NCBI GenBank assembly: GCA_001798135.1
Contig: MGRJ01000031.1
Location: 57,589-121,588 of the forward strand
Source of the DNA: Deltaproteobacteria bacterium RIFCSPHIGHO2_02_FULL_40_28
Lineage (GTDB): Bacteria > UBA10199 > 2-12-FULL-40-28
Direction: 5' to 3'
DNA length: 64,000 nucleotides
A program made the translations under genes and the position numbers. The notes under the pieces were generated by a model. It had not been told where the DNA came from and did not search any database. It saw only the letters and a list, made by a program, of their open reading frames with translations. Shown here piece by piece: positions 1 through 64,000 of the stretch; within the stretch, counting starts at the first letter, position 1, and each line of letters starts with the position of its first letter.

Positions 1-62
1 AGACGGGGGGCGGGAATAACAGTTTAACACCCCCTTGGAACACACGTTTAAAAAATAAAAGA

Positions 63-341
63 TTGAAAAATTTATATGAATTTTATATAATAATTTATAT
101 GAATTCTATTATTACTACCATTACTCTGCTTCCTGTTTTGGATAAAAAAATTCGGGAGCTTGCCAAAAAAAAAGGGCAAACCAAAACTAGCCTCATTCAA
201 GAAGCCATCTCCAATTACCTAGAACGTATTGAAATTTTGGAGATTGAAAAAAAACTACAAGCCAAGGGACGCCAACTAGGGCTTACCAGTGAGGAAGATG
301 TGGTTCACATGGTAAAACAATTTCGCAAAGAACGCTGTTGA
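63..341 (+). CDS. Ribbon-helix-helix (CopG-like) antitoxin; true start probably the internal Met (MNSIITT...)
   Basis: Small ORF whose motif ITLLPVLDKKIRELAKKKGQTKTSLIQEAISNYL is typical of RHH antitoxins. It lies directly upstream of a PIN-domain ORF. Confidence 0.5.
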   Translation: MKNLYEFYIIIYMNSIITTITLLPVLDKKIRELAKKKGQTKTSLIQEAISNYLERIEILEIEKKLQAKGRQLGLTSEEDVVHMVKQFRKERC

Positions 342-365
342 AAAATGTAGTTTTCCATCAATTCT

Positions 366-505
366 GTCATTCCTGCGTCATTTGTCATCCCGGCGGAGGC
401 CGGGATCCATTTGTCTGTCATCCCTGCGCAGGCAGGGATCCATCTTTGAATTTAAGACTGGATCCCCGCCTTCGCGGGGATGACAATGGGTGCAGGGATG
501 ATAGA
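366..505. repeat. Tandem array of 3-4 REP-like palindromic units (family A: GTCATCCC-GCG-AGGC-GGGATCCATC) in alternating orientation
   Basis: Direct reading gives gtcatcccggcggaggccgggatccat, gtcatccctgcgcaggcagggatccatc and ggatccccgccttcgcggggatgac. The same unit recurs at 4384-4410, 4634-4660, 28280-28307, 28351-28379, 34888-34913, 35012-35040, 35354-35402, 36279-36306 and 51401-51428. Confidence 0.75.
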
Positions 506-533
506 GGGGAGACATTTTTCGACAGTCACTTAA

Positions 534-941
534 ATGAAAATCGTTTTTGACACAAACATTTACATCTCAGGCCTGCTTTTCAAGGGAGGTATACCTTCGA
601 GACTCCTTGAAATGGCTAGTCAAAAATTATTTGAACTCTTTTTTTCTCCTGCCATTTTGGAAGAATTGCGCCATGTGTTTCTTGATAAATTTGAACTCAC
701 ATTGAATGAAACAGAAAAATTAGTAAGTTTCATCACTAACCAAGGCACCATCATCTATCCCGAACAAAAAATAACCCTCATCAAACGATGCCCACCAGAC
801 AACCGCATTTTAGAGTGTGCCCTTGCGGCCCAAGCCTTCTACCTTGTTACGGGTGATAAAAAAGATATGCTCCCCTTAAAACATCCCTTTTCTTTTAAAA
901 TTATTTCTCCTGCTCATTTTTATCCGATTGTTTTAAAATAA
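534..941 (+). CDS. PIN-domain toxin (VapC-like) of a type II TA pair
   Basis: N-terminal MKIVFDTNIYISGLLFKGGIPSRLL matches the PIN-family toxin signature (D in strand 1, GG-P motif). It pairs with the upstream RHH ORF. Confidence 0.65.
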   Translation: MKIVFDTNIYISGLLFKGGIPSRLLEMASQKLFELFFSPAILEELRHVFLDKFELTLNETEKLVSFITNQGTIIYPEQKITLIKRCPPDNRILECALAAQAFYLVTGDKKDMLPLKHPFSFKIISPAHFYPIVLK

Positions 942-967
942 TACTACCTAAAGGTAAGCTAATACAC

Positions 968-1273
968 TTAGCGCTGGTACTTGAGAACTTCAAGAGCCTT
1001 TAAAATATGGGTCTGATCATAGAGTTTTCCCGCAGCGTAGCGAAAAAGAACGCTTGAAATCAGGGTTTGATAGGGAATACCGCTTTCTTTGGCGTCGTGA
1101 CGCAATCGATTCAGAACGCTGGCTGCCAGGCGAATGTTGATTCTTTTTTCCTTAACCTGCCGTCTAGCCATTTTGGCATAGCGCCGGGTGGTTTGCTTGC
1201 CCAGACTTTGCCATTCTCCCTTTTCAAAACTTCCTAAAATTTTTGTTTCCGATTTTGTCATTTTATCCTTCAT
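968..1273 (-). CDS. brnA: BrnA-like antitoxin (CopG/RHH type)
   Basis: C-terminal motif INIRLAASVLNRLRHDAKESGIPYQTLISSVL matches the BrnA family (IPYQTLI). It overlaps the stop of the upstream toxin ORF by 4 nt. Confidence 0.65.
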   Translation of the reverse strand: MKDKMTKSETKILGSFEKGEWQSLGKQTTRRYAKMARRQVKEKRINIRLAASVLNRLRHDAKESGIPYQTLISSVLFRYAAGKLYDQTHILKALEVLKYQR

Positions 1274-1545
1274 TGGACCTCCTTATATCTTTTGCGATAT
1301 TTGCGGCTAGGAATAATGGTTTTTAGAAAAATTTCATTCTCCGATTCCTTGAACGGTACGACGTAAATATATTCCCCGCATTCAACAACAAAAATCTTTT
1401 GACCACGGTATCGCAATTTATTGGGGTGTTCCAATGTATCCAAAAGGCCACCGCCGGCCATGGCATCGAGGATTTCTTCAAAACCAATATTTCTTGCTCG
1501 TCTGAGTTGTTCATCTTTTTTGTCACTCCAACGGATAAGCTTCAC
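1270..1545 (-). CDS. BrnT-like (DUF497) toxin
   Basis: N-terminal IRWSDKKDEQLRRARNIGFEEI resembles the BrnT W-D-x-K...N...KHG-F-EA signature. It is translationally coupled to the brnA-like gene. This copy is more divergent than the other two in the window. Confidence 0.45.
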   Translation of the reverse strand: MKLIRWSDKKDEQLRRARNIGFEEILDAMAGGGLLDTLEHPNKLRYRGQKIFVVECGEYIYVVPFKESENEIFLKTIIPSRKYRKRYKEVQ

Positions 1546-1594
1546 TTTTAAAGTTTATGCTATTAGGCACACATTGTCAATATTGTATAAGGAT

Positions 1595-2722
1595 TTAAAC
1601 CTTAAGAAAATCACAAAACTTCTGGAAAGGGATAATTCGAGTGCGGAACTTTTTGATTTCGACATCCTTGCTTCCTAAGTGGACTTGATAAAATTGAGAG
1701 ATTGGAAGACGTTCACTAAAATAAGAAATATGAGGAGAGAGAGCTTTTTCTCCTGTCTTACATTCAACGGCAAATTCAATCTTGCGATTTTTGATCACAA
1801 GAAAATCAATTTCCCTTTGATACACATCTCGAAGAAATCTGAGTTCCATTTTATCACCCTGTGTATCTTCTAAAAAATGGCAGTACTTCAAAAGCTGTGA
1901 GGCCACAAGATTTTCAAATCTTTTCCCAAAATCTTCACATTGGGACCAATCCCATAGGTAAAGTTTTTTTTCTTTTTTTGCCGTTCTTAGTCTTGCAACA
2001 CCATAAGGTTGAATCCGAAAACAAAAGTACAAGTTTTCTAAAATGCTCACCCATCTTTCTGCTGTTTCAAAAGCCACTGCTAAATCTTCTTTTAAATTAT
2101 GAATGGATAAAGGAGATCCCACACGTTCGGGAAGGGCATCCATTAAAAGCTGAATCTGACTCACCTCGCGCACCTGTTCCAAACTGATTAAATCTTCTTG
2201 GATCACGCGCGAAAGTCTTTCTTTTTGCCAGCGTTTCCAATGCCGGTGACTAGCCTTAAGGAAAGGTTCGGGAAACCCGCCATATTCAAGCAGATGTTTG
2301 AGATCTCCCTTTGATAAATTTGATTTAAGTTCAAAAAAAGAAAAGGGATGCAAACGGTAGTAATGATATCGCCCCTGAAGAGAATCCCCCCCTCGCCTAT
2401 AGTAATCAAGCCTGGCTGAACCAGTTACTAAAAATTGCCGCTCTGTCTTATGGGTATCATAGAAACCTTTAATGAGATTACGCCACCCCTTGTATTTATG
2501 AATTTCATCCAAAACAAGAAGGCCTGTGCCCGATGGAAGTTCTCCTTGAACAATTGTTTTACGCACTTTGGGATTATCCCAATTCAGATAGGAGGGATGC
2601 TTTTCATTCCCTTTTAAAAGGTGAAAAGAAAGAGAGGTCTTTCCCACTTGCCGCGGGCCACCTAAAAAGATCATTTTTTCGGAAAGATCTTCTCTGATAA
2701 AAGACTCTAAATAACGTTTCAT
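1595..2722 (-). CDS. AAA-family ATPase with C-terminal DUF4143 (COG1373-type)
   Basis: Walker A IFLGGPRQVGKTS, about 375 aa. It is a paralog (about 50-55% identity by eye) of ORF 26301-27443. Confidence 0.7.
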   Translation of the reverse strand: MKRYLESFIREDLSEKMIFLGGPRQVGKTSLSFHLLKGNEKHPSYLNWDNPKVRKTIVQGELPSGTGLLVLDEIHKYKGWRNLIKGFYDTHKTERQFLVTGSARLDYYRRGGDSLQGRYHYYRLHPFSFFELKSNLSKGDLKHLLEYGGFPEPFLKASHRHWKRWQKERLSRVIQEDLISLEQVREVSQIQLLMDALPERVGSPLSIHNLKEDLAVAFETAERWVSILENLYFCFRIQPYGVARLRTAKKEKKLYLWDWSQCEDFGKRFENLVASQLLKYCHFLEDTQGDKMELRFLRDVYQREIDFLVIKNRKIEFAVECKTGEKALSPHISYFSERLPISQFYQVHLGSKDVEIKKFRTRIIPFQKFCDFLKV

Positions 2723-2819
2723 AATCCTCTATTAAAATAGACTTAAGTCTAAAAAAGTATGTACTTTTTTAGAGTATAGTCTAAAAAAGTATAGAACTCA
2801 AGGGGGTTTTTATAATTTT

Positions 2820-3590
2820 TTATAATCCAAAAAATTGATTGGCATTTTGAGTTGTAATTTGGGCCACATTTTCAAGGGAAGTGTTCCAAATTTGTGAAAT
2901 ACACCTCGCTACTTCTACCACAAAGGCGGGTTGATTTTTTTTGCCACGATAAGGAACAGGAGCTAAAAAAGGAGAGTCAGTTTCAATCAAGATGCGATCT
3001 TTGGGAACCCAAGTTAAAATATCTCGAAGATCTTGTGCATTTTTAAAAGTAATAATTCCACTAAACGAAATAAAACATCCTAAATCGAGATATTTTTTGG
3101 CCAACTCTTTTGTTCCTGTAAAACAATGAATCAATACGGGCACAGCGCGCTGTGCCCCTACTTTTAAATGATTGTAGGTTACCAAATCTGCATCGCGATC
3201 GTGAATAACCAAGGGTTTTTTAACTTCAAGCGCTAAATCAATAAAATCATCAAAAACTTTTTCTTGAATTTCACGAGGAGAATGAAGGTAATGAAAATCT
3301 AAACCCACCTCTCCCACAGCCACAACCTTGGGATGAAGAAACCATTTACGCATTTGCTCTAAAACTTCTGGAGTTACTAATTTTGCATCATGAGGATGAA
3401 TACCCACAGCAGCCCATACATGCGAAAATTTTTCAGCAATTTTTAAGGCTTCACTGTTACCTTCAACACCCTCCCCCGCACCAATAGTTACCATGCGGGT
3501 TACAGCTGCCTTTTGGGCAGACAAAATCATTTCGTCCAGGGTGTAATCCTGGCCAGAAAAACTTAAGTGGCAGTGACTGTCGAAAAACAT
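2820..3590 (-). CDS. tatD: TatD-family metal-dependent hydrolase/DNase
   Basis: MFFDSHCHLSF N-terminus and an HxH...E...H...D pattern, 256 aa. Confidence 0.8.
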   Translation of the reverse strand: MFFDSHCHLSFSGQDYTLDEMILSAQKAAVTRMVTIGAGEGVEGNSEALKIAEKFSHVWAAVGIHPHDAKLVTPEVLEQMRKWFLHPKVVAVGEVGLDFHYLHSPREIQEKVFDDFIDLALEVKKPLVIHDRDADLVTYNHLKVGAQRAVPVLIHCFTGTKELAKKYLDLGCFISFSGIITFKNAQDLRDILTWVPKDRILIETDSPFLAPVPYRGKKNQPAFVVEVARCISQIWNTSLENVAQITTQNANQFFGL

Positions 3591-3629
3591 AATTTTATAT
3601 TGCGTAGGGGCTTACTTCTAAACCTGCCC

Positions 3630-4625
3630 CTACATTTCCCCTTCATTAAACAATTCATCTACAAATCTCTCTGCATTAAAAGGAATTAAATCTTCCGTCT
3701 TCTCCCCTACTCCCATATATAAAAGCGGTAATTTGGTCTTGGCAACAAGGGATAAAATAATTCCACCTTTGGCGGTGCTATCATATTTTGTCAAAACCAA
3801 ACCCGAAATGGGGGCTGCTTGTGAAAAAAGTTCCACCTGTGAGAGCGCATTTTGGCCCGTGGTGGCATCTAAAACAAGAAAAATTCCATCGGCATTTCTT
3901 CCTAAAACCTTGGCAGCTATGCGCGTCATTTTTGAGAGTTCTTGCATCAAATTTGTTTTGGTTTGAAGCCTGCCAGCTGTATCAATTAACACAACATCAA
4001 CTTGGCTAGTAAGAGCTTGTGTTATTCCCTCGTATACCACACTCGCAGGATCGGCCCCCATTTTTGAAGAAACCAATTCTGCCCCAATGCGTTTGGCCCA
4101 AATTTCTAATTGCTCACCACTGGCAGCCCTAAAAGTATCCGCAGCAATACAACATACTTTCTTTCCTTTTTGAACGAACTGCGCCCCCAGCTTACCAATG
4201 GTGGTGGTTTTGCCAACGCCGTTCACACCAATAAAAAAATAAACGAGGGGAGATCCTTGAATATTCCCCTCTCCCCTTGGGGGAGAGGGTGCAGGGTGAG
4301 GGGTGTTTAAATTTTCACCCTCCCCCTTCACCCCCTCCCCTCCAGGGAGGGGGGATTTTATTTTTGTCATTCCCCCGTCATTGTCATCCCCGCGTAGGCG
4401 GGGATCCATCTTAACAATCTTCAAACAAGCCTTCTTTAACGCAGCATACGCACTTTCGGCATCCACAACATTTTTATCATGCGTTAATTCATTCAAAAGT
4501 TTCTTCGTCGCATCAACTCCAACATCTGCAACTAACAAAAGTTCTTCTAACTCGTCTTTGATTTCAGAAAATGTTTTTTTGGATCTAAAAAGAAAACTTT
4601 TGATGGGGGTGAGAAAATTGTTCAC
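3630..4625 (-). CDS. ftsY: Signal recognition particle receptor FtsY (NG domains), carrying an in-frame insertion of about 50 aa derived from repeats
   Basis: G-domain motifs FFIGVNGVGKTTTIGKLG, DTAGR and TKYD. An N-domain helical bundle sits at the N-terminus. The segment MDPRLRGDDNDGG...LPGGEGVKGEGENLNTPHPAPSPPRGEGN is encoded by repeat families A and B at 4266-4410. Confidence 0.85.
   Translation of the reverse strand: MNNFLTPIKSFLFRSKKTFSEIKDELEELLLVADVGVDATKKLLNELTHDKNVVDAESAYAALKKACLKIVKMDPRLRGDDNDGGMTKIKSPLPGGEGVKGEGENLNTPHPAPSPPRGEGNIQGSPLVYFFIGVNGVGKTTTIGKLGAQFVQKGKKVCCIAADTFRAASGEQLEIWAKRIGAELVSSKMGADPASVVYEGITQALTSQVDVVLIDTAGRLQTKTNLMQELSKMTRIAAKVLGRNADGIFLVLDATTGQNALSQVELFSQAAPISGLVLTKYDSTAKGGIILSLVAKTKLPLLYMGVGEKTEDLIPFNAERFVDELFNEGEM
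4266..4356. repeat. Family B composite GC-rich palindrome (ccctctccccttgggggagagggtg[c]agggtgaggggtg...ttttcaccctc...cccctcccctc[a]agggagggg)
   Basis: Near-identical copies lie at 5611-5732, 12561-12645 and 60610-60765. Shorter cores occur at 28300-28350 and three times inside the megasynthase (44723-44760, 44947-44985, 45331-45370). Confidence 0.8.
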
Positions 4626-4668
4626 TTATAAAGATGGATCCCCGCCTTCGCGGGGATGACATTTATGT

Positions 4669-5547
4669 TTAATAAATTACCTTGTTAAGCGGATACTCTA
4701 CAATACCCGAAGCACCCGCCTCTTTTAATTGCGGTACAATATCGCGAACAATTTTTTCATCTACAATTACTTCAACACTTTGCCAACCCGCATCACTTAA
4801 AGAACCAAGGGTTGGAGTTTGAAGAGCGGGCAAAACATTTAAAAGCTTTTTCAAATTTTTACTTTCTACATTCATTTTCAATCCCACTTTTTCTTCGGCA
4901 GTAATGGCTCCTTGCAAAAGCATCACAATGTTTTCAATTTTTTTACGTTTAAAAGAATCTTCCCACGATTGTTTATTGGCAATAAATAAAGTGTTGGATT
5001 CAAGCAAAGTATCAACCACGCGTAAATTATTGGCATGGAGAGAAGAACCTGTTTCGGTAAGTTCCACAATGGCATCTGCTAAAAGAGGTGGTTTTACTTC
5101 TGTGGCACCCCAAGAAAATTCCACCGTGGCGTTTACCCCATTTTGTTTTAAATATTTTTTGGTATACCCCACCAGCTCGGTTGCAATGCGTTTTCCTTCT
5201 AAATCTTTTACCTTTTGAATTTTCGAATCATTGGGTACAGCTAAAACCCAACGCACAGGCTTTAGGCCCGCCTTGGCATAACGAAGTTCTGCAACTTCTA
5301 CAACCTTGGCTCCCTGCTCTAAAACCCAATCGCGTCCCGTTAAACCAGCATCAAGCACACCATCTTCCACATAACGCGCCATTTCTTGCGCCCGAATGAG
5401 CATGGGTGAAATTTGGGGATCATCCACCATTGGAAAATAAGAACGTGATGATGCAGTAATTTGAAAACCCGCCTTTTTAAACATGCGATAGGTGGATTCT
5501 TCCAAACTTCCTTTAGGTAAACCTAATTTGAGAATGTCTTTGCTCAT
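4669..5547 (-). CDS. hisG: ATP phosphoribosyltransferase, long form (the ORF extends to 5604; the likely start is the Met at 5547, [14 protein letters not shown])
   Basis: [10 protein letters not shown]...[12 protein letters not shown] and a C-terminal regulatory domain, about 293 aa. Confidence 0.8.
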
Positions 5548-5610
5548 GGGCCAAGGTATGTAGCATCTGTGGGCGCTTGAATCAATGATTTTCAAAGGTA
5601 TCACTATTAT

Positions 5611-5732
5611 CCCCTCCCCCTTGAGGGGGGAGGGTTAGGGAGAGGGTGTATCCCCGCAGGTATTGAAGGATAATTCAAAATTTTCACCCTCCCCCTCTAT
5701 CCCCCTCCCCTCAAGGGAGGGGGGAATAAAAA
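5611..5732. repeat. Family B palindromic element, intergenic copy
   Basis: cccctcccccttgaggggggagggttagggagagggtg...ttttcaccctccccctctatccccctcccctcaagggaggggg. It is followed by a family C element at 5829-5854 (gggcaggtttagaacctgcccctac). Confidence 0.8.
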
Positions 5733-5868
5733 TTATCCTCACCCACTGTAACTGTAATAAAATTAAATTCATTTGCATTCTTTGTCTAGATCGCTAAAAT
5801 TGATCGCTCTGATAATTGTATAAACACAGGGCAGGTTTAGAACCTGCCCCTACGGATGGGGGTTTTTA

Positions 5869-6936
5869 ATGAAAAAATATTTGTTGGGCTTTATTTTACT
5901 TTCTACCATTGTTGCCTGTGCACCTTCCGGCAAACTCAATATGAGTGGTGGTAAAGAAATTGCTAGAGTTAATGATACTGTGCTTGGTCAAAGTTACTTG
6001 GATACCTTGGTTAGACTTAATCCCAAGGTTGAAGTTCAACTTAAAAATCCTGCTACAAAAAATAAAATTGTCGAAAATTTAATAGAACAAGAACTACTTT
6101 ATCAAGAAAGTGTAAAACGTGGCATTAATAAAGATCCACAGGTGCTTGAAAAATCGGCCCTCTATCGTCGCGTGATTATTGCCCAAGCCCTTTTAGAAAA
6201 CGAACTCGAAAAAAGAATTAAAGACGAATACGAAAAGAAAAAAGATACCGACTACATGAAAGTGGCCGTTTCACAAATTCAATTTGATTTTCAACCCGAA
6301 GCAATCATGCCAAAAAAACATCCTCAAGTACCTGCAAAAACAGAAGAAAAACCTGTGACAGAACAACAAAAACAAGCAGCTTTGGCAAAAGCCAATCTTG
6401 TTCTTGCCAAACTAAAAGCAGGCGAAGATTTTGTTAAATTAGCCACTGAAATATCAGACGATAAAATGTCTAAACGCAAAGGCGGAGATATCGGAAAAAT
6501 TAGCCGTGGAGATAAGCGCTTAGAAAGAATGGGTTTAGAATCACTTGCTGAAAAAGCCTTTGCTTTGAAAAAAGACGAAATTTCCGAACCCATCGAAAGT
6601 AAAAAAGGATATCACATCATTAAAGTAACCTCAGAAGCTGCACCCATTCCTTATGAGGAAGCCGAAAAATTACTTCGCTTTGAACTCCAAAAAATAGTGA
6701 AAGACGATTTAATAGCCAAACTAAAAGGCACTGCAGAAATTAAGTTTGCTGAAAAACCAAAAGAAGCACCTGTGAACATGCAAACACCACAAGATGTCCA
6801 TGTTCCCCCTCCTCATGGAGCTGTGCATGCTGGCCAGCCACCAGCCCCAACAGCGGCAGCGCCGGTACCAGCTCCTACCCCAACCGAAACTCCTGCATAC
6901 AAGGGAAATTACAATAAACTTGAGGATAAAAAATAA
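5869..6936 (+). CDS. Parvulin (PpiC)-type peptidyl-prolyl cis-trans isomerase lipoprotein, SurA/PrsA-like
   Basis: Signal peptide plus lipobox (LSTIVAC). PpiC domain KRKGGDIGKISRGD...GYHIIKV. C-terminal Pro/Ala-rich tail. Confidence 0.6.
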   Translation: MKKYLLGFILLSTIVACAPSGKLNMSGGKEIARVNDTVLGQSYLDTLVRLNPKVEVQLKNPATKNKIVENLIEQELLYQESVKRGINKDPQVLEKSALYRRVIIAQALLENELEKRIKDEYEKKKDTDYMKVAVSQIQFDFQPEAIMPKKHPQVPAKTEEKPVTEQQKQAALAKANLVLAKLKAGEDFVKLATEISDDKMSKRKGGDIGKISRGDKRLERMGLESLAEKAFALKKDEISEPIESKKGYHIIKVTSEAAPIPYEEAEKLLRFELQKIVKDDLIAKLKGTAEIKFAEKPKEAPVNMQTPQDVHVPPPHGAVHAGQPPAPTAAAPVPAPTPTETPAYKGNYNKLEDKK

Positions 6937-6951
6937 ACAACAAGGCTTTCT

Positions 6952-7248
6952 CTAAACCTCAATTAAAATCTCACCTTTTTCCTCCTTGATTTGATAAACT
7001 TTTATTTTTTCATCTCCCTCACTTCCCATACCTGTATGAAGATTAAATTTATGAGCATGGTAGGGACAGATAACAATATTCTGGTCACAAACCCCTTCAG
7101 CAAGGGAGCCTTGGCGATGAGGGCACTTATTTTGAACGGCAAAAAGACCGCCGTCTCGTGGCCGAAAAATGGCGATTTCTTTTCCTTCAACAATAAAGCA
7201 GATCCCTTGACCAAGGGGAATTTTATCAATTGAACCTAGATTAACCAT
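6952..7248 (-). CDS. nirD: Nitrite reductase small subunit NirD (Rieske-type)
   Basis: CPHRQGSLAEG...CPYHAHKF Rieske-like motif, 98 aa, immediately downstream of nirB. Confidence 0.75.
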   Translation of the reverse strand: MVNLGSIDKIPLGQGICFIVEGKEIAIFRPRDGGLFAVQNKCPHRQGSLAEGVCDQNIVICPYHAHKFNLHTGMGSEGDEKIKVYQIKEEKGEILIEV

Positions 7249-9751
7249 TATTTACCACCTCCTTTAAAACTTTCACTAACTCAGATCCTTTGAATTGTTG
7301 TGGATACACTGGCAACTCTGCTTCCTGTTTCCAGGGATCTCTATAGACATCAGAAGCCTTTTGAATGTCAGCATCCAACCTGTTACAAATACCAAGTTCA
7401 TCTTGAACAAGAATTGATTGAAGTCGATTGATACCAATTCGTTCCACAAATCCATAAGTACGCTCCATATATTTGGCATGTTCTCTATAGTACTGGATAA
7501 ACCGCCCCACATACTTTAAAACTTCCTCGTGAGTATCAACAATAACAAGTAAATCTCCTTTACGTACGCATCCTCCTGCAGCTCCTCCAATATAAATTTC
7601 CCATTTTCCTCCTTCAACCGTAACAATTCCTACATCTTTCACATAAGCTTCAGAACAATTACGAGGGCAACCCGCTACAGCCATTTTGATTTTGTGGGGA
7701 GACTCTATCCCCTGAAACCTTCTTTCAATTTCTTGGGCCAACCGAATAGAATCTCCTAATCCATAACGACAAAAATCAGTCCCAACACAACTTTTTACTG
7801 TACGAACTGCTTTAGTGTAGGCATGGCCACTAGGGATGCCTAGATCTTTCCAGATGTGGGGAAGGTTTTCTTTCTTAACTCCCAAAAGATCAATTCGTTG
7901 CCCCCCTGTAATTTTTACCATTGGTACATTGTATTTTTGAGCCACTGTTCCAATACGAATCAGTTCATCTGCTGTTGTTACTCCACCATAAATGCGAGGA
8001 ACTACTGAAAAAGTACCATCTCTTTGAATATTGGCATGAACACGATCGTTAATAAAACGGGCATCCCGTTCATCCTCATATTCTTGGTTCCAAATAGAAT
8101 GAAGAAGAGAAGCCAAACCAACTTTGCTGGGAGCATGTTCTGGACCATCACCCAATATTTTAAAAGTATCACTTACTGACTTAATCTTTTTTTCTTTAAT
8201 CACCGCAATCAGCTGAGATTTTTCTAAAGGAATATCCGGCACATAGTAGTGTTCACTTGGATCATAACCAACTTCACCCGCATAACCTTCAATCAGTTGA
8301 GCAATCAGCCCCTTACAGGATCCACATCCCAAACCTGCTTTATTACAAGCCCCCACCTTGGACACACTGCTACATCCCTGATTTAAAATAGCATCGTGAA
8401 TTTGCCCCTTAGAAACCCCATTGCAGTTACAAATTTGGGCACTATCGGGCATGTCCATCACATTGCTGAGTGAAGAAACATCTTTAGAACCAAATAAAAG
8501 TTCGGTTCTCTTAACCGGCAGGAAACCACCTTCTTTAAACAGACGCATCAGATAATCCCCCGCCTCAACAGCACCTAAAAGAATAGCCCCAACAAGTTGA
8601 TCATCACGAATAATTAATTTTTGGTAAATACCTCTTTTGGGTTCCCGGTAAACAATAACTTCATCTCTCTCATCTCGAGGATTTTTTTCTCCCAAACTTA
8701 CCAACTCAACCCCCATCACCTTCAGTTTTGTTCCTAGTTTGGAACCAGTATAGGTTGCCCGAGGATTGGTTTTTGTAATGACATCAGCTAAAACGCCAGC
8801 TTGTTCCCAAATAGGAGCAACCAAACCATAGAGTTGACCCCTATGTTCCACACATTCCCCTACGGCAAAAATGTTTGAGTCATTGGTCTGCATTTGATCA
8901 TTACAAAGAATACCTCGTTTTATATCTAAGCCAGAGTTTTCGGCAATATCGGTAAGAGGCCTAATACCAGCACTTACCACCACCATATCGGTTTCTAATG
9001 TTGACCCATCTTTAAAAACAAGGTTTGTAATTTTTCCTTCAGTAGTTTTAATTTCTTCTGTTACCATGCTACACAACACTTTAATTCCCATCGCCTCGAT
9101 AGTTGACTTTAAAAGTCTCCCACTTTCTTCATCCAACTGCGCCCCCATCAGCTGGGATGCTGCCTCAATTACTGTAACCTGGACATCGTGTGTCATCAGG
9201 CCCCTGGCCGCCTCCAAACCCAACAATCCACCACCAATCACAACTGCTTTATGGCAACTTTTGGCATAGGCTTCAATATGGGCACATTCATCCAGGGTAC
9301 GAAAAGCAAAAGTACCTGGCACTCCATAATTAGCAATCAGGGGAATAAAAGGGGCAGAACCTGTGGCAATAATGATTTTATCATACGGAACAGAAACAAG
9401 ATTTTCATCAGGAAGTCCTGTTGCCGCTCTGTCATAGGGAACTCTCCCTTTTTTTACAGGCATACCAAGCACCATCTTTTTTTGACGATCTATCTTAATT
9501 GCTTTCAATCCAGTATGAAGAGTAATGGCATTTTCTTGATACCACACAAGGGGATTCATGATGGTGTCCACGGCCTTTTGAGTACCATTAAGAACGTTGG
9601 ATAAAAAAATCCGGTTATAGTTGCCATAAGGCTCTGCCCCAAATAAAGTAATAGAAAAAAAATCTCGGTTTCTTTTAAGAATTTCTTCTATCACCCTGGC
9701 CCCTGCCATACCGTTACCAATAACAACTAATTTTTGTTTTTGATGAGTCAT
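7241..9751 (-). CDS. nirB: NAD(P)H-dependent nitrite reductase large subunit NirB
   Basis: 836 aa. N-terminal FAD/NAD Rossmann VVIGNGMAG. Central BFD-like 2Fe-2S Cys cluster (CNCNGVSKG...CGSCKG). C-terminal sirohaem/4Fe-4S domain (CVGTDFCRYG...AGCPRNC). Confidence 0.85.
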   Translation of the reverse strand: MTHQKQKLVVIGNGMAGARVIEEILKRNRDFFSITLFGAEPYGNYNRIFLSNVLNGTQKAVDTIMNPLVWYQENAITLHTGLKAIKIDRQKKMVLGMPVKKGRVPYDRAATGLPDENLVSVPYDKIIIATGSAPFIPLIANYGVPGTFAFRTLDECAHIEAYAKSCHKAVVIGGGLLGLEAARGLMTHDVQVTVIEAASQLMGAQLDEESGRLLKSTIEAMGIKVLCSMVTEEIKTTEGKITNLVFKDGSTLETDMVVVSAGIRPLTDIAENSGLDIKRGILCNDQMQTNDSNIFAVGECVEHRGQLYGLVAPIWEQAGVLADVITKTNPRATYTGSKLGTKLKVMGVELVSLGEKNPRDERDEVIVYREPKRGIYQKLIIRDDQLVGAILLGAVEAGDYLMRLFKEGGFLPVKRTELLFGSKDVSSLSNVMDMPDSAQICNCNGVSKGQIHDAILNQGCSSVSKVGACNKAGLGCGSCKGLIAQLIEGYAGEVGYDPSEHYYVPDIPLEKSQLIAVIKEKKIKSVSDTFKILGDGPEHAPSKVGLASLLHSIWNQEYEDERDARFINDRVHANIQRDGTFSVVPRIYGGVTTADELIRIGTVAQKYNVPMVKITGGQRIDLLGVKKENLPHIWKDLGIPSGHAYTKAVRTVKSCVGTDFCRYGLGDSIRLAQEIERRFQGIESPHKIKMAVAGCPRNCSEAYVKDVGIVTVEGGKWEIYIGGAAGGCVRKGDLLVIVDTHEEVLKYVGRFIQYYREHAKYMERTYGFVERIGINRLQSILVQDELGICNRLDADIQKASDVYRDPWKQEAELPVYPQQFKGSELVKVLKEVVNNG

Positions 9752-10005
9752 AAAATCACTCCTGCCCTTTCAATCCTTACTGCTGCTTGTTTATAATTGG
9801 GTTCACGTGAAATCGGATCAAATGCCGCTACAGTTAAAATGTTGGCACAGGCTTCAACGTAGTGGAACGGGATAAACAAATGCCCTGGTTTAAGTTCCCT
9901 GGCATCCTGGGGATTTATTTCTACCCACATGGCTGCCGGTAACACAAGGTCTGCTAACTCTGCAGCATGGGAACAGAAAGCAAAGATTATGCCACTATGT
10001 ATCAA
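9748..10005 (-). pseudogene. C-terminal remnant of a molybdopterin oxidoreductase (assimilatory nitrate reductase NasA-like, MopB C-terminal barrel)
   Basis: The 85-aa ORF looks like only the C-terminal molybdopterin-dinucleotide-binding domain (ADLVLPAAMWVE...NPQDA..LKPGHLF...FDPISREPNYKQAAVRIE). No upstream catalytic domain is present. It overlaps the nirB start. Confidence 0.45.
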
Positions 10006-10150
10006 AAAAAAATTATTTCAAATCAAGGGAGTAAACAAAATGTGGTTTATTAGAAATGAAAATTCATGCTCAAGATAGAGGCAATTGCTTAAAAAAAAGA
10101 CACATACAAATTCCATTGATTTGCCTTGCATCCCTGGTTATATCATTTTT

Positions 10151-11194
10151 ATGTCCAACAAGCCGCTCTCCTACGCCGACTCGGGTGTAAATATTGACGA
10201 AGGAAACGCCCTCGTTGATCAAATTGAAAACTTAGTAAAACCTACCCTAAGGCCTGAAGTGATGGCCGCAGTTGGAGGTTATGCCGGCCTCTTTGCTCTT
10301 GATACCAAAAAATACAAAAACCCTGTGCTTGTTTCTTGCACCGATGGAGTTGGTACCAAGTTAAAACTGGCTTTTGAAATGAATCGTTTTGATACCATTG
10401 GTCAGGATTTAGCAGCCATGTGTGTTAATGATCTTGTTTGTTGCGCGGCCGAGCCCCTCTTTTTTCTGGATTATTATGCCACCGGAAAACTGGATTCTAA
10501 AATTGCAGCCCCCTTTTTAAAAGGCTTAAGCAAGGCTTTGTCTGAAATCAATTGCACTTTAATTGGTGGTGAAACCGCCGAAATGCCAGGCTTCTACAAA
10601 CCAGGTGAATTTGATGTGGCGGGTTTTTCAGTAGGAGTGGTCGAAAAAAATAAAATCATTGATGGAAAAAATATTAAAGAGGAAGATTTACTGATTGGAA
10701 TTGCTAGCTCGGGTTTTCATAGCAACGGATATTCCTTGGTGAGAAAAATTGTTGAAACTTCCAAATTAAAACTTACTGAAGATGCTCTTCGATTAGGAAA
10801 ACCCTTGGGTGAAATTTTGTTGGAACCAACACGTATCTATGTAAAACCAATTTTAAAACTCCTTTCAACCTTAGAGCTAAAAGGGATTGCCCACATTACA
10901 GGTGGCGGGCTTATTGAAAATTTACCTCGAATCTTTGGAGAAAAATTTTCAGCAAAGCTCACTGTTTCTCAAATTAACCCTCCCCGTCTTTTTCGTGAAT
11001 TCCAAAAATTAGGAAAGGTTGCAGAACATGAGATGTGGCGGGTGTTTAACATGGGTATTGGAATGGCCATTGTCCTTGCACCCTCTGATGCTCCTAAAAC
11101 CTTAGAAATTTTGACGCAACAAGGTTATCCTTCCTGCGTTATAGGAAAAATGGTAGCCAGGAAAAAAATAAATGAAGAGGTAATTTTAATCTAA
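10151..11194 (+). CDS. purM: Phosphoribosylformylglycinamidine cyclo-ligase (AIR synthetase)
   Basis: SYADSGVNIDEGNALV...DGVGTKLK...; the ORF begins at 10085 but the conserved start is the Met at 10151. Confidence 0.85.
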   Translation: MSNKPLSYADSGVNIDEGNALVDQIENLVKPTLRPEVMAAVGGYAGLFALDTKKYKNPVLVSCTDGVGTKLKLAFEMNRFDTIGQDLAAMCVNDLVCCAAEPLFFLDYYATGKLDSKIAAPFLKGLSKALSEINCTLIGGETAEMPGFYKPGEFDVAGFSVGVVEKNKIIDGKNIKEEDLLIGIASSGFHSNGYSLVRKIVETSKLKLTEDALRLGKPLGEILLEPTRIYVKPILKLLSTLELKGIAHITGGGLIENLPRIFGEKFSAKLTVSQINPPRLFREFQKLGKVAEHEMWRVFNMGIGMAIVLAPSDAPKTLEILTQQGYPSCVIGKMVARKKINEEVILI

Positions 11195-11204
11195 GAACGT
11201 GTAG

Positions 11205-11335
11205 GGGCCCGCCTGAGGTGGGCCCTGGAATTGATGGTTGATTTGTGGGCGGGTTTGGAACCCGCCCCTACGTAGGGGCGGCCCCCTGTGGCCGCCCATG
11301 AAAAGGGCAACCACGGGGGGTTGCCCCTACAAAAA
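11205..11335. repeat. Cluster of four or more family C palindromes (GGGGC-N-GCCCCTAC type)
   Basis: gtaggggcccgcctgaggtgggccc..., gggcgggtttggaacccgcccctacgtaggggcggccccctgtggccgccc..., ggggggttgcccctac. Family C also occurs at 3604-3633, 5829-5854, 18668-18745, 34386-34408, 34925-34996, 35286-35316, 35697-35752, 51487-51538, 51921-51990 and 52493-52570. Confidence 0.75.
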
Positions 11336-11348
11336 ATACCCAATATTT

Positions 11349-11966
11349 ATGCACAATATTCTCCCCATCGGTGTTTTAGTTTCTGGCAGCGGTACAAACC
11401 TGCAATCATTGATTGATGCCTGCCAAAAAAAACAAATCCAGGCTGAAATTAAGGTGGTTATTTCTAACAAGCCAGATGTTTTAGCTCTTCAAAGAGCCAA
11501 GAATGCAAATATTCCAGCCTTTGTGGTTGAATACCCCACGCAAACAGATCGTAACCTTATTGAAAAAAATATAACGCAAATTTTAAAAAATCATGGTGTT
11601 ACTTTAGTTGTATTAGCTGGTTTTATGAAAGTACTTGGAAAAACTTTTTTAGAAAAATTTCCAGGACGCGTCATTAATATTCATCCCTCATTACTTCCCG
11701 TCTTCCCTGGTATGAATGCCCAAAAACAAGCCTTTGAAGCAGGCGTTAAAGAAAGTGGAGCTACTGTCCATTTTGTAGATGAGGGATGTGATACAGGCCC
11801 CATTATTTTACAAGAAAAAGTGCCAATTTTAAAAACAGATACCTTGGAAGATTTACGTCTGCGTATTTTAGAAAAAGAACATATCATTTTACCAAAAGCG
11901 GTTGACCTTTTAGCAAAAAACAAAGTAAAACTCATCAATCACAAGGTCCATTGGGAGGAATCATGA
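11349..11966 (+). CDS. purN: Phosphoribosylglycinamide formyltransferase
   Basis: MHNILPIGVLVSGSGTNLQSLIDA...NIHPSLLP; the annotated ORF start at 11238 is an artefactual extension through the repeat cluster. Confidence 0.8.
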   Translation: MHNILPIGVLVSGSGTNLQSLIDACQKKQIQAEIKVVISNKPDVLALQRAKNANIPAFVVEYPTQTDRNLIEKNITQILKNHGVTLVVLAGFMKVLGKTFLEKFPGRVINIHPSLLPVFPGMNAQKQAFEAGVKESGATVHFVDEGCDTGPIILQEKVPILKTDTLEDLRLRILEKEHIILPKAVDLLAKNKVKLINHKVHWEES

Positions 11967-12541
11967 AAAAAACCCTTATTATTTTCCTTACTCTTTTAAT
12001 TCTTATGCCTTGGTATGCCGAGGCCAGAAGCGCCAAAAATAAAACCGTTGGAGTTTATGGCATGGGCAATATTCAATTACTGGGAACCGAACCAGAGTAT
12101 GCTCCAGGGCCAGGAGGTGGAGCTTACTTTGATTACCGCTTTAACCATCGTTTTTCTTTAACTGTTGATGCGTGGGTTACTACCCATAATGGAGATGATA
12201 GCTCTAATGGTGACGATGATATTGTATTATTAGGCATTCCCACTGCTACTTTAAAGCTTTACTTTATCGATGACGAATCTTCTAAATGGGATCCCTATGC
12301 GGGTATTGGCTTGGGTGTTTTTGCCCTTACAGAGGGAAGTACTGCCAATGGAACCAATGGGGTAGGCCTAGGAGCCCAAATTGATGTGGGTTTTGATTAT
12401 CATTTCACTGATATTATTGCTCTTGGATTTTCAGGTATTTTCCGCTCTGCAGGAATTATTCATAACCTGGATGGGGGCAATAATAGCGCTACTGCCATTA
12501 TCCCCTTTTCCCTGGTGGCCCGTTTAGGGTTTCATTTTTAA
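11951..12541 (+). CDS. Outer-membrane beta-barrel protein (OmpW/OmpA-like small barrel)
   Basis: Signal peptide MKKTLIIFLTLLILMPWYAEA, alternating amphipathic strands, C-terminal aromatic ...ARLGFHF. Confidence 0.45.
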   Translation: MGGIMKKTLIIFLTLLILMPWYAEARSAKNKTVGVYGMGNIQLLGTEPEYAPGPGGGAYFDYRFNHRFSLTVDAWVTTHNGDDSSNGDDDIVLLGIPTATLKLYFIDDESSKWDPYAGIGLGVFALTEGSTANGTNGVGLGAQIDVGFDYHFTDIIALGFSGIFRSAGIIHNLDGGNNSATAIIPFSLVARLGFHF

Positions 12542-12723
12542 TAAAAAACGGGTCAATAATCCCCTCTCCCCTTGGGAGAGAGGGTGAGGGGTGATTTAAA
12601 ATTTTCACCCTCTCCCTAACCCTCCCCCCTCAAGGGGGAGGGGATAGACCCCCGCGCCACCCATTTTTTCTTTTTTCATCATTATCTCTTTACTGACCCT
12701 GAGCTTTTCATGTTAGGATATCT

Positions 12724-14232
12724 TTGATGCTTGAGCGTTATTGTGATACCTTGGTTATAGGAACCGAGCTTCCAGGCTTAATTACAGCTGCCTTTCTTGC
12801 CAGACGTGGCCTTTCTGTTCATCTTCTCGATTTAGATCCCTTTGCAGGCGCTTCCCATACTCCCGATCCCTTTTGTGTAGCGCATCTTCATTCAAAATTA
12901 CTGCGCTCTATTTTAGGAAGGCTTAACGTACCCGAACCCAACATCAATCTGCTCAAAGAAACCGATTCACCCCTTCAGGTTATTTTTCCTAAAAAACGCA
13001 TCGATATTTCCCCTAATCCCATTATTTTTTACGAAGAACTGGAAAGAGAATTTCCCAAACACATTGATCAGTTGAAAATTTTTTATGAAAACCTGGCACA
13101 TATTAAACATCAGGTAGATACCCAGCAACTTTATTCACACCTCTTACCTAAAACCTTCATGGCAAAAAGAAAGCTTAAGAAATTTCTCCAGGTTCATGAT
13201 CTCAATAAAAAAGCGACAGATCTGGGTTTTAAGGATACGCCTCCCGACTTATCAGCTTTTTTAAAAGCTCAACTTAAACTTTTAACTTATACCCACAACG
13301 AAGATCCCTTTGTGTTTCAGGTTGCAGAACTTTTAAATCCTAATGAAGGAGAAATTCTTTCAGTGCAAGCAGGACATCAACATTTAAAACAAATCTTTTT
13401 AGATCGCATTGCACACCATGATGGTGTGTTGCGCTCCAATGTTAAAATTGATCATCTGCTTTTTCGAAATGGGCTTTTCCATGGGGCTAAACTTGCTGGA
13501 AACGATGGAAATATTCTTTCACGCTACATTATTTGGAATACCCAACTTAAACCACTTCTTCCCTACCTGCCTAAACTCATGCGATTTTGGTGGCTTAAAA
13601 AAGCAATACGTGAAGTTAAACCCAAGGCGCATTGGTTTACCACCCAGTTTGAAATTGATTACACATTAATCCCACTTCCTATGAAAGAAAATATTCTTTA
13701 TGTACACAATCCCAATAGTGAACTTTCTGGAACTAATTTTCTTTATATTCAACTTTATAAAAGAGCTGCGCAAGAGAGCCAAAAAACAGTCATCTCGGTA
13801 AGCTATCTTCTTGCTCCTGGTTATTTGGATGAAAAACTAAAAATCTTCGAAGGTTTTCATGCTAAAATTAAAGAAATACTGGAATTTTTAATTCCCTTTT
13901 CTCAAAAAAGTTTGGAACTTGTTTTTCCTCTTCCCCATAAAGCATCAGAAGAAGAAACTCTTTTTCCTCTTCGTGAAGATGATTTTGAAGTTTTTAAACA
14001 AAATGCTGCTACCCATCCTGTTTATGAAGTAAAAACAAAAACTTTTGCAGATCTTTTCCCTATTTCTTACAAAACTCCCTCCCCTAACTTTTTCCTCACT
14101 TCTCCCGAAATTCTAGGCGGTTTGGGTTATGAAGGAAAATACATGATGGGTCTTAAAGTAACTGATCTTATTTGGTCGGAAGTTGAACGCGAGAAAAAAC
14201 GCGCCATGAAAGTAGAACAACGAATTGCGTAG
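12724..14232 (+). CDS. Putative FAD/NAD(P)-binding oxidoreductase (phytoene-desaturase/amine-oxidase-like fold) with a degenerate dinucleotide motif
   Basis: N-terminal DTLVIGTELPGLITAAFLARRGLSVHLLD resembles a Rossmann beta-alpha-beta, 502 aa, with no specific motif recognised. Confidence 0.35.
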   Translation: MMLERYCDTLVIGTELPGLITAAFLARRGLSVHLLDLDPFAGASHTPDPFCVAHLHSKLLRSILGRLNVPEPNINLLKETDSPLQVIFPKKRIDISPNPIIFYEELEREFPKHIDQLKIFYENLAHIKHQVDTQQLYSHLLPKTFMAKRKLKKFLQVHDLNKKATDLGFKDTPPDLSAFLKAQLKLLTYTHNEDPFVFQVAELLNPNEGEILSVQAGHQHLKQIFLDRIAHHDGVLRSNVKIDHLLFRNGLFHGAKLAGNDGNILSRYIIWNTQLKPLLPYLPKLMRFWWLKKAIREVKPKAHWFTTQFEIDYTLIPLPMKENILYVHNPNSELSGTNFLYIQLYKRAAQESQKTVISVSYLLAPGYLDEKLKIFEGFHAKIKEILEFLIPFSQKSLELVFPLPHKASEEETLFPLREDDFEVFKQNAATHPVYEVKTKTFADLFPISYKTPSPNFFLTSPEILGGLGYEGKYMMGLKVTDLIWSEVEREKKRAMKVEQRIA

Positions 14233-14237
14233 GAGGG

Positions 14238-14327
14238 CCAAGGGGGAGTGTTTCTTGAGGAGCGAGGACTGTCTGACGAGCCTTTGTGGCTGCGAGTTCC
14301 GCAGGGACGAAAGAAATACTCCCCCTT
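14238..14327. terminator. Long inverted repeat (14-bp perfect stem GGCCAAGGGGGAGT...ACTCCCCCTTGGCC) between convergent genes
   Basis: ggccaagggggagtg...(about 60 nt)...tactcccccttggcc read directly. It sits between the stops of 12724-14232 (+) and 14432-16765 (-). Confidence 0.4.
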
Positions 14328-14431
14328 GGCCATTCTCAGATTTTCTTTAACAAAAAAGCCGGAAATGTTTCCACCTCCGACTTCTTGTTTGTCCATCCTC
14401 GGGAAGAGAGGAAGTTAAGTAATCAAAAAAA

Positions 14432-16765
14432 TTAAAGCTCCGCACCAAAGTTGATATAAACTCGGCCCTTATCAATGTTTGGGTTAGTACGAGAATATCC
14501 TTTTGCACTTACAACGACATCATCAAGCCCATCCCCATTCATATCCTGGCCGCCGCTCACAGATTTGCCTGCATAATCTCTTTCTAATTCACCAACCATG
14601 GTGGCATTAGCATCTGAGAGATTAATACTCGAACCAGAAATTGAGCTTCCTAAGAAAATATAGATTTTGCCTGCTTCGATGGCATTATCATCGTTTAAAT
14701 AAGATCCAAAAATAAGATCATCCAAACCATCACCGTCTAAATCGCCCGCAGAAGAAATTCCATAACCTGCATTATCATCAGCAGATTCACCTACAAAGGT
14801 GGTTGTTGCAGACATCAAGCCTGAATAACTAGCACCTTCAATCAAGTAAATAGCACCCGCATTGGAGCCACCATTATCGTTTGATGGAGCACCAATTAAC
14901 ATATCGGCCATGCCATCTCCATTTACATCACCAGCAGCTGCTACTCTTAAACCGGCACTATCGCTGGCAGATTGTCCTACAAAGTAGGGACGGGTGGAAA
15001 GGGTTAATGAACCACTTAAACTTGAGGATCCATAAATTAAGTAAACCCGGCCTGCATTGCTTGCAGTAGTGTCGTTTCCGGGAGCACCCACTAAGAAATC
15101 ATCGTAACCATCGGCATCTACATCACCAACACCAGCTACAGATTTACCAAGGTAATCTTGTTGATCGGCTCCAACCATCGTGGCATCAGCAGAAGAAAGA
15201 GAAACCGAACCAGACATCGAGGCATCTCCATTACATGCGCTTCCCTTGCCTAAAAACAAGTAAGCTTTTCCGGCGCTGGAATCGCTTCCATTATCATAAC
15301 CATAAGAGGCAATAACAAAATCATCACAACCATCGGCATTAACGTCCCCCGCACCAGCAATAGAATCTTCTTCGCCTAAATAATCGCTTTTATTTTCACC
15401 TGTAAAGGTAGCTGAAGCAGAAGAGAGTACAAGTAAACCATCACCAGAACTCGCTTCTGCAGTGAGACTAGAACCATACACCAAGTAAACCCGGCCTGCG
15501 TCTGTATTGGAACCATCATCATAACCAGGAGCACCAACTAAAATATCATCCTTGCCATCACCGTTTACGTCACCCGCACCAGCAATAGTTGTTCCGGCCT
15601 GACCATAAACACTTCCGGAAGAATAAGATCCAGCTCCGGCCAATTCTACATTGGGGCCATTAGAATCATCACGATCAGCTGTTAAGGTGGCAGAAGGACT
15701 GGACGAACCAAAGTAAATATAAACCGCACCCGCACTGGTTCCGCGGTCATCGTTATAGGGAGCGCTTGCTGCCATATCGGCATAACCATCACCATTTACA
15801 TCCCCAATAAAGGCCACTTTAAATCCAAGGCTGTCGTACATGTTTTTACCAGTACCAACAGAGGTAGAATCACCTAAATCCATTCCTAAATCAGCAACTC
15901 CATCGCAATCGTTATCGGCTAGATCAAAAATTTCTGCTGCATCAGGATTTACAGCGGCATTGGTATCATCACAATCAGAACCACCATCAGCTACCGCGTC
16001 AAAGCCATCATCGTCATCATCAGTATCTTCATTATCACCCAAGCCATCCCCATCACTATCTGCAGATTCATCGGGATCGGTTGGGAAAGCATCTGAGTTA
16101 TCGCCTACACCATCTCCATCGGTATCTACAGTTTCATCAGGATCTTCAGGAAAGGCATCCGAATTATCACCAATTCCATCCCCATCGGTATCAGTTGTTT
16201 CGGTTGCATCATCGGGAAAGGCATCGGTATTATCGCCTACACCATCTCCATCGGTATCGGTTGTTTCGGTAGCATCATCGGGAAAGGCATCACACACATC
16301 GCCTGCGCCATCACTATCGGTATCGGTTTGAGCTTCATTGCCAAGATCAGCACAGTTATCGCAGGTATCACCCAGGCCATCGGCATCGGTATCGGTTTGA
16401 TCGGCATTTAAATCACTGACGCAATTATCGGAATTATCACCAACACCATCACCATCGGTATCATTGGTTTCGGCTGGATCTGTTGGAAATTCGTCTACAT
16501 CATCTGTAACACCATCTCCATCGGTATCTTGACTACCACTTCCACCTTCATCACCACCACCCGTATCACCACCGTTTTCATCTCCAGTGCCGTCTCCAGT
16601 ACCATCGTCACCGCTTCCATCATCAGCTGGTGGCACTTCATCAACAGAACCATCGGCGCTGCCATTATGTTCGTCTCGGGCTTGACTTGTACAGGCGTTA
16701 ACACCCAACACAAGAAAACCTAAAAACAACCAGGTAAAAATTTTAAAGCGAGTTTGGGACATCAT
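14432..16765 (-). CDS. Secreted protein with thrombospondin type-3 (calcium-binding D-x-D-x-D-G) repeats followed by FG-GAP/integrin-alpha-like repeats
   Basis: Signal peptide. About 12 DTDGDGVGDNSD/DAFPDD repeats. Then GDVNGDGxxD...G repeats (FG-GAP). 777 aa. Confidence 0.6.
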   Translation of the reverse strand: MMSQTRFKIFTWLFLGFLVLGVNACTSQARDEHNGSADGSVDEVPPADDGSGDDGTGDGTGDENGGDTGGGDEGGSGSQDTDGDGVTDDVDEFPTDPAETNDTDGDGVGDNSDNCVSDLNADQTDTDADGLGDTCDNCADLGNEAQTDTDSDGAGDVCDAFPDDATETTDTDGDGVGDNTDAFPDDATETTDTDGDGIGDNSDAFPEDPDETVDTDGDGVGDNSDAFPTDPDESADSDGDGLGDNEDTDDDDDGFDAVADGGSDCDDTNAAVNPDAAEIFDLADNDCDGVADLGMDLGDSTSVGTGKNMYDSLGFKVAFIGDVNGDGYADMAASAPYNDDRGTSAGAVYIYFGSSSPSATLTADRDDSNGPNVELAGAGSYSSGSVYGQAGTTIAGAGDVNGDGKDDILVGAPGYDDGSNTDAGRVYLVYGSSLTAEASSGDGLLVLSSASATFTGENKSDYLGEEDSIAGAGDVNADGCDDFVIASYGYDNGSDSSAGKAYLFLGKGSACNGDASMSGSVSLSSADATMVGADQQDYLGKSVAGVGDVDADGYDDFLVGAPGNDTTASNAGRVYLIYGSSSLSGSLTLSTRPYFVGQSASDSAGLRVAAAGDVNGDGMADMLIGAPSNDNGGSNAGAIYLIEGASYSGLMSATTTFVGESADDNAGYGISSAGDLDGDGLDDLIFGSYLNDDNAIEAGKIYIFLGSSISGSSINLSDANATMVGELERDYAGKSVSGGQDMNGDGLDDVVVSAKGYSRTNPNIDKGRVYINFGAEL

Positions 16766-16790
16766 AAATTCTCCTACCCCCTTACCCTTT

Positions 16791-18590
16791 TTAGTAACGG
16801 CCAGAATTCCTGCGATCAGTTAAGGCATAGTTCATCTCATCAGTTGCCAAGAGATCGTCATAGTGTTCGCCACCACGACCACTGATAGGTGATACATCGG
16901 TTCCTTCACCACCATTGTCATATTCTGTAGAGGCCGAACTATCTCCTGCATAAAGAAGAGGGCTACTAGCATCGGGAGTAAAGGCATCGGGTGTTGCTTC
17001 TAATGCACCATCATCGGCAATGCTCAAAGTTACTCCATCGTTTTGCCAAACAGGAGCCTCAGTGAAAAGATTACCCGTTGAAGATTCTGGAACTTGATCA
17101 TCTGTCATTCCAAAGGTGTAGAAGTTAGAAAAATCAATTGTGGCACGATTTTGTGGATCAGAATCCGACAAACCAGAAATGATATCTCCTTCAACCAACA
17201 TGTGGCTGATCTGCCAGTTATGAAGTGAAATCACTCCCTCATCAACACCATTATCTAAAGTAACAGCATTTGTAAAAGGGGTGATACTGTCGGCCGCTGT
17301 GATTTCTTCGCTTATAGGAAGTGAAGCTTCAAAATAATCTGTAATGCTGCGATTTTGAGCCAATTCTACATTGGAAGAATCGAAAGTATTACCTTCAACA
17401 GAAGTAACGCGCACAGGGGCTACACTTCCAGCAAAGTTATCTACAAATTCTGCAGAAACAAGGCTTGAAGTATCCAAGTAATCACTATCTAAATTATTAA
17501 GCAATTCAAGATCAAGAAGACCATACTCAGCATAGCTGGCATTGTTGGCTACCTTAATCCCCCAACCTTCGTAGTAGTGGGCGCTAATATCTAAAAGGCT
17601 GCCTGAGGTTACGTTGCCATCTATGTTAACAGAATGGAGCACCACAGCATTGGCACCATTTGCTGCAACAACACTGGGAGCAAAATCATAGGAATCTACA
17701 AGATTCACATTTTCCAACCAGAGAGTGGAACCTTCACCTGCAAAAGCTGCTTCACCACGAGAAAGTTCGATATAGCTGGGATCCTCTGGGTTTGTGCTTA
17801 CTACTTTAAGGCTGGCACCTGTTCCATGAACAGAAACAGCTCCACGTTCTTCATCATCAGAAAGATCTGCATGCCCTTCTGGTCTGGCAAAATCATGGAT
17901 GGAAACATCTTCTAAAGTGAGATCGTACTCCATGTCTCCAGGAACTAAAACATCCTCTAACACGTCATCATCGGTGCCATCACGACGCACCACAACGGCT
18001 GCATGATGCACATAGCCATCATCACCACTTGTACGACCATCAAAATTTAAACCTTGAACGGAAATTCTTTCGGAATTGTAAACATCTAAAACAACTCCAT
18101 CCTCAGTGCCACTTTCTAAAACAATGGAGGCACTTGAATAGGGAGCTAAAGTCACATCAGCTTTATCATCAACGCTGATATTGACATGATAACTACCAGT
18201 TGTGCCGATGGCATAAGTAGTTTCATCTTCAGTCTCTGTTGCAATGGGATCGGGTAAAAAGTAAACATGATCTCCACTGGTTAAAACGCCATTTAATTCG
18301 GAGGGGGAAACAACAGGACCAGTTAATTCATACAACCCGGCTGCTGCATCGGGATTATTGGTAACAAAAATATCTTGGGGGGTTGCATCATCATCTCCAG
18401 TACCACCAGTACCTGCGGTATCATCAGCAGAATCCTCTGCAAATTCACCACAACCTGAAATTGCTACAATCGCAGCACCCGCAGCAACATAACCAAGCCA
18501 TAGTAAAGGTAAAACCATATATCCTCCCCAACGAAAAAGCTTTTTAAAAAGCTTGTATTTCTTCTTGGTCGTCCAACGGTAGATAACCAA
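16791..18590 (-). CDS. Secreted/anchored hypothetical protein, possibly a beta-helix fold
   Basis: N-terminal TM/signal (LPLLWLGYVAAGAAIVAISGC), Asp/Thr/Gly-rich, 599 aa, lying upstream of the TSP3 protein on the same strand. Confidence 0.35.
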   Translation of the reverse strand: MVIYRWTTKKKYKLFKKLFRWGGYMVLPLLWLGYVAAGAAIVAISGCGEFAEDSADDTAGTGGTGDDDATPQDIFVTNNPDAAAGLYELTGPVVSPSELNGVLTSGDHVYFLPDPIATETEDETTYAIGTTGSYHVNISVDDKADVTLAPYSSASIVLESGTEDGVVLDVYNSERISVQGLNFDGRTSGDDGYVHHAAVVVRRDGTDDDVLEDVLVPGDMEYDLTLEDVSIHDFARPEGHADLSDDEERGAVSVHGTGASLKVVSTNPEDPSYIELSRGEAAFAGEGSTLWLENVNLVDSYDFAPSVVAANGANAVVLHSVNIDGNVTSGSLLDISAHYYEGWGIKVANNASYAEYGLLDLELLNNLDSDYLDTSSLVSAEFVDNFAGSVAPVRVTSVEGNTFDSSNVELAQNRSITDYFEASLPISEEITAADSITPFTNAVTLDNGVDEGVISLHNWQISHMLVEGDIISGLSDSDPQNRATIDFSNFYTFGMTDDQVPESSTGNLFTEAPVWQNDGVTLSIADDGALEATPDAFTPDASSPLLYAGDSSASTEYDNGGEGTDVSPISGRGGEHYDDLLATDEMNYALTDRRNSGRY

Positions 18591-18786
18591 GATTTTTTAT
18601 ATACTCAACGTTCAATGATAATTATCGGGTGAAAAAAAGAATGGTTGCTAAAATTTTGACACTGGCAATTTTTGAGGATAGGTAGGGGCAATTCTATGTA
18701 ATCGCCCCAATAATAAACAGGGCGAAAACATAGTTTCGCCCCTACGTAAATAACATAAATACTTAATATTATTCAATAATTTATGC

Positions 18787-19242
18787 TTATTGTTCTTCAG
18801 TTTTAATAAGGCCTGAGGTTGCTTCTGTTTTCCAATCTTCCCAGGTATCTGAAGCAACTTCTACCCCTGTACTGGCAATTTCACGGGCTTCTTGAATAAC
18901 ATCATCAGCCATGTCTGACAGTTCATCAAATAAGGGCTCGATGCCTTTTTCTTGAACGCGGCTAGCCGTTTCACCAATACCCACAACGGCTCCCTGGACT
19001 TGACTTTTCATTTCATGCAAGCCCTCTTTAATTTCGTTGGTTGCCACCTTAAGTTTGGATTTGATACTGGCTTTTCTGGCTTTGATTTTAGTTTTTACCT
19101 TGGAGACTCTAGCTTTGAGCTTGCCAGTCACTTTCTTTTTCCCCTTGGTTTTACGAGTTGATTTTTTAGCCTTTTTACGAACTATTTTCTTTTTAGCTGT
19201 TTTGCGAGCTGATTTTACTTTTTTCTTTTTCTTCTTAGCCAT
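18787..19242 (-). CDS. Histone H1-like lysine-rich DNA-binding protein
   Basis: About 75 N-terminal residues are K/A/R-rich (MAKKKKKKVKSARKTAKKKIVRKKAKK...). An acidic/helical C-terminal half follows. A terminator-like hairpin ggggcgaaactatgttttcgccc lies downstream at about 18700-18750. Confidence 0.5.
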   Translation of the reverse strand: MAKKKKKKVKSARKTAKKKIVRKKAKKSTRKTKGKKKVTGKLKARVSKVKTKIKARKASIKSKLKVATNEIKEGLHEMKSQVQGAVVGIGETASRVQEKGIEPLFDELSDMADDVIQEAREIASTGVEVASDTWEDWKTEATSGLIKTEEQ

Positions 19243-19303
19243 AATTCACCTCCCTGAGGGTTTAAGGGATTCTTCAAAATTTTAAGATTTAAGGCAAGAG
19301 AAA

Positions 19304-22191
<2,888 letters not shown>

Positions 22192-22216
22192 AATTTTTTA
22201 TACCCACCGCTTTTTG

Positions 22217-23347
22217 CTACATCAAAATTTCCATCATTTTGGCAACACCTTTACCTTTTTCGAACTTGTATCCTAGTTTCGTAAGGGCCATTTCGATGGC
22301 CGACCAAACAGTAATCATATCCATGGCATCATAGTAGCCCAAGTGTCCGATACGGAAAATTTTACCCTTGGCATCATCCTGCCCATTGGCAATAGTCATG
22401 TTGAAATCAATTCGCAAGGTTTTTACAATTTGCCCTGTATCTATTCCAGAGGGGCCATAAATGGCAGTAACGGCTGCTGAAGGAGATTCGGGTGCATACA
22501 GCTTAAGCCCAATGGCAACTGCTGCACTACGCACAGCTTGGGCCATTTTTTCATGACGTTTAAAAATGTTTTCTAAACCTTCTTTTTTAAGATTTTGCAA
22601 AACAAGACGAAGCCCTGCTACAAGTGAAATAGCCGGGGTGTAGGCTGTTGTATTGAGAAGAATATTTTTCTTTTCGCTTTTAAAGTTAAAATAAAATTTT
22701 GGGAGATCACTTTTTTCAACCATGCCCCAAGCCTTTTGACTAAGAGCCGCAAAAGCCAAGCCCGGAGGGAGTTGAAAAGCTTTTTGAGAACCCGAAACTA
22801 AAATATCAATACCCCAACTATCCATGGGCAGGTTAACCACACCCACAGCAGTAATGCCGTCGACTACCAGTGCCGTATTGGGATAGCCCTTCACGATATC
22901 AGCAATTTGTTTTACTGGATGAGCAACTCCTGTAGAAGTTTCTGAGGCCTGCATATAAACAGCACGATAATCTTGACTCTGCAATTTTTGAGCAACAAGA
23001 TCGGCATTAACAGCCTTGCCCCATTCTACTTTGATCACATCATGTTCAATTCCATGGGCTTTTAAAATTTTCCACCAACGCTCACCAAATTTTCCACCAT
23101 CAATTACAAGAGCGTGATCTTTTTTAGAAAGAAGATTGGTAACACTCCCTTCCATAGCTCCTGTACCACTGGCGGCCAGGATTAAAACTTCTTCCTTGGT
23201 TTGAAAAATCCATTTCAATCCTTCACGAACTTCTTCGATAATTTTTTCGGCAGCGGGGGTTCTGTGATGCAAGATGGGCTTGGCCATCTCGGTTAAAACA
23301 TCCTCAGGAACGGGAGTAGGACCGGGAGCATACAATCGGTATTTCAT
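22217..23347 (-). CDS. Class V aminotransferase (AGXT/SerC-like; probably a phosphoserine or serine-pyruvate aminotransferase)
   Basis: PLP-fold motifs (GPTPVP, SGSQKAF..PPGL). It lies downstream of serA. The ORF extends to 23422 through a copy of repeat D, and the conserved start is MKYRLYAPGPT at 23347. Confidence 0.7.
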   Translation of the reverse strand: MKYRLYAPGPTPVPEDVLTEMAKPILHHRTPAAEKIIEEVREGLKWIFQTKEEVLILAASGTGAMEGSVTNLLSKKDHALVIDGGKFGERWWKILKAHGIEHDVIKVEWGKAVNADLVAQKLQSQDYRAVYMQASETSTGVAHPVKQIADIVKGYPNTALVVDGITAVGVVNLPMDSWGIDILVSGSQKAFQLPPGLAFAALSQKAWGMVEKSDLPKFYFNFKSEKKNILLNTTAYTPAISLVAGLRLVLQNLKKEGLENIFKRHEKMAQAVRSAAVAIGLKLYAPESPSAAVTAIYGPSGIDTGQIVKTLRIDFNMTIANGQDDAKGKIFRIGHLGYYDAMDMITVWSAIEMALTKLGYKFEKGKGVAKMMEILM

Positions 23348-23450
23348 AGCGAATAAAACTCCTTCTGAGTCCGCCAAAGGCGGACGAAGAACCTCAATTT
23401 GATCAATTAGATCCTTCGTCACCCTTATCAGGGTTCCTCAGGATGACATT
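23345..23450. repeat. Family D repeat (about 90 nt): TCCGCCAAAGGCGGA-GAAGAA-CTCAAT...ATCCTTCGTC-CCCTT-TCAGGG-TCCTCAGGATGACATTT
   Basis: A second copy at about 34206-34296 is roughly 85% identical by direct comparison. It contains an internal palindrome (tccgccaaaggcgga). Confidence 0.7.
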
Positions 23451-23572
23451 TCAATTAAAAACAAATTGACTATACCAAGCAAAATGCCCGCTTTATCCAG
23501 ATTCTTCAAGGATAAAGCGGGATTGCCTTATGTAGCGGGGCCAGGATTTGAACCTGGGACCTTCGGGTTATG

Positions 23573-24233
23573 CATACCATCTACAGCTTTCGCTGCTCTC
23601 GCTTAAAAAGCGAGATTTGTGGTCTGGACTTTCTCTTCACCATACTTTTTTTCAAAAGCTTAGGTGCCTGCCATTAAGTCTCTACACCTTTCCCAACCAA
23701 TCATTGAGTTGGAACTTGGCTCGGGATTACCCTTCCAACGGCTTCCCCGAGTTTGACAGGAGTTCGTACAAAAGTTTCCTTCTGTACAGCCCATTGCGAA
23801 ATTAATTCCCAAGCATCCCGAAAAGAGGAAGAATTTGGTTTTCGTTGACGCTTGTCAGTTTCGACAAAGTGAATTTCACTGCCGTAACTGATAAACACTT
23901 TAACTGGCATTACATAAAAAACATTAAGTTCTTTAATGTAGGCCAGCGCAAAGTCAAAGTCGCACTCATTGTAAACCTCACGAACCATCTGACGACGATT
24001 CGTTTTGGTTCGGCGGTTATCAACAACATAATTGCCTGATCCCTCATGGAACCAAGCCGATTTGACTTGAACCTTTATAAGAGTTCCCTGGATATCAAAA
24101 ACCAGATCATAGGACATTCTATCCCCAACTGGTTTAAGAACACCCCAGCCTCTCTTTAAGGCCTCAAGCACGGCCGCCTGCTCAGCAATATCGCCTTTGA
24201 GCTTTGTGTTCATTCGTTAACTTCGCGGTATCG
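23573..24233 (-). mobile_element. Group I-like intron (about 661 nt) in the anticodon loop of tRNA-fMet, between U33 and C34
   Basis: The 5' exon ends in U. The intron ends in G (…ATGGTATG|CAT). P/Q/S-like elements lie 3' of the ORF (UUGGGAAAGGUG, AAUGGCAGGCACC, GAAGAGAAAGUCCAGACC). The position matches the known cyanobacterial tRNA-fMet intron site. Confidence 0.55.
23701..24213 (-). CDS. Intron-encoded PD-(D/E)XK-type homing endonuclease (I-Ssp6803I-like)
   Basis: 170-aa ORF lying entirely within the intron. Candidate nuclease motif ...YDLVFD...IKVQVKS (D...D-x-n-(E/Q)VK). The only homing endonuclease known from tRNA-fMet introns belongs to the PD-(D/E)XK class. Confidence 0.45.
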   Translation of the reverse strand: MNTKLKGDIAEQAAVLEALKRGWGVLKPVGDRMSYDLVFDIQGTLIKVQVKSAWFHEGSGNYVVDNRRTKTNRRQMVREVYNECDFDFALAYIKELNVFYVMPVKVFISYGSEIHFVETDKRQRKPNSSSFRDAWELISQWAVQKETFVRTPVKLGEAVGRVIPSQVPTQ

Positions 24234-24325
24234 AGCCCGACGAGCTACCTGGCTGCTCTACCCCGCAGTCGTGGGTGGTGTATAAGGTTTTGAACTCGGT
24301 GTGTCAAGAAGGGAGTCGGGGCTTT

Positions 24326-24583
24326 TTACAAGAGCCCTTTGGCAATGTATTGCTTCATCAAGGTTTGATAAGGAATATGGAGTTCGTTGGCTTGTTCTTT
24401 AAGCCTTAAAAGCAAGTAACTAGGCAAACGAATAGAAATAGCATGAGAAGTTGGTTTCAAGTTTGGAAAAGAAACCGAGCTAAAATCGGATGAACTAAAA
24501 TATTCTGTTAAATCAATTTGAGACCAATGCTTGAGTTCTTGTTTTTTACTTTTAAATTGGGGTAATTTAATTTTCTTCTTCAT
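24326..24583 (-). CDS. brnA: BrnA antitoxin
   Basis: ISIRLPSYLLLRLKEQANELHIPYQTLMKQYI. Confidence 0.7.
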   Translation of the reverse strand: MKKKIKLPQFKSKKQELKHWSQIDLTEYFSSSDFSSVSFPNLKPTSHAISIRLPSYLLLRLKEQANELHIPYQTLMKQYIAKGLL

Positions 24584-24863
24584 AAAGACAAACCTCCTTT
24601 TTATTCAAATCACGTGCTGAAATCACACGTATTTTTGGGCCACTGATCGTAAAAACAATGAAAAGCCTTCTTTCCTTTTTTGTTTTACCAAGAAGCAAAC
24701 ATCGCTCTTCTTGGCCAGAATGGATGACATCATTTAAAATCTTTTTTTTGTGATCAAAAAAAACTTCCTCACATTCCTCATTGGTTACCTTATGCTTCAG
24801 GGTATTTTTTTCTTTATTCCCTTGATCCCATTCAAAAATGAGTGGTTCTTTAAGAACAATCAT
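24567..24863 (-). CDS. brnT: BrnT toxin (DUF497 ribonuclease)
   Basis: FEWDQGNKEKNTLKH...IRVISARDLNKKE closely matches the BrnT consensus; it overlaps brnA. Confidence 0.75.
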   Translation of the reverse strand: MIVLKEPLIFEWDQGNKEKNTLKHKVTNEECEEVFFDHKKKILNDVIHSGQEERCLLLGKTKKERRLFIVFTISGPKIRVISARDLNKKEVCLYEEEN

Positions 24864-24913
24864 GTATATACTGTATTATACATATTTTTTAAGAATGGTC
24901 AATATTAATAATT

Positions 24914-25204
24914 CTAGTTTTCTTTTTTAACCAAATAAAAAGTTTCACGATAGATATTCATTCGGGGACCAATAGCAATAATATCAAGAGTTTTATTACC
25001 CGATACCCGGTAGATAATTCTGAATTTTCCAACACGAAAACTCCATAAGCCTTCCAATTCTTCCTTCAACGCCTTACCAATTGTGGGGTTTTCAAGAATC
25101 ATTTCCAATGCAGCTCTTATTTTTCTTTTAATATCAGGATGGAGTTTTTGGATTAAATTCCTTACTGCATGAGGAAGATTGAGTTTGTATTTGTTTAAAA
25201 CCAC
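24914..25204 (-). CDS. RelE/ParE-family type II toxin
   Basis: 96 aa, ...LWSFRVGKFRIIYRV..NKTLDIIAIGPR, typical of RelE/ParE. Confidence 0.65.
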   Translation of the reverse strand: MVLNKYKLNLPHAVRNLIQKLHPDIKRKIRAALEMILENPTIGKALKEELEGLWSFRVGKFRIIYRVSGNKTLDIIAIGPRMNIYRETFYLVKKEN

Positions 25205-25211
25205 TGAGGGA

Positions 25212-25475
25212 TTATTTTAAGAAAATTTCATCAAGAGTATACAGTTTTGATTTTTTCTTTTTAAGAGCTGCCAAACCCGCCTTGATTTCCTTCATCATGG
25301 AGACATCTGAACGAATTTCCAGGGTTTCTTGCCAACTTTCGTATTCATCTGGATTAACAAGAACTGCAGCTGGCCTTCCATTTTTTGTGATAACAACAAC
25401 ATTATCGGTTTTTTTAACTGAATCAACTAAACCACTTAATTTCATTTTGGCTTCCGATAAAGATAATGTTTTCAT
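25212..25475 (-). CDS. Phd/YefM-family antitoxin
   Basis: MKTLSLSEAKMKLSGLVDSV...VVITKNGRPAAVLV, upstream of the RelE-like gene. Confidence 0.65.
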   Translation of the reverse strand: MKTLSLSEAKMKLSGLVDSVKKTDNVVVITKNGRPAAVLVNPDEYESWQETLEIRSDVSMMKEIKAGLAALKKKKSKLYTLDEIFLK

Positions 25476-25559
25476 AAAAAGACCTTAATTATGGTTGACT
25501 AGAATTATAGTCTACCTTTTCAACTGTGTCAATCTATGAAAGGAATCGGAATAATTAAG

Positions 25560-26210
25560 TTAGTGATTGTAGAAATACTCCCACAGAACAAGAATTTTTT
25601 TGACGCCACGCGTTATGGCCTTAGAGGAATAAGTAGCTCCTGTGACATTGGTGATATCTCCGTCAAGTTTTAAGGGATCGTAGGTGGACTTTTTCTCAAA
25701 CTGTTTCAGAAAGGGTTTTTCTTTAACTTCACTCCCATAAGATTCGCGATAGGCTAAAATTTCAACCATCAACACTTCCCCCTTGGGATTTAAAGTCACT
25801 AAGTACGTAATGGGTTCGGTTTTACCAAGCTCGTTATCAACCAAGGCATAACCTATAATTTTTTTACCCTGCTTAATAACCTGAAAGGGCCAATCTAGTT
25901 TTAAAATTTTAATGCCTGCTTCTTTTGCTAGCCTTGCCTTGTCTTCGGGTTTGATGGATTTTTTTTCTGGGATTATTTCACCAACAGGAAATACCTGGCG
26001 AATGGCTTCGAGAGGTTTGAGGTAGATTTCTTCGGCATGCAAATTGAAAGATGAAAAAAAGAGGACCAAAACGATCAAAATAAAGCCCGAAGGAGATTTC
26101 TTTCGGGCTCTGCGGAACTTGCAGCCCCAAAGGCTCGTCAAACAGTCCTCAATCCCTCCAGAAACCTCCTTCGGGCTTTTACATGTTTGTCTCATTTTTT
26201 TCATCATCAA
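25560..26210 (-). CDS. FMN-binding domain protein (membrane-anchored)
   Basis: C-terminal GDITNVTGATYSSKAITRGV is the FMN_bind covalent-flavin motif. A hydrophobic N-terminal anchor is present. The true start is probably downstream of the annotated Met. Confidence 0.5.
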   Translation of the reverse strand: MMMKKMRQTCKSPKEVSGGIEDCLTSLWGCKFRRARKKSPSGFILIVLVLFFSSFNLHAEEIYLKPLEAIRQVFPVGEIIPEKKSIKPEDKARLAKEAGIKILKLDWPFQVIKQGKKIIGYALVDNELGKTEPITYLVTLNPKGEVLMVEILAYRESYGSEVKEKPFLKQFEKKSTYDPLKLDGDITNVTGATYSSKAITRGVKKILVLWEYFYNH

Positions 26211-26300
26211 CTTTTATGCTGGGATAGGGACTTATTCAATAAAAAACGAATATTAGTATTTTCCTCTTGAATATATTTTACTCATGAGTAAAATATACAT

Positions 26301-27443
26301 ATGGGTAAAATAATCAGATATCTTTCTAAGCCGGTTACCAGGGATTTACGCAAAAAAATGGTTTTCATTTCAGGGCCCAGGCAAGTGGGTAAAACCACAT
26401 TTGCCCTTTCCTTTCTTAAGGGGACACAAGCCGGGCATCTGGCTTATCTTAGTTGGGATAATGTCCATGATCGGGACAAAATTAAAACAGCTGAACTTCC
26501 TAGCAAACAACCTGTTGTTATTTTTGATGAGGTTCATAAATTTGCCCGCTGGCGTAGCCTTGTTAAGGGACTTTATGATAAATACCATAACTCAACTCGA
26601 TTTATTGTTACTGGCTCGGCCAGACTTGATTACTTTAGTAAAGGGGGTGATTCCCTTTTTGGACGATATTATCATTATCGACTCCACCCCTTTTCCCTTG
26701 CAGAAATTTCAAAAAATCCAACTCTTGATCATGCCTTTCATTTACTCCAGTTTGGAGGCTTCCCTGAGCCCTATCTTTCTGCTTCTGAAATTACTCTCAA
26801 AAGGTGGCAAAAGGAGAGAAAACAAAAAATCATCTATGATGACTTGCGAGATCTTACGTTGGTTAAAGAAACCTCTCTTCTCGATCTTTTGGTTGATGCC
26901 TTGCCTGCAAGAATTGGATCGCCATTATCGATCAAAAATTTAGCTGAAGATCTTCAAGTAAATCATAAAACCATGGAGCGATGGCTATCGATTTTAGAGC
27001 GTCTTTATATCAGTTTTCGTATTGCCCCTTTTGGATCTCCAAAAATCAGGGCTGTTAAAAAAGAACAAAAGCTTTATCTTTGGGACTGGTCAGCTTGTGA
27101 AAATGAAGGAGCACGGTTTGAAAATATGGTTGCCTGCCAGCTTCTAAAATATTGCCATTTTCAAGAAGATGTTTTTGGTGATTCCATGGAACTGCGCTAT
27201 TTACGAGATACCGATAAACGAGAAGTTGATTTTGTTGTTCTAAAAAATAAAAAAGCAGTTTTTGCTGTTGAATGCCGATTAAGCGATACAAACCTTAGCC
27301 CTCATATCCACTATTTTTCTGCCCGAACAGATATTCCAAAATTTTATCAGGTTCATTTGAAAGAAAAAGATTTTGGAAATGAAACTACAATTGGACGCAG
27401 CCTTCCTTTAACTCATTTTGTCAAAGAACTAGGATTACCATAG
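26301..27443 (+). CDS. AAA-family ATPase with DUF4143 (paralog of 1595-2722)
   Basis: Walker A VFISGPRQVGKTT and conserved blocks (GSARLDY, YRLHPFS, QFGGFPEPYL, ERLYISFRIAPFGS) shared with the other copy. Confidence 0.7.
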   Translation: MGKIIRYLSKPVTRDLRKKMVFISGPRQVGKTTFALSFLKGTQAGHLAYLSWDNVHDRDKIKTAELPSKQPVVIFDEVHKFARWRSLVKGLYDKYHNSTRFIVTGSARLDYFSKGGDSLFGRYYHYRLHPFSLAEISKNPTLDHAFHLLQFGGFPEPYLSASEITLKRWQKERKQKIIYDDLRDLTLVKETSLLDLLVDALPARIGSPLSIKNLAEDLQVNHKTMERWLSILERLYISFRIAPFGSPKIRAVKKEQKLYLWDWSACENEGARFENMVACQLLKYCHFQEDVFGDSMELRYLRDTDKREVDFVVLKNKKAVFAVECRLSDTNLSPHIHYFSARTDIPKFYQVHLKEKDFGNETTIGRSLPLTHFVKELGLP

Positions 27444-27464
27444 ACCCACCCGCTTAGGTAAGAA

Positions 27465-28250
27465 CTAAAAGTAAACTCCAGCGAGTAATCTCACTTCAAT
27501 AGCTTCATGTTCAACCAGATTTCTTCCACCATTTTTGATATCAACAATTTGTGGAAGTACCGTTAAAGTACCCCAACCTTTTCCTTTTTCGTAATGAAGA
27601 TTAGGCCCAATAAAAAGCACAGAATGTTCATAATCTTCATACTCTACAAATTCGCTATGAACACGACCTTCAATTCCAACAGACCAGTTGGGACTAAGCT
27701 TGTAAGCCAAACCCAGGGTTTGTTCCAATGCAAGTTCGGTAATCGTACCGCTTGTTTCAAACTCCCATTCGTGTTCAGCAATGAGGTTTAAAGCCAAAAT
27801 CCATTTATCTCCAAAATTATGTTGGAGAATAATTTTTTCTTCAGCTTCAAATTCTTCACCCTGATAACCAAGTTCCCCATAAAGAAGAAGCCCAATGGGA
27901 TGTAAATTAGGGCTAGAAACCATGTACTTCCATTCGGAAGAAAGTCCCCTAAACTTAAAACTCTGAGCACCCGCGTTACGGGTTTCCCGAAAGTTAAGGT
28001 AAACGGCCGTTGTAAGCCTATCAGTAAGACCGGTTTCAATTTCCTCACGAAGGTCAAAGGCATAAAAATTACCCCCGGCTCGATGTCCTCTAAAGGTTAG
28101 CCACTGTTCAAATTCCCATTTTCCTTTTTCTAAAACTCCATCGGCCTCGTAGCTATAACCAAAATGCCTGGAATCGGCTAAAACCGTTTGTGGTAAAACA
28201 ACCAAGGCCAATAAGACAATCCATATAAACTTCATTATTTTAATCCTCAT
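27465..28250 (-). CDS. Outer-membrane beta-barrel protein (MetA-pathway/transporter-like)
   Basis: Signal peptide MKFIWIVLLALVVLPQTVLA, C-terminal ...LLAGVYF, amphipathic beta-strand pattern. Confidence 0.4.
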   Translation of the reverse strand: MRIKIMKFIWIVLLALVVLPQTVLADSRHFGYSYEADGVLEKGKWEFEQWLTFRGHRAGGNFYAFDLREEIETGLTDRLTTAVYLNFRETRNAGAQSFKFRGLSSEWKYMVSSPNLHPIGLLLYGELGYQGEEFEAEEKIILQHNFGDKWILALNLIAEHEWEFETSGTITELALEQTLGLAYKLSPNWSVGIEGRVHSEFVEYEDYEHSVLFIGPNLHYEKGKGWGTLTVLPQIVDIKNGGRNLVEHEAIEVRLLAGVYF

Positions 28251-28279
28251 TTCTAGTTAAATTATTATCCATCTACTCC

Positions 28280-28379
28280 GTCATCCCTGCGAAAGCAGGG
28301 ATCCATCTTAACTCCCCCTCCCCCCTCTTAACATTAAGAGGGGGTGTAGGATGGTTTCCCGCCTACGCGGGAATGACAT
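28280..28379. repeat. Composite of REP-A, a family B core and an inverted REP-A
   Basis: gtcatccctgcgaaagcagggatccatc ... ccccctcccccctcttaacattaagagggggtg ... tttcccgcctacgcgggaatgacat. Confidence 0.7.
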
Positions 28380-28576
28380 AAAATTATTGAAATTGAAAAT
28401 CATTTTCAAAATCATTTATGAAGTACGTTTTAGGGGATGGGGTAAAAATAGTCAAGGATAAATTAACCCCCGGGAAAAATAAAAAGGGCCGCCATTTCTG
28501 GCGACCCTTTACTCTACCACCCCAATGGTAGAGAGTTCGGCTTACTACCCTCCGAGCCGACTTAGTTTTGGAAAAC

Positions 28577-29749
28577 TTATGCCTCGGGTTCTACTGTCCC
28601 TTCTCCTACAATCTCATCATAATTCCACGCTAAATAACCCACGGAACCAATTAAAAAAACAGCCCCTACAATATCACCAAAGGGCAAAACTGGACTATCA
28701 GCCATGGCCATTCCACCTGATACAAGAGCTCTTCCTGCTAACCATCTCAGTGCCACTGCTGTACCAGTTACAGCTACTATTGGTACTGCATTGTCTGCAA
28801 CTACTTCGGACGTTGTTGTTAAAACTTGTCTGGCTGTTTCGACGGCCGTTGTAATTGGCACAACAAGATTAACTGGTTCAAACTTAACTACATTGGGAGC
28901 GGATGGGCCACCACTAGGACCATTACCCACACGATTACCACCAGGCGCAACTGGAGGAGCACCAGGAGGAGGTCTTGGTCCACCACGAAATAAATGTTTT
29001 ATTCTTTCTGAAATGGCTGGATAAATATCAACAAAAACTGCTGCAGCAGCAAAGATTGCAAGAGTTGCTAATGCATACTCTTTTGCTGTATCACTAAACA
29101 CTTTGGATTCAACCACCCCTAAAGCCTCATCAATTTTTTCGATATCTCCCTTGGGAATGGCATTCACTCTTCCTTTTAAATTAACATCATCACTTCCTTC
29201 ATTTCCAAAATCTTTATGAATGCGTTTAATTTCATCAATGATGGCACGAAATTCTTCTACATCTTCGGGTTTGGTAAAATCAAAGGGGGTTTGAAGATCC
29301 ATCACGCCTGTAGGATTTACTGTTACTCCATTTTCGAGAGGGAGACTCCACTGATTATCATAGGCATAACGTTCCCCTGGTTCTACACTCACAGCAGCCC
29401 TTGCTACTCTTTCACTCATGGGCCAAACTTGATTGGGGCGAACAGATGTTGCAGCGGGATCTTGTTCAGAACTTGTTAAATCTGTAAAAATAGAACGACG
29501 AATCACAGCAGGACCGGTTTCACTTAAACGACAAGCCTGATCTGTGGGTTGAATATATCCACCTATTCTTAATTGACCGTCGGAAGGCGCATTAACGTTA
29601 AAAACTTCGGGTAAAAATTCGGGATTAATGTCTGTTCTAGAAGCAAGGCCTCGTTCAGTTAAAAAATAAAGAGTGTCGTCTTTTCCCCAGGTTTTATCGA
29701 GAGATTCGGGTGTGATTCCGATAGTTGCACAAAGTGATAATTCAGCCAT
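28577..29749 (-). CDS. Hypothetical protein with a Pro/Gly-rich linker and two C-terminal transmembrane helices
   Basis: 390 aa. GPRPPPGAPPVAPGGNRVGNGPSGGPS linker. Hydrophobic C-terminal segments. GC-richer than surrounding housekeeping DNA, on the same strand as the 1228-aa gene. Confidence 0.4.
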   Translation of the reverse strand: MAELSLCATIGITPESLDKTWGKDDTLYFLTERGLASRTDINPEFLPEVFNVNAPSDGQLRIGGYIQPTDQACRLSETGPAVIRRSIFTDLTSSEQDPAATSVRPNQVWPMSERVARAAVSVEPGERYAYDNQWSLPLENGVTVNPTGVMDLQTPFDFTKPEDVEEFRAIIDEIKRIHKDFGNEGSDDVNLKGRVNAIPKGDIEKIDEALGVVESKVFSDTAKEYALATLAIFAAAAVFVDIYPAISERIKHLFRGGPRPPPGAPPVAPGGNRVGNGPSGGPSAPNVVKFEPVNLVVPITTAVETARQVLTTTSEVVADNAVPIVAVTGTAVALRWLAGRALVSGGMAMADSPVLPFGDIVGAVFLIGSVGYLAWNYDEIVGEGTVEPEA

Positions 29750-29848
29750 TGTTACCTTCCTCGGGTTTTTTTCTGTACTTTCGCCCCTCTTAGGAAGTTA
29801 TCGGCAGAAAAAAAGAAAAGTTGTGGGAAAATAAAAAGAGATGAACTT

Positions 29849-30124
29849 TTAACGATCTAAAAACCGACCCAGAGCCAGCTTAATTAAGGCCTGATAGGGC
29901 ACATCTTGTTGGCTCGCCTTGGCTTTAATTTGATTTAAAAGCCTTGTTGGCAAACGAATAGAAACCACTTGAGTAGGAGGAATTGGGGGAAGCATAAAAC
30001 CAAGATCATCTAGTTTCTTTTTTTGAGAAAGGTTGATCCATGCCGTTGTATCATGGCTGTCATAATCGGTAATTTCTTTTTTTCTAGCTCTTTTCATAAA
30101 CTCTTCTTTCTTTTTTTGACGCAT
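29849..30124 (-). CDS. brnA: BrnA antitoxin
   Basis: VVSIRLPTRLLNQIKAKASQQDVPYQALIKLAL. Confidence 0.7.
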   Translation of the reverse strand: MRQKKKEEFMKRARKKEITDYDSHDTTAWINLSQKKKLDDLGFMLPPIPPTQVVSIRLPTRLLNQIKAKASQQDVPYQALIKLALGRFLDR

Positions 30125-30368
30125 TGCGTGCTGTAATCACTCTTATTTTTCCAGAACGTACCGTAAAACCAACCATCAAAATCCTTCCTTCCATACTCTT
30201 AGCGTACATAATAAACCTTTTTTCGGAAGGAGTAGAATGCATTTGATCATCAAAAATCATTAAATGGGAATCATAAAAACAACTTTCTGCCTCCAAAATT
30301 GAAACCCCATGCTTGGCTTCATTTTTTTGGATATTCCACTGATCCCAATCAAACTTAATTATACGCAT
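30084..30368 (-). CDS. brnT: BrnT toxin
   Basis: IKFDWDQWNIQKNEAKHGVS..EAESCF...IRVITARNASKKERRVYE. Confidence 0.75.
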   Translation of the reverse strand: MRIIKFDWDQWNIQKNEAKHGVSILEAESCFYDSHLMIFDDQMHSTPSEKRFIMYAKSMEGRILMVGFTVRSGKIRVITARNASKKERRVYEKS

Positions 30369-30454
30369 AGATTAAAAAAATACAAGGCCTTTCTTGTAAT
30401 GTCAAGCACTACAAAGTTAGGAGGCAGAAAAAAATAAAAGTTGTGGGAAAATAT

Positions 30455-33400
30455 TTAAAGACGAGCATGACGTGCTGCATCACGCATGGCTTCAGATCCA
30501 CTGCGGCGACGTCTGGCTTCTTCTTCAACACGGCGGGCATGCTCTGCAGTCACTGTAGCTCTTTCAATTACAGCTACCCGTGAGGCTCTAACCCCTCTTT
30601 CGAAACCATCAACTAAACGCGCATAATCGGCAGGTTGAACAGTAACAGCTTCTTCGGCTTGGGCTTGGCCGCAAATCATATCAAATAAAGCTTGTTCGGA
30701 AGTTAAGTTGTAACTAGACATGCGGGCTTCTACTTCTCTGGCAACACCTTCATCCATTCTTTCGAGGAGCTGTGCAATACTACTTGTGGCTCTTCCTTCA
30801 CTTAAATCATCACGGAAATAATTGGCTAATACTGGATCTACAGTATTTAAGGCTTGATACACTTCAGCAGTACGCACCGTATCAAATATCATGGCCTCCA
30901 TCGGAGTGGGTACAAAAGTTGAGACTGGAGCTGGAGGAGGAACTGCTGTTGCTGCAGGCACACTTGAACGCAAACCACCGCCCAATGTTTTCCCTAAACC
31001 AGAACCTAAAGTAGACCTTCCCCCTAAGGTAGGGGCGGAGCGAACCACGCCCGCTGGGCGTGGGGCCTCTGGGGCAGCCATGCCAGAGGCAGGCGCAGCT
31101 GGTCTACCCGCTGCATCGGCTGCTGGAGGCCTGGGAAGCTCACGTCCCATGCGATCGTAAGTTTGACGAACCACTTCGGCTTGAGTGATTACTTGATCCC
31201 ATCTTCCTTCTTCTACAGGCATGCCTAGGGCATTGGCAGAAGTTGAACCCACGCTTCTCGCTCTTTGAACAAGAGCTTGAAGACTTCCACGAATACGACG
31301 CAAGCGCGCTACACGCTCGGCTCTAGTTTCTCCGGGCTGAAGATCGTAGGCCCTGTAATTTCTGCGTAAATCTTCCTCAATAAATCCTTCATTGTGAAGC
31401 ACAGTATGGTGGGCTTCAATTTCACCAATCAAGTCGTAGGCAATGGCATCACTTTGTAAATTATTTAAAATAGTGCGGGCAATACCGTCAGTTACAACAA
31501 CCGTAATCCTTCCATCTGCAGCCTCTGTATACCAATCACGAGGGAGTTCTTGCATCTCATAGAGATAATGAATGTAAGACACAACAGATTTAGCTACTGT
31601 AGTTACACGATCAATGGGTGAACCAGGTAAGGCACTTGAAGAACGCACAATACCTTCCAATACAGCATTGGAGGGAGAGACAACAGTTAGGTTTCTAATA
31701 GCACTTGTTGGCACCCAGCTAGGAGCACCCAAATTACTCACAGGAGCTGGTGGGTTTCCTAACCAACGTGGACGGGCTCTCCAAATAGTGCGACCTGCAG
31801 TATAAAATGTAGTACCCGTATCTATCGTCCACCTATAAGTTCCCACTGTCCAATCGATGGGATGGCGTAAGGGATATAAAGTTCCACTCCTTACATTCCA
31901 ATCTACTTTTCGTACCCACCATGGCCTTGCATCAGGAAAAACAGGTTGCACTCTGGCAGTTCTAACAGCTGAATCGCTGGTCCCATCAATGGCCCGTCTA
32001 GCTGCATTAATCAATTGCGGCATGCCTAAGCGCCCTAAACGGATGGGCTCTAAACGACGAGAAAGCTGACCCGCATCGGCTTCGTCAGTAGCAATTTTAT
32101 TGTAATCGGCATTGGTCATGGTGCAAGAACCTGTTACACGACCATCACCAATATAGGGTTTTAATTGATCCACCACCTTGCGCTGGGGAGATTTATCTCT
32201 CATGCTACTTACAGAGGCTGCATCTCCAATTTCTTCAAAGTTAACTCGAACAATATTGCTTCTCGTCCGTTCGGCTTCCAGCAAGTCAACCAAACGCATA
32301 GCTCTCTCTTCGGGCTCACCCACGTATTTGGCATCACGAATCAAAGTGGCAATTTGAACGCTGATGTAACTATTGTAAGCCAAAGATTCGGGGCATAAAC
32401 TCCAAATGTATCCTCTGGCTTCTACCTGGGTCTGGGTTAATCTTTGGTTTAGCCCCAAGCTTCCTTGCTCTCGCAAATCGCGCTCTAATTCCATGATACG
32501 ACGCCTAAGCCACATGTGACGTGCAATTTCTTTTACCATGACTGTTTTACCCGAACCACCCTCACCAACAAAAGCAGCAAAGGATTTACCATCGGTACGT
32601 TCCCAAATCATGAAGGTTTGGCGCACTTCATTTTCGCGCCCTTCCAACGGAATCCGTGTTTCTACATCCTTAAAGGGATCTTCACCCCATTGTTTCACAA
32701 AATCATCCAAAGACATTTTTGCCAGTTGAGCCCTTCTGGCCTTTTTAACAGCCTCTTCTTTGGCCGCCTCAAGTCCCGCGCCAATGGCTGTTCTTAAAAT
32801 CATTGTTAACACAATAGCACCCACAACATGTGAAAGGGATAGGGCCCCAATAAGCTGCATTACCTCGCTCGCTCCCATGGATAAACCATGCGCCTGTAAT
32901 TCAGTTGGAGTTAATGAATCCACCCCTTGTTCTTCAGCATATTTTTGAAACTTAAAATAAAGTTCTCGCCTACGGCTAGGATCCATATCGTTTAAAACTT
33001 CATAGGCGGCTGCTAGCATAGGGTCTGCATTAGCGGGCAAAGCTTGTGGTGGATCACTACGAAGCATAAAAATTGCATCTCTAATTCCCTTCAACATGGC
33101 AGGTAAAGTGTTGGGATCAATTTTAAAACGCAGCGTTTTAGCCCCTGTTGTATCCATCTCTTGCACACAACCATCATAGGCCATAGGGTTAATATTGTAG
33201 ATGGCAAAAAGATCATTTACCTCATTAATTTCATGAGGATTAAAAGCAAAATCAAGGGTGTAGTAACCCTTTGCAGAATCAGCTAGGGAGCTACAAGCAT
33301 CTTCAATTTTAGGGATGGCTAAAATAGTGGCATTAAAAGGAACGGCTTCCTCTACAGGCTGTCCATTAGCACCCATGACAGATGTTTTAATATCAATAAA

Positions 33401-34141
33401 TCTTCTCTTAAAATCCTCTAATTGATAAGATCCATAAGCCCCTGTTTGAGAGGTAATAAAAGCTTTTACTGCAGCTTCTTCTGCAGGCGTTCCGGGAATA
33501 TGCTGACCAGCTGGTACTGTATACAAACCTAAATTATCAAGAGTAACCGCCTGAGCCGTTATATTTCCTGTAGCATCATTAATAAGTAAAATTGAAAGTT
33601 TGTAGGTTTCGGCCATTCGAGGAATATTAACACTCGCAAAAATTTGGCCGGCAGCCCCTTCGGCATCAGCCTTGCTAAAATAAAAAGAATCTTGGATAGT
33701 ATCTAAATTTCCATCTCTATCAGCATAATAAACCTGATGGGTTTGAATGGCGTCAGGATTGGAAGGATCTTTTAAAAAACCATTCCTATCAAGCATTCCT
33801 ACCCCACTTAAAAAAGCTCTTTGGCCAGGAGATAAAATCTGGGCAACCGCTTTATTTTGTCTTGATAGCTGCCTGACGGCAGCTAATCGGGTTTGAGGAA
33901 TAAAAACTTGATTTTCGTAATTGGAAGGATTGTTATCGGCATCAATCACAACACCCGGGATTATTTTTTCGTTCTCTAATTGCTCACTCATAAAACGAGT
34001 GGCATGATCGTTTAAAAGATCAACTTTAAATTCTTGGAAAGCAGTAGGAGTGATGGTAAAATCTGTTCCTTCTGTTAAACCATCCAAAAGGCCACAGTTA
34101 CGAAAACGTGCAAGATCGCCATGAATTATGGAAGTTACCAT
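30455..34141 (-). CDS. Large (1228 aa) P-loop NTPase-domain protein of unknown function with Pro/Ala-rich low-complexity regions
   Basis: Walker A FVGEGGSGKTVMV near the middle. About 480 N-terminal residues are unrecognised. A hydrophobic stretch (LIGALSLSHVVGAIVLTMILRTAIGAGL) is present. Local GC is noticeably higher than the flanks. Confidence 0.45.
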   Translation of the reverse strand: MVTSIIHGDLARFRNCGLLDGLTEGTDFTITPTAFQEFKVDLLNDHATRFMSEQLENEKIIPGVVIDADNNPSNYENQVFIPQTRLAAVRQLSRQNKAVAQILSPGQRAFLSGVGMLDRNGFLKDPSNPDAIQTHQVYYADRDGNLDTIQDSFYFSKADAEGAAGQIFASVNIPRMAETYKLSILLINDATGNITAQAVTLDNLGLYTVPAGQHIPGTPAEEAAVKAFITSQTGAYGSYQLEDFKRRFIDIKTSVMGANGQPVEEAVPFNATILAIPKIEDACSSLADSAKGYYTLDFAFNPHEINEVNDLFAIYNINPMAYDGCVQEMDTTGAKTLRFKIDPNTLPAMLKGIRDAIFMLRSDPPQALPANADPMLAAAYEVLNDMDPSRRRELYFKFQKYAEEQGVDSLTPTELQAHGLSMGASEVMQLIGALSLSHVVGAIVLTMILRTAIGAGLEAAKEEAVKKARRAQLAKMSLDDFVKQWGEDPFKDVETRIPLEGRENEVRQTFMIWERTDGKSFAAFVGEGGSGKTVMVKEIARHMWLRRRIMELERDLREQGSLGLNQRLTQTQVEARGYIWSLCPESLAYNSYISVQIATLIRDAKYVGEPEERAMRLVDLLEAERTRSNIVRVNFEEIGDAASVSSMRDKSPQRKVVDQLKPYIGDGRVTGSCTMTNADYNKIATDEADAGQLSRRLEPIRLGRLGMPQLINAARRAIDGTSDSAVRTARVQPVFPDARPWWVRKVDWNVRSGTLYPLRHPIDWTVGTYRWTIDTGTTFYTAGRTIWRARPRWLGNPPAPVSNLGAPSWVPTSAIRNLTVVSPSNAVLEGIVRSSSALPGSPIDRVTTVAKSVVSYIHYLYEMQELPRDWYTEAADGRITVVVTDGIARTILNNLQSDAIAYDLIGEIEAHHTVLHNEGFIEEDLRRNYRAYDLQPGETRAERVARLRRIRGSLQALVQRARSVGSTSANALGMPVEEGRWDQVITQAEVVRQTYDRMGRELPRPPAADAAGRPAAPASGMAAPEAPRPAGVVRSAPTLGGRSTLGSGLGKTLGGGLRSSVPAATAVPPPAPVSTFVPTPMEAMIFDTVRTAEVYQALNTVDPVLANYFRDDLSEGRATSSIAQLLERMDEGVAREVEARMSSYNLTSEQALFDMICGQAQAEEAVTVQPADYARLVDGFERGVRASRVAVIERATVTAEHARRVEEEARRRRSGSEAMRDAARHARL

Positions 34142-34408
34142 CCCAAAACCCTCTCATGCCCCCTAAAAAATTCTCTAAAAAATTTAAAAGTTCTGTCATT
34201 CTGAATCCGCCAAAGGCGGATGAAGAATCTCAATGCAATCAATGAGATCCTTCGTCGCCCTTTTCAGGGCTCCTCAGGATGACATTTTAAAAAATTACGC
34301 CTAAAAAACTTCTGCATTGAAGTTATCGGCAGAAAAAAAGGAAAGTTGTGGGAATTAAAAAAACATGATGCGGTGTGTTAAATGTGTGGGGGCGGGGTCA
34401 TCCCGCCC

Positions 34409-35275
34409 CTACATTATTAATTTCATTAAACTTAACACCTGCAAATCAACCTCGTATTTTCCTTGATGATGCAAAGCCAAACCCAAAAGATGATCTTGGC
34501 TTGGACGTAAAATTTGAAATTGAAATTCATCTGATTTGTAAGGAGGGGTTTTGGGGGATTTTTCCCAAATTTCTGGATTTAAGCGAACAGTAATATCACC
34601 ATTTGGTTTCAACGAAAAAACAGCATGAGCAAAAGTATAAAGCACAGGAATACCTGAAGCTTTGGTAAGAGATTCTTTGAGAACAGCGTACTGATAAAAA
34701 CGAAACATGCGATCTTCCCCTTTGCGGGATTCTACATCTTTTACTTCCTCCTCGGGCCCACCCACCATGGCCAAGCGACCCTCATCAACACGGGGTTCTT
34801 TGAGATATTCTACGTCAATGCCATGGGACACATCACCTAGGGAACAAACAACCATTTTTTTGGTGTGACTCAGGCTAACAATAGAAGATGGATCCCCGCC
34901 TTCGCGGGAATGACGAATATGTTTTTCATCCCCATCCGTAGGGGCAAACCCATGTGTTTGCCCGTTTAATGGGGTGACACATGGGTCACCCCCTACATTT
35001 AAGAGAGAAGTGTCATCCCCGCGAAGGCGGGGATCCATCTTCATTCTTGGACGCTTTCCTTCTTCCATTTCCAAATCCGGTGAAATTTTGACGCGCGCTA
35101 GGGCATGAGAGGCAAGGTATTGAGCACGAAATCCAGGATGAGTTGCTTCGTCAAAACGTTTTTGTTCAGAGGGAATTAAAGCTTCGTACAAAAACTTTTT
35201 TTCTTTTTCAGAAAAATGGTCAATGGATTCAGGAATGGGAAGCGACCAGATGGTAATTTTTTTGGTTTCATTCAT
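34409..35275 (-). CDS. Sfp/AcpT-type 4'-phosphopantetheinyl transferase with an in-frame repeat-derived insertion
   Basis: PPTase motifs HGIDVEY (G-x-D) and VLKESLTKASG (W/F-x-x-KE-S/A-x-x-K). The segment MKMDPRLRGDDTSLLNVGGDPCVTPLNGQTHGFAPTDGDEKHIRHSREGGDPSS is encoded by REP-A and family C elements at 34888-35040. Confidence 0.7.
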   Translation of the reverse strand: MNETKKITIWSLPIPESIDHFSEKEKKFLYEALIPSEQKRFDEATHPGFRAQYLASHALARVKISPDLEMEEGKRPRMKMDPRLRGDDTSLLNVGGDPCVTPLNGQTHGFAPTDGDEKHIRHSREGGDPSSIVSLSHTKKMVVCSLGDVSHGIDVEYLKEPRVDEGRLAMVGGPEEEVKDVESRKGEDRMFRFYQYAVLKESLTKASGIPVLYTFAHAVFSLKPNGDITVRLNPEIWEKSPKTPPYKSDEFQFQILRPSQDHLLGLALHHQGKYEVDLQVLSLMKLIM

Positions 35276-35407
35276 GTTGAATATTTTTTTGGACGGGTTT
35301 GGAACCCGCCCCTACACCAACAACATCTGCTAAGCCGACTAATTGTCCTGCAGATGGATCCCCGCCGGAGTTTACCCTCACGAAGGTGGGGGCGGGGATG
35401 ACAAAAA

Positions 35408-38400
35408 TTATCCCGCGGCCTTTAAGGCTGCTGCAACCACTGGAGATGCACTTCCTCGTCTCATGGCACCTGCTCGTGTTGCCATTGCTTCCATACGAGC
35501 ACTAGGACCGGCATGTTCTATCACACCTACATCTTCTAGCACTTGATCGACAGCACTTGCAGGGTCTTCGGCATCCAAGGCCATAGCTAATTGCTGCCAA
35601 TGAATATTTTCTAAACCAAGCCCTTCCATTTCATCACGGCCATAACCATGTTCTTCCAAACGAGCAAGAAGGGTTGCGCGATCCATCTCTCCAGTAGGGG
35701 CGTGATTTATCACGCCCTGTTCAGAGGGCGCAATAAATTGCGCCCCTACATGAGAGACACCTTGAACCAAGCCACTACGCAAACCAGCAACATCTGCTAA
35801 GCTAACAAGTTCTCCAGTTGCTCTAGCCGCTACTTCTCCAGGTGCAGATGGAGAACCTGGATCGCCACGTCGCTCTTCGGGCTCCTCGCGATGACCAGGG
35901 CTCGGGCCATCTCCACCATCAGGGCCACTATCTCTTCCGGGCTCTGGAGGAGGTGGAGCTTCGCGTCCATGGATTAAACGTTCAAACGTACTCTCTAATT
36001 CTTCACCCACACGTACTGTCCCCACATTTTGTGAAGCCAAGAAAATACCACCTTGCCTTCGCGTAGCATCATTAGCAGACTGGGCATTGGCAAAGGCATT
36101 AGTGACAGCTGTTCTCATCAAAGGCTTTGCAATGGCCTCTGTTAAAGTTTTATCTTTAATTTTCTCACGATAGAATTTTAATTGAGTGTCTAATTTTAAA
36201 GCTCCTGGAGTATCCATTAAACGAAGTTTGCGGCCTTCGGCATCTTCAATCACACGAACAGCTACGGAACTACCTAAAGATGGATCCCCGCCTTCGCGGG
36301 GATGACTGAGGGTAAGGGGATCACTCAGAATAGTTTTTCCACCATACTGACTTTCTTTTGAATAAAGAATGGCATCATCCAAGGCTACACCGCTAGCGCC
36401 CCAATGAAATGCGCCTTTTACATCTTCGTGGGTGGTATAGGCACCCGAAGCAATGACTGGAATTTTTGCATCATACAAAGCTTCACGAGCTTTTCGAACA
36501 ATCAGTTCGGGATCGGCATTCATGTCGCGATTTTGTTCAACGGCTTGAAGAATTTTATTAAAATTATGCCCCAAAGCTTTTTTAACAAAAGCAAAGGTGG
36601 CTCTAATTTCTGGATCCTCGGGATGGGCACGCAAGTTTTCGATAGCTCGCGCCAATACGTTTTGAGCTGCCTTCATTTGAGGAACATAACGAGCCGTTAA
36701 AACACCAATGGCCTGTCCGTCTTCACCAAAGAAGGTAACTTTCATGCGCATATCACTCGTTAAGCCATCCCACTCTGGAACCTCAGCCACTAAGGTAATT
36801 GCTTCATTGGCTTCCGGTGCACGCAAAGGAGTGTACAAATTATCTGCAGTGAATCCCCAAATTTTAAAAGCCATCATGCCTGTCCAGCCTGTTAATTCAT
36901 CAGCAGCCAGCATCATGGAATGATAACGGCTTTGACCTTCAATGGGTGTTACCCTTCCCCAAAGAGCTTTTTTTCCATCATCATAATTAAATCTAAAATG
37001 TAAGCCCGTGCCATGCTCATGCCCGGCTGCTACACAATTAGGTAAACATCCAAATTGAGCATTACTTGCAAGTTCGGCTGGATTAATTGTGCTGGCTTTA
37101 TCTTTGCTTTTAACTTTGGAAGCATCTTGGAAAGTAGCATTGGAAAGAGTTTTTTCTTCACGAGTGGCAGGCTTACCTCCTTCGGCTGGCTTATCAACAA
37201 GCTCCATCATTCTCATTTCAATGCGACCATCTGGTTTTTTCTCTACATAAATTCGAACATTGGCATTGGAAGGCGCATTCGCAATATAGCCCACGTTTCG
37301 ATGCAATTTATTAATATCAACTCTTTCGCCACCCTTCACCATGGCTTCTAAAACAGATTCAAAAATGGAATCAAGCATGCCTCCATGGGTGATACCCGTG
37401 TATCCCGCATAAGTTTCTGGAAGTTTAAAATCGACTTCGGATTTATTGGAGTAAAGTCTAAAAGAAGGAAAATCCGTTGTTTTGAATTGTAAATTAATGG
37501 GGCGAAGGGGCACAGTAGGCATCACATCCCACCTAGGATCTCTTAAGTCAGATAAATCACCAAATTTATTTTCTCCGGCCTGGTTTATATTTCCAGAAGA
37601 AATACTTCTCTCAACCACCACAGCATCAAACTTAGCCTTGGTAGTTTTTTGATTAGGTTTACCTTCGTGTTCAACCACCTTCATTTCAGTGAGTTTAATA
37701 ACCTCGGCTGCTGTATCCACCGTTTGAAAAACAGCAATGCCTACTTTATTTAAAGCAATGACTTGTTCTGTCTTAGGCAATCCCCCTCTAAACATCACGC
37801 CGCGCACTTGCTTTTCTGCAACCACTTTAAGTTGGGCTTCAAAGTTAGAGGCAGAAACATCTAAACTCACCACAAGAGGCGCTGTATTACCTACAGCGGC
37901 ATACACAGCATCAATTCTGGCCTCTAGGGTATCAGGGACCCCATTAACACCATTACCACCTTCAGTTGCTGCTTTTCTTGCAGCTCTTTCTCGTAAAACT
38001 TTTTCTGCTGCTGTTTCAGTGGCTTTTAAATTTCCTGCATCCAGGGTTCCAATGCCACCGGCATCAATAACAGCAATGGCCAAACTAGGTGTATTGACCT
38101 CTGGTGAAAAGCCACGTTGAAGCACAGGATAAGAAACACCCTTAAAGGCCTCGGGCATGGGCAACTGGGCTATCCCCTCTGCGTCATGTTTAATGCCTCT
38201 CTCTAAGGTTCTTTTTTCTTTGATGTCACCAATATGCTCAAAAGTATATTTGAGATAATCACCAGGTAAAATATCCGTCAGTAAAAGGGCCGTGTCTTCA
38301 CGAGACATTTTGCCTTCAAACTCCCTGATATCTTTACCGTTGGCCACCCAGGCTGCTTTTTCAGCTCCTAGTCTTGCTTCTAAACGAGCTTGAACTTCTT

Positions 38401-41400
38401 GAATTCTTCTGGCCACCTCGGGATAAACAGACACTTCGTGCTTATCTACAAAAACATAAATATTTTGATCATAGAGACCCCTTTCAAACTCACCTTTTAG
38501 AGCTCCCAAGAGAGCACGCACAGAAAGTTCATTCATAGATACAAATTTTGTTACCGCAGGATCAACTCCTGGTAAGACAAGAGCTCCACTTTGAATATCT
38601 TCAAAAATGCGTTTTTCAATCAAGCCCGCCAAGGTTCCACCAGGAATTGCATGTAATGCAAAAGATAAAAAAGCAGGAAAACTTAAAACACGACGTAAAC
38701 CTGTTTTAGGATCAGAAAGCCTGGGGCTTGCCAATTCTTTTTTGGTGGTCATCTTGGCGCGACCCAGAGAACCCTTGGTTTCCCAGGTAGCCCCGCCGTA
38801 CACTCCACCCAACATTCCATCCGATTCAGAACCACGCCAATCAAACCAAAAAGTTTCTGAAGCTCCAAAATGTTTGCCCCTGGCTCCTTTTAACCAACCT
38901 TGTTCATTGAATAAATCAAGCAAACGGGGATGGCTTCTGCCCATGGGAATAATGGTTGCTATTTCTTCTTCTTTTTCAGAGGCAAAATTAGGAATTTTTT
39001 TCATTTCTAATTCGCCATAGGAATTCATGCTAGGAACAGAAAGTTCGGGCTGGTAATGCGCCCTAGCAGGCAAGCCAAAGGCTACAGAGTCAAAGAAGTT
39101 TACCCCCGGGAGTAGATTTTGTTTAATCAAAGCATCAACAGTTAAACCTTTAATGTTATCCCATTGAAGCTCGGTGTCAAATTCTGTATTAACAGCGGCA
39201 AGCCAGCCCCTAGGGTCTGTAAATCCCAGTTCTTCTAACTTGGTTGTACCTTTCACCAGCACAGGGCGATTTAAAATACGAGAAGCTTTTCTAGTTAACC
39301 ATCCACGAATTTCAGCAACGGTAGGCTCAAAAGCTTTTCCAACAGCTTCAACCACTTCTTTGGGAAGAGGAGTTGGAGTACCGGTTGCTGCCGGGTGGCC
39401 CACATCAAAGGGTACGGCATTTACATTAAGCAATTGTAAGTTAACTCCATGAGTCTCCGCCAAGGCCTTCAAAACAGCAGGATTAAAGGCAGAAGCTTTT
39501 TCAACAAGTTCTTCGGGTTTAGCGGGATCAACGGGATTTGGATCACGATGCACACCCACTACTTCTTTAACCGCTCCTGATTTAATCAGCGCGATTAAGG
39601 TGCGCATACCCATGCCATCAGACATGCCGTAAAACACCATGGGACGACGATGCCAGTTTTTTTGACGAGCCAGGTGGCCCATTTCGTTTACTTCTCTTTG
39701 TCCAATGGAGTCATAAATTTCTTTTACACGGGCTTGGGCCTCGGCATATTTAATGGCATTGTGCTGAGAGCGAATAATTTCTGCATTGGCGCGTTTGTTA
39801 GTGGCGCTAGCTTGATCTGCTGTAACTTCCAAGCGTTTTACCTTCTTGTTTTCGAAATCAACCGTATACACTCTGGGGTTTACAAAATTATTCTGGGCTA
39901 AATCGGTATCCACTTCCAGCTCTACACCCTCATTTAAGGGGAATTGGTAAACCCAACTTTCGATATTGTTCCAATCCAGTTTTCTGCCTTCCAAAACAAG
40001 TGCACGAGCAATGGCATGGGAACGCAAGGTTACTTCATATTGATCACGATAGAGAGAAACGGGGGTTTCTTGATAAGTAGCCCGATTAAAAAACATTTTA
40101 CGCAAGCCCTGACGTTCGGCTCTTTTTTGAACTCTTTCTTTCGCTACTCCCTCAATGAGTTTAGCCACATAATCCACTGCAGATTCTTCGGTCTCAAAAC
40201 CCAGTTTTCCCATCACTTCAATGATGGCTGTATTTTTAGCATTAAAACCAGCAGCCTCACGAAGCACCACCCATGTTACATCGTCATCGTAGAGATCCCT
40301 TAAATTCTCGGCATGCTTATGGTGGTAAACAGTCACATTTTCTCCACCCTGTGCATGAATATTATCCAAACCAGGATCACCCGGAATACCCAAGAAACGC
40401 ATCACAAGTGGAGATAAAGCTGAATCGGAACCGGAAGAACCACCCAAGAGATGTCCCATATGGGCCTTGGTTTTAACAATGTGGGCAAACTGGGTGGGAT
40501 CTAAAATGGAAGAAAGGAAAAGACGTATGGATTCTTCCTCGTATAAATCTCCCATGGGCGTAGAAGTCTTGTGCGCCATTACAACCAGGCGTACATTTTC
40601 TTTAAGCTTACGGGTATTATCCACAAGAAAATCCACCAAATTTTTTCCCGTACGACCTTCTCCAACAGCTTTATTCCATTCTTCTTCAGTCAGTTTGGGG
40701 CCAAAACGTTCGACTAACTTATTGTAGAGAGCTTTTTGTTCGGTAAGTTTTAAACCCCACGTACTGATGGCTGTATCGGCATTAAATTCTGCTTTTGCAC
40801 GCCCTGCAGCACGCTTCCCCCTTTGAACTGCAACCATTAATTCTTGTACAATACCCGTCATTTCCTCTGGGGTATGCAACACTTCAGTTAATTTTTCTTT
40901 GGCTTGATCCCAGGCATCAAAAAGAGCCGAGCGTTGACCAATACCGTAACCTTCTCTGGCTCCCTTGTAGGCTTGTTTATCTCCATCGGTGCGGCTTTCT
41001 GCCCCTGCAATCATGGAGTAAACAGGATCTCCTGTTTTGATGGCATTAGAAAGTGGGGTAATCCCCTGACCACCACCACCCGCACCCAACACAAAACCAA
41101 AGCGTTCCATATCATCGGGACGGGAAGCCATTTTAATGGCAATATCGCGACCACGACGAACAGAATCTCTTATTGTGGCTCCAATGGCATCAAAACCAAA
41201 AATGGCGTTGAAGGTAATGGCGTAATCAACTCCACCGGCAATCCAAATTTTTGCAAAAACTTCATCCCAGTTAACATCCATTCCACTTTCTTCTCTGCGT
41301 GTTGCAGCCCAATACTCACTAAACAAATGTTTCACAGCCATCACAATGTTCATGTTTCCTGTAGAACAAGCAGCTACAACGGCTAGCGCCATCCCTTCAG

Positions 41401-44400
41401 CACCTAATTGTTCGGTAGCTACCTGACCTGTTGTTGAATCGGGAAGAAGAGCTGCCATTAAGTAGTTGGCCACGCTATCTTCTATTTGCATGGGTTTTAA
41501 GGTCATTTCATTGAAAGGCTCTAAGTCACCCAAGCCTGTACCAATGCCGACAAAAACATTTTTAGGACCAAAAACTTCATCCAACTCTTTAGGAGAGCGC
41601 CCTGCAGCCGACATCAAAATTTGGGATGTAAACATCTTGGCCATAAAGGAAGCTTTGGCCCCAGTACGAAGCTCGCTAGCGGGCACACCCATGCCTTCCC
41701 AGTCAAAACTGGTTTGACCCGGAAGATCGCCCGCAATGGTTTTAGGCAATTGAATTGTAAATTTCATGAAGTAGGTTTGGCCACCCTTGGCTAAAGCATA
41801 CAGAGAGCCATCAGGACGCCTATGAATAGCCAAACCAGCATTTTCTAGTTTTGTACGAGTAGCTGCAGGTAAATTAATTCCCTTAGCAGTATTTTCAATT
41901 TCGATTTCCTTGTCATTATCTCCAAAAGCAACTTGGCGAAGCACTTCAAATTCTTTGAAGCGACCAACTTCCTGAATACCACTATTGGCCAAAAGATGCG
42001 CTTCAACAGCATTTTGCCATGTTTTAAATTTTTCCAAAACAGCATCATCTAAACCAATGGAAGCGGCTAGTTTTTTATAATCTCCCCACTGGGAAACATC
42101 CACACCCATGGCCTTGGCCAAATTGTAAAAATCATAATTACCAAGCCAGCTATAACCCTCGTGCCCTTTAAATAAACCAGCCGCCAACATATTACGATAG
42201 TTGGCTAGGGCATCTGTTCCCAAGGGACCAACCATGCCATACCCACGCACCACAGGAGTTTCATCTTCAAAAAGGATATCGGTTTTAGGCTTGTAAGCAT
42301 AGCGACTGCTTGTTTCTCCCTTAATGGCAATGTTGATGTTATTGAGATCAACAATGGTTCCATCTAAGGGAATAAGGCTGGGATCTACTGCTGCTTTCTT
42401 TTCTTCTGCTTTTCTAGCTTTAGCTTCGGTATGTTTTATATCTTCTGTTTCTTTAACGCGCGCTTCTATCTCACCAAATTTTCCTGTTCTTAAGGCAGAC
42501 GTAAAACCATAGGTATCATCATATTCCCAAAGACCTTGAACCCGCTTGCGGGTATCTCCCTCTGGGGGTCTCAATTTACGTTTCCCAAATTTAGCAGCCA
42601 GCGCCCCCGATAAACCAACTGTTGACAGCTCATCACCTGTAAGGGTTTTAATTTTAATTCCTTCTGCTAGTGATTCAGTTTCTAGAGGTTGCGAATAATA
42701 ATCTTTGCCCGACATTAAAGTTTCTGATCTGCCATCTGATTTTCCCCAACCCGTTGTTCTAGCTACTTCCACTAAAATGGGCTTTTCTTCTTCGTCTCTA
42801 ATCCCATTGGCATAGGCCTCTGCTGCGGTTTGACCTGGAGGCAGAGCATTTTTAGTTAAGTGATAACTTTTGGAACCTGGTAGGGCCGCAGGATTTAATT
42901 CTCCCTCAAGCTCACCCAAGTTTGCTGCATTATTGGGAGTGTAGAGATTAACAAAAACAACTTTCTCCCCTGTTTTGTATTTTTGATGGAGTTTAGCCAG
43001 ACTAATGGCCATCCAACGCGTAGAAAGAGCCATCACCAAAAGAGAATCGAGTGGAGTACCACGATCGGCTAGAGAGCCATAGTCTTCACGTCCAGCTCCA
43101 TTGATGTAGAGAGTAGGGAGATGAGGCATTTGAGGTTCTACTTCTAATTCACCCTTTCTGTATTTTTCTTTATCTTCCTTGTATTGTTTTAAGTCTGCAA
43201 CATACTTCATTTCGATGTAATAAAGCAGGGCATCTTCATCAAAGCGGTTTCCGGGTTGCATATTGGGCACCACATCCATACTGGCTCCATCCGCTGCCTC
43301 GCTGTAAATATCGTAGTAAAGATCGCTGGCTACTCTGCCTTTGCGCTCGGCACTTCGGCCAGCATAATCTGTCATCATCACGTTACCACCCAATTGCATC
43401 CACTTGGAGGCATAGCCGGCTGTGATGGTTGAAGCTTGATGAATTAAGGCCACATGCCCACGCAAATCGTAACCATCCTCAAGTAAAAACTGGAGATCTT
43501 TCCCTGTTTTTTTATCGGCCATGGTGGGATCGGCTAATCTTTTCGCAGCTTCGATAGTGCCATCAGTATCTGGAACAAATTGTGATTTTTTAGCACCTCC
43601 ATAGGTGGGAACATGATTACCCGAAACGATATCGATCACCTTCCCGGTATAAATAATTCCCTCATCCAAACGATGTGCAGCTAATGTGTAGAGATGTTCC
43701 AAGGTATCAATACGTCCTTGGCGACGGGCCTTTTCTGCTGTATCCGCAGTTGCATCCCGTTTTTTGGTTTCGGCATTGATGAAACCACGCAACCAACCCA
43801 AGCGAATACTATCGATTCCATTTGCAATTTGACGCATTTCTCTTTCTTCTTGGTCCAAAAGACTTGCACGTAATGCGTCAGAAGCATCTTCGGGCATACG
43901 GGTTTCAAAAGCAGCGCTTCGCACATAACCCACAAAACGCATGAGGCGGGCTATGCCTCCATTTTGGGTTACATGATTAAAACCATACACACCCATGCCA
44001 GCACGCACGGAAGTTAAAACACCTGTCACATCTTCGGCCGTCATATCCCCGCGTAAAATTTTACGAGGATCAATGGTTTCTGTTCCCCCCTCGGTACCTC
44101 GGTAGTAAATACTATCGGCATAATGGGGTTGCATGAGGCTATCCATAAAGAAGTCGGAGGTGGAAACACGAACAGCCCCTAAACGACGTTCTGCTTCGGC
44201 TAAACGAGAAGCTTGTTCTGAATCATAAGTTGTGGGTGCGCCTTTAGCATCAAGACCCACACGGGTATCTGTGGCTTCTACTCCTCTAGCTGAAGGGGTT
44301 GCTAAAACAGCAACAGCTGCACCTCGAGCCCCTGTTGCACCTGGCGAAGCTGGTGGTGGAGAATCTCCAGCAGCCGCAGGGGCGCTGCTCGCTGCGCCCA

Positions 44401-47400
44401 CAGAAGCCAATGCTGTTTGAATGGCTTGTTGAATAAGCTTGTCTTCGTTAGAGAGAGTTGTAGTTGTTGCAACCGCTGCTGCTCCAAGCTTCACTCCTTT
44501 TTTATCTAAAAGTTTTGCAAAATCGTTAACGCTTTTTACTTTTTCCAGGTCTCCATCCGAAATGGTAATAGAATACTTGGCTTGATAGGCACTTCTAACT
44601 TCATTGATTTTATTTGTATCAAAACCAAGATCATCCGCAAAACGAGTACTGGCTTCAATAGTTTCTGATACGCTCACTAAGCTTAATTGCTTCATGGTGA
44701 GGCCAATATCATCTACTAAAGACCCTCCCCCTGCACCCCCTCCCTGAGGGAGGGGGGAAGTTTGTGCACTTCCGGTTTGAGCAGTAATTGCTGCTAATCT
44801 AGCCTCTAAACCCGACCTGGCCGAAGCTCCTAAACCTTGAAGTTGTGTTGCTAGTTGTGTTGCTAAAGCATCTAAATGAGTCCCGGCATCAATGGCTGCT
44901 CGATTAGCGGCTACAAAGGTAGAAAGGGTGGAATCAACAGATGAGACCCCTCCCCCTGCACCCTCTCCCTGAGGGAGGGGGGAAGTATTGGTCATAACAG
45001 AATTGGTAAGGGCTTGGGTAATGGCTTTTTGTTCTACCTCTTCAGCAGGAGGAAGGGTAGCAGTAGCAGCAGAAGCTACAGCAACAGTTGCAGCAAGTTT
45101 GACTCCCTTTTTTTCTAAAAGAGCAGCAAACTGATTAACTGTGGATATTTTTTCAATCTCAGAATCGGCAATGGCAATGCCATGTCTACTTTGATAGGCA
45201 TTTCTTAACTCGTTTATTTTGTTGGTATCATAACCCAAATCATCTTTAAAACGCGTACCCCCTTCTACAGCTTCTGACGCACCAATCTGACCTAATTGTT
45301 TCATGGTTACAATAACATCATCTACTAAAGACCCTCCCCCTGCACCCCCTCCCTGAGGGAGGGGGGAAGTTTGTGCATTTCCAGCTTTACCAAGCAATTC
45401 ACTTTGACGCGCTTTTAACGCATCTGCTGCACCCGCACCTAATGCAACTAATTGTCCAGATAATTGAGTAGCCAACGCATCTAAATTTTGACGCGCTTCA
45501 ATAGCAGGTTTATTGGCCCCCACAAAGGCATCAACAATGGCTTTTACTTCAGCAGGAGTTACTTGCTTGAGAGCAGAGGTACTCGAAGGTGCTACTGTAG
45601 CAATAGCTTGAGGCTGGGCTGCCACTTCATCTGCTGCTCCTCTTCGAAGATCTTCTAATGTTTCTACCTTGATTTCACCAACCGTAATATCGGGGCGGTT
45701 GACTTCAACAACGGCTGTTTCGGCACTGGCAGTTAATGCCCCAATTTCCTTGGTATTAAAAGCCTTTAAAGAGTTGGCATAAATAATTTCAATGCGTTCA
45801 TCAGGTTTAATAATTCCTTTTGCTTTCAAATATTTTACTTCTTCTTCAATAAAGGGTTTTAAGGTGCCCGCTGATTGATGATGAGAAGGCCCAATTTCAA
45901 TAAAGCGTCTTACCCCTTCTTCTAACATTTTTCGAACATTAGCCCGCCAACGCACACTACGAGCCAATTGGCCGGCCATAATTTCACCCAAAAGTTGTTT
46001 TCTTCTCTCGTTAGTTGGAGGAGAAAAATCATCCTCGGCAATCCCTTTTTCTCTTCCTATTTCACGTAAAGATTTTCCTTCAACATCCAAGTAAACATCC
46101 ACAGCTTGATCTAATTTAGCAGGATCAAAAGGAATACCATGCTGACGCATGTAAACCAAGAAATCCGCCGAAGCCATTTCCATCAAGGAGGTATGAAAAG
46201 CATTGGCAATGGGACGAATATTGAGTGTGTATCCAAATTGATCAAACAATCCCCACACACTTTCGGCTAAACGATAATACTGGGGATTTGTTGTGGGATT
46301 TTTATCAAACAAAGCCTTGTGTCCACCAATCATCCACTGTTTAGGAGAGTTATCATTGGAAAATTCAACAACAAAGGGTGGCTCAATCTCCATCTCTACA
46401 CATTGCCCCCTCACATACTCTTGCATTGCTGTCATTTGCGCTTCACTTAAAGGCTCAACCTCATCTCCCTTGGGAAACACAGCAACAAGAGCTTGCGGTC
46501 TTTCTGTATCAATGTATCGCACCTGGGAAGAACCACGCTCGTAAACAGCTTTCATGGCATCATCAGGACTTAACATTCCAGAAGCAACTAGGGTAATCCA
46601 CATGCCCAAACTATGACCTGCATAAGCGGCATCACGAGGAATCAAACCCTTTGCCTGTAGCTCTTCAAACAAAATCAAAGAGTAGGCCATGATCATGGGT
46701 TGAACTTTGGAGGTATCATCTTCAGTTTTATCAGTCTTCCCCGCTTTGCTGTTCATGGATTTAACCAGATCAACAATGGGCTCTTTTCCATCAGGAGATA
46801 ATCCAATGGAATTCACTGCAGCTTTCAACGCCTCTCTTTTGTCTGCATCAATGTAGATTCCTAAAGAATCAATGGCATCTAAAAGGGGTTGATGTCTTTG
46901 GGCTGCATCGGCCTCTAAAAGGGCTTTATACAAAACAGGCATAACCCTGGCCTGACCAGCAATTTTAGCTTCTGCCCTGGTTGGCGCTGTATACTTGTAA
47001 TGTTTTAATTCCCGTACAAGGGCGGCTTGAATCTTTCTGGCCGAAGCTGAAATTTTGGGCATGTACTCTTGAAACTGAGCCAGCCTGGCTCTTCTTGCCG
47101 GATCAGAAATGAGATGATTGCCCATATCCAGGTATTGAGAGCCCTGGCCTGTAAAAACAACGGCTGTTTTAACTCCCTTGCCTACCAAATCGTAACTCAT
47201 CACAGCTGTGCCTTGTGCATTTTTTACTACCACATGGTAGGAATCTACACCTTCGGCGGTTGCTGTACGGGTTACCTCTGGAAAAAGTTTATCCCCCATC
47301 CCCACAAAGCCCGTGTATTTAAGGTTGGCTACTCCTAGGGCATCACGCATGAGTCCCGCTCTTTGCATTTCGTTTAAAACAAATTCGTTCACATGAGCAA

Positions 47401-50400
47401 AGGTAGCCATGCCCTGCATGATGCGCCCTTGCGCAATTCCACCCGCAACAGCTGCTAAATCAGAAACATGGATGGGATTTAAATCGACAACATATTTTTC
47501 AGCTAAATCTACTGGAATGGTTAACGAACCTTTAAACACCAAACGACTTTGAGGAAGATAGGCCAAACGTTCTGAAAGATACTTGGAAGCCACCACTCCC
47601 AATTTTTTGTACTCGGCCTTTAATAAATCTCCCAAACGTTTTTGTTCAGCTTCTACTTTAGCTTTGGCATCAGCATCACCTTCTTCTGCTTTTTTAATTA
47701 ATTTTGCTAAAGTCTCAATAGCTGTAGCATGCTTACCCATAAAGGCAGCATAGGCAGCTTGTGCCTTGGCTCCATCAAAATAAGGAATGCGTTTGGGGCT
47801 TGGCCTTTCTTTTAAGTCTTCATTCCATTCATCAATGTCAGTTTTTAAATCTTTTTGATACCCTTCAATAGCTAGGCGTTCAATAGTTTGAGCCGGGCTT
47901 GCCACATTGTTATAAACTGTTCTTCCTTCTAAAAGATTAATGGCGGCATCGGGAGCTTTAAATATAACGCGCTCTGGCCCTGTACGCATGCGGGATACCA
48001 AGGAAGAATCGATCACACGTACTAATTCTTCAGTTGCACCTTTTATACGATACACTTCAGCACGCACCACTATACGCCGACCTGCCAAGCGGCCATCATT
48101 AAAATCTTCGGCTTTTAAAAGACGAGAACGAGTTACAAGAGTATCCCCCACACGAATAGGGGCTACAAAATTAAAAGTTTTCCCCTCGTCAATTACACGA
48201 GTTGGATCCATATCGAATTCTTCCATAAACATGGCGCCATCCAAGGATTGCCACATGTCGTGCGAAAGATAATGCGGATGCACTTCAAAATTTCTGGCAT
48301 GGGCATCAAGATACTTGGCTTCTGTAGACCCAATGGAGGCTGCATAATCTGTTGCCTGACGGGGCGTTAAAGGAGATGACCGCCTCTCAAAAACTGCCCC
48401 TCCTGCACCTGCTTGTTCTTTAGAAACGCTAGCCCACTCGGTTGGAATATCCCAAATTTGTCTGTAAAAAACTCTAGCTTCCTTTCGAAATTGATCCATG
48501 TTTTCTTGTTCCCAAGTAGCACCCACTTTTTTGTAATTGCGGTTTAATTCATAGTGCGTGGTGAGATCGGATGGACTAGGATAATAATACTGAACCATGT
48601 GAATTCCACCGTCTCCCCTATTAGTAACAGCAAAAGAAAGCCGACCATTTTCGTAAAAATTAATGGTTTTTACTTTTCCATTTTCAAATTGAAATTCAAT
48701 TTCATGACGCGTTTTATCTTTTTCGGGAACATTCCGAATAAAACCAAGATAGGGATTATTTTCTGGTTTTCCCTCTACCGTTATTTTTTTAGCTTTTAAA
48801 AAATCGGTGAGAACACTGTCGGGATCAATACCTAAAATACCGTTTTTATATTTTTCAAATACACTGGGATTAGTTCCATCAGATTTTTCATCCATGCGCT
48901 TGGTTGGAACAACACGAACATTTAAATAATCATCACTTCCATCTACTGTTTTAACTTGTACTTGTACTCCATCAATGGCTTTTAGTTTTCCTACAGCAGA
49001 ATCATCTGTATCTTTTTTTGTTTTAGGTATTGTTTGCAAATGAGCTTTAAGGGGATCGTTGCTTGTAGTACGAAGCCAACTTTTCATTCCATCGGCATCT
49101 TCATCAACCACTCCTAAAATATCCATGCGCTTATTAGAAAACACAGCAGGAAGGGCAGTTTTAGCATGATGGGAAGAAGGTCCTACAGTTACAGCTGAAG
49201 TAGCACCGTGGCTTGCCGCCCAACGGTATTGATGGGGCATATTGACTGGCCAATGCCATTGCTGACGACGCAAGTTTAAAGCAATATCACTCTCTGGGGT
49301 AATGGGAGTGATATTATAATTATGAATTACAGTTGAAAGATAGGGAGCTCGCAAAGGAAGGGGTGTTCCTGGTTCATAATGATTGGCTGTGGCTAGAAGC
49401 CTTTCGTGCTCTGCGGGAGCATCTGCATAAACCCTGGGATTATGGGGAGGCATGGTAAGGCCCGTTTGAGTGAGAGGATCACGCACATTGTTATTCCACG
49501 AAAAAGAAGTAACAATGGGTTTTAAGCGGGTAACTGTTGCATCATCATAACCTGTCCAATCAAAATCACGCTTAAAAATAATCATCTTGGCCAATTCTGC
49601 CAAGGCTTTTCCATGACCAATCATCAAAATAAAATGAGAACGAGTCCCATCTTTGGTTTCATCTGTATTTACATTGTTCACAGCTACATAATCATCTGTT
49701 CCTGCATAACGAGTATTAATGGCTTCAACGAGTTGCCCCAACTCACTCTCACCTGGATTAAACCAATCATAGGGGATACCCGAAACCGTCATGGTAACCA
49801 AATTATATCTTTGAAAATAAGTGTCGATGTCTTGAGGTTTGGGTGGAATTTTTTTACCTTCACCGTCCATTTTAACTAAGGGATCAAATTCTGTGGCTCC
49901 CTCTGCATTGGCATTAAAGGGTCCTTCAAAAACAGCCCCTTCCGTAACAGACCATTCGATAAAATTTTGATACGCCTGCACCGTATGGTATCCACGGAAA
50001 TCCCCATCGTTTCTAGGAATCAAGGGGCGCTCATACCCTTCTACATCAAAGGAACCACCTGCAAAGTAAGCTGCAGGCAAGCCTCCCGATTGACCTAAGA
50101 GGGCCACAAATTGACCAAAATCATACCCATGAAGTTCCATCACCCTTACCCGAAGGGCCTGAACTAAGTTAATCATGGGAAAGGCATGGCTTACACGACT
50201 GATTTCAATGTAGTTGGCATAGATTTTTTGATCGGCATCGGCCATACGACGCAATTTTTCGATATCAATGCCATGGCGTATGAAAATATCGCGCAATTCA
50301 CCATAAAGTTTTTGAGCTTCAGGATAATTTTCGATTAAAAAGTTGAGTTCATTGATGTAACCTGCCCCCTGACCTGCAAACACAGCAAAGGGCTTATCGC

Positions 50401-51139
50401 GACCATCTCGAATATCTAAGGCTCTTTGAGCCATGGGCTCTAAGCCCTGTTTTCTAATTTCATCACGAAGCCTGGTATAAACTTCCCAATCGGTTGCATT
50501 GATGGAGGCTTTTTTAAGTGCATCATCTTTTGTAGGATCAGGATCAGCCTTACCATTCATTCCAAATTCATAATCGGCACGTGCTAAAAGTTCCCAAAGG
50601 AAAAGTGTTCTTTGTCCTTCAGTTATTTCTAAAAGCTCAGCATCATGATCTAAAACTACTTCTGCTAATCCTAAAGTTTTTCCTAAATTTTTAAAACGTC
50701 CCGAAAAATAAGTGGCATAATCTCCTTCTCCTTCGGCCTGAGCTAAAATGCTATGAGCAACAGCTTCAAATTGATCACTTACATAAACCACATCCCCACC
50801 TACAGAAATTCCTTTGAAATGAAATTCGCTGGGATAAATGGGATTACCATCTTGATCAAGCCCAATAGAGCCTGTAAAGCGCTGTAAACCACGTTCGGAA
50901 ACTGGGCCCACAAACATTTCAAGCCGGCTACGCAAGGCCTCCATTTGAGATCCCTCAACAAGACCCGATCGTTCTAACTTGCTCAACATGTTACGACGCA
51001 GTAGAGAAGTTTTAGCTGCTGAAACCTCAACTAAAACTTGCCCTACTTCAGAATCTTTTAAAGGTGTTGTTCGATCACCTGATATGATCTGTGAGTAAAT
51101 AGAGGCACCGATTGCATTCGCCATACTTTCTCCGTTCAT
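35408..51139 (-). CDS. Giant (5243 aa) type I fatty-acid-synthase-like megasynthase. N to C: AT-like domain, unknown region, malonyl/acyl transferase, two ACP-like domains, reductase-like region, fungal-type ketoacyl synthase, unknown/DH-like region, NMO-type TIM-barrel enoyl-reductase-like domain
   Basis: Single uninterrupted 15.7-kb ORF. Motifs: VFAGQGAGY (AT-like, about aa 250); VVFTGQGSQ + AYAGHSLG (MPT, about aa 1400-1510); two ACP-like units FKDDLGYDTNKINEL / FADDLGFDTNKINEV (about aa 1940-2200); KS Cys VVAACSTG plus SRPDD..GFVLGAGGG and KAHMGHLLGGSSG (about aa 3050-3500); PVIASGAYTTHEDVKGAFHWGASGVALDDAIL (ER-like, about aa 4700-4940). Likely start at the Met at 51124, preceded by GGAGAA. 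Confidence 0.8.
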   Translation of the reverse strand: MNGESMANAIGASIYSQIISGDRTTPLKDSEVGQVLVEVSAAKTSLLRRNMLSKLERSGLVEGSQMEALRSRLEMFVGPVSERGLQRFTGSIGLDQDGNPIYPSEFHFKGISVGGDVVYVSDQFEAVAHSILAQAEGEGDYATYFSGRFKNLGKTLGLAEVVLDHDAELLEITEGQRTLFLWELLARADYEFGMNGKADPDPTKDDALKKASINATDWEVYTRLRDEIRKQGLEPMAQRALDIRDGRDKPFAVFAGQGAGYINELNFLIENYPEAQKLYGELRDIFIRHGIDIEKLRRMADADQKIYANYIEISRVSHAFPMINLVQALRVRVMELHGYDFGQFVALLGQSGGLPAAYFAGGSFDVEGYERPLIPRNDGDFRGYHTVQAYQNFIEWSVTEGAVFEGPFNANAEGATEFDPLVKMDGEGKKIPPKPQDIDTYFQRYNLVTMTVSGIPYDWFNPGESELGQLVEAINTRYAGTDDYVAVNNVNTDETKDGTRSHFILMIGHGKALAELAKMIIFKRDFDWTGYDDATVTRLKPIVTSFSWNNNVRDPLTQTGLTMPPHNPRVYADAPAEHERLLATANHYEPGTPLPLRAPYLSTVIHNYNITPITPESDIALNLRRQQWHWPVNMPHQYRWAASHGATSAVTVGPSSHHAKTALPAVFSNKRMDILGVVDEDADGMKSWLRTTSNDPLKAHLQTIPKTKKDTDDSAVGKLKAIDGVQVQVKTVDGSDDYLNVRVVPTKRMDEKSDGTNPSVFEKYKNGILGIDPDSVLTDFLKAKKITVEGKPENNPYLGFIRNVPEKDKTRHEIEFQFENGKVKTINFYENGRLSFAVTNRGDGGIHMVQYYYPSPSDLTTHYELNRNYKKVGATWEQENMDQFRKEARVFYRQIWDIPTEWASVSKEQAGAGGAVFERRSSPLTPRQATDYAASIGSTEAKYLDAHARNFEVHPHYLSHDMWQSLDGAMFMEEFDMDPTRVIDEGKTFNFVAPIRVGDTLVTRSRLLKAEDFNDGRLAGRRIVVRAEVYRIKGATEELVRVIDSSLVSRMRTGPERVIFKAPDAAINLLEGRTVYNNVASPAQTIERLAIEGYQKDLKTDIDEWNEDLKERPSPKRIPYFDGAKAQAAYAAFMGKHATAIETLAKLIKKAEEGDADAKAKVEAEQKRLGDLLKAEYKKLGVVASKYLSERLAYLPQSRLVFKGSLTIPVDLAEKYVVDLNPIHVSDLAAVAGGIAQGRIMQGMATFAHVNEFVLNEMQRAGLMRDALGVANLKYTGFVGMGDKLFPEVTRTATAEGVDSYHVVVKNAQGTAVMSYDLVGKGVKTAVVFTGQGSQYLDMGNHLISDPARRARLAQFQEYMPKISASARKIQAALVRELKHYKYTAPTRAEAKIAGQARVMPVLYKALLEADAAQRHQPLLDAIDSLGIYIDADKREALKAAVNSIGLSPDGKEPIVDLVKSMNSKAGKTDKTEDDTSKVQPMIMAYSLILFEELQAKGLIPRDAAYAGHSLGMWITLVASGMLSPDDAMKAVYERGSSQVRYIDTERPQALVAVFPKGDEVEPLSEAQMTAMQEYVRGQCVEMEIEPPFVVEFSNDNSPKQWMIGGHKALFDKNPTTNPQYYRLAESVWGLFDQFGYTLNIRPIANAFHTSLMEMASADFLVYMRQHGIPFDPAKLDQAVDVYLDVEGKSLREIGREKGIAEDDFSPPTNERRKQLLGEIMAGQLARSVRWRANVRKMLEEGVRRFIEIGPSHHQSAGTLKPFIEEEVKYLKAKGIIKPDERIEIIYANSLKAFNTKEIGALTASAETAVVEVNRPDITVGEIKVETLEDLRRGAADEVAAQPQAIATVAPSSTSALKQVTPAEVKAIVDAFVGANKPAIEARQNLDALATQLSGQLVALGAGAADALKARQSELLGKAGNAQTSPLPQGGGAGGGSLVDDVIVTMKQLGQIGASEAVEGGTRFKDDLGYDTNKINELRNAYQSRHGIAIADSEIEKISTVNQFAALLEKKGVKLAATVAVASAATATLPPAEEVEQKAITQALTNSVMTNTSPLPQGEGAGGGVSSVDSTLSTFVAANRAAIDAGTHLDALATQLATQLQGLGASARSGLEARLAAITAQTGSAQTSPLPQGGGAGGGSLVDDIGLTMKQLSLVSVSETIEASTRFADDLGFDTNKINEVRSAYQAKYSITISDGDLEKVKSVNDFAKLLDKKGVKLGAAAVATTTTLSNEDKLIQQAIQTALASVGAASSAPAAAGDSPPPASPGATGARGAAVAVLATPSARGVEATDTRVGLDAKGAPTTYDSEQASRLAEAERRLGAVRVSTSDFFMDSLMQPHYADSIYYRGTEGGTETIDPRKILRGDMTAEDVTGVLTSVRAGMGVYGFNHVTQNGGIARLMRFVGYVRSAAFETRMPEDASDALRASLLDQEEREMRQIANGIDSIRLGWLRGFINAETKKRDATADTAEKARRQGRIDTLEHLYTLAAHRLDEGIIYTGKVIDIVSGNHVPTYGGAKKSQFVPDTDGTIEAAKRLADPTMADKKTGKDLQFLLEDGYDLRGHVALIHQASTITAGYASKWMQLGGNVMMTDYAGRSAERKGRVASDLYYDIYSEAADGASMDVVPNMQPGNRFDEDALLYYIEMKYVADLKQYKEDKEKYRKGELEVEPQMPHLPTLYINGAGREDYGSLADRGTPLDSLLVMALSTRWMAISLAKLHQKYKTGEKVVFVNLYTPNNAANLGELEGELNPAALPGSKSYHLTKNALPPGQTAAEAYANGIRDEEEKPILVEVARTTGWGKSDGRSETLMSGKDYYSQPLETESLAEGIKIKTLTGDELSTVGLSGALAAKFGKRKLRPPEGDTRKRVQGLWEYDDTYGFTSALRTGKFGEIEARVKETEDIKHTEAKARKAEEKKAAVDPSLIPLDGTIVDLNNINIAIKGETSSRYAYKPKTDILFEDETPVVRGYGMVGPLGTDALANYRNMLAAGLFKGHEGYSWLGNYDFYNLAKAMGVDVSQWGDYKKLAASIGLDDAVLEKFKTWQNAVEAHLLANSGIQEVGRFKEFEVLRQVAFGDNDKEIEIENTAKGINLPAATRTKLENAGLAIHRRPDGSLYALAKGGQTYFMKFTIQLPKTIAGDLPGQTSFDWEGMGVPASELRTGAKASFMAKMFTSQILMSAAGRSPKELDEVFGPKNVFVGIGTGLGDLEPFNEMTLKPMQIEDSVANYLMAALLPDSTTGQVATEQLGAEGMALAVVAACSTGNMNIVMAVKHLFSEYWAATRREESGMDVNWDEVFAKIWIAGGVDYAITFNAIFGFDAIGATIRDSVRRGRDIAIKMASRPDDMERFGFVLGAGGGGQGITPLSNAIKTGDPVYSMIAGAESRTDGDKQAYKGAREGYGIGQRSALFDAWDQAKEKLTEVLHTPEEMTGIVQELMVAVQRGKRAAGRAKAEFNADTAISTWGLKLTEQKALYNKLVERFGPKLTEEEWNKAVGEGRTGKNLVDFLVDNTRKLKENVRLVVMAHKTSTPMGDLYEEESIRLFLSSILDPTQFAHIVKTKAHMGHLLGGSSGSDSALSPLVMRFLGIPGDPGLDNIHAQGGENVTVYHHKHAENLRDLYDDDVTWVVLREAAGFNAKNTAIIEVMGKLGFETEESAVDYVAKLIEGVAKERVQKRAERQGLRKMFFNRATYQETPVSLYRDQYEVTLRSHAIARALVLEGRKLDWNNIESWVYQFPLNEGVELEVDTDLAQNNFVNPRVYTVDFENKKVKRLEVTADQASATNKRANAEIIRSQHNAIKYAEAQARVKEIYDSIGQREVNEMGHLARQKNWHRRPMVFYGMSDGMGMRTLIALIKSGAVKEVVGVHRDPNPVDPAKPEELVEKASAFNPAVLKALAETHGVNLQLLNVNAVPFDVGHPAATGTPTPLPKEVVEAVGKAFEPTVAEIRGWLTRKASRILNRPVLVKGTTKLEELGFTDPRGWLAAVNTEFDTELQWDNIKGLTVDALIKQNLLPGVNFFDSVAFGLPARAHYQPELSVPSMNSYGELEMKKIPNFASEKEEEIATIIPMGRSHPRLLDLFNEQGWLKGARGKHFGASETFWFDWRGSESDGMLGGVYGGATWETKGSLGRAKMTTKKELASPRLSDPKTGLRRVLSFPAFLSFALHAIPGGTLAGLIEKRIFEDIQSGALVLPGVDPAVTKFVSMNELSVRALLGALKGEFERGLYDQNIYVFVDKHEVSVYPEVARRIQEVQARLEARLGAEKAAWVANGKDIREFEGKMSREDTALLLTDILPGDYLKYTFEHIGDIKEKRTLERGIKHDAEGIAQLPMPEAFKGVSYPVLQRGFSPEVNTPSLAIAVIDAGGIGTLDAGNLKATETAAEKVLRERAARKAATEGGNGVNGVPDTLEARIDAVYAAVGNTAPLVVSLDVSASNFEAQLKVVAEKQVRGVMFRGGLPKTEQVIALNKVGIAVFQTVDTAAEVIKLTEMKVVEHEGKPNQKTTKAKFDAVVVERSISSGNINQAGENKFGDLSDLRDPRWDVMPTVPLRPINLQFKTTDFPSFRLYSNKSEVDFKLPETYAGYTGITHGGMLDSIFESVLEAMVKGGERVDINKLHRNVGYIANAPSNANVRIYVEKKPDGRIEMRMMELVDKPAEGGKPATREEKTLSNATFQDASKVKSKDKASTINPAELASNAQFGCLPNCVAAGHEHGTGLHFRFNYDDGKKALWGRVTPIEGQSRYHSMMLAADELTGWTGMMAFKIWGFTADNLYTPLRAPEANEAITLVAEVPEWDGLTSDMRMKVTFFGEDGQAIGVLTARYVPQMKAAQNVLARAIENLRAHPEDPEIRATFAFVKKALGHNFNKILQAVEQNRDMNADPELIVRKAREALYDAKIPVIASGAYTTHEDVKGAFHWGASGVALDDAILYSKESQYGGKTILSDPLTLSHPREGGDPSLGSSVAVRVIEDAEGRKLRLMDTPGALKLDTQLKFYREKIKDKTLTEAIAKPLMRTAVTNAFANAQSANDATRRQGGIFLASQNVGTVRVGEELESTFERLIHGREAPPPPEPGRDSGPDGGDGPSPGHREEPEERRGDPGSPSAPGEVAARATGELVSLADVAGLRSGLVQGVSHVGAQFIAPSEQGVINHAPTGEMDRATLLARLEEHGYGRDEMEGLGLENIHWQQLAMALDAEDPASAVDQVLEDVGVIEHAGPSARMEAMATRAGAMRRGSASPVVAAALKAAG
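36310..37100 (-). other. Enoyl-reductase-like FMN TIM-barrel (nitronate monooxygenase fold) domain (approximate bounds)
   Basis: ...IPVIASGAYTTHEDVKGAFHWGASGVALDDAIL resembles the NMO/FAS-ER G-rich FMN-binding segment. Confidence 0.5.
40640..41990 (-). other. Ketoacyl-synthase domain, fungal/CMN FAS-I type (approximate bounds)
   Basis: Active-site Cys codon at about 41362 in AACSTG. Downstream His/Lys-His motifs. Confidence 0.6.
44500..45372 (-). other. Tandem ACP-like domains with Thr at the canonical phosphopantetheine Ser position, separated by and flanked with three in-frame family B repeat cores
   Basis: Codons gat-acc (about 45221-45235) and gat-aca (about 44601-44609) encode D-T in the DLGxD(S/T) motif. 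The flanking helices align with E. coli ACP ([25 protein letters not shown] against SRHGIAIADSEIEKISTVNQFAALL). Confidence 0.6.
46000..46970 (-). other. Malonyl/acyl transferase (MPT-like) domain of the megasynthase (approximate bounds)
   Basis: GQGSQ and GHSLG (Ser codon at about 46610) read from the translation. Confidence 0.6.
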
Positions 51140-51427
51140 GGACCCAATTTAAAGCAATACCCCCTCGCTGCTTCACAGCAAGGCCTTCCAGACAAAACTC
51201 GAAAGATGAATAGTGATTCCTCTGCCCCAGGTGGACGGGAATGATGATTACTGACTTAAGACCCCAACACTCTAAAAACTGAATGGACGTTCAGCGTCCT
51301 TAGCGTAGCTGAAAATTCATTTCAAGAAAAAAATCAAATCTTTATCTGCCTCTTACAACCAAAGGTTGCTTCCTTTTTTTCCGTCATCCCTGCCTCTTTT
51401 GTCATCCCTGCGAAGGCAGGGATCCAT

Positions 51428-54400
51428 CTATATCTTCGCCTTAACCCAAGTCATTTCACCACGGCGTCGGGCTAATTGATACACATTAGCACCCCTTGCC
51501 CCATTTGTAGGGGCAGGTTCTAAACCTGCCCGGGCGGGTTCAAGCTCTTCTGCAATCACTGCTAAAGCTTCCATATTTTCGGCTTGGACAGCTGCTCTTA
51601 AAGCAAGTTCCATCTCTGCTGGGATAATATCCATTTCTGCGAATTCAGCTCCTAAATCAGCATCTACAGCAGCTATTACCTCTGCCAAGGGGGTTTGATC
51701 CATCTCAGTAGGAATGGCTAAATCGTGGAAACCAAGGGTGTCTAAAAGCTCGCGAGCGGTTTGAACAACCCACTCAGTATAAATCCCTCGGGTTGCCGCT
51801 CGGGATGCCCTTTCCTCAGGAGTTTCCAAGAATACTAATCTGGGAGCTAAACTAAGAGCGTTCGCTCCACTTACAGCGGATAAACCACCTAAAACTTCTC
51901 CACCTATTGCCAATCCTAATGGAGAATCCGTAGGGGCAGGTTCTAAACCTGCCCCCGAATCATGGACGGGTTGGGAACCCGCCCCTACACGATCTGTGGG
52001 TTCAACCCCTCGGCTCCCCCCTTGCTCTCTGGTAGGGACTTGCCCTTCTGCTGGCAGGCCACCACCAGAACCAGGAGAAGGTCTCTCTGGAGGTGTTACT
52101 CCATTGGCAAGCCCCGCCTTGACATAAATAGGTCCACGCTGGGATTTAGCTACTTCACCAAATCCACTACTTCCATTACGATACAGAACCGTATTACCTT
52201 CAAAAATTTCTGGCGTCTTTTCATAAGCAACTACAATGTGGGTTACTTGGGGAAATGCTGCTCTCACCCTCTCAAAAATATTCTGTTGAGTAAAAAATGG
52301 AATTCCGATGGGTTTGTTAATTCCCTTACTTTGACTCGGGGTTTTTACTTGTGAAAAACGAATAATTTTTCCGTCATCATGAACGCTAATACGAACATGT
52401 CTGGTTGAAGAAAAAACATAGGCACCGTTAACCTGTTCTTTTTCAACCCAACCTAACGCTTGTGCTACTGTTACAGGGGTTACAAGAGTAACTGGGGCGA
52501 CGCGTGGGTCGCCCCCTACATCAGGAGCAAGGGTAGTTACGGTAGGGGCAAACCCCTGTGTTTGCCCTTCTGTTGGTGGATCTCCTGGAGGAGGATCACC
52601 TGCTGGAGCACTCGAAGCAGGGCCGCCAGAAGGTGGGGTTCTCACCAAGGCCAATAAACCTTCTGCTAAACTTTCAGCTCCCATAACTGCTGATAAACGC
52701 CCACGCATTGGTTTTGGCAACATTTCTAAAAGCCCACGAGCACGTTCCATCAAAGTTACTGCTTGTCCAAACTTGGCCTCGTTAATTTTTTCTGCTAAGA
52801 AAGCTGTATTTTTTTGAATCCAATTTTCTACAAAGGCATTATCGGCCCATAATTCATCGTTGGTTCGACCTGGATTGCCACGCGTCGCCATGTCTTCATT
52901 AAACCAACCACGAATTTTTTCTCTCGCTTCTACAGGAGTGAGATTAAATTCTCCCGTATCTCCATCACGCCCAGAGGCCTGCAGAAGAGCTTTTCTTAAT
53001 TGATCAAAGGCCACACTTCTGGCCAACCATTGATGTCCTTCAGATCTAAAATCTTTCCAATCTACAATGCGGTTGATCACTCCTTTTGTAAGCATGCGTT
53101 CGGGCACATCATGGGCATCAGCAAATTGAGTGGCAATAGATCGATAAACAGGAAGAAGTATTTTTTCCCTGGCGGCAATTTGTTCTTTAAATCCTGTAGT
53201 TTGTCCACTATCAGCAGGCACCCTGGCAAGTTGAGATTCTAGCTCAATGATGGCATCATCACATTCTCTCATCTTGGCTTTTAAAAACTCATCATCTTTT
53301 CCCCAAATTTTAAGTCTGGCAGTAGCTCCTGCTTCCAAAACATTTCCACGAGAAGTAGATTCTGCCCAAAAGGTTGCTTGATCTTGATGATTAATGGTTG
53401 GATCAACCACCACCCAGGCTCCACCCCGCAGCTCTCCAAAGGGAGGCAGCATAATCATTACAGGAGCATCGTACTGACGCAATTCATCCACAATAAAAGA
53501 ACCATACTTCAAAATATGGTCGAACATGTTATCGACACCGCCCGAAAATCCTCTCCAGTTGGGAAGCACCACTAAAGGTAAACCTTCGCGCCTGGCATCC
53601 CCCATAAATTCAGCTGTTTTCCAAGCCGAATCAGACCACCACACCTTGCCTGCTTGATCCACACGCCTTTCAGAAGAAGCTCTCATGGCTGCATCAGCAG
53701 GAATAACTTTTTGTGTCGACCGTAATTCGGGTGTCAGCACAGCAACAGGAATACCTCCCCATCGAGCCCGACCCGTCACCACACTTTTAGCCCATTCCCC
53801 CATGTCTTCCTTAAAAGATCCCTCATCTAAAAAGCCCGGGGCATACTCTCCTTCAAAAGCAATGGTACCCTCTTTGGCAACAGGAGTTGGACCACCACGA
53901 ATTAAAAAGCGGGGATCATAAACCATTGCGGGGTCAAGAGGTTTCCAAAGGTTGGTGCGGTTTACTGGATCTGTGTTCTTTACAATGAGAAGTTCGCCGC
54001 CTTTTACTTTTGGAATAAAAGAAATCCAATCCAAAAAGGTTTTCATTCCAGCAATATCATCTTCTACCACAGTGCGAGTATTTCCATTGGCCGCATGAAT
54101 ATTCACTCCACCAAATTCCTGGTTATCGGTGTAATACTCATCTCCCATCAACTCATTCATCATGTCTTTACCAGTAAGCATCATGGCCGTGCCCCGTTTT
54201 TGAATGACACGACGATTTAAACGGCTAATATACGCCCCAATACCCACGTTTAGCCCCATTACGTAAGTGAAGGTAAGGCCTTCATCATAGGCCTTAGAGG
54301 CTTCTCCCGCAATGGTTCCAGAGCCTCTTAGATTTTCAACTCCAATACCATCGGGGCCATCTTTAATACCGGTAATTTTCCAACGAGTTTCACCTTCTAC

Positions 54401-57400
54401 AGTAATTTGTTCTGCTAAAATTTCTTCTGCAAATTTTGGATATTGTTCTTCAGTAAGATAAACATACCCTCCCTGAGCGGGATTGCTAGAATCATTCAAA
54501 GCATATTTTTTTGCTTTCTTTAATTCTTCAAAAACTCCAATGCGGGCTCCTGAATTAGCAGCAACATAAAGGAAAGGAAGTCCTGATTTTCTGGCATACT
54601 CGGAAGCCTTTTGATATACTTCATCTTCGGCCTCAGAAAAAGAACCATAATCGATATTAAAATCGTTGGTGGCAATAATGATGTCACGCCCCTCAGGAAA
54701 TTCAGGAGTACAAAGCGTTACCTTAAAGGCCACCATGCCTACAGTGTTTTGTCCTGCAGGTCGGCTTGTAGAAACCAAATTGCCATGTCTATCAACCACC
54801 ATTTCGACAGCAGAGACTACAGTAGAAGGATCGGCTGTTTCTATGAGTTTGGGAATATCATAAGCATAGGTTTGTCCCCTGCTTTGAGCAAACAAACGGC
54901 GTTTATCAATTTTATCCAAGGGAGTGTAGGGAGTATCCCGATCTTTTCCACCCAGATCATGGGCACCAAAAGTTAGAGCCCTGTAAGTAATTTGACCAGT
55001 GGTCCCATTGGTTACTTCCTCATAGCCATGAACTTCTAATTTATGCCCCGAAGGATTACTGGCTACAAAAAGATATGGCTTGGGCGCAGGATTACCATCT
55101 TTTAATAAAAGTTTTACCTCTACCATCCCCACCCGCAATTCTTTTAAACGTCCCAGATTGCGTTCGTAGATGGTTTGAATAACATGGGCTACATTGGTGG
55201 TTTCTAAATCGATGGGGTCTGATACATTCAAAAAAACTTGGTTAAAAGTTGTTTTGTCATAGGGAGAGCCTTTTCTTAAAGTCATCTCCATGGCATCCAA
55301 ACTTTCTGAAAAAGCCTCTTCAACTCGAGGAATAAAAATTACTTGTTCCGCCCCAATCCCATTGCGCCGGACCTTAGCTCCCCGAACAACATGTCTCACA
55401 AAAAAGCGGGAATCACGGTCTTTATCTTTGATGGGTTTTTGATCAACAGCGCGACCCCAAATGGGATCTCCTTCTCCACTCCTTATATTCACCACCTTCT
55501 CACGACCATAGTAGAGATGAATTTGGTGGTTAGGCACGGGCAGGGCCTGCACATCAAACCAACTCATCCGATTGGGAGTTAAAGTATAGGCCAGGGCTGG
55601 CTCCATGTGACGTACGATAACATCTTCCTTCCAACTCAAATCTTTGCGGAAAGTATAAAAAGCAGGATAGACCCCTGGTTTATTAATAATAAAACTCATC
55701 CGATTGATATTATAAGATTCAAATTTATTTTTCTGAGCATCAACTATCTTTTGCAAAGCAGCAAGAATAGCCTTTTCATCTCCTTGAGGAGCCTCTTTTA
55801 AAACCAAGTTGAGGGTTCTCTCTGTTCCTGAAGGAACCCCTACAAAACTTTCCAAAACCATATTCCAGTTTCTCTCAAGCTGTTCTTGATTTTGAAAAAC
55901 CATCATGGATCCAGAGCGAGCATCTCTACCTCTCACAGCACGTGCAGAACGATAATTCCATACCACCGCTTGGGTTTCACCACCCCCCACTAGAGGATAT
56001 CCATGGGTTTCAATTCTTGAAAATTCATGACCCCGATAAGCTCTTTTTACATAAACTTGCAAAGCAGTATCAATAACAGCCGGATCGGTATCAAACAAAT
56101 GGGGAACAACCAGCTGAAATAAAGATCGATGTTCTCCAACAAGAGCTGCTATGAGTCCATCTCGAAGTTCAGGGCGAGATCTATTGATTTCTAAAATACG
56201 GCTTCTCACTTGTCTAATTCCTTCCTCTATACCCACCTGACGATTTCTTAAAATGGCTTGGGCTGCCTTGTGAGCCAAGGGATCAAAGGCTTTGCCTCGA
56301 AGTGATTTAACCCCTACCAAACTCCCTGTTAAATCGCCTACCAGCCCTTTTTGAGACACTTGCTCCATTAAAGCTGCAATAAAAATATTTCTTTTTAAAA
56401 CAGGCTTGTCTTTTTTACTCTTGGCCTCGGCATCCTCCCACATGTAAATTTCATTGTGAGCTTGGGAATAAGCATGCACATCAATAGTTTTTTCTCGTTT
56501 TAATTCAACGGTGGCGCGATAATAAGTTTTCCCTTGGAAAGCTTGTTCTACTTTTGTAAATTCAGCAAATAAACCTCTAATCACTCGATTTCGGTTTCCA
56601 GCAATGCCCTCTTTGTAATTTTCAGCTAATTCTTGGAAAGGTTTTGCTGCCATTTTAAAAGCTTCTTGTTTGGCCTTTAAAATTTCAGCTTGTTTTTCCT
56701 CACGCTCAGCTTCTTTTAAGTCTCCCCTTTCAATTAAGGATTGCACTTCTCTAGCAGAGTCCCTTGCCAATTGATCTCCTGCTTCATATCGTGCAATTAT
56801 TTGAAGAATGTCTGCAGAAGGGAAAGCTGGTGGAGGAGAAGCAGCTAAACCAGCAGCATAGGCATCTACCAAGCTTCTTAATTGTTCACGAACAGTTCTG
56901 GGAAGGCTGCCCTGATAAACTGAATAAAAATAATTAAATTGCTCGATGGGAAGCCTTGGATTTTCAAGGGCAGTAAAAAGTTGGTTTATAACCAAACTTG
57001 CAAGATTTTCCATACCACTGTCTGGTCCAAAACCTCCAAGGATTTGCCTGGCCTGATTATAAGCCCATTCGTACTGGCTTCTTAAACTCTCTCCCACTTT
57101 TAAGGGGGATGCCATTGCACGCAATTGATCAGCAAAAAGCACCGCCTTTTTCACTTTATCGGGTTCCTTTAAATCTATGTTGGCTAAAAGGTCTCCGGCT
57201 ACAACTCCTGTGTTGGGAGCTATGGTGTACGAAAGTATTCCATCTTCCAAGGCCACCATTTGACTTACTGCTTTCATGGCCTCATATTCAATAATGGGCA
57301 TTCCTTTTTTAACTTCCGATCCATTAGGAACCAAGTAACGAATAAATTTTCCGGGAGCTTCTGCTAAAATTTTGGAAGGATCATATTCGTTGGGGAAAAA

Positions 57401-59803
57401 TACTGTTTTCCAACCCACATCCAGTTGCAATCCACTGGGAAGCGCACGACCAGAAACCAATTGGTATTTTCCATCAACACCAATCATATAATCTCTGCCC
57501 GCCTCCGGTCCTACTTGCAACACATGGGCTTCTACTGCTCTTCCATTGAGATTCAAAGAATAGCGACCATCACCTAAGTAATTTACCTTAAAGCTATACT
57601 TGGTATCTTCTGTCTCCCTATTAATCACATCAACAGCAAAGCTGGTATCTAAAAGCCTGGCAAAGGGGACATGGCCCCTGTTAGATTCGGCCTGATATTC
57701 CTTTTGTCGGCCCAATAAAGTTTCGTGAGCTTTAAAGGCTGCAGCTAAAACAATGCTCAAATCTTTTTCGGGCTGGTTTACCAAACCACCACTCTCTACC
57801 AATTCATCTAGTTTGGTAGTCGTAGCTTCTGTTGATGAATTTTTTCGAAAAGTATCAGACTCTAAGTATTGCAAAATGGCTGCTGCAGGAGTTCTAAATT
57901 GGGGAACTCGAAGCATTTGAAGAGCCACGGCCATTTTATTAATGGCGTCATCTCTATTTTCACCATGGGCAAAAATATGCATGAATTGCGAATCGGCAAA
58001 TTCGTGAATTCCTCCTGGAGCTGCAAAAGAAGTATAGCCCCAAACACCGGGCATATTTCTAAAAGTGATCTCATGGGCACTTCCAGGAGAGGCCCTCCAA
58101 CCACGGTCGGGATCTCGTGCAGTAATACGAACAGCAATCACATGCCCACGCGGTGGAAGAGGTTCTTTGGTATCAAAATCAATGAGGGTATGTCCCCAGG
58201 GATCTTCTCCATACAGTCTTCGAATATCAGGAATACGATGAAGACTGGCCCCCATCTCAACATGCAATTGCGCCACAGGAAGATTTACTCCTGTAATCAT
58301 TTCACTTACAGGATGCTCTACTTGTAAACGAGGATTTACTTCTAAAAAGAAAGCTTCGTTGTCTACGGTGCTATATAAATTTTCAATGGTGCCTGCATTT
58401 TGGTAGCCCACCATTTTCATGGCAGCCACAGCAGATCGACGCATTTTTAAACGTTCATCTTCATGCAATCCAATAGGTGGACCTTCTTCAATTACTTTTT
58501 GAAAGTCTTTTTGAGTAGAACAATCTCGTTCGTACAAAACAATGGCCTGCCCATGCTTATCGGCCAAGCCTTGCAGCTCGATGTGCCGGGCATTGGGAAT
58601 AAAAGCCATGATTAACACAGGGCCCGCTACTTCGGCTTGAGTTTGCGTAAAAAGTTTTCGGATTTCCTCGTCGAGTGTTGCTGGATCTTCAATTAATTTT
58701 TCAAGCTTACGAATTCCCTTTCCTCCTCCTCCAAACACAGCTTTAAACATAAAGGGAACTTGAATATTTTTTTCACGAATAACGCGCACGGCATCATCAG
58801 CAGTAGTAACCGTTGAGAGGGCATAAATTTCAGGGGGAATATTGGTTACATCCTCAATGCGACCTTCTAAACCAAATCCACTCCAAGGAGCAATACGCAT
58901 GCCGGCCTTGCCGCCAACCAATAAGGCAGAAGCCTTGTCTCCAAAGGCATTCATGGCGCATGCTCGGGGACCAATAAAGCCAATTCCAAGTTCATCTAAA
59001 CGCGTAGGTAATGCTGGATTTTCAGAAGCAAAGCCCCAACCAGGCCACACAGCATCAACTCCATGGGTATGGGCTAAATCTACAATCAAATCGACATTAG
59101 AAAAATTATTAGCGGGACCTCCATCGGGTACTAAAGCAATTTCACAGCCCAGGGTTGCTGCTAAACGAATAAACTCGGCATTGGCTTTTAAATCCTGGGC
59201 TGTCACCATGATGACAAACTTGATTTCATCAGGGTGCCCAAAGGTTTCGTAAGACCATTGCCAGATAGAACGAATAAACTTGGCAGCAGCCATGCCTGAG
59301 TTTGCAATTAAAATTTTGCTTATGGGTTTTTCTGCACCAATAAAACTTGAATATTCATCAATGGAATTAAAACGACGGGAAGGGCTAATACTAACCACTC
59401 TTGGAATCGGAAACAAATTTGCAGGTACTACAAATATCCCTTCTTGGCTAAGTGCAGCTTGAGGCATAGACCACTTGGGAAATGCTAGATCCAAGGAAGA
59501 TAAATCACTGGGAATGGCAAGAGGAAAAACAACAACATCAGTATCAACAACAGTAATGCCATGTAAGTAAGCCTCTAAGGCTTGTTTCGCTGCTGCTCTT
59601 GGACCTTCTTCACCAGAAGTTCCGGCAAGAATAGTACCTAATTTTCTGATAATATCGGCAGGGGCAACCCAGTCTGTTGGATTACCTAATCCAAGGCTCT
59701 CACTTGCAGGGGCAAGAGCCACTTCAAGAGAGATTACTTCTCCTGAAACTTCTCCTGCAATGATTCTTCTCCAAGTTGCACTATCCGCCATAACATCCCT
59801 CAA
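51428..59803 (-). CDS. Single-chain multidomain acetyl-CoA carboxylase, eukaryote-type: biotin carboxylase, BCCP, central domain, carboxyltransferase, with extra N- and C-terminal extensions
   Basis: BC motifs (KILIANSGMAAAKFIRS, EVNPRLQVEHPVSE). Biotinyl-lysine motif IEYEAMKAV (Lys codon at about 57272). CT beta/alpha motifs (DIIIATNDFNIDYGSFSEAEDE; GG..VVVDP). 2791 aa. SD GAGGGA precedes the ATG at 59803. Confidence 0.85.
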   Translation of the reverse strand: MRDVMADSATWRRIIAGEVSGEVISLEVALAPASESLGLGNPTDWVAPADIIRKLGTILAGTSGEEGPRAAAKQALEAYLHGITVVDTDVVVFPLAIPSDLSSLDLAFPKWSMPQAALSQEGIFVVPANLFPIPRVVSISPSRRFNSIDEYSSFIGAEKPISKILIANSGMAAAKFIRSIWQWSYETFGHPDEIKFVIMVTAQDLKANAEFIRLAATLGCEIALVPDGGPANNFSNVDLIVDLAHTHGVDAVWPGWGFASENPALPTRLDELGIGFIGPRACAMNAFGDKASALLVGGKAGMRIAPWSGFGLEGRIEDVTNIPPEIYALSTVTTADDAVRVIREKNIQVPFMFKAVFGGGGKGIRKLEKLIEDPATLDEEIRKLFTQTQAEVAGPVLIMAFIPNARHIELQGLADKHGQAIVLYERDCSTQKDFQKVIEEGPPIGLHEDERLKMRRSAVAAMKMVGYQNAGTIENLYSTVDNEAFFLEVNPRLQVEHPVSEMITGVNLPVAQLHVEMGASLHRIPDIRRLYGEDPWGHTLIDFDTKEPLPPRGHVIAVRITARDPDRGWRASPGSAHEITFRNMPGVWGYTSFAAPGGIHEFADSQFMHIFAHGENRDDAINKMAVALQMLRVPQFRTPAAAILQYLESDTFRKNSSTEATTTKLDELVESGGLVNQPEKDLSIVLAAAFKAHETLLGRQKEYQAESNRGHVPFARLLDTSFAVDVINRETEDTKYSFKVNYLGDGRYSLNLNGRAVEAHVLQVGPEAGRDYMIGVDGKYQLVSGRALPSGLQLDVGWKTVFFPNEYDPSKILAEAPGKFIRYLVPNGSEVKKGMPIIEYEAMKAVSQMVALEDGILSYTIAPNTGVVAGDLLANIDLKEPDKVKKAVLFADQLRAMASPLKVGESLRSQYEWAYNQARQILGGFGPDSGMENLASLVINQLFTALENPRLPIEQFNYFYSVYQGSLPRTVREQLRSLVDAYAAGLAASPPPAFPSADILQIIARYEAGDQLARDSAREVQSLIERGDLKEAEREEKQAEILKAKQEAFKMAAKPFQELAENYKEGIAGNRNRVIRGLFAEFTKVEQAFQGKTYYRATVELKREKTIDVHAYSQAHNEIYMWEDAEAKSKKDKPVLKRNIFIAALMEQVSQKGLVGDLTGSLVGVKSLRGKAFDPLAHKAAQAILRNRQVGIEEGIRQVRSRILEINRSRPELRDGLIAALVGEHRSLFQLVVPHLFDTDPAVIDTALQVYVKRAYRGHEFSRIETHGYPLVGGGETQAVVWNYRSARAVRGRDARSGSMMVFQNQEQLERNWNMVLESFVGVPSGTERTLNLVLKEAPQGDEKAILAALQKIVDAQKNKFESYNINRMSFIINKPGVYPAFYTFRKDLSWKEDVIVRHMEPALAYTLTPNRMSWFDVQALPVPNHQIHLYYGREKVVNIRSGEGDPIWGRAVDQKPIKDKDRDSRFFVRHVVRGAKVRRNGIGAEQVIFIPRVEEAFSESLDAMEMTLRKGSPYDKTTFNQVFLNVSDPIDLETTNVAHVIQTIYERNLGRLKELRVGMVEVKLLLKDGNPAPKPYLFVASNPSGHKLEVHGYEEVTNGTTGQITYRALTFGAHDLGGKDRDTPYTPLDKIDKRRLFAQSRGQTYAYDIPKLIETADPSTVVSAVEMVVDRHGNLVSTSRPAGQNTVGMVAFKVTLCTPEFPEGRDIIIATNDFNIDYGSFSEAEDEVYQKASEYARKSGLPFLYVAANSGARIGVFEELKKAKKYALNDSSNPAQGGYVYLTEEQYPKFAEEILAEQITVEGETRWKITGIKDGPDGIGVENLRGSGTIAGEASKAYDEGLTFTYVMGLNVGIGAYISRLNRRVIQKRGTAMMLTGKDMMNELMGDEYYTDNQEFGGVNIHAANGNTRTVVEDDIAGMKTFLDWISFIPKVKGGELLIVKNTDPVNRTNLWKPLDPAMVYDPRFLIRGGPTPVAKEGTIAFEGEYAPGFLDEGSFKEDMGEWAKSVVTGRARWGGIPVAVLTPELRSTQKVIPADAAMRASSERRVDQAGKVWWSDSAWKTAEFMGDARREGLPLVVLPNWRGFSGGVDNMFDHILKYGSFIVDELRQYDAPVMIMLPPFGELRGGAWVVVDPTINHQDQATFWAESTSRGNVLEAGATARLKIWGKDDEFLKAKMRECDDAIIELESQLARVPADSGQTTGFKEQIAAREKILLPVYRSIATQFADAHDVPERMLTKGVINRIVDWKDFRSEGHQWLARSVAFDQLRKALLQASGRDGDTGEFNLTPVEAREKIRGWFNEDMATRGNPGRTNDELWADNAFVENWIQKNTAFLAEKINEAKFGQAVTLMERARGLLEMLPKPMRGRLSAVMGAESLAEGLLALVRTPPSGGPASSAPAGDPPPGDPPTEGQTQGFAPTVTTLAPDVGGDPRVAPVTLVTPVTVAQALGWVEKEQVNGAYVFSSTRHVRISVHDDGKIIRFSQVKTPSQSKGINKPIGIPFFTQQNIFERVRAAFPQVTHIVVAYEKTPEIFEGNTVLYRNGSSGFGEVAKSQRGPIYVKAGLANGVTPPERPSPGSGGGLPAEGQVPTREQGGSRGVEPTDRVGAGSQPVHDSGAGLEPAPTDSPLGLAIGGEVLGGLSAVSGANALSLAPRLVFLETPEERASRAATRGIYTEWVVQTARELLDTLGFHDLAIPTEMDQTPLAEVIAAVDADLGAEFAEMDIIPAEMELALRAAVQAENMEALAVIAEELEPARAGLEPAPTNGARGANVYQLARRRGEMTWVKAKI

Positions 59804-59949
59804 ACAAAAAAAAGGGAGGTTACAACCTCCCCTTTGATCTTAAGGCCGTTAACAAAAATAATACTTTCTTGTCAACAAAATCCTCCATAATCGTTGATTT
59901 TTTTGACGTTTTATTCTTCTGAAGGCATTCTTGACTTTAGACCGAGGGC

Positions 59950-60216
59950 TTGCTATCTGGCTCCATGGCCATTGAAATCTCGGTTTTAACCCATTTGATT
60001 GAAAAAGCCCTTCCAGGAGCCAAAATTATGGTAAAAGATCTTGTAGGAGATGGAGATCATCTTCAAGCCACGGTTATTGCTACTCAATTTGAGGGCAAAA
60101 CTCTTTTAGAGCAGCATAAAATGGTCCTAAATCCCTTAAAGGAAAACTTGAAGGAACGTTTGCATGCTTTGAGTGTAAAAACATATACTCTCGATCAATG
60201 GAACAAAAATAAATAA
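59950..60216 (+). CDS. bolA: BolA-family protein
   Basis: 88 aa, ...VKDLVGDGDHLQATVIATQFEGKTLLEQHKMV...LHALSVKTYT, next to grxD. Confidence 0.65.
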   Translation: MLSGSMAIEISVLTHLIEKALPGAKIMVKDLVGDGDHLQATVIATQFEGKTLLEQHKMVLNPLKENLKERLHALSVKTYTLDQWNKNK

Positions 60217-60225
60217 GGAGGAAAC

Positions 60226-60546
60226 ATGAGTGATGTTCAATCCACTATTCAAAAAATAATTAAAGAAAATCCTGTTGTTGTTTTTATGAAGGGAACTCCC
60301 GAGTCTCCCCAATGTGGTTTTTCAGCCCAAACCATTCATTGTTTCCAAGCTGTTGGAGCCCCTGTAAAAGGAGTTAATGTTTTGGCAGATCCTGCCATCA
60401 GACAAGGCATTAAAGATTTAACCCAGTGGCCAACCATTCCCCAAATTTTCATCAAAGGTGAATTTATTGGTGGCTGCGATATCGTTACCGAAATGTATGA
60501 ACGCGGGGAATTAAAAACAAAAGTAGGAGAGGCATTGGCGAAGTAA
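60226..60546 (+). CDS. grxD: Monothiol glutaredoxin (Grx4/GrxD, CGFS type)
   Basis: VVVFMKGTPESPQCGFS ... WPTIPQIFIKGEFIGGCD. Confidence 0.85.
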   Translation: MSDVQSTIQKIIKENPVVVFMKGTPESPQCGFSAQTIHCFQAVGAPVKGVNVLADPAIRQGIKDLTQWPTIPQIFIKGEFIGGCDIVTEMYERGELKTKVGEALAK

Positions 60547-60609
60547 TAAAGCGGGGCACAGGTTCAATGTCATCCTGAACCCTTCACCTGTCATCCTGAC
60601 AATTAAAAT

Positions 60610-60765
60610 TCCCCTCTCCCCTTGGGGGAGAGGGTGCAGGGTGAGGGGTAATTCAAAATTTTCACCCTCTCCCTAACCCTCCCCCCTCTTAACATTAAGA
60701 GGGGGTAACGGTTTTCCTTTTCTTACCCCCTCTTAGAATAAGAGGGGGGAGGGGGAGTTATCCCC
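60610..60765. repeat. Family B composite palindrome plus cttaacattaagaggggg sub-repeat
   Basis: cccctctccccttgggggagagggtgcagggtgaggggta...ttttcaccctctccctaaccctcccccctcttaacattaagagggggtaacgg...ccccctcttagaataagaggggggagggggag. Confidence 0.8.
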
Positions 60766-61339
60766 GTATTTCTTTTTCAAGACTCCCACAAAACGTTTCA
60801 AAAAGTTTAGCTTCGAGTGTAAGGCAAGGTTCTAAACTTTTTATTTTTCCTTCAGATAAAATTTTCTTAACTTTTGCTTCAATGGTAATACGGTGATTAG
60901 TTTCTTCGTTGATAATCCCCTCTAATTCTTCTCGCACAAGGGTTTCCTTGGTAATTTTTTGATACAAGGGGTACAGGGCCATAGCTCGCCTCTCAATCAA
61001 ACAAGTTACAAAAGCATAATTGGTGAAAGTGTTATTACATCCTAAATGCTCTTCAATAAGCTGGCATACCGAATGATCGAGCATTTGAAAATAACTTACA
61101 GCTTCATCAGCACACAGATACCCTGGGTTTTCTCCACCTAAAGCCTCACTCATTTTTTTCAAAACATAGGCATGGCGGGTTTCATCATGAAAATGTTCCA
61201 TGATAGCCAAACTTGGATGATCCTGACAAACAGTTTTACTAATTTTACGCGCCCCAATGTGTTCTAAAAGTGAAAGTGTATTAAGCCATCTGGCTTCCAA
61301 AGCTCGATGGCTTGTGATTTTTGCTAGAAGGGTTTGCAT
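60758..61339 (-). CDS. Ferritin-like di-iron carboxylate protein (MiaE-like?)
   Basis: Two ExxH motifs (EHFHDETRHA; EETNHRI) spaced as in di-iron four-helix bundles; 193 aa. Confidence 0.3.
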   Translation of the reverse strand: MQTLLAKITSHRALEARWLNTLSLLEHIGARKISKTVCQDHPSLAIMEHFHDETRHAYVLKKMSEALGGENPGYLCADEAVSYFQMLDHSVCQLIEEHLGCNNTFTNYAFVTCLIERRAMALYPLYQKITKETLVREELEGIINEETNHRITIEAKVKKILSEGKIKSLEPCLTLEAKLFETFCGSLEKEIRG

Positions 61340-61373
61340 CGAAGGATGCTTTAAACTCTTTAGTTTGTAAATG

Positions 61374-61628
61374 TCAAGACAGGGAATTAACGAAACGAGT
61401 TACCAAGGAAACACGACGAGCAGCTGTGTTTTTATGCAAAACATGCTTGGCAGCTGCTTTGTGATAAACACTCATCATTTCTGGAAGTAACTTTAAGGCT
61501 TCTGCCTTAGTAGAAATGGCTTTAAGCTTCTTGTGTAAAACCTTAATACCCGATTTCACAGTGTTATTACGAGCACGTCTCTTGCGAGATTGACGATGTC
61601 TTTTTAATGCGGATGCATGTTCGGCCAT
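61374..61628 (-). CDS. rpsT: 30S ribosomal protein S20
   Basis: MAEHASALKRHRQSRKRRARN..., a conserved S20 N-terminus; the ORF extends to 61661 but the conserved start is at 61628. Confidence 0.8.
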   Translation of the reverse strand: MAEHASALKRHRQSRKRRARNNTVKSGIKVLHKKLKAISTKAEALKLLPEMMSVYHKAAAKHVLHKNTAARRVSLVTRFVNSLS

Positions 61629-61930
61629 AAGGGGGTGTTCGTAACGCATTTCAGAAAACATGTCAAGACGTGTGTGGCGGGTCCTGCTATTTAAGTCGGG
61701 TTACTCGGCTGAAAAAAGCTGGGATATTTTCTGCAAAAGCCGCAGTCTTTCAAGACATCGAGTCTTGAAAGCTGCTTGCTCTCGCCGATTTGTTTTATTT
61801 CTCCGCAAGGACAAATCGGCTCCGAGACACTTTTGACAGAAAATACCCCAGCTTTTTTCACATCATTGATTTTTCACCTCTACACGTCTCCACTTGTTGC
61901 TTCATGGATATCCGTGTTAAAATGTGAGGT

Positions 61931-62953
61931 ATGAATTTTAGAGTAGGTGGACATTTGCTGGGCTTACATCGGGTACAAAAACCAAGTGGTTTTTTGCCAC
62001 AGGCTGCGAAGTGCCTTGATGCCTCCCTTCCCCCTTACGAAAACGAAATTACCGTTAAAGTAAGTATGCTTCAAATTGATTCTGCAAGTTTTAAAAACCT
62101 GCAAAATAAAGGCACAAGTATAGCCACACAAATTTGTGACATCGTTTCCAAGAGTGGAAAAATGCACAATCCCGAAACAAATTCGGGCGGAGTTTTTTTA
62201 GGAAATGTAAGTTACGTGGGATCTAAACATTCCCTTCATCAAAAAATTCATGAGGGAGATTCTGTAATTTCTCTTGTTTCTTTAAGCCTCACTCCCCTTC
62301 ACATCGAAAAAGTGATCGAAGTTGATTTTGATCGTGAACGAGTTTTGATTGATGGGCATGCCATTATTTTTGAAAGTGGAATGATCTCGCTGATTCCCAA
62401 AAATTTTAAAGAAGGCGTAGCCCTTGCAGCCCTTGATATTTGCGGAGCACCCGCTCAAACAAAACGTCTGGTTAAAAAAGGAGATACACTTCTTGTTTTG
62501 GGTTTAGGAAAAGCAGGTAAAACCATTGCCCTTCAAGGAGAATTAAATGGTGCACATGTTTTAGGAATTGATCCTGATCCAGAAGCTGTTTTGTGGTGCC
62601 AAAAAAATTTAAAAGGTACGTTTGAAAAGTTAGACGCCACCAATCCTGTTTCCGTTTTGGAATGGGTGGAATCTAAAAACAGGCGAAGCCTGTTGCCAGA
62701 CATAGTTATCTCCGCAGTTAATGCTCCTGGTTGTGAGATAAGTGCTATTCTTCCGGTTAAACAAGGGGGGCAGGTTCTTTTTTTTGGAATGAATACTTCT
62801 TTTGGGCGTGCTGTGCTAGGCGCTGAAGGGATTGGGAAAGATGTAACCCTGTTGATGGGAAATGGTTATGTACCCGGGCATGCAGATTTGATGTTTAATT
62901 TATTGCAGGACCACAAAGTTTTACGAGAATGGTTTGAAGAAAAATTTGGATAA
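61931..62953 (+). CDS. kdd: Putative L-erythro-3,5-diaminohexanoate dehydrogenase (Kdd-like)
   Basis: YENEITVKVSMLQIDSASF and Rossmann LVLGLGKAGKTIA. It lies immediately upstream of kamA, as in lysine-fermentation and beta-lysine clusters. Confidence 0.4.
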   Translation: MNFRVGGHLLGLHRVQKPSGFLPQAAKCLDASLPPYENEITVKVSMLQIDSASFKNLQNKGTSIATQICDIVSKSGKMHNPETNSGGVFLGNVSYVGSKHSLHQKIHEGDSVISLVSLSLTPLHIEKVIEVDFDRERVLIDGHAIIFESGMISLIPKNFKEGVALAALDICGAPAQTKRLVKKGDTLLVLGLGKAGKTIALQGELNGAHVLGIDPDPEAVLWCQKNLKGTFEKLDATNPVSVLEWVESKNRRSLLPDIVISAVNAPGCEISAILPVKQGGQVLFFGMNTSFGRAVLGAEGIGKDVTLLMGNGYVPGHADLMFNLLQDHKVLREWFEEKFG

Positions 62954-62993
62954 CCATGTATTGTCATTGCGATGACGTTTATGGAGAAATATC

Positions 62994-64000
62994 ATGGATC
63001 AAGTACAAAATATTCAAACAAGCGTTCTAAAAAATCAGGAAAACCTGTACTGGCAACGTTTTAAACGCTGGGCCAAGGTGACAGAAAAAGAATGGAACGA
63101 TTGGCATTGGCAGTATCAAAACTTGATTACCACTCCCGAAGAATTTATCGAACTTTTTCCAGAATTTGAAAATGAGGTAGCTGATATTCGTTCTACTTTG
63201 GGAAAATATAAATTTACTTCAACACCCTACTACATGGCCCTCATTGACAAAAATAATCCCGAATGTCCCATTAAGCTTCAAGCTGTACCCAGCAAACTTG
63301 AAATGCACATTACACCAGGAGTGGATCAACGTGATCCTTTAAATGAAGATAAAGATATGCCTGTACCTGGCCTGGTGCATCGTTATCCCGATCGTGTGCT
63401 TTTTTTAATCACTGAAATTTGTTCTCTCTATTGTCGCTTTTGTACGCGAAGACGTGTTATTTTAGAAAAACAAAGCCATATCGACAGACAAATTGATATG
63501 GGAATTGATTATATTAGAACTCATCCTGAAATTAGGGATGTGATTATTTCAGGGGGCGATGCCCTGGTTGTGGGTGAAAAATTATTAGAATCGGTTATTT
63601 CTCGTTTAAGAGCTATCCCGCATGTCATTACTATTCGTTTAGGTTCACGCATTCCTGTAGTTTGCCCCATGCGTATTACCCCTTCACTTGTTTCCATGCT
63701 TAAAAAATATCAACCCATCTTTTTTATGACGCACTTTAATCATCCAGCCGAGATTACCCCTGAGGCAAAAAAGGCTTGTGCCCTTTTGGTTGATAATGGT
63801 ATTCCTATTATGAACCAAACGGTTTTATTGAGGAAAATCAATAGTTGTCCCGATATTATGAAAGCTTTAAATTATGAATTAATCGGGATGAGGGTAAAAC
63901 CGTATTATCTTTATCAATGTGATTTGTCCGAAGGAATTGGACACTTCCGAACCCCACTTTCAGTGGGGCTAGAAATTATGAAGGCTCTTCGGGGCCACAT
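62994..64000 (+). CDS. kamA: L-lysine 2,3-aminomutase (radical SAM), 3'-truncated by the window end
   Basis: Radical-SAM CSLYCRFCTRR motif and KamA-specific blocks (HRYPDRVLFL, GGDAL). SD GGAG lies 8 nt upstream. Confidence 0.8.
   Translation, partial: MDQVQNIQTSVLKNQENLYWQRFKRWAKVTEKEWNDWHWQYQNLITTPEEFIELFPEFENEVADIRSTLGKYKFTSTPYYMALIDKNNPECPIKLQAVPSKLEMHITPGVDQRDPLNEDKDMPVPGLVHRYPDRVLFLITEICSLYCRFCTRRRVILEKQSHIDRQIDMGIDYIRTHPEIRDVIISGGDALVVGEKLLESVISRLRAIPHVITIRLGSRIPVVCPMRITPSLVSMLKKYQPIFFMTHFNHPAEITPEAKKACALLVDNGIPIMNQTVLLRKINSCPDIMKALNYELIGMRVKPYYLYQCDLSEGIGHFRTPLSVGLEIMKALRGH

What the first reader, a model, noticed from the sequence alone, without database searches (positions are those of the whole stretch)
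4266..4410. FtsY carries a repeat-derived insertion of about 50 aa between its N and G domains
The SRP receptor is essential. Its N-domain four-helix bundle (…ALKKACLKIVKM) is separated from the G-domain P-loop (PLVYFFIGVNGVGKTT) by DPRLRGDDNDGGMTKIKSPLPGGEGVKGEGENLNTPHPAPSPPRGEGNIQGS. This stretch is encoded entirely by a family B element followed by a REP-A unit, and the frame is intact across it. The insertion shows that these elements can lodge in a tightly packed, conserved GTPase.
Basis: seen in the sequence. Interest (0 to 1): 0.7.

Follow-up and report, generated by a model that had tools for sequence, protein, structure and literature searches.

The report
Selfish palindromic repeats inside ftsY linker
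The gene for the SRP receptor FtsY in this uncultured groundwater bacterium carries two small selfish palindromic DNA repeats, read in frame as a floppy loop of about 50 amino acids between its two domains; this is a clear example of a phenomenon already described in Rickettsia and other bacteria.

Summary
Window 3630-4625 (minus strand) is an intact 331-aa FtsY. Between its N domain (aa 1-71) and its G domain (from P126) lies a 54-aa linker, against a median of 14 aa (range 10-38) in 43 orthologs.

139 of the 148 inserted bases (4265-4412) belong to two repeat families found elsewhere in the window:
- a 91-nt three-hairpin MITE-like element ("B", 4265-4355);
- a 31-nt REP preceded by a half unit ("REP-A", 4365-4412). 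REP-A meets every structural criterion of the published CGTC-tagged REPs.

The identical gene appears in at least 10 independent assemblies. All invariant FtsY residues are kept. AlphaFold gives a confident NG fold (TM 0.87-0.89 to E. coli FtsY) with the insert as a low-confidence coil.

None of 8 other B copies would leave ftsY open if swapped in at the same position. The gene has therefore been kept readable by selection.

The insert sits in the most length-variable surface loop, not in the packed core. In-frame REP and RPE insertions are well documented, and a REP in the FtsY of Opitutus terrae is listed at residues 105-111, which is apparently the same loop.

Verdict: real, well supported, and a new member of a known kind. 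Interest is modest.

The parts
3630..4625 (-). ftsY coding sequence, 331 aa including the insert, GTG start, intact
   Evidence: ORF list; Pfam SRP54_N and SRP54; identical protein in at least 10 contigs from NCBI and ENA assemblies; AF2 pLDDT 85; Foldseek top hits are E. coli FtsY NG.
4413..4625 (-). N domain (aa 1-71), a four-helix bundle
   Evidence: AF2 helices 5-14, 19-32, 37-49 and 56-71, with block-mean pLDDT 87-95 over residues 11-70 (77 for residues 1-10). Aligns to E. coli FtsY chain residues 22-89.
4382..4412 (+). Full REP-A unit, a CGTC-type REP: TGTC tag, 8-bp stem ATCCCCGC/GCGGGGAT, 4-nt loop, CCA tail, then TCTT. Read in frame as K-M-D-P-R-L-R-G-D-D.
   Evidence: 0 mismatches to the REP-A pattern; alignment of 11 copies with compensatory stem variants; hairpin z = -3.1; family criteria from PMC3733652.
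4365..4381 (+). Degenerate REP-A half unit (TGTCATTCCCCCGTCAT). The same half-plus-full arrangement occurs at window 356-410.
   Evidence: BLAST 4365-4409 against 365-410, 87% over 46 nt; alignment A6.
4356..4364 (.). 9-nt A/T spacer (TTTTATTTT, coding K-I-K) not assignable to either family. It may be a remnant of the original linker or of the target site.
   Evidence: It lies outside the aligned extent of B and of REP-A. The remnant reading is inference.
4265..4355 (+). Family B element, 91 nt, with inverted termini TCCCCTC...GAGGGGA and three hairpins. Read in frame as SPLPGGEGVKGEGENLNTPHPAPSPPRGEG.
   Evidence: Inverted repeat I2; copies at 12560, 60610 and 5610 in the window and full 90-93-nt copies in six metagenome loci on five different contigs; fold z = -4.3; GC 0.65 against 0.41 for the rest of the gene.
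3630..4264 (-). G domain (from N121/P126 to the stop) with P-loop GVNGVGKTT, DTFRAA, DTAGR and TKYD
   Evidence: Pfam SRP54 aa 127-326, 237 bits; invariant residues kept; aligns to E. coli FtsY chain residues 92-299.
4631..4661 (-). Second REP-A copy between the hisG stop (4669) and the ftsY GTG start (4625), in inverted orientation to the internal copy. Context only; possibly a hisG 3' hairpin.
   Evidence: Inverted repeat I1, 36 nt, 92% complementary; 1 mismatch to the pattern; terminator-like hit on the minus strand.

Best explanation
Two non-autonomous selfish palindromic elements have inserted into the short stretch of ftsY that encodes the N-G inter-domain loop. One is a 91-nt MITE-like three-hairpin element (B). 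The other is a CGTC-type REP with a half unit (REP-A).

The gene is still read through as one polypeptide. The 148 inserted bases add about 45-50 residues that are rich in Gly and Pro, hydrophilic and disordered, and that loop out from the surface. The four-helix N bundle and the GTPase core are left intact.

The insert is a tolerated passenger, neutral or slightly deleterious, and not an adaptation. It survives for two reasons: this loop is permissive, and selection on an essential gene removed every variant that broke the frame.

Shown: gene identity, repeat identity, open frame, reproducibility across assemblies, predicted fold, and the variable length of this loop in orthologs. Inferred: that these were insertion events, since no empty site is available; that a transposase acts in trans; that the full-length protein is made; and that the insert is neutral.
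For: - Repeat origin. REP-A has 11 copies and B has 4 copies in 64 kb, against 0 expected. The ftsY copies are 30/31 identical to the REP-A consensus and 85/93 identical to the nearest B copy. GC is 0.59 in the insert against 0.41 in the rest of the gene.
- Position. E. coli FtsY has 2 residues where this protein has 45. The linker is 54 aa against a median of 14 and a maximum of 38 in 43 orthologs.
- Gene integrity. All 53 invariant columns are kept. AF2 pLDDT is above 90 on both sides, and the insert block means fall between 42 and 82, with residues 79-100 below 50 and predicted as coil. TM is 0.87-0.89 with rmsd 2.4 A to E. coli FtsY NG.
- Not an artefact. The protein is identical in at least 10 contigs from different assemblers and samples.
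- Selection for an open frame. In the swap test, 0 of 8 other B copies, in either orientation, keep ftsY open. The ftsY copy differs from them at the TGA-forming loop base, at the TAA/TAG site and by loop indels.
- A genome-wide habit. 4 of 11 REP-A copies lie inside real genes and use the same hydrophilic frames (KMDPRLRGDD twice, [SH]HPREGGDPS twice): ftsY, a PPTase and a 5243-aa synthase.
- Precedent. RPEs and REPs are known inside genes, including FtsY of Opitutus terrae.
Against: - No relative with an empty site exists. The next-best FtsY is only about 56% identical, so 'insertion' rests on comparison with distant orthologs and on repeat identity.
- There are no expression data, so translation through the three GC-rich hairpins is assumed.
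- The target-site duplication could not be defined.
- No transposase was looked for.
- A 9-nt spacer is unassigned.
- One 671-nt contig carries a 1-nt deletion at the junction that breaks the frame. It is probably an error but could be a real variant.
- Only 64 kb of the genome was inspected for a second ftsY.
Confidence: 0.82

Rival explanations
1. Exaptation. The insert, or its RNA or DNA hairpins, now has a function. It could be a flexible acidic tether that replaces the missing A domain. It could be a translational pause site between the N and G domains. It could be an mRNA stability or processing signal within the hisG-ftsY-tatD transcript.
For: This FtsY has no A domain. The insert is disordered with net charge -2. 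The ftsY B copy has unusual substitutions. The same loop carries a palindromic insert in another lineage (P0062, z = -2.7) and a REP in O. terrae.
Against: The same elements sit in unrelated genes and in intergenic DNA. The peptide is simply what the hydrophilic open frame of the repeat encodes. The substitutions are sufficiently explained by stop-codon avoidance. No conservation across species can be shown.
Confidence: 0.08
2. Decaying paralog or pseudogene. This ftsY copy is no longer functional and an intact copy elsewhere does the work.
For: The linker is unusually long. One short contig carries a frameshift at the junction. Only 64 kb was inspected.
Against: All invariant residues and the G1-G5 motifs are intact. 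The NG fold is predicted with confidence. The ORF is open although B copies usually carry stops. The gene sits among housekeeping genes (hisG, tatD). There is no second copy in the window. The sequence is identical in at least 10 assemblies.
Confidence: 0.04
3. Split expression. The N and G parts are made as two polypeptides through termination or restart inside the insert.
For: There is an ATG at M85 inside the insert. One gene caller started a 246-aa product there on a contig that does not include the upstream part of the gene. A weak promoter-like match lies at 4387-4360.
Against: There is no in-frame stop. The GGGGGA stretch abuts the ATG with no spacer (sequence). The promoter-like count equals the shuffle expectation. 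The only good terminator-like hairpin in the insert is on the antisense strand. SRP GTPases need the N domain covalently linked to the G domain (established knowledge).
Confidence: 0.03
4. Assembly artefact. Repeat reads were mis-joined into the gene.
For: Several short contigs break exactly at the repeats (P0122, P0123).
Against: The junctions are identical in the NCBI MAG, in MEGAHIT k141 contigs and in a SPAdes contig from different samples. The frame is preserved, which a random mis-join would rarely achieve.
Confidence: 0.02

Closest known systems
Rickettsia palindromic elements (RPE), Ogata et al. 2000; reviewed in PMC10969869
   Same: Both are short palindromic selfish repeats of roughly 100-150 bp. 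Both insert in frame into unrelated housekeeping genes and add a peptide to the protein. A high share of copies is intragenic: 85 of 728 in R. felis, and 4 of 11 REP-A copies in this window.
   Different: The host is a free-living, groundwater MAG labelled Deltaproteobacteria, not an obligate intracellular alphaproteobacterium. Sequence relatedness of B to any RPE family was not tested. Here two different elements sit side by side in one loop.
CGTC-tagged REPs (Di Nocera et al. 2013, PMC3733652), which include RPE-4/RPE-6 and Neisseria dRS3
   Same: REP-A has the (C/T)GTC tag, an 8-bp stem starting with AT, a 4-nt loop and a CCA tail, and it varies by compensatory stem changes. That paper also reports intragenic copies, including clusters that encode 43-82 aa.
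   Different: The paper found the family mostly in alphaproteobacteria. This host lineage is not among those listed. The extra half unit upstream and the conserved TCTT after the tail are local features.
REP (GTAG-17) inside FtsY of Opitutus terrae, Oter_1709, aa 105-111 of 319 (PMC3733652, Additional file 3)
   Same: The protein is the same. By arithmetic the loop is also the same, directly N-terminal of beta-1 and the P-loop.
   Different: That case is a single REP adding 7 residues, from a different REP superfamily (GTAG) and a different phylum. Here a composite adds about 50 residues. The loop assignment for O. terrae is my inference from the lengths; I did not align the sequence.
Bacterial MITEs with in-frame insertions (intragenic ERIC, Correia, Nezha, QMITE1; PMC10969869, PMC5896051)
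   Same: B has terminal inverted repeats, small size, many copies, A/T-rich flanks and no coding capacity of its own.
   Different: No target-site duplication or parent IS was identified for B. Its 27-nt hairpin core is shared with elements in very different genomes of GC 38-70%. The full 90-93-nt form is confined to low-GC contigs.

Membership tests
FtsY (SRP receptor, SRP-type GTPase) | N-terminal four-helix bundle (SRP54_N) | tested here: met
   Pfam PF02881, 29.9 bits against a cutoff of 22.4. AF2 predicts four helices, with block-mean pLDDT 87-95 over residues 11-70.
FtsY (SRP receptor, SRP-type GTPase) | SRP54-type G domain with G1-G5 motifs | tested here: met
   PF00448, 236.8 bits. GVNGVGKTT, DTFRAA, DTAGR, TKxD and GxGE are conserved in alignments A1 and A4.
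FtsY (SRP receptor, SRP-type GTPase) | Closer to FtsY than to Ffh/SRP54; no M domain | tested here: met
   PDB phmmer gives FtsY chains about 240 bits against Ffh about 135 bits. The top 50 Foldseek hits are all FtsY or chloroplast FtsY. The protein ends 5 aa after the G domain.
CGTC-tagged REP (Di Nocera 2013) | Terminal CGTC tag (TGTC or CCTC variants allowed) | tested here: met
   Of 11 copies, 8 have TGTC, 2 have CGTC and 1 has AGTC (alignment A6). Criterion taken.
CGTC-tagged REP (Di Nocera 2013) | Stem of 8-9 bp beginning with A-T and T-A pairs; loop of 4-5 nt | tested here: met
   ATCCCCGC-GAAG-GCGGGGAT, with compensatory variants CCCTGC/GCAGGG and CCCGGC/GCCGGG. Fold shown.
CGTC-tagged REP (Di Nocera 2013) | Unpaired 3-nt tail, consensus CCA | tested here: met
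   CCA follows the stem in all 11 copies.
CGTC-tagged REP (Di Nocera 2013) | Predominantly head-to-head dimers | tested here: inconclusive
   The window holds one cluster of three (356-484), one head-to-head pair 97 nt apart (34890/35012), and singletons. That is too few copies to judge.
Rickettsia palindromic elements (RPE) | Sequence homology to one of the RPE families | not tested
Only the link of REP-A to the CGTC superfamily, which includes RPE-4 and RPE-6, is shown, and that link rests on structure.
Rickettsia palindromic elements (RPE) | In-frame insertion into functional protein genes | tested here: met
   ftsY, a PPTase and a 5243-aa synthase all stay open across the elements.
MITE | Terminal inverted repeats, small size, multiple copies | tested here: met
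   B arms 4265-4302 and 4318-4355 are 79% complementary. The element is 90-93 nt. There are at least 4 copies in the window and full-length copies in 6 metagenome loci on 5 different contigs.
MITE | Target-site duplication | tested here: inconclusive
   The flanks are A/T-rich (…AAT|B|TA…) in all 8 copies, but no consistent direct repeat is visible.
MITE | Related autonomous IS or transposase with the same termini | not tested
   The window ORFs were not screened for transposases or RAYT.

The most novel reading that the evidence does not exclude
The FtsY N-G linker may be a recurrent landing site for palindromic elements across phyla. Candidates are this MAG, Opitutus terrae, and the lineage of P0062, whose 34-aa linker is also a DNA palindrome. 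In that reading the hairpins, or the disordered loop, have acquired a role, for example pausing translation between the N and G domains or tuning ftsY mRNA stability.
Probability: 0.07. Interest if true: 0.55.

Novelty: new member of a known kind. Interest (0 to 1): 0.3.

Why it matters
This is a clean natural experiment on an essential, structurally well-known GTPase. It suggests that the N-G loop of FtsY can accept about 50 disordered residues, which is useful for choosing tag or sensor insertion sites.

It also shows that a free-living, uncultured groundwater lineage treats REP and MITE elements as Rickettsia treats RPEs, with roughly a third of the local REP copies sitting in frame inside genes. 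That extends the 'selfish DNA in protein-coding genes' phenomenon beyond obligate intracellular bacteria.

The swap test gives internal evidence of purifying selection on the reading frame, since only the ftsY copy of the element is stop-free. This partly substitutes for the missing comparative data.

It does not reveal a new mechanism.

Tried and rejected
- Empty-site search. The 5.8-billion-protein search, GTDB genomes and the cluster members gave no relative above about 58% identity and no variant without the insert. The insertion polarity could therefore not be shown directly.
- A first exact look-up of P0001, which starts with V, found nothing. The M-start form, P0121, found the contigs.
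- Contig L084 carries a 1-nt deletion at the B/G-domain junction. I judged it a low-coverage error because it is a single 671-nt contig that is otherwise 100% identical.
- Rfam has no family for either element. The only hit in the window is a group I intron.
- Long linkers in other FtsYs: the P0062 insert is significantly palindromic (z = -2.7), but the P0013 insert is not (z = -1.3). Neither has a second copy within 10 kb, so repeat status is unproven.
- The promoter and terminator scan of the insert gave nothing above the shuffle expectation on the sense strand.
- The metagenome scan with the B core showed that the 27-nt hairpin is shared by many unrelated GC-rich elements. The core alone does not define the family.
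- The idea that the REP-A copy upstream of the start truncated helix N1 was rejected. AF2 and the alignment show that all four N helices are present.

Full report
**What is there.** The minus strand of window 3630-4625 is one uninterrupted ORF of 331 aa. Pfam finds the SRP54 helical-bundle domain at aa 16-65 and the SRP54 GTPase domain at aa 127-326, the latter at 237 bits. Against PDB sequences the best matches are FtsY chains at about 240 bits, compared with about 135 bits for Ffh. The protein is therefore the SRP receptor FtsY in its minimal NG form, without an A domain.

**Where the extra residues sit.** In the phmmer alignment to E. coli FtsY, query residues 12-75 match chain residues 22-89 and query residues 121-327 match chain residues 92-299. 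The query thus has 45 residues where E. coli has two. In a 44-sequence alignment I counted the residues between the end of helix N4 (V71) and the invariant proline before strand beta-1 (P126). The count is 54 here, against a median of 14 and a range of 10-38 in the 43 orthologs. The insert is the longest linker seen.

**The extra DNA is made of dispersed repeats.**
- REP-A has the consensus TGTCATCCCCGCGAAGGCGGGGATCCATCTT. It has 11 copies in the 64-kb window, against none in shuffles. The copies differ by compensatory changes in the stem, CCCCGC/GCGGGG versus CCCTGC/GCAGGG versus CCCGGC/GCCGGG.
- The ftsY copy at 4382-4412 is 30/31 identical to the consensus. It is preceded by a degenerate half unit at 4365-4381, an arrangement repeated at window 356-410.
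- Family B (4265-4355, 91 nt) has inverted termini and folds into three hairpins, with z = -4.3 against shuffles. Other copies lie at 12560, 60610 and 5610.
- A metagenome scan with its 27-nt core found full-length 90-93-nt copies in six loci on five different low-GC contigs. The short hairpin core alone occurs in many unrelated GC-rich elements.
- Only 9 nt (TTTTATTTT, 4356-4364) are unassigned. The insert has GC 0.59, against 0.41 for the rest of ftsY.

**What the elements are.** REP-A meets every structural criterion of the CGTC-tagged REPs defined by Di Nocera et al. 2013 (PMC3733652). These are a (C/T)GTC tag, an 8-bp stem starting with A-T and T-A pairs, a 4-nt loop and a CCA tail. That superfamily includes Rickettsia RPE-4 and RPE-6. 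B behaves like a MITE, being small and multi-copy with TIRs and A/T-rich flanks. I could not define a target-site duplication or a parent transposase for it. Neither element matches an Rfam family.

**Is the gene alive?**
- All 53 invariant columns of the 44-sequence alignment are retained, including the P-loop, DTFRAA, DTAGR and TKxD.
- AlphaFold2 with that alignment gives mean pLDDT 85 and pTM 0.84. It predicts four N-domain helices and a complete G domain, mostly above 90. The insert (about aa 72-125) is coil whose block-mean pLDDT falls between 42 and 82, with residues 79-100 below 50.
- The model superposes on E. coli FtsY NG with target-normalised TM 0.87-0.89 and rmsd 2.4 A.
- The insert peptide is 83% Gly, Pro or polar residues and has net charge -2.
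- The identical protein is found in four NCBI MAG accessions (labelled Deltaproteobacteria bacterium, Rifle groundwater, e.g. GCA_001799145.1). It is also found in ENA re-assemblies made with other assemblers, at least 10 contigs in all. It is therefore not a mis-assembly.
- One 671-nt contig has a single-base deletion at the junction. I regard it as an error.
- No second ftsY is present in the window. The rest of the genome could not be checked.

**Internal evidence for selection on the frame.** I replaced the ftsY copy of B in silico with each of eight other full-length copies, in both orientations. None kept the ORF open; all ran into a stop inside the swapped-in element, most after a few codons, and five also shifted the frame. 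Other B copies have on average fewer than one open frame of six, whereas the ftsY copy is open in the frame used. The ftsY copy differs from its nearest relatives in three places. One is the loop base that would create TGA (TCAA to TCCA). Another is the TAAC site (now TTCAC). The third is a set of loop indels that bring the two halves into one frame. Either only an unusual variant could settle here, or the copy was repaired afterwards. Both imply that an intact ftsY was required.

**A habit of this genome.** Four of the 11 REP-A copies lie inside genuine genes. One is in ftsY. Two are in a 288-aa phosphopantetheinyl transferase (Pfam ACPS), where they bracket an insert of about 65 aa. One is in a 5243-aa synthase ORF. 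In each orientation the same hydrophilic frame is used twice, KMDPRLRGDD and [SH]HPREGGDPS, and never the hydrophobic alternatives (WIPAFAGMT, VIPAKAGIH) or the frame with a stop. The giant ORF also carries three B-like half hairpins, read as SPLPQG(G/E)GAGGG.

**Mechanism, with its status.**
- Shown: two repeat elements occupy the N-G loop of an otherwise intact ftsY, and the frame is open.
- Inferred: they arrived by insertion. Possibly there were two events, since the REP unit with its half unit is 48 nt (16 codons) and B plus a 2-nt duplication would be 93 nt (31 codons). They would have been mobilised in trans.
- Inferred: the protein is made full-length with a disordered surface loop, and the insert is a tolerated passenger.

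The sense strand has no terminator-like site in the insert. The good hairpin-plus-T-run at 4331-4364 is antisense. The internal ATG (M85) has its purine run directly against it, so an internal start is unlikely.

**Comparison with what is known.** In-frame insertion of palindromic repeats into housekeeping genes was described for Rickettsia RPEs. A review cited here reports 44 RPEs in R. conorii genes, and the R. felis genome paper reports 85 of 728 RPEs inside ORFs. Di Nocera et al. list intragenic GTAG and CGTC REPs in many species, with clusters that encode 43-82 aa. They argue that such inserts lie in flexible linkers or loops. Their Additional file 3 lists a GTAG-17 REP at residues 105-111 of the 319-aa FtsY of Opitutus terrae. 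By length arithmetic that is the same N-G loop, though this is my inference and I did not align the sequence. The present case is therefore a new member of a known kind. It is larger, composite, and in a free-living uncultured lineage. It works like an RPE, but I do not file B as an RPE because sequence homology was not tested.

**Limits.** No close relative exists in the protein collection or in GTDB; the next-best FtsY is about 56% identical. There is therefore no empty site, no dN/dS estimate and no dating. There are no expression data. No transposase search was done. The recurrence of palindromic inserts at this loop in other lineages is only suggestive: the P0062 insert has z = -2.7, while the P0013 insert is not significant.

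Noticed in passing
window 23609-23808 (minus) and ORF 23701-24213 (minus): A group I intron (Rfam RF00028, 57.4 bits, above the gathering score) overlaps or adjoins an ORF with a full-length PD-(D/E)XK endonuclease domain (PF11645, E = 7e-51), which looks like a homing endonuclease. The interrupted host gene was not identified, and ARAGORN finds no tRNA anywhere in the window.
   Followed up: partly
window 34409-35275 (minus): A 288-aa phosphopantetheinyl transferase (Pfam ACPS at aa 152-237) carries an insert of about 65 aa. The insert is bounded by two head-to-head REP-A copies, read as KMDPRLRGDD ... HSREGGDPS. The stretch between them (GQTHGFAPT) looks like a third repeat family.
   Followed up: partly
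window 35408-51139 (minus): A single 5243-aa ORF, a fatty-acid or polyketide synthase-like megaprotein, contains an in-frame REP-A (36282-36306, read as SHPREGGDPS). It also contains three B-like half hairpins (44722, 44946, 45331), read as SPLPQG(G/E)GAGGG, in the linkers of a triplicated segment.
   Followed up: partly
window 4382-4412 and 4626-4661: Two REP-A copies in inverted (tail-to-tail) orientation, 92% complementary over 36 nt, bracket exactly the N-domain coding segment of ftsY. The upstream copy abuts the GTG start and sits 8 nt after the hisG stop. It scores as a terminator-like hairpin, so how ftsY is transcribed and where its ribosome-binding site lies are unclear.
   Followed up: partly
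L085 10280-10381 (FtsY P0062, ENA k141_1949367 / GCA_021825235.1): An unrelated FtsY has a 34-aa N-G linker (INPLLKKEGIGGG...PPDPLLLKDGEYPK) whose DNA is a long palindrome, with 0 of 200 shuffles folding as well. This may be an independent palindromic insertion in the same loop. No second copy lies within 10 kb.
   Followed up: partly
L159 4252-4390 (Ga0155274_105) versus window 60590-60770: A related metagenome contig shares the left flank of the window's B copy at 60610. It carries a complete B followed directly by a REP-A, whereas the window copy is truncated and followed by a different hairpin. The repeat content at orthologous loci therefore differs between related strains or species.
   Followed up: no
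window 3600-3640 and 5826-5860: A further short palindromic family (…AGGGGCAGGTTTAGAA(C)CTGCCCCTAC…) flanks the tatD-ftsY-hisG block. It appears translated as 'FIAPS…GVINHAPT' near the C-terminus of the giant ORF.
   Followed up: no
metagenome loci L088-L196: The 27-nt hairpin TCCCCTCTCCCCTTGGGGGAGAGGGTG occurs in 109 metagenome stretches whose GC ranges from 38% to 70%. It is embedded in clearly different longer elements, so it is a hairpin module shared across very different genomes.
   Followed up: partly

Follow-up and report, generated by a model that had tools for sequence, protein, structure and literature searches.

On the minus strand of the 64,000-nt stretch of DNA analysed here (the window), two halves of a tRNA gene stand 661 nt apart. 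This raises the question of what separates them, and whether such a gene could still supply a tRNA. The host is an uncultivated Rifle groundwater metagenome-assembled genome (MAG) that carries the label Deltaproteobacteria and is non-cyanobacterial. The features that can be observed at the sequence level are: the exons and their boundaries; a covarying fold; homology of both RNA and protein; conservation of the target; and the spread of hosts. Together, these suggest that the locus is an expressed tRNA-fMet gene into which, between tRNA positions 33 and 34, a mobile group I intron has inserted that belongs to the classical bacterial tRNA-fMet class, a reading to which we assign a probability of about 0.9.

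A tRNA-fMet gene split after U33

The two exons are:
24234 to 24267, minus strand: 5' exon of tRNA-fMet, 34 nt, tRNA nucleotides 1-33, ending ...GGGCU; sequence TGCGGGGTAGAGCAGCCAGGTAGCTCGTCGGGCT; located by ARAGORN
23533 to 23572, minus strand: 3' exon of tRNA-fMet, 40 nt, from the anticodon CAU to discriminator A73; sequence CATAACCCGAAGGTCCCAGGTTCAAATCCTGGCCCCGCTA

Joined directly, TGCGGGGTAGAGCAGCCAGGTAGCTCGTCGGGCT and CATAACCCGAAGGTCCCAGGTTCAAATCCTGGCCCCGCTA give a 74-nt sequence that ARAGORN folds as tRNA-Met(cat). The same program, applied to the raw sequence in its intron mode, recovers the same tRNA-Met(cat) gene with a 661-nt intron after nucleotide 34, and the exon halves originally proposed (24267-24234 and 23572-23533, anticodon CAT) agree with it to the nucleotide. 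CCA is absent from the encoded 3' exon. ARAGORN's drawing of the joined sequence displays the marks of an initiator: G29-C41, G30-C40 and G31-C39 close the anticodon stem as three G-C pairs in a row; U1 stands unpaired opposite U72; and A11 pairs with U24. The gene is confirmed as an initiator-type tRNA-Met(CAU) whose anticodon loop is split after U33. The insertion site, with GGGCU before the intron and CAUAACCC after it (tRNA positions 33/34), is the same in 77 related loci.

Default ARAGORN, by comparison, reports 0 tRNA genes across the whole 64-kb window. As the default mode is blind to the split gene, the gene is invisible to standard annotation, which would mistakenly list tRNA-fMet as missing. 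In the window, the one initiator tRNA gene to be seen escapes default finders and would depend on self-splicing.

Sequences on either side of the gene resemble signals for its expression:
24302 to 24307, minus strand: promoter-like -35 hexamer TTGACA, read from the sequence
24284 to 24279, minus strand: second hexamer TATACA, 17 nt after TTGACA and about 11 nt upstream of tRNA position 1
23477 to 23521, minus strand: terminator-like element, a 12-bp hairpin (CCCGCUUUAUCC / GGAUAAAGCGGG) with an 11-nt loop, followed by the U-rich CAUUUUGCUU

We infer that TTGACA-N17-TATACA serves as a promoter and that the hairpin with its U-rich run serves as a terminator. A strict promoter consensus scan does not list TTGACA-N17-TATACA, the second hexamer of which has no T at position 6. 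Likewise, a strict terminator pattern scan, which covers loops of 3-8 nt only, does not list the 11-nt-loop hairpin after the tRNA. RNAfold assigns -25.6 kcal/mol to 23535-23470, the region of this hairpin.

Splice sites and covarying core of the intron

The intron and the elements that define its 5' splice site are:
23573 to 24233, minus strand: group I intron, 661 nt, from CGAUACC... to ...GGUAUG, between tRNA positions 33 and 34
24232 to 24236, minus strand: 5' strand of P1, composed of exon G31-C32-U33 and intron C1-G2; U33 supplies the U of the U·G wobble that marks the 5' splice site
24217 to 24226, minus strand: 5' strand of P1a, GCGAAGUUAA, intron nucleotides 8-17, forming 10 bp with 23805-23796
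23796 to 23805, minus strand: 3' strand of P1a, UUAAUUUCGC, within the open reading frame (ORF)
23789 to 23794, minus strand: internal guide sequence AUGGGC, just 5' of P2; its UGGGC (23793-23789) pairs with GCU/CG to form P1

The last base of exon 1 is U (24234), and the intron begins with C (24233) and ends with G (23573). These are the boundaries anticipated for the 661-nt intervening sequence, and all 66 aligned introns share the terminal G. The Rfam family RF00028 (Intron_gpI) matches 23808-23609 on the minus strand over its full model (1-253) at 57.4 bits (E 6e-12), which against a gathering score of 50 is a narrow pass of a general model. It is the sole Rfam family found in the window.

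Pairing of P1 with the 5' exon, which the original prediction had singled out for checking, is present: UGGGC faces GCU/CG, and a P1 with the U·G wobble is common to 65 of 73 distinct relatives. Within the guide, GGGC is invariant in 66 sequences. The AUG of the guide could pair with CAU, the first three bases of the 3' exon, as P10. P10 is weak, since relatives differ in these guide bases.

Between the two P1 strands lies a further stem, for which the name P1a is our own label. In 73 distinct relatives it forms a gapless stem of 6-15 bp from 65 different 5'-strand sequences, and in most of them its offsets from the splice site and from the guide sequence are unchanged.

Two other pairings near the splice sites were considered and set aside. 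RNAalifold pairs UGGG of the guide with CCCG/A of the 3' exon; this competes with P1, and its GGG/CCC columns are invariant and uninformative. Pairing of AUACC at the 5' end of the intron with GGUAU at its 3' end is not kept by relatives, and the covarying P9.0 uses the same 3' bases.

The core was analysed by aligning the 3' parts of 66 distinct introns and adding the P7 pseudoknot to the RNAalifold fold. In the window, its elements are:
23766 to 23787, minus strand: P2 hairpin, 9 bp with a GAAA loop; compensatory changes in 9 of 9 pairs
23754 to 23760, minus strand: P3 5' strand CCUGUCA, paired with UGGCAGG (23673-23667); compensatory changes in 6 of 7 pairs
23686 to 23750, minus strand: P4-P5-P6/P6a domain, from the RNAalifold fold of the covariation alignment
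23676 to 23682, minus strand: P7 5' strand GAGACUU with a bulged A, paired with AAGUCC (23631-23626); pseudoknot with P3
23638 to 23666, minus strand: P8 hairpin, A/U-rich, GAAA loop
23577 to 23622, minus strand: region of P9.0, P9 and P9a
23622-23619 with 23581-23577, minus strand: P9.0; compensatory changes in 3 of 4 pairs
23615-23597, minus strand: P9 hairpin, inside P9.0; compensatory changes in 4 of 4 pairs
23595-23584, minus strand: P9a hairpin with a GAAA loop, inside P9.0; compensatory changes in 4 of 4 pairs

From the 66 introns, RNAalifold recovers P2, P3, P4, P5, P6, P8, P9.0, P9 and P9a. Across P2-P9, including the P3/P7 pseudoknot, 97.0% of cells are paired, as compared to 31-42% after displacement of the 3' partners by 1-3 columns. 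Compensatory double changes occur in 42 of the 59 consensus pairs over the 66 sequences, and values as high as these were obtained in 0 of 500 column shuffles. The P7 position is the guanosine-binding helix of group I introns. Here, five of its pairs are invariant, and the sixth covaries (UA 54, GC 9, CG 2, AU 1).

Of these 59 consensus pairs, 57 are formed by the window, which also has every invariant core position. The other two are non-canonical and both lie in P8, which in the window is an A/U-rich hairpin of its own; the P5 loop, like P8, departs from the family consensus. The P3-P9 core on which the original prediction hinged is thus detectable, and its group I-like intron is borne out by this covarying P2-P9 fold as well as by Rfam. 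Comparative evidence of this kind confirms that the intervening 661 nt make up an entire group I intron, precise at both splice boundaries.

The proposed splicing reaction would involve: transcription of a precursor from the gene's own promoter; formation of P1, in which the guide AUGGGC pairs with GCU of the exon and CG of the intron and a U·G wobble marks the splice site; folding of the P3-P9 core; and attack by an external guanosine after U33. The terminal G (23573) would then be brought into the P7 site, aided by P9.0, and ligation of the exons may be aided by P10 (CAU/AUG). The resulting junction would read ...GTCGGGCT-CATAACCCGAAGG... (GGGCU-CAUAA), and the product would be a 74-nt tRNA to which CCA is added later.

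If instead the intron were unable to splice, the locus would be a dead tRNA pseudogene, and an uninterrupted tRNA-fMet gene elsewhere would supply the cell. The nearness of the Rfam score to its threshold is in keeping with such decay; set against it are the 57 intact pairs, the full set of invariant core positions, the preserved U·G wobble and terminal G, two undamaged exons with initiator features, and a locus that is identical in many independent assemblies. A pseudogene is, on these data, very improbable. A metagenome scan for an intron-less copy, with a 46-nt junction pattern, returned at least 120 matches; among the matches listed, 0 carry this organism's 5' half (GGGGTAGAGCAGCCAGG) or flanks shared with the window, which does not amount to absence of such a copy. 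A second tRNA(CAU) gene, which lies downstream in Chloroflexota, Chlamydiae and other related loci, was considered as a spare initiator and rejected: it is uninterrupted and of the elongator type, and the initiator features are missing.

The neighbourhood prompts a different concern. The tRNA gene is flanked by two toxin-antitoxin pairs (Phd/ParE and BrnT/CopG-type) on one side and an aminotransferase-serA-purA cluster on the other, and an AAA_14/DUF4143 ATPase gene lies with the toxin-antitoxin pairs just upstream. As tRNA genes are common integration sites and MAG bins are open to contamination, the halves might be unrelated relics, such as tRNA ends duplicated by integrating elements, or the locus might be a chimera, created in assembly or binning, that contains cyanobacterial DNA. 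However, a complete group I intron fills the space between the halves and meets them exactly at the U / terminal-G boundary, and the halves join into one tRNA with neither overlap nor gap, and the same structure recurs in 78 of the 80 best loci of other genomes (described below). Exact protein matches occur on MGSL01000028.1 (127.9 kb; GCA_001799145.1, 'Deltaproteobacteria bacterium RIFCSPLOWO2_12_FULL_40_28'), and the same arrangement is found on independent NCBI, JGI, ENA and Logan contigs, that is, in four data sources. This recurrence, together with the housekeeping genes of the 128-kb contig (serA, purA and an aminotransferase gene), makes an assembly artefact highly unlikely. As far as sequence analysis reaches, the reading as unrelated halves, which the original prediction had named as an outcome that would overturn it, is refuted, and so is the reading as a chimera.

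The endonuclease reading frame in the P1 loop

The intron carries one further feature:
23701 to 24213, minus strand: homing endonuclease ORF of the PD-(D/E)XK type, 170 aa; I-Ssp6803I homologue, in the P1 loop

The ORF product matches Pfam PF11645 (PDDEXK_5) with an E-value of 7e-51 and 172.3 bits, well past the gathering score of 26.1, with residues 1-137 aligned to positions 1-137 of the 138 in the profile. This gives firm footing to what had been only a plausible PD-(D/E)XK motif. Against PDB 2OST (I-Ssp6803I), residues 2-147 align with residues 3-149 (E 3.1e-67, 229 bits). The structure of I-Ssp6803I (PDB 2OST) was reportedly described by Zhao et al. in 2007. Some homologues are named 'group I intron-associated PD-(D/E)XK endonuclease' by NCBI, and none of the NCBIfam models matches the ORF. 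The full-length ORF retains each of the 62 invariant columns of a 20-sequence alignment, among them E11, D36, Q49 and K51, the presumed active-site residues of a PD-(D/E)XK enzyme.

Reading frame and ribozyme overlap. The last ~36 codons of the ORF (from ~135) run through P1a, the guide sequence and P2-P6, with the stop codon in the P6a loop, and the RF00028 match starts 108 nt before that stop codon. The original prediction placed the core 3' of a 170-aa ORF; the length was correct, but the guide and P2-P6 lie inside the reading frame. Since one P1a strand precedes the ORF start and the other lies in its tail, the ORF sits in the P1 loop. The pattern '...PVKFGEA.G.V.PSQ' in the protein tail is most simply explained as an imprint of conserved RNA and not as a protein feature, as the tail codons overlap the conserved ribozyme core. 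At the other end of the ORF, the 5' strand of P1a contains the purine-rich GAAG, 8-11 nt ahead of the ATG. This arrangement suggests that folding of the intron may limit translation.

During homing, the I-Ssp6803I-like enzyme would cut an intron-less tRNA-fMet gene in the anticodon stem-loop region, and repair would copy the intron in. As this target is near-invariant in bacterial initiator tRNAs, the element could home into very distant hosts.

It is also conceivable that splicing is intact and mobility has been lost, with the endonuclease inactive or kept for another role (e.g. intron folding) and the element inherited vertically. Among contigs carrying the neighbouring BrnA-type antitoxin gene, no empty allele was found; all that reach the site carry the endonuclease gene or intron, so that homing would have no substrate in this population. 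The nearest sampled protein relative is only 76-78% identical, hence no recent arrival, and the overlap of the ORF tail with the ribozyme core points the same way. Homing endonuclease genes usually decay once selection ends, however, and this ORF is intact over its full length, with every family-invariant column kept, those of E11, D36, Q49 and K51 among them. The ORF-less introns of 242-244 nt show what loss looks like. Loss of mobility is accordingly judged unlikely, though less so than a pseudogene, and a mobile intron with a predicted active endonuclease is the preferred reading.

Relatives in cyanobacteria and beyond

The RNA and protein comparisons place the window element in the known tRNA-fMet 33/34 intron class. 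Built from 11 cyanobacterial tRNA-fMet introns trimmed of their 3' exon, and with no sequence from the window, an nhmmer profile identifies 23793-23575 as its sole match in 64 kb (E 2.9e-40, 132 bits), and a profile of 65 relatives without the window gives an E-value of 7.8e-51. Together with the match to 2OST, this upholds the suspected likeness to the cyanobacterial tRNA-fMet intron that carries I-Ssp6803I. The RNA comparison used proxies for the Synechocystis intron, namely the intron-borne endonuclease copies of Snowella and Leptolyngbyaceae and the ORF-less Nostocales introns.

The Synechocystis tRNA-fMet group I intron with I-Ssp6803I (GenBank U10482) was reportedly described by Bonocora and Shub in 2001. 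In Synechocystis sp. PCC 6803 it occupies the same host gene as in the window, with the same 33/34 insertion after U33, and the two endonucleases are of the same family (E 3e-67 to 2OST). The intron is 655 nt in Synechocystis (PMC1995217, Table 1) as compared to 661 nt in the window. The Synechocystis ORF has 150 aa (PMC1995217; crystallised as 150-151) and no core-encoded tail, whereas the window ORF has 170 aa and is longer than I-Ssp6803I because it reads on through ribozyme P2-P6. The hosts differ too, being a cyanobacterium in one case and a non-cyanobacterial groundwater MAG in the other.

The fMet 33/34 intron is one of four classical bacterial tRNA introns, all IC3 (Williams 2020, bioRxiv 10.1101/2020.01.27.920355). 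The IC3 label for the class (fMet.2Ug) is taken from that work, which cites the group I intron database. Its IC3 kin are the introns of tRNA-Leu UAA (cyanobacteria and plastids), tRNA-Ile2 (Azoarcus) and tRNA-Arg (Agrobacterium). The window intron resembles these in its anticodon-loop position, P1-P2-P3-P9 architecture, P9.0, GNRA-capped hairpins and compactness. The IC3 tRNA introns are ~200-250 nt long and mostly ORF-less; in contrast, the window intron has an endonuclease gene in its P1 loop.

Relatives were collected by an endonuclease-alignment scan of one genome per GTDB species, and the best 80 loci of 281 genomes were kept. The original prediction had called such introns rare outside cyanobacteria. 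That statement belongs to an older literature, in which the enzyme and its close homologues were 'generally encoded in cyanobacteria' in 2012 (PMC3384342), and the sequence data now available contradict it: the endonuclease gene is present in 281 GTDB species-representative genomes, and the best 80 loci come mostly from non-cyanobacterial phyla. Their hosts are Nitrospirota, Methylomirabilota, Patescibacteria, Chloroflexota (Ktedonobacterales, Caldilineaceae, Anaerolineae), Armatimonadota, Chlamydiae, Elusimicrobia, Acidobacteriota, Eremiobacterota, Vulcanimicrobiota, Omnitrophota, Bacteroidota, Actinomycetota, several proteobacterial bins and cyanobacteria. In 78 of these 80 loci an initiator tRNA is split at the same site (GGGCU, intron ending in G, CAUAACC), and ARAGORN in intron mode calls most of the 78 directly. 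Some host contigs are very long, reaching 14 Mb in Caldilineaceae and 0.88-1.1 Mb in Nitrospirota and Eremiobacterota.

The window enzyme is 61-76% identical to those of the best 80 loci, apart from one partly recovered sequence. Identities of 61-78% follow no host-related gradient, with values of 69-73% for cyanobacteria and 71% for another 'Deltaproteobacteria' MAG. Around the insertion site, a stretch of ~30 bp hardly varies among 77 loci: positions -13 to -7, -5 to +8 and +11 to +15 are at least 98% identical. A target conserved to this degree could allow one endonuclease to serve many distant hosts. A scan of IMG/VR for phage-borne relatives of the endonuclease, which might act as a vector, found none.

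Published surveys give a narrower picture. A 2026 survey of 4,934 complete genomes located PF11645-bearing fMet introns in two cyanobacteria only, and its authors regarded horizontal transfer of tRNA introns as infrequent (PMC13011429). That PF11645 is patchily distributed, hinting at transfer, had already been noted in 2012 (PMC3424549). These surveys place endonuclease-bearing fMet introns in cyanobacteria and do not describe the cross-phylum pattern found here, in which elements with an intact endonuclease occupy the initiator tRNA of numerous uncultivated lineages, Nitrospirota, Methylomirabilota, Chloroflexota, Acidobacteriota, Elusimicrobia, Chlamydiae and Patescibacteria among them. The present data tilt towards the view that the endonuclease-bearing tRNA-fMet intron is among the most widespread bacterial mobile introns and has repeatedly crossed phyla by homing, with the window as one non-cyanobacterial host. 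The locus leaves the known mechanism unchanged and is a non-cyanobacterial addition to a well-characterised kind of mobile intron. It may also offer a handy natural system for the spread of homing elements across phyla via a universally conserved target.

Taxon labels of MAGs and short contigs may err: the locus labelled 'Patescibacteria' (L013) equals a Methylomirabilota locus (L014) over the first 28 nucleotides of the intron.

Short, ORF-less versions of the intron, 242-244 nt long, exist as well. In Nostocales (L053, L065, L084 and others) the endonuclease family (70-73% identity), target gene and homologous core are those of the window. Here, however, the endonuclease gene is free-standing, ~50-90 nt downstream and after the tRNA terminator, and thus lies outside the intron, whereas in the window it lies inside.

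Free-standing endonuclease genes in Nostocales

In several Nostocales loci, recovered by the endonuclease scan of GTDB species-representative genomes, the tRNA-fMet intron is only 242-244 nt long and carries no ORF: L053 (1099-1983), L065, L084, L087 and about 20 others. Here, the PD-(D/E)XK endonuclease gene stands free on the 3' side of the tRNA terminator hairpin, typically ~50-90 nt downstream. The exception is L087, where sequence has been inserted in between and the endonuclease gene lies ~790 nt downstream. In intron-borne copies of the endonuclease, the C-terminal tail is coded by the P3-P4 segment of the ribozyme. The persistence of this tail, in the degenerate form 'PV(K/Q)(F/L)(G/Q)EA', at the C-terminus of the free-standing Nostocales proteins suggests that their genes derive from intron-borne ones.

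Adjoining tRNA genes and a shortened intron

Many Chloroflexota, Chlamydiae and other loci contain an uninterrupted second tRNA(CAU) gene adjoining the interrupted initiator gene. This second gene lies 30-120 nt downstream in L019, L022, L025, L029, L034, L036, L057, L086, L030 and L091; in L088, it lies ~50 nt upstream of the interrupted gene, on the opposite strand. Because their 1-72 ends are paired and the GGG/CCC anticodon stem is absent, these adjoining genes are of elongator type and not targets of the endonuclease.

At L045, a locus from the Nitrospirae genome NC_groundwater_954, the intron is shortened to 602 nt. Its guide sequence lies ~150 nt from the intron 3' end, compared with the usual ~220 nt. 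The intron, which gives no Rfam hit at the gathering threshold, may be a copy in decay.

Surroundings of the tRNA gene in the window

Directly 5' of the interrupted tRNA gene are genes of a kind typical of mobile or island DNA beside tRNA genes, the toxin-antitoxin pairs being BrnT with a CopG-type antitoxin and ParE with Phd:

24326-25475 (-) and 26301-27443 (+), both toxin-antitoxin pairs together with a gene for an AAA_14/DUF4143 ATPase

Three large minus-strand ORFs lack a Pfam match, two at E <= 1e-3 (1228 aa, 30455-34141; 599 aa, 16791-18590) and one at E <= 1e-5 (390 aa, 28577-29749).

Domain matches identify two further ORFs:

51428-59803 (-), single-chain, eukaryote-style acetyl-CoA carboxylase, 2791 aa
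35408-51139 (-), type I fatty-acid-synthase-like ORF, 5243 aa

The carboxylase ORF, which lies directly upstream of the synthase-like ORF, comprises biotin carboxylase, BCCP, ACC_central (PF08326, E 7e-97) and carboxyltransferase domains; the latter ORF contains a FAS1 dehydratase region, MaoC, acyltransferase, ACP, ketosynthase and an NMO-like reductase. This pairing is unusual for an uncultivated 'deltaproteobacterium'.

What the first reader, a model, noticed from the sequence alone, without database searches (positions are those of the whole stretch)
28577..34141. GC-richer two-gene module (1228-aa P-loop protein plus 390-aa membrane protein) split by a BrnTA pair; candidate horizontally acquired system of unknown function
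The 1228-aa ORF has a central Walker A (GEGGSGKT) and about 480 N-terminal residues with no recognisable motif. It also has a hydrophobic helix and extensive Pro/Ala-rich low complexity. The co-oriented 390-aa ORF has a Pro/Gly linker and two C-terminal TM helices. Codon and GC usage is visibly different from neighbouring AT-rich genes. Family D, A and C repeats flank the module at 34206-34408. Large orphan NTPases with a membrane partner next to TA genes are a recurring signature of defence or conflict systems, though nothing here matches a named one.
Basis: inference. Interest (0 to 1): 0.55.

Follow-up and report, generated by a model that had tools for sequence, protein, structure and literature searches.

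The report
Membrane-anchored Clp-like ATPase, FliA-type promoter
The two orphan genes are native to this uncultured groundwater bacterium, not an imported defence system: the large one is a rare membrane-anchored relative of the Clp/Hsp100 protein-unfolding ATPases, and both genes sit behind copies of a conserved flagellar-type (sigma-28) promoter, with a toxin-antitoxin pair inserted between them.

Summary
The ORFs, Walker A, hydrophobic helices, Pro/Ala linkers and BrnTA pair are all real. The interpretation mostly fails. The extra GC lies in codon positions 1 and 2 (Ala/Gly/Pro/Arg-rich proteins). GC3 (0.32 and 0.23) is within the neighbours' range (0.26-0.44) or just below it, so nothing indicates foreign origin. 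No PADLOC model matches either protein.

The 1228-aa protein carries a Clp/Hsp100 D1-type AAA+ module (hhalign 99.3 %, E 1e-20). Walker A/B and the arginine fingers are kept in every member; the pore-loop Tyr is kept in all but one. There is one hydrophobic helix and no second ring.

The family is tiny: five proteins among about 15 billion, all from groundwater 'Deltaproteobacteria' MAGs.

Every member with upstream DNA carries the same element, TTTTCCCRC..CAACWTTT-N10-GCCGATAAC. Its -10 box matches the sigma-28/FliA consensus exactly. In the window, intact copies precede the 1228-aa and the 390-aa genes. A decayed third copy and the intact one bracket BrnTA, marking it as a secondary insertion.

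Two of three informative loci place the gene directly after a Sfp-type PPTase, here at the end of an ACC-FAS megasynthase string.

Best reading: a native, sigma-28-programmed, membrane-tethered unfoldase with a membrane partner. The substrate is unknown.

The parts
30455..34141 (-). Gene for the 1228-aa protein. Layout: N-domain (aa 1-425), one hydrophobic helix, basic linker, Clp D1-like AAA+ module, Trp/Arg-rich insert, D1 small-subdomain-like region with a PDR motif, Pro/Ala linker, helical C-domain.
   Evidence: ORF. 100 % identical to A3G32_01925, with an 84 %-identical homolog P0002. dN/dS 0.14. Family alignment.
32798..32854 (-). Hydrophobic helix aa 430-448 (LIGALSLSHVVGAIVLTMI), followed by the basic stretch KKARRAQLAK. 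Presumed membrane anchor.
   Evidence: KD 2.13 over 19 aa, the only peak in the protein. A hydrophobic segment at the same place in P0004, P0005 and P0006.
31997..32653 (-). Clp/Hsp100 D1-type AAA+ large subdomain, aa 497-715. Walker A GEGGSGKT (nt 32543-32566), a ~38-aa insert after the Walker A helix (aa 543-582), pore loop KYVGEPE, Walker B VNFEEIGD, arginine pair SRRL.
   Evidence: TIGR02639 ClpA E 1.5e-7. PDB ClpB NBD1. Profile A2 against ClpC proteins E 1e-20. hhalign probability 99.3 %. Motif census.
31742..31939 (-). Trp/Arg-rich insertion, aa 735-800, with a YP[LI]RHP motif. Present in P0001, P0002 and P0004, absent in P0005 and P0006.
   Evidence: Alignment. Highest dN/dS of the folded parts, 0.31.
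30902..31138 (-). Pro/Ala/Gly-rich variable linker, aa 1002-1080. This is the main source of the GC peak.
   Evidence: GC 0.577 for aa 1001-1100. Poorly conserved against P0002.
34319..34362 (-). Promoter-like element copy 1 (TTAATTCCCACAACTTTCCTTTTTTTCT-GCCGATAA-CTTC), 181 nt upstream of the 1228-aa start codon.
   Evidence: The -10 box equals the sigma-28 consensus GCCGATAA (PMC2859248).
34195..34283 (-). MITE-like repeat inserted between promoter copy 1 and the start codon. Part of it is also present upstream of P0002 in L001.
30414..30457 (-). Promoter-like element copy 2, decayed at the -10 box (GCCTCCTAA). It overlaps the stop codon of the 1228-aa gene and forms the left bracket of the BrnTA insertion.
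30377..30405 (-). Sigma-70-type promoter of brnT (TTGACA-17-TATTTT). It is the best sigma-70 match in the 7.3-kb region.
30084..30368 (-). BrnT toxin gene (94 aa).
   Evidence: PF04365 E 2.2e-22. 42 % identical to a second BrnT at 24567..24863.
29849..30124 (-). BrnA/CopG-type antitoxin gene (91 aa), overlapping brnT by 41 nt.
   Evidence: PF12441 E 1.5e-12 and NF047399.
29794..29837 (-). Promoter-like element copy 3, intact (…CCCACAACTTTTCTTTTTTTCT-GCCGATAA-CTTC), 48 nt upstream of the 390-aa start codon. It forms the right bracket of the BrnTA insertion.
28577..29749 (-). Gene for the 390-aa orphan protein: acidic 220-aa N-domain, hydrophobic helix 228-246, Pro/Gly linker, two further hydrophobic segments.
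   Evidence: No homolog other than itself among 5.8e9 clusters. Strong codon-position GC periodicity, GC1 0.59 against GC3 0.23.
28483..28510 (-). Intrinsic-terminator-like hairpin plus T-run that closes the unit.
34409..35275 (-). Context: Sfp-type 4'-phosphopantetheinyl transferase, directly upstream. It is the one neighbour that recurs next to a distant family member.
   Evidence: PF01648. L006 has an ACPS gene directly upstream of P0005.

Best explanation
This is a native, lineage-restricted gene pair, not an imported island.

The 1228-aa protein is a single-ring, membrane-tethered member of the Clp/Hsp100 AAA+ lineage. It has a D1-type ATPase module with intact Walker A, a Walker B (EE), a pore-loop tyrosine and a paired arginine finger. 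This module follows one hydrophobic anchor helix and a large acidic N-domain of unknown fold.

By analogy with Hsp100 D1 rings, it most likely forms a hexamer that uses ATP to thread or remodel polypeptides at the cytoplasmic face of the membrane. The 390-aa three-helix membrane protein would be its partner or adaptor.

Both genes are driven separately by copies of one conserved bipartite promoter whose -10 box is the sigma-28 (FliA) consensus. They would therefore be switched on together with the motility, dispersal or late programme of the cell.

The BrnTA cassette, with its own sigma-70 promoter, was inserted later into the intergenic promoter region and duplicated 44 nt of it.

Shown: gene reality, Clp D1 homology and motif conservation, promoter-element conservation in three diverged genomes, non-elevated GC3, and the repeats bracketing BrnTA.

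Inferred: hexamer formation and threading, membrane insertion, actual use by a sigma-28 holoenzyme, partnership of the two proteins, and the substrate, which is unknown.
For: AAA+ identity:
- ClpA TIGR02639 E 1.5e-7 and ClpB NBD1 in PDB.
- The family profile hits ClpC proteins at E 1e-20 in a 5.8e9-protein space.
- hhalign against a ClpC alignment gives 99.3 % probability, E 1.4e-20, over the D1 large subdomain.
- Walker A, Walker B [DE]E and the RR pair are conserved in all five members. The pore-loop Tyr is conserved in four of five.
- There is a single P-loop and no HExxH motif.

Real, constrained gene: dN/dS 0.14 overall and 0.09 in the AAA+ part.

Native origin:
- GC3 is 0.321 and 0.228 against 0.26-0.44 for neighbours, so it is not elevated.
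- Housekeeping genes surround the region.

Promoter:
- The 27-nt core occurs three times in the window against 0 expected.
- The same element lies 7-10 nt before the start codon of P0005 (L006) and P0006 (L008). Their proteins are only 23-29 % identical to the window protein, and the spacer sequence differs while the spacing is kept.
- The consensus TAAAGTTT-n11-GCCGATAA comes from PMC2859248.
- FliA-type promoters run whole non-flagellar programmes in Bdellovibrio. There, the genes they drive are also slightly GC-richer, but not at wobble positions (PMC3627812).

BrnTA as an insertion: it has its own TTGACA-17-TATTTT promoter and direct repeats on both sides.

Weak link between the two proteins: the 390-aa C-terminus resembles the C-terminal hydrophobic extension of P0005 (score 67 against 39 +/- 6 for shuffles, reached by 1 of 300).
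Against: - No transcription data exist, and no fliA, flgM or flagellar gene was seen in the ~90 kb of this genome I could read.
- The -35 half matches the E. coli consensus at only 5 of 8 positions. It fits the Bdellovibrio TTAAG poorly.
- Topology is awkward. A single helix would put a 425-aa N-domain with no signal peptide outside the cell.
- P0005 has Leu in place of the pore-loop Tyr.
- The sensor-1 position is variable.
- The AlphaFold models were too poor to confirm the fold: pLDDT 59 and 39. Foldseek put ClpB on top, but only at E 0.03.
- The 390-aa protein has no ortholog in the other loci, so the partnership rests on the shared promoter, the adjacency and one weak similarity.
Confidence: 0.5

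Rival explanations
1. The protein is an accessory factor of the neighbouring megasynthase. The AAA+ protein, with its partner, would assemble, quality-control or tether to the membrane the giant ACC (2791 aa) and fungal-type FAS-I (5243 aa) whose operon ends with the PPTase just upstream.
For: - The gene order is ACC, FAS, PPTase, then the 1228-aa gene, all on one strand.
- The distant homolog P0005 also lies directly after a Sfp-type PPTase (26 % identical to the window's).
- P0006 follows a PDH E1 gene, that is, acetyl-CoA supply.
- Unfoldase-type chaperones suit multi-MDa assemblies (inference).
Against: - The AAA+ gene has its own conserved promoter between it and the PPTase in both loci, so it need not be co-transcribed.
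- The truncated ORF upstream in L006 shows no significant similarity to the window FAS.
- In L008 the upstream gene is not a PPTase.
- A tRNA-Met gene with its intron is also shared by the window and L006. The adjacency may therefore be residual synteny rather than functional coupling.
- No carrier-protein or lipid-related domain was detected in either protein.
Confidence: 0.15
2. The proteins are exported effectors. They lack signal peptides and have moderately hydrophobic helices. They could be exported during a sigma-28 (attack or motile) phase, through a flagellar-type or other secretion route, and then insert into a foreign (prey or host) membrane where the ATPase acts.
For: - This would resolve the topology paradox.
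- The promoter is of the sigma-28 type.
- In Bdellovibrio, FliA promoters drive most attack-phase genes, including many uncharacterised proteins (PMC3627812).
- The proteins are orphan and fast-evolving, with variable N-domains.
Against: - There is no evidence that the organism is predatory, host-associated or even flagellated. Its taxonomy is unresolved.
- No secretion-system genes lie nearby.
- dN/dS of 0.14 is ordinary purifying selection, not an arms-race signature.
Confidence: 0.1
3. This is the first reader's view: a horizontally acquired defence or conflict system built from an orphan NTPase and a membrane effector, associated with TA genes.
For: - A large NTPase plus a membrane protein is a common defence layout (established knowledge).
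- TA pairs and a PADLOC PDC-S01 candidate (26301..27443, E 8e-48) lie within 4 kb downstream.
- The family has a patchy, very rare distribution.
Against: - There is no PADLOC hit for the two proteins or for P0005 and P0006.
- GC3 is not elevated.
- No relatives occur on viral contigs.
- TA genes are ubiquitous in this genome.
- The conserved neighbours are a PPTase and a tRNA gene, not defence genes.
- A conserved sigma-28-type promoter across diverged orthologs points to vertical, programme-linked regulation.
Confidence: 0.07
4. The two genes are not a functional pair. The 390-aa ORF would be an unrelated lineage-specific orphan that merely received a copy of the promoter when the BrnTA insertion duplicated the region.
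For: - The 390-aa protein has no homolog anywhere, and none of the other family loci shows a comparable downstream gene.
- The similarity to the P0005 C-terminus is weak and low-complexity.
Against: - The intact promoter copy is the one in front of the 390-aa gene, and the decayed one is upstream of brnT. This is as expected if selection keeps the 390-aa gene under this promoter.
- The two proteins have the same domain logic: acidic N-domain, helix, then a Pro-rich linker.
- A terminator appears only after the 390-aa gene.
Confidence: 0.18

Closest known systems
Clp/Hsp100 unfoldases (ClpA, ClpB, ClpC), first nucleotide-binding domain (D1/NBD1)
   Same: - The 'GRxxE' lead-in, Walker A GxxGxGK[TS] and the CPExL segment (VPExL in ClpB).
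- The pore loop KY[RV]GE, Walker B hhh[DE]E, the LKPxLxxG motif and the paired arginines.
- A PDR/PDK-type motif in the small-subdomain position.
- Profile-profile probability 99.3 %.
   Different: - There is one ring only, with no D2.
- No Clp_N domain, no M-domain coiled coil and no recognisable ClpP-docking loop.
- A ~38-aa insert follows the Walker A helix. It is shared, without gaps, only with an unnamed Clp-like subgroup, P0007-P0009.
- There is a hydrophobic anchor helix, and large unique N- and C-terminal domains.
Membrane-anchored single-ring AAA+ machines (FtsH, Msp1/ATAD1, Bcs1)
   Same: The general layout is shared: an N-terminal membrane anchor followed by one cytoplasmic AAA+ ring that acts on proteins at a membrane. 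This rests on established knowledge and is a resemblance only.
   Different: - They belong to a different AAA+ clade (classical AAA, not Clp D1).
- This family has no protease domain or HExxH motif.
- Here a 213->690-aa domain precedes the anchor, whereas those proteins have short N-tails or a loop between two helices.
Sigma-28 (FliA) class-3 promoters, including the FliA-driven attack-phase regulon of Bdellovibrio
   Same: - The -10 box GCCGATAA is identical to the consensus.
- The spacer is 10-11 nt with a T-rich -35 half (CAACTTT against AAAGTTT).
- The target genes are slightly GC-richer without a wobble-position shift, as reported for Bdellovibrio attack-phase genes.
   Different: - The -35 half is only partly matched.
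- An extra conserved TTTTCCCRC block lies upstream.
- No sigma-28 gene or flagellar gene has been seen for this organism, and no transcript mapping exists.
fas-acpS arrangement of Corynebacterineae, and the PPT domain fused to fungal FAS
   Same: A type-I FAS gene is followed directly by its phosphopantetheinyl transferase (the arrangement in mycobacteria is established knowledge recalled from memory).
   Different: - The FAS here is 5243 aa and is preceded by a eukaryote-type single-chain ACC.
- The PPTase is Sfp-type.
- No AAA+ gene is known to follow fas-acpS in actinobacteria.
BrnTA type II toxin-antitoxin
   Same: BrnT_toxin and CopG/BrnA antitoxin domains, overlapping genes and an own promoter.
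   Different: Nothing unusual. It is one of many TA pairs in this genome and a passenger in this locus.

Membership tests
Clp/Hsp100 AAA+ family | D1-type AAA+ module with Walker A, Walker B, pore-loop Tyr and arginine fingers | tested here: met
   hhalign 99.3 %, E 1.4e-20. Profile against ClpC E 1e-20. Motifs conserved across the family, except the pore-loop Tyr in P0005.
Clp/Hsp100 AAA+ family | Second AAA+ ring (D2) as in ClpA/B/C, or a ClpX-type single ring with zinc-binding domain | tested here: not met
   There is only one P-loop per protein. The Clp homology stops at about aa 715. No AAA_2/ClpB_D2 Pfam hit.
Clp/Hsp100 AAA+ family | Clp_N N-terminal domain | tested here: not met
   No Pfam or NCBIfam hit in aa 1-495 of any member.
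Clp/Hsp100 AAA+ family | Hexameric ring and ATP-driven substrate threading | not testable with these tools
   The AF2 monomer model was poor (pLDDT 59). No multimer prediction or biochemistry was available.
Anti-phage defence systems (PADLOC-DB v2) | Match of at least one component to a defence-system HMM | tested here: not met
   No hit for the 1228-aa protein, the 390-aa protein, BrnT, BrnA, P0005 or P0006. Only an unrelated neighbour at 26301..27443 matches PDC-S01.
Horizontally acquired genomic island | Deviant synonymous-site composition relative to the host genome | tested here: not met
   GC3 is 0.321 and 0.228 against 0.26-0.44 for 32 other ORFs, so it is not raised. The excess GC is in codon positions 1 and 2.
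Horizontally acquired genomic island | Integrase or transposase and island-specific flanking repeats | tested here: not met
   No such gene in the window neighbourhood. The flanking repeats are a MITE family with 11 dispersed copies plus the promoter repeat.
Sigma-28 (FliA)-dependent promoter | -10 element GCCGATAA | tested here: met
   Exact match in window copies 1 and 3, in L006 and in L008. Consensus from PMC2859248.
Sigma-28 (FliA)-dependent promoter | -35 element TAAAGTTT at an 11-nt spacing | tested here: inconclusive
   ACAACTTT or GCAACWTT lies at the right distance, matching 4-5 of 8 positions. The spacing is conserved while the spacer sequence varies.
Sigma-28 (FliA)-dependent promoter | A sigma-28 family sigma factor in the genome, and a transcript start just downstream of the -10 | not testable with these tools
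   Only about 90 kb of the genome was readable (window, L020, L022), and no RNA data are available.
BrnTA type II toxin-antitoxin | BrnT RNase toxin domain plus RHH/CopG BrnA antitoxin in an overlapping gene pair | tested here: met
   PF04365 E 2.2e-22 and PF12441 E 1.5e-12, with a 41-nt overlap.

The most novel reading that the evidence does not exclude
The family could be a new class of sigma-28-programmed, signal-peptide-less AAA+ effector. It would be exported during a motile or attack phase, possibly through a flagellar-type export gate. It would then insert by its single helix into another cell's membrane, where the Clp-like ring uses the target's ATP to unfold or extract proteins. The 390-aa protein would be a co-exported membrane partner. 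This would explain the otherwise paradoxical topology, the orphan and variable N-domains, and the conserved FliA-type promoter.
Probability: 0.07. Interest if true: 0.8.

Novelty: new variant of a known kind. Interest (0 to 1): 0.4.

Why it matters
If the reading holds, Hsp100-type D1 modules have been recruited into a membrane-anchored, single-ring format. That format was previously known for other AAA+ clades such as FtsH and Msp1.

It would also show that an uncultured groundwater lineage wires such a machine into a sigma-28 programme, extending the non-flagellar use of FliA seen in Bdellovibrio.

Practically, the conserved 40-nt element is a ready-made probe. It could be used to define a regulon in MAGs that have no cultured relatives.

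The result also removes this locus from the list of candidate novel defence systems.

The neighbouring eukaryote-type ACC plus 5243-aa fungal-type FAS in a 'deltaproteobacterium' may be of greater interest than the flagged genes themselves.

Tried and rejected
- **PADLOC, PHROGs, Pfam and NCBIfam on both proteins and on distant homologs.** Nothing turned up beyond weak AAA/Clp hits.
- **PDB sequence search of the 390-aa protein.** Only noise.
- **AlphaFold2 with the 5-sequence alignments.** The AAA+ half reached pLDDT 59 and the N-domain 39, which is unusable. I therefore ran only one Foldseek search. ClpB was on top but at E 0.03, and the rest was noise.
- **More family members.** I ran an exhaustive phmmer of 1.84e9 representatives, a profile search of 5.8e9 clusters, and pattern scans of genome, metagenome and viral contigs. 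These yielded only P0002, P0004, P0005 and P0006. The other metagenome loci (L012-L019) and L010 are ordinary Clp genes.
- **Is the truncated ORF upstream in L006 the C-terminus of a FAS?** No significant similarity. No Pfam hit either.
- **Is the 390-aa protein fused to P0005?** This is only weakly suggested.
- **Carrier-protein (ACP-like) motif in the C-domain.** I considered this by eye and rejected it: there is no conserved DS[LF] serine and no PP-binding hit.
- **Integron-cassette reading of the 44-nt repeat.** Rejected. The repeat is not an imperfect palindrome, and it is conserved upstream of orthologs in other genomes.
- **Taxonomy.** NCBI lists the organism only as unclassified Deltaproteobacteria, and the MAG name occurs in no held paper.
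- **Reading beyond the window ends.** This found TA clusters and a lysine-fermentation cluster, but no flagellar or sigma-factor genes.


Full report
**1. What is in the sequence**

The window is a chromosomal stretch of the MAG 'Deltaproteobacteria bacterium RIFCSPLOWO2_12_FULL_40_28'. The 1228-aa ORF is 100 % identical to A3G32_01925 and the 390-aa ORF to A3G32_01910. NCBI leaves the organism unclassified.

All the genes below lie on the minus strand, in this order:
- a 2791-aa single-chain, eukaryote-type acetyl-CoA carboxylase (51428..59803);
- a 5243-aa fungal-type FAS-I-like megasynthase (35408..51139);
- a Sfp-type PPTase (34409..35275);
- the 1228-aa ORF (30455..34141);
- brnT (30084..30368);
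- brnA (29849..30124);
- the 390-aa ORF (28577..29749);
- a good intrinsic terminator (28483-28510).

- The only P-loop is GEGGSGKT at aa 526.
- There is one strongly hydrophobic helix at aa 430-448, and three hydrophobic segments in the 390-aa protein.
- Pro/Ala/Gly linkers are present.
- The BrnTA pair is bona fide.

The large ORF is a real, constrained gene. Against an 84 %-identical homolog from another sample (P0002), dN/dS is 0.14 overall, 0.09 in the ATPase part, and 0.14 in both the N- and C-terminal domains.

**2. The GC argument does not hold**

Whole-ORF GC is 0.452 and 0.428 against a window mean of 0.422. The adjacent FAS and ACC genes are both 0.441.

Third-position GC is 0.321 and 0.228. 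The other 32 ORFs range from 0.26 to 0.44, so GC3 is not raised in either gene.

The excess sits in codon positions 1 and 2. It peaks at 0.577 in the Pro/Ala linker, aa 1001-1100. This is amino-acid composition, not foreign codon usage.

- a GC hairpin;
- a member of a MITE family that has 11 copies scattered over the window, some inside ORFs;
- a 44-nt element discussed in section 5.

No integrase or other mobility gene lies nearby.

**3. What the large protein is**

Single-sequence searches already point weakly to ClpA/ClpB: TIGR02639 E 1.5e-7, PHROG 'ATP-dependent protease' 1.7e-7, and ClpB NBD1 structures.

An exhaustive phmmer over 1.84 billion cluster representatives found only three true distant relatives:
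- P0004, 31 % identity, E 1e-62;
- P0005, E 1.6e-24;
- P0006, E 2.6e-5.

With P0001 and P0002 that makes five proteins in roughly 15 billion. All come from groundwater MAGs or metagenomes; the two that carry a source name (P0004, P0006) are labelled Deltaproteobacteria.

A profile of the five hits ClpC proteins at E 1e-20. hhalign against a ClpC alignment gives 99.3 % probability over the D1 large subdomain.

The functional residues line up across the family:
- the GRxxE lead-in and Walker A;
- CPExLA, corresponding to VPExLK of ClpB;
- the pore loop KY[RV]GE, with Leu in P0005;
- Walker B hhh[DE]E[IL]xD;
- LKPxLxDG;
- the paired arginines.
- A 'PG[SA]xPDR' motif sits where ClpB has LPDKAID of the D1 small subdomain. 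This positional match is my own reading of the alignment.

Differences from Hsp100 proteins:
- a ~38-aa insert follows the Walker A helix, and it aligns without gaps to an unnamed Clp-like subgroup (P0008);
- there is no D2 ring, no Clp_N domain, no M-domain and no protease motif;
- a hydrophobic helix and a basic linker lie immediately N-terminal to the ATPase;
- a 213->690-aa acidic N-domain matches nothing.

AlphaFold2 with only five sequences gave unusable models (pLDDT 59 and 39). The one Foldseek run put ClpB first, but without significance.

I therefore call the protein a single-ring, apparently membrane-anchored Clp-D1-type AAA+ protein, probably catalytically competent. Hexamer formation and threading are inferred from the family, not shown.

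**4. What the small protein is**

The 390-aa protein has no relative at all. Several features suggest it is nonetheless a real gene:
- strong codon-position periodicity, GC1 0.59 against GC3 0.23;
- a GGAAGG ribosome-binding site;
- its own promoter-like element;
- the only strong terminator of the unit.

Its layout mirrors the large protein: an acidic N-domain, then a helix followed by basic residues, then a Pro/Gly linker, then two more hydrophobic segments.

Its C-terminal 100 residues resemble part of the long Gly/Ala/Val-rich C-terminal extension of P0005. The score is 67 against 39 +/- 6 for shuffles, reached by 1 of 300. That hints at a fusion but is not proof.

**5. The key new observation: a conserved sigma-28-type promoter**

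A 44-nt direct repeat occurs three times in the window. Its 27-nt core gives three matches against 0 expected.

Read on the coding strand, it is TTTTCCCACAACTTTTCTTTTTTTCT-GCCGATAA-CTTC. The three copies are:
- 34319-34362, intact, 181 nt before the ATG of the 1228-aa gene, with a MITE inserted in between;
- 29794-29837, intact, 48 nt before the ATG of the 390-aa gene;
- 30414-30457, right after the 1228-aa stop codon and upstream of brnT, with a decayed -10 box (GCCTCCTAA).

The same element lies 10 nt before the ATG of P0005 in L006 (TTTTCCCACGCAACTTTTCCAAAAATCTGCCGATAACC). It also lies 7 nt before the ATG of P0006 in L008 (TTTTCCCGCAACATTTTCTTTTTTTTGCCGATAAC). Those proteins are only 23-29 % identical to the window protein.

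The two conserved blocks keep their spacing while the spacer sequence differs. That is the signature of a bipartite promoter.

GCCGATAA is the exact -10 consensus of sigma-28/FliA promoters, TAAAGTTT-n11-GCCGATAA (PMC2859248). The -35 half matches 4-5 of 8 positions.

Sigma-28-family factors can run non-flagellar programmes. In Bdellovibrio, a FliA-type motif precedes two thirds of mapped attack-phase promoters. There, the attack-phase genes are slightly GC-richer, but not at wobble positions (PMC3627812). That is the same compositional pattern seen here.

I could not verify that this organism has a sigma-28 or flagella. None of the ~90 kb I could read encodes them.

**6. BrnTA is a passenger**

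- It has the best sigma-70 promoter of the region, TTGACA-17-TATTTT.
- It is bracketed by copies 2 and 3 of the promoter element, which fits an insertion into the original intergenic promoter with a 44-nt duplication.
- It has a 42 %-identical paralog 5 kb away.
- TA pairs are extremely common in this genome, so TA adjacency carries no defence signal.

**7. Neighbourhood evidence**

In L006 the family member lies directly after a Sfp-type PPTase that is 26 % identical to the window's.

A tRNA-Met(CAT) gene split by a group I intron with a PDDEXK_5 homing endonuclease lies nearby in both loci.

In L008 the upstream gene is a PDH E1.

The truncated ORF upstream in L006 cannot be shown to be a FAS.

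A link to the megasynthase therefore remains possible, and I keep it as the main rival. However, the separate promoter and the shared tRNA gene make residual synteny an adequate explanation.

No defence gene is conserved next to the family. PADLOC gives nothing for the proteins themselves. One unrelated neighbour at 26301..27443 matches the candidate PDC-S01. No relative occurs on viral contigs.

**8. An unresolved point**

With a single helix, and with the ATPase necessarily in the cytoplasm, the large acidic N-domain would have to be outside the cell. Yet it has no signal peptide, and the 390-aa protein poses the same problem. Three readings are possible:
- export is unconventional;
- the proteins act in a foreign membrane (the 'novel case');
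- the helix is not transmembrane.

**9. Verdict**

The interpretation (horizontally acquired, defence) is not supported.

The locus is a native, co-regulated pair headed by a very rare membrane-anchored variant of the Clp/Hsp100 D1 ATPase. It carries a sigma-28-type promoter that is conserved across its few known relatives.

The function is inferred to be protein remodelling at the membrane in a sigma-28 programme. Confidence is moderate for the architecture and the regulation, and low for the substrate.

Noticed in passing
window 35408..59803 (-): A 2791-aa single-chain acetyl-CoA carboxylase with the eukaryote-type ACC_central domain sits directly upstream of a 5243-aa fungal/CMN-type FAS-I-like megasynthase (FAS1_DH, MaoC, AT, tandem ACP-like repeats, KS, NMO-type ER) and a Sfp-type PPTase. 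Multidomain ACCs in bacteria were first described only in 2019, in an actinomycete (PMC6491548 abstract). In a 'deltaproteobacterial' MAG this cluster may deserve its own study.
   Followed up: partly
window 34884-35042 (inside PPTase ORF 34409..35275): A 159-nt MITE-like palindromic element is inserted in frame in the PPTase gene, adding about 53 residues (MDPRLRGDD…REGGDPSS) that are absent from the L006 PPTase. Its termini (GTCATYCCYGCG…GCRGGRA) occur 11 times in the window against 0 expected. Some lie inside the FAS ORF (36285) and the FtsY ORF (4383). This resembles Rickettsia palindromic elements.
   Followed up: partly
window 23532..24267 (-); L006 7502-8110: A tRNA-Met(CAT) gene is interrupted in the anticodon loop by a 661-nt group I intron. 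The intron carries a PDDEXK_5 homing-endonuclease ORF (23701..24213). The same intron and endonuclease (74 % aa identity) lie next to the distant homolog in L006.
   Followed up: partly
window 26301..27443 (+) and 1595..2722 (-): Two AAA_14/DUF4143 ATPase paralogs are present. The first matches the PADLOC candidate single-gene defence system PDC-S01 at E 8e-48.
   Followed up: no
window 24326..25475 (-); L020 11178-20400: TA modules are unusually dense. A second BrnTA and a Phd/ParE pair lie 4 kb downstream. At least eight further TA-like genes (PIN, ParE, Phd, HTH/Gp49, BrnA) lie in the 10 kb beyond the window start.
   Followed up: no
L006 3430-3448 and L008 3285-3300: In the two distant loci the sigma-28-like -10 box ends only 10 and 7 nt before the annotated ATG. 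This implies leaderless or nearly leaderless mRNAs. In the window the leaders are 48 and 181 nt, the latter enlarged by a MITE.
   Followed up: no
P0007-P0009 (metagenomic Clp-like proteins, no locus): An unnamed subgroup of two-ring Clp-like proteins shares the same-length ~38-aa insertion after the D1 Walker A helix and the 'CP' motif with the family studied here. It may mark the D1 lineage from which this family derives.
   Followed up: partly
L022 10001-15916 (just beyond window end): A lysine fermentation gene set (KDD, lysine 2,3-aminomutase, KamDE-type B12 aminomutase, BKACE) lies next to the ACC gene on the opposite strand.
   Followed up: no
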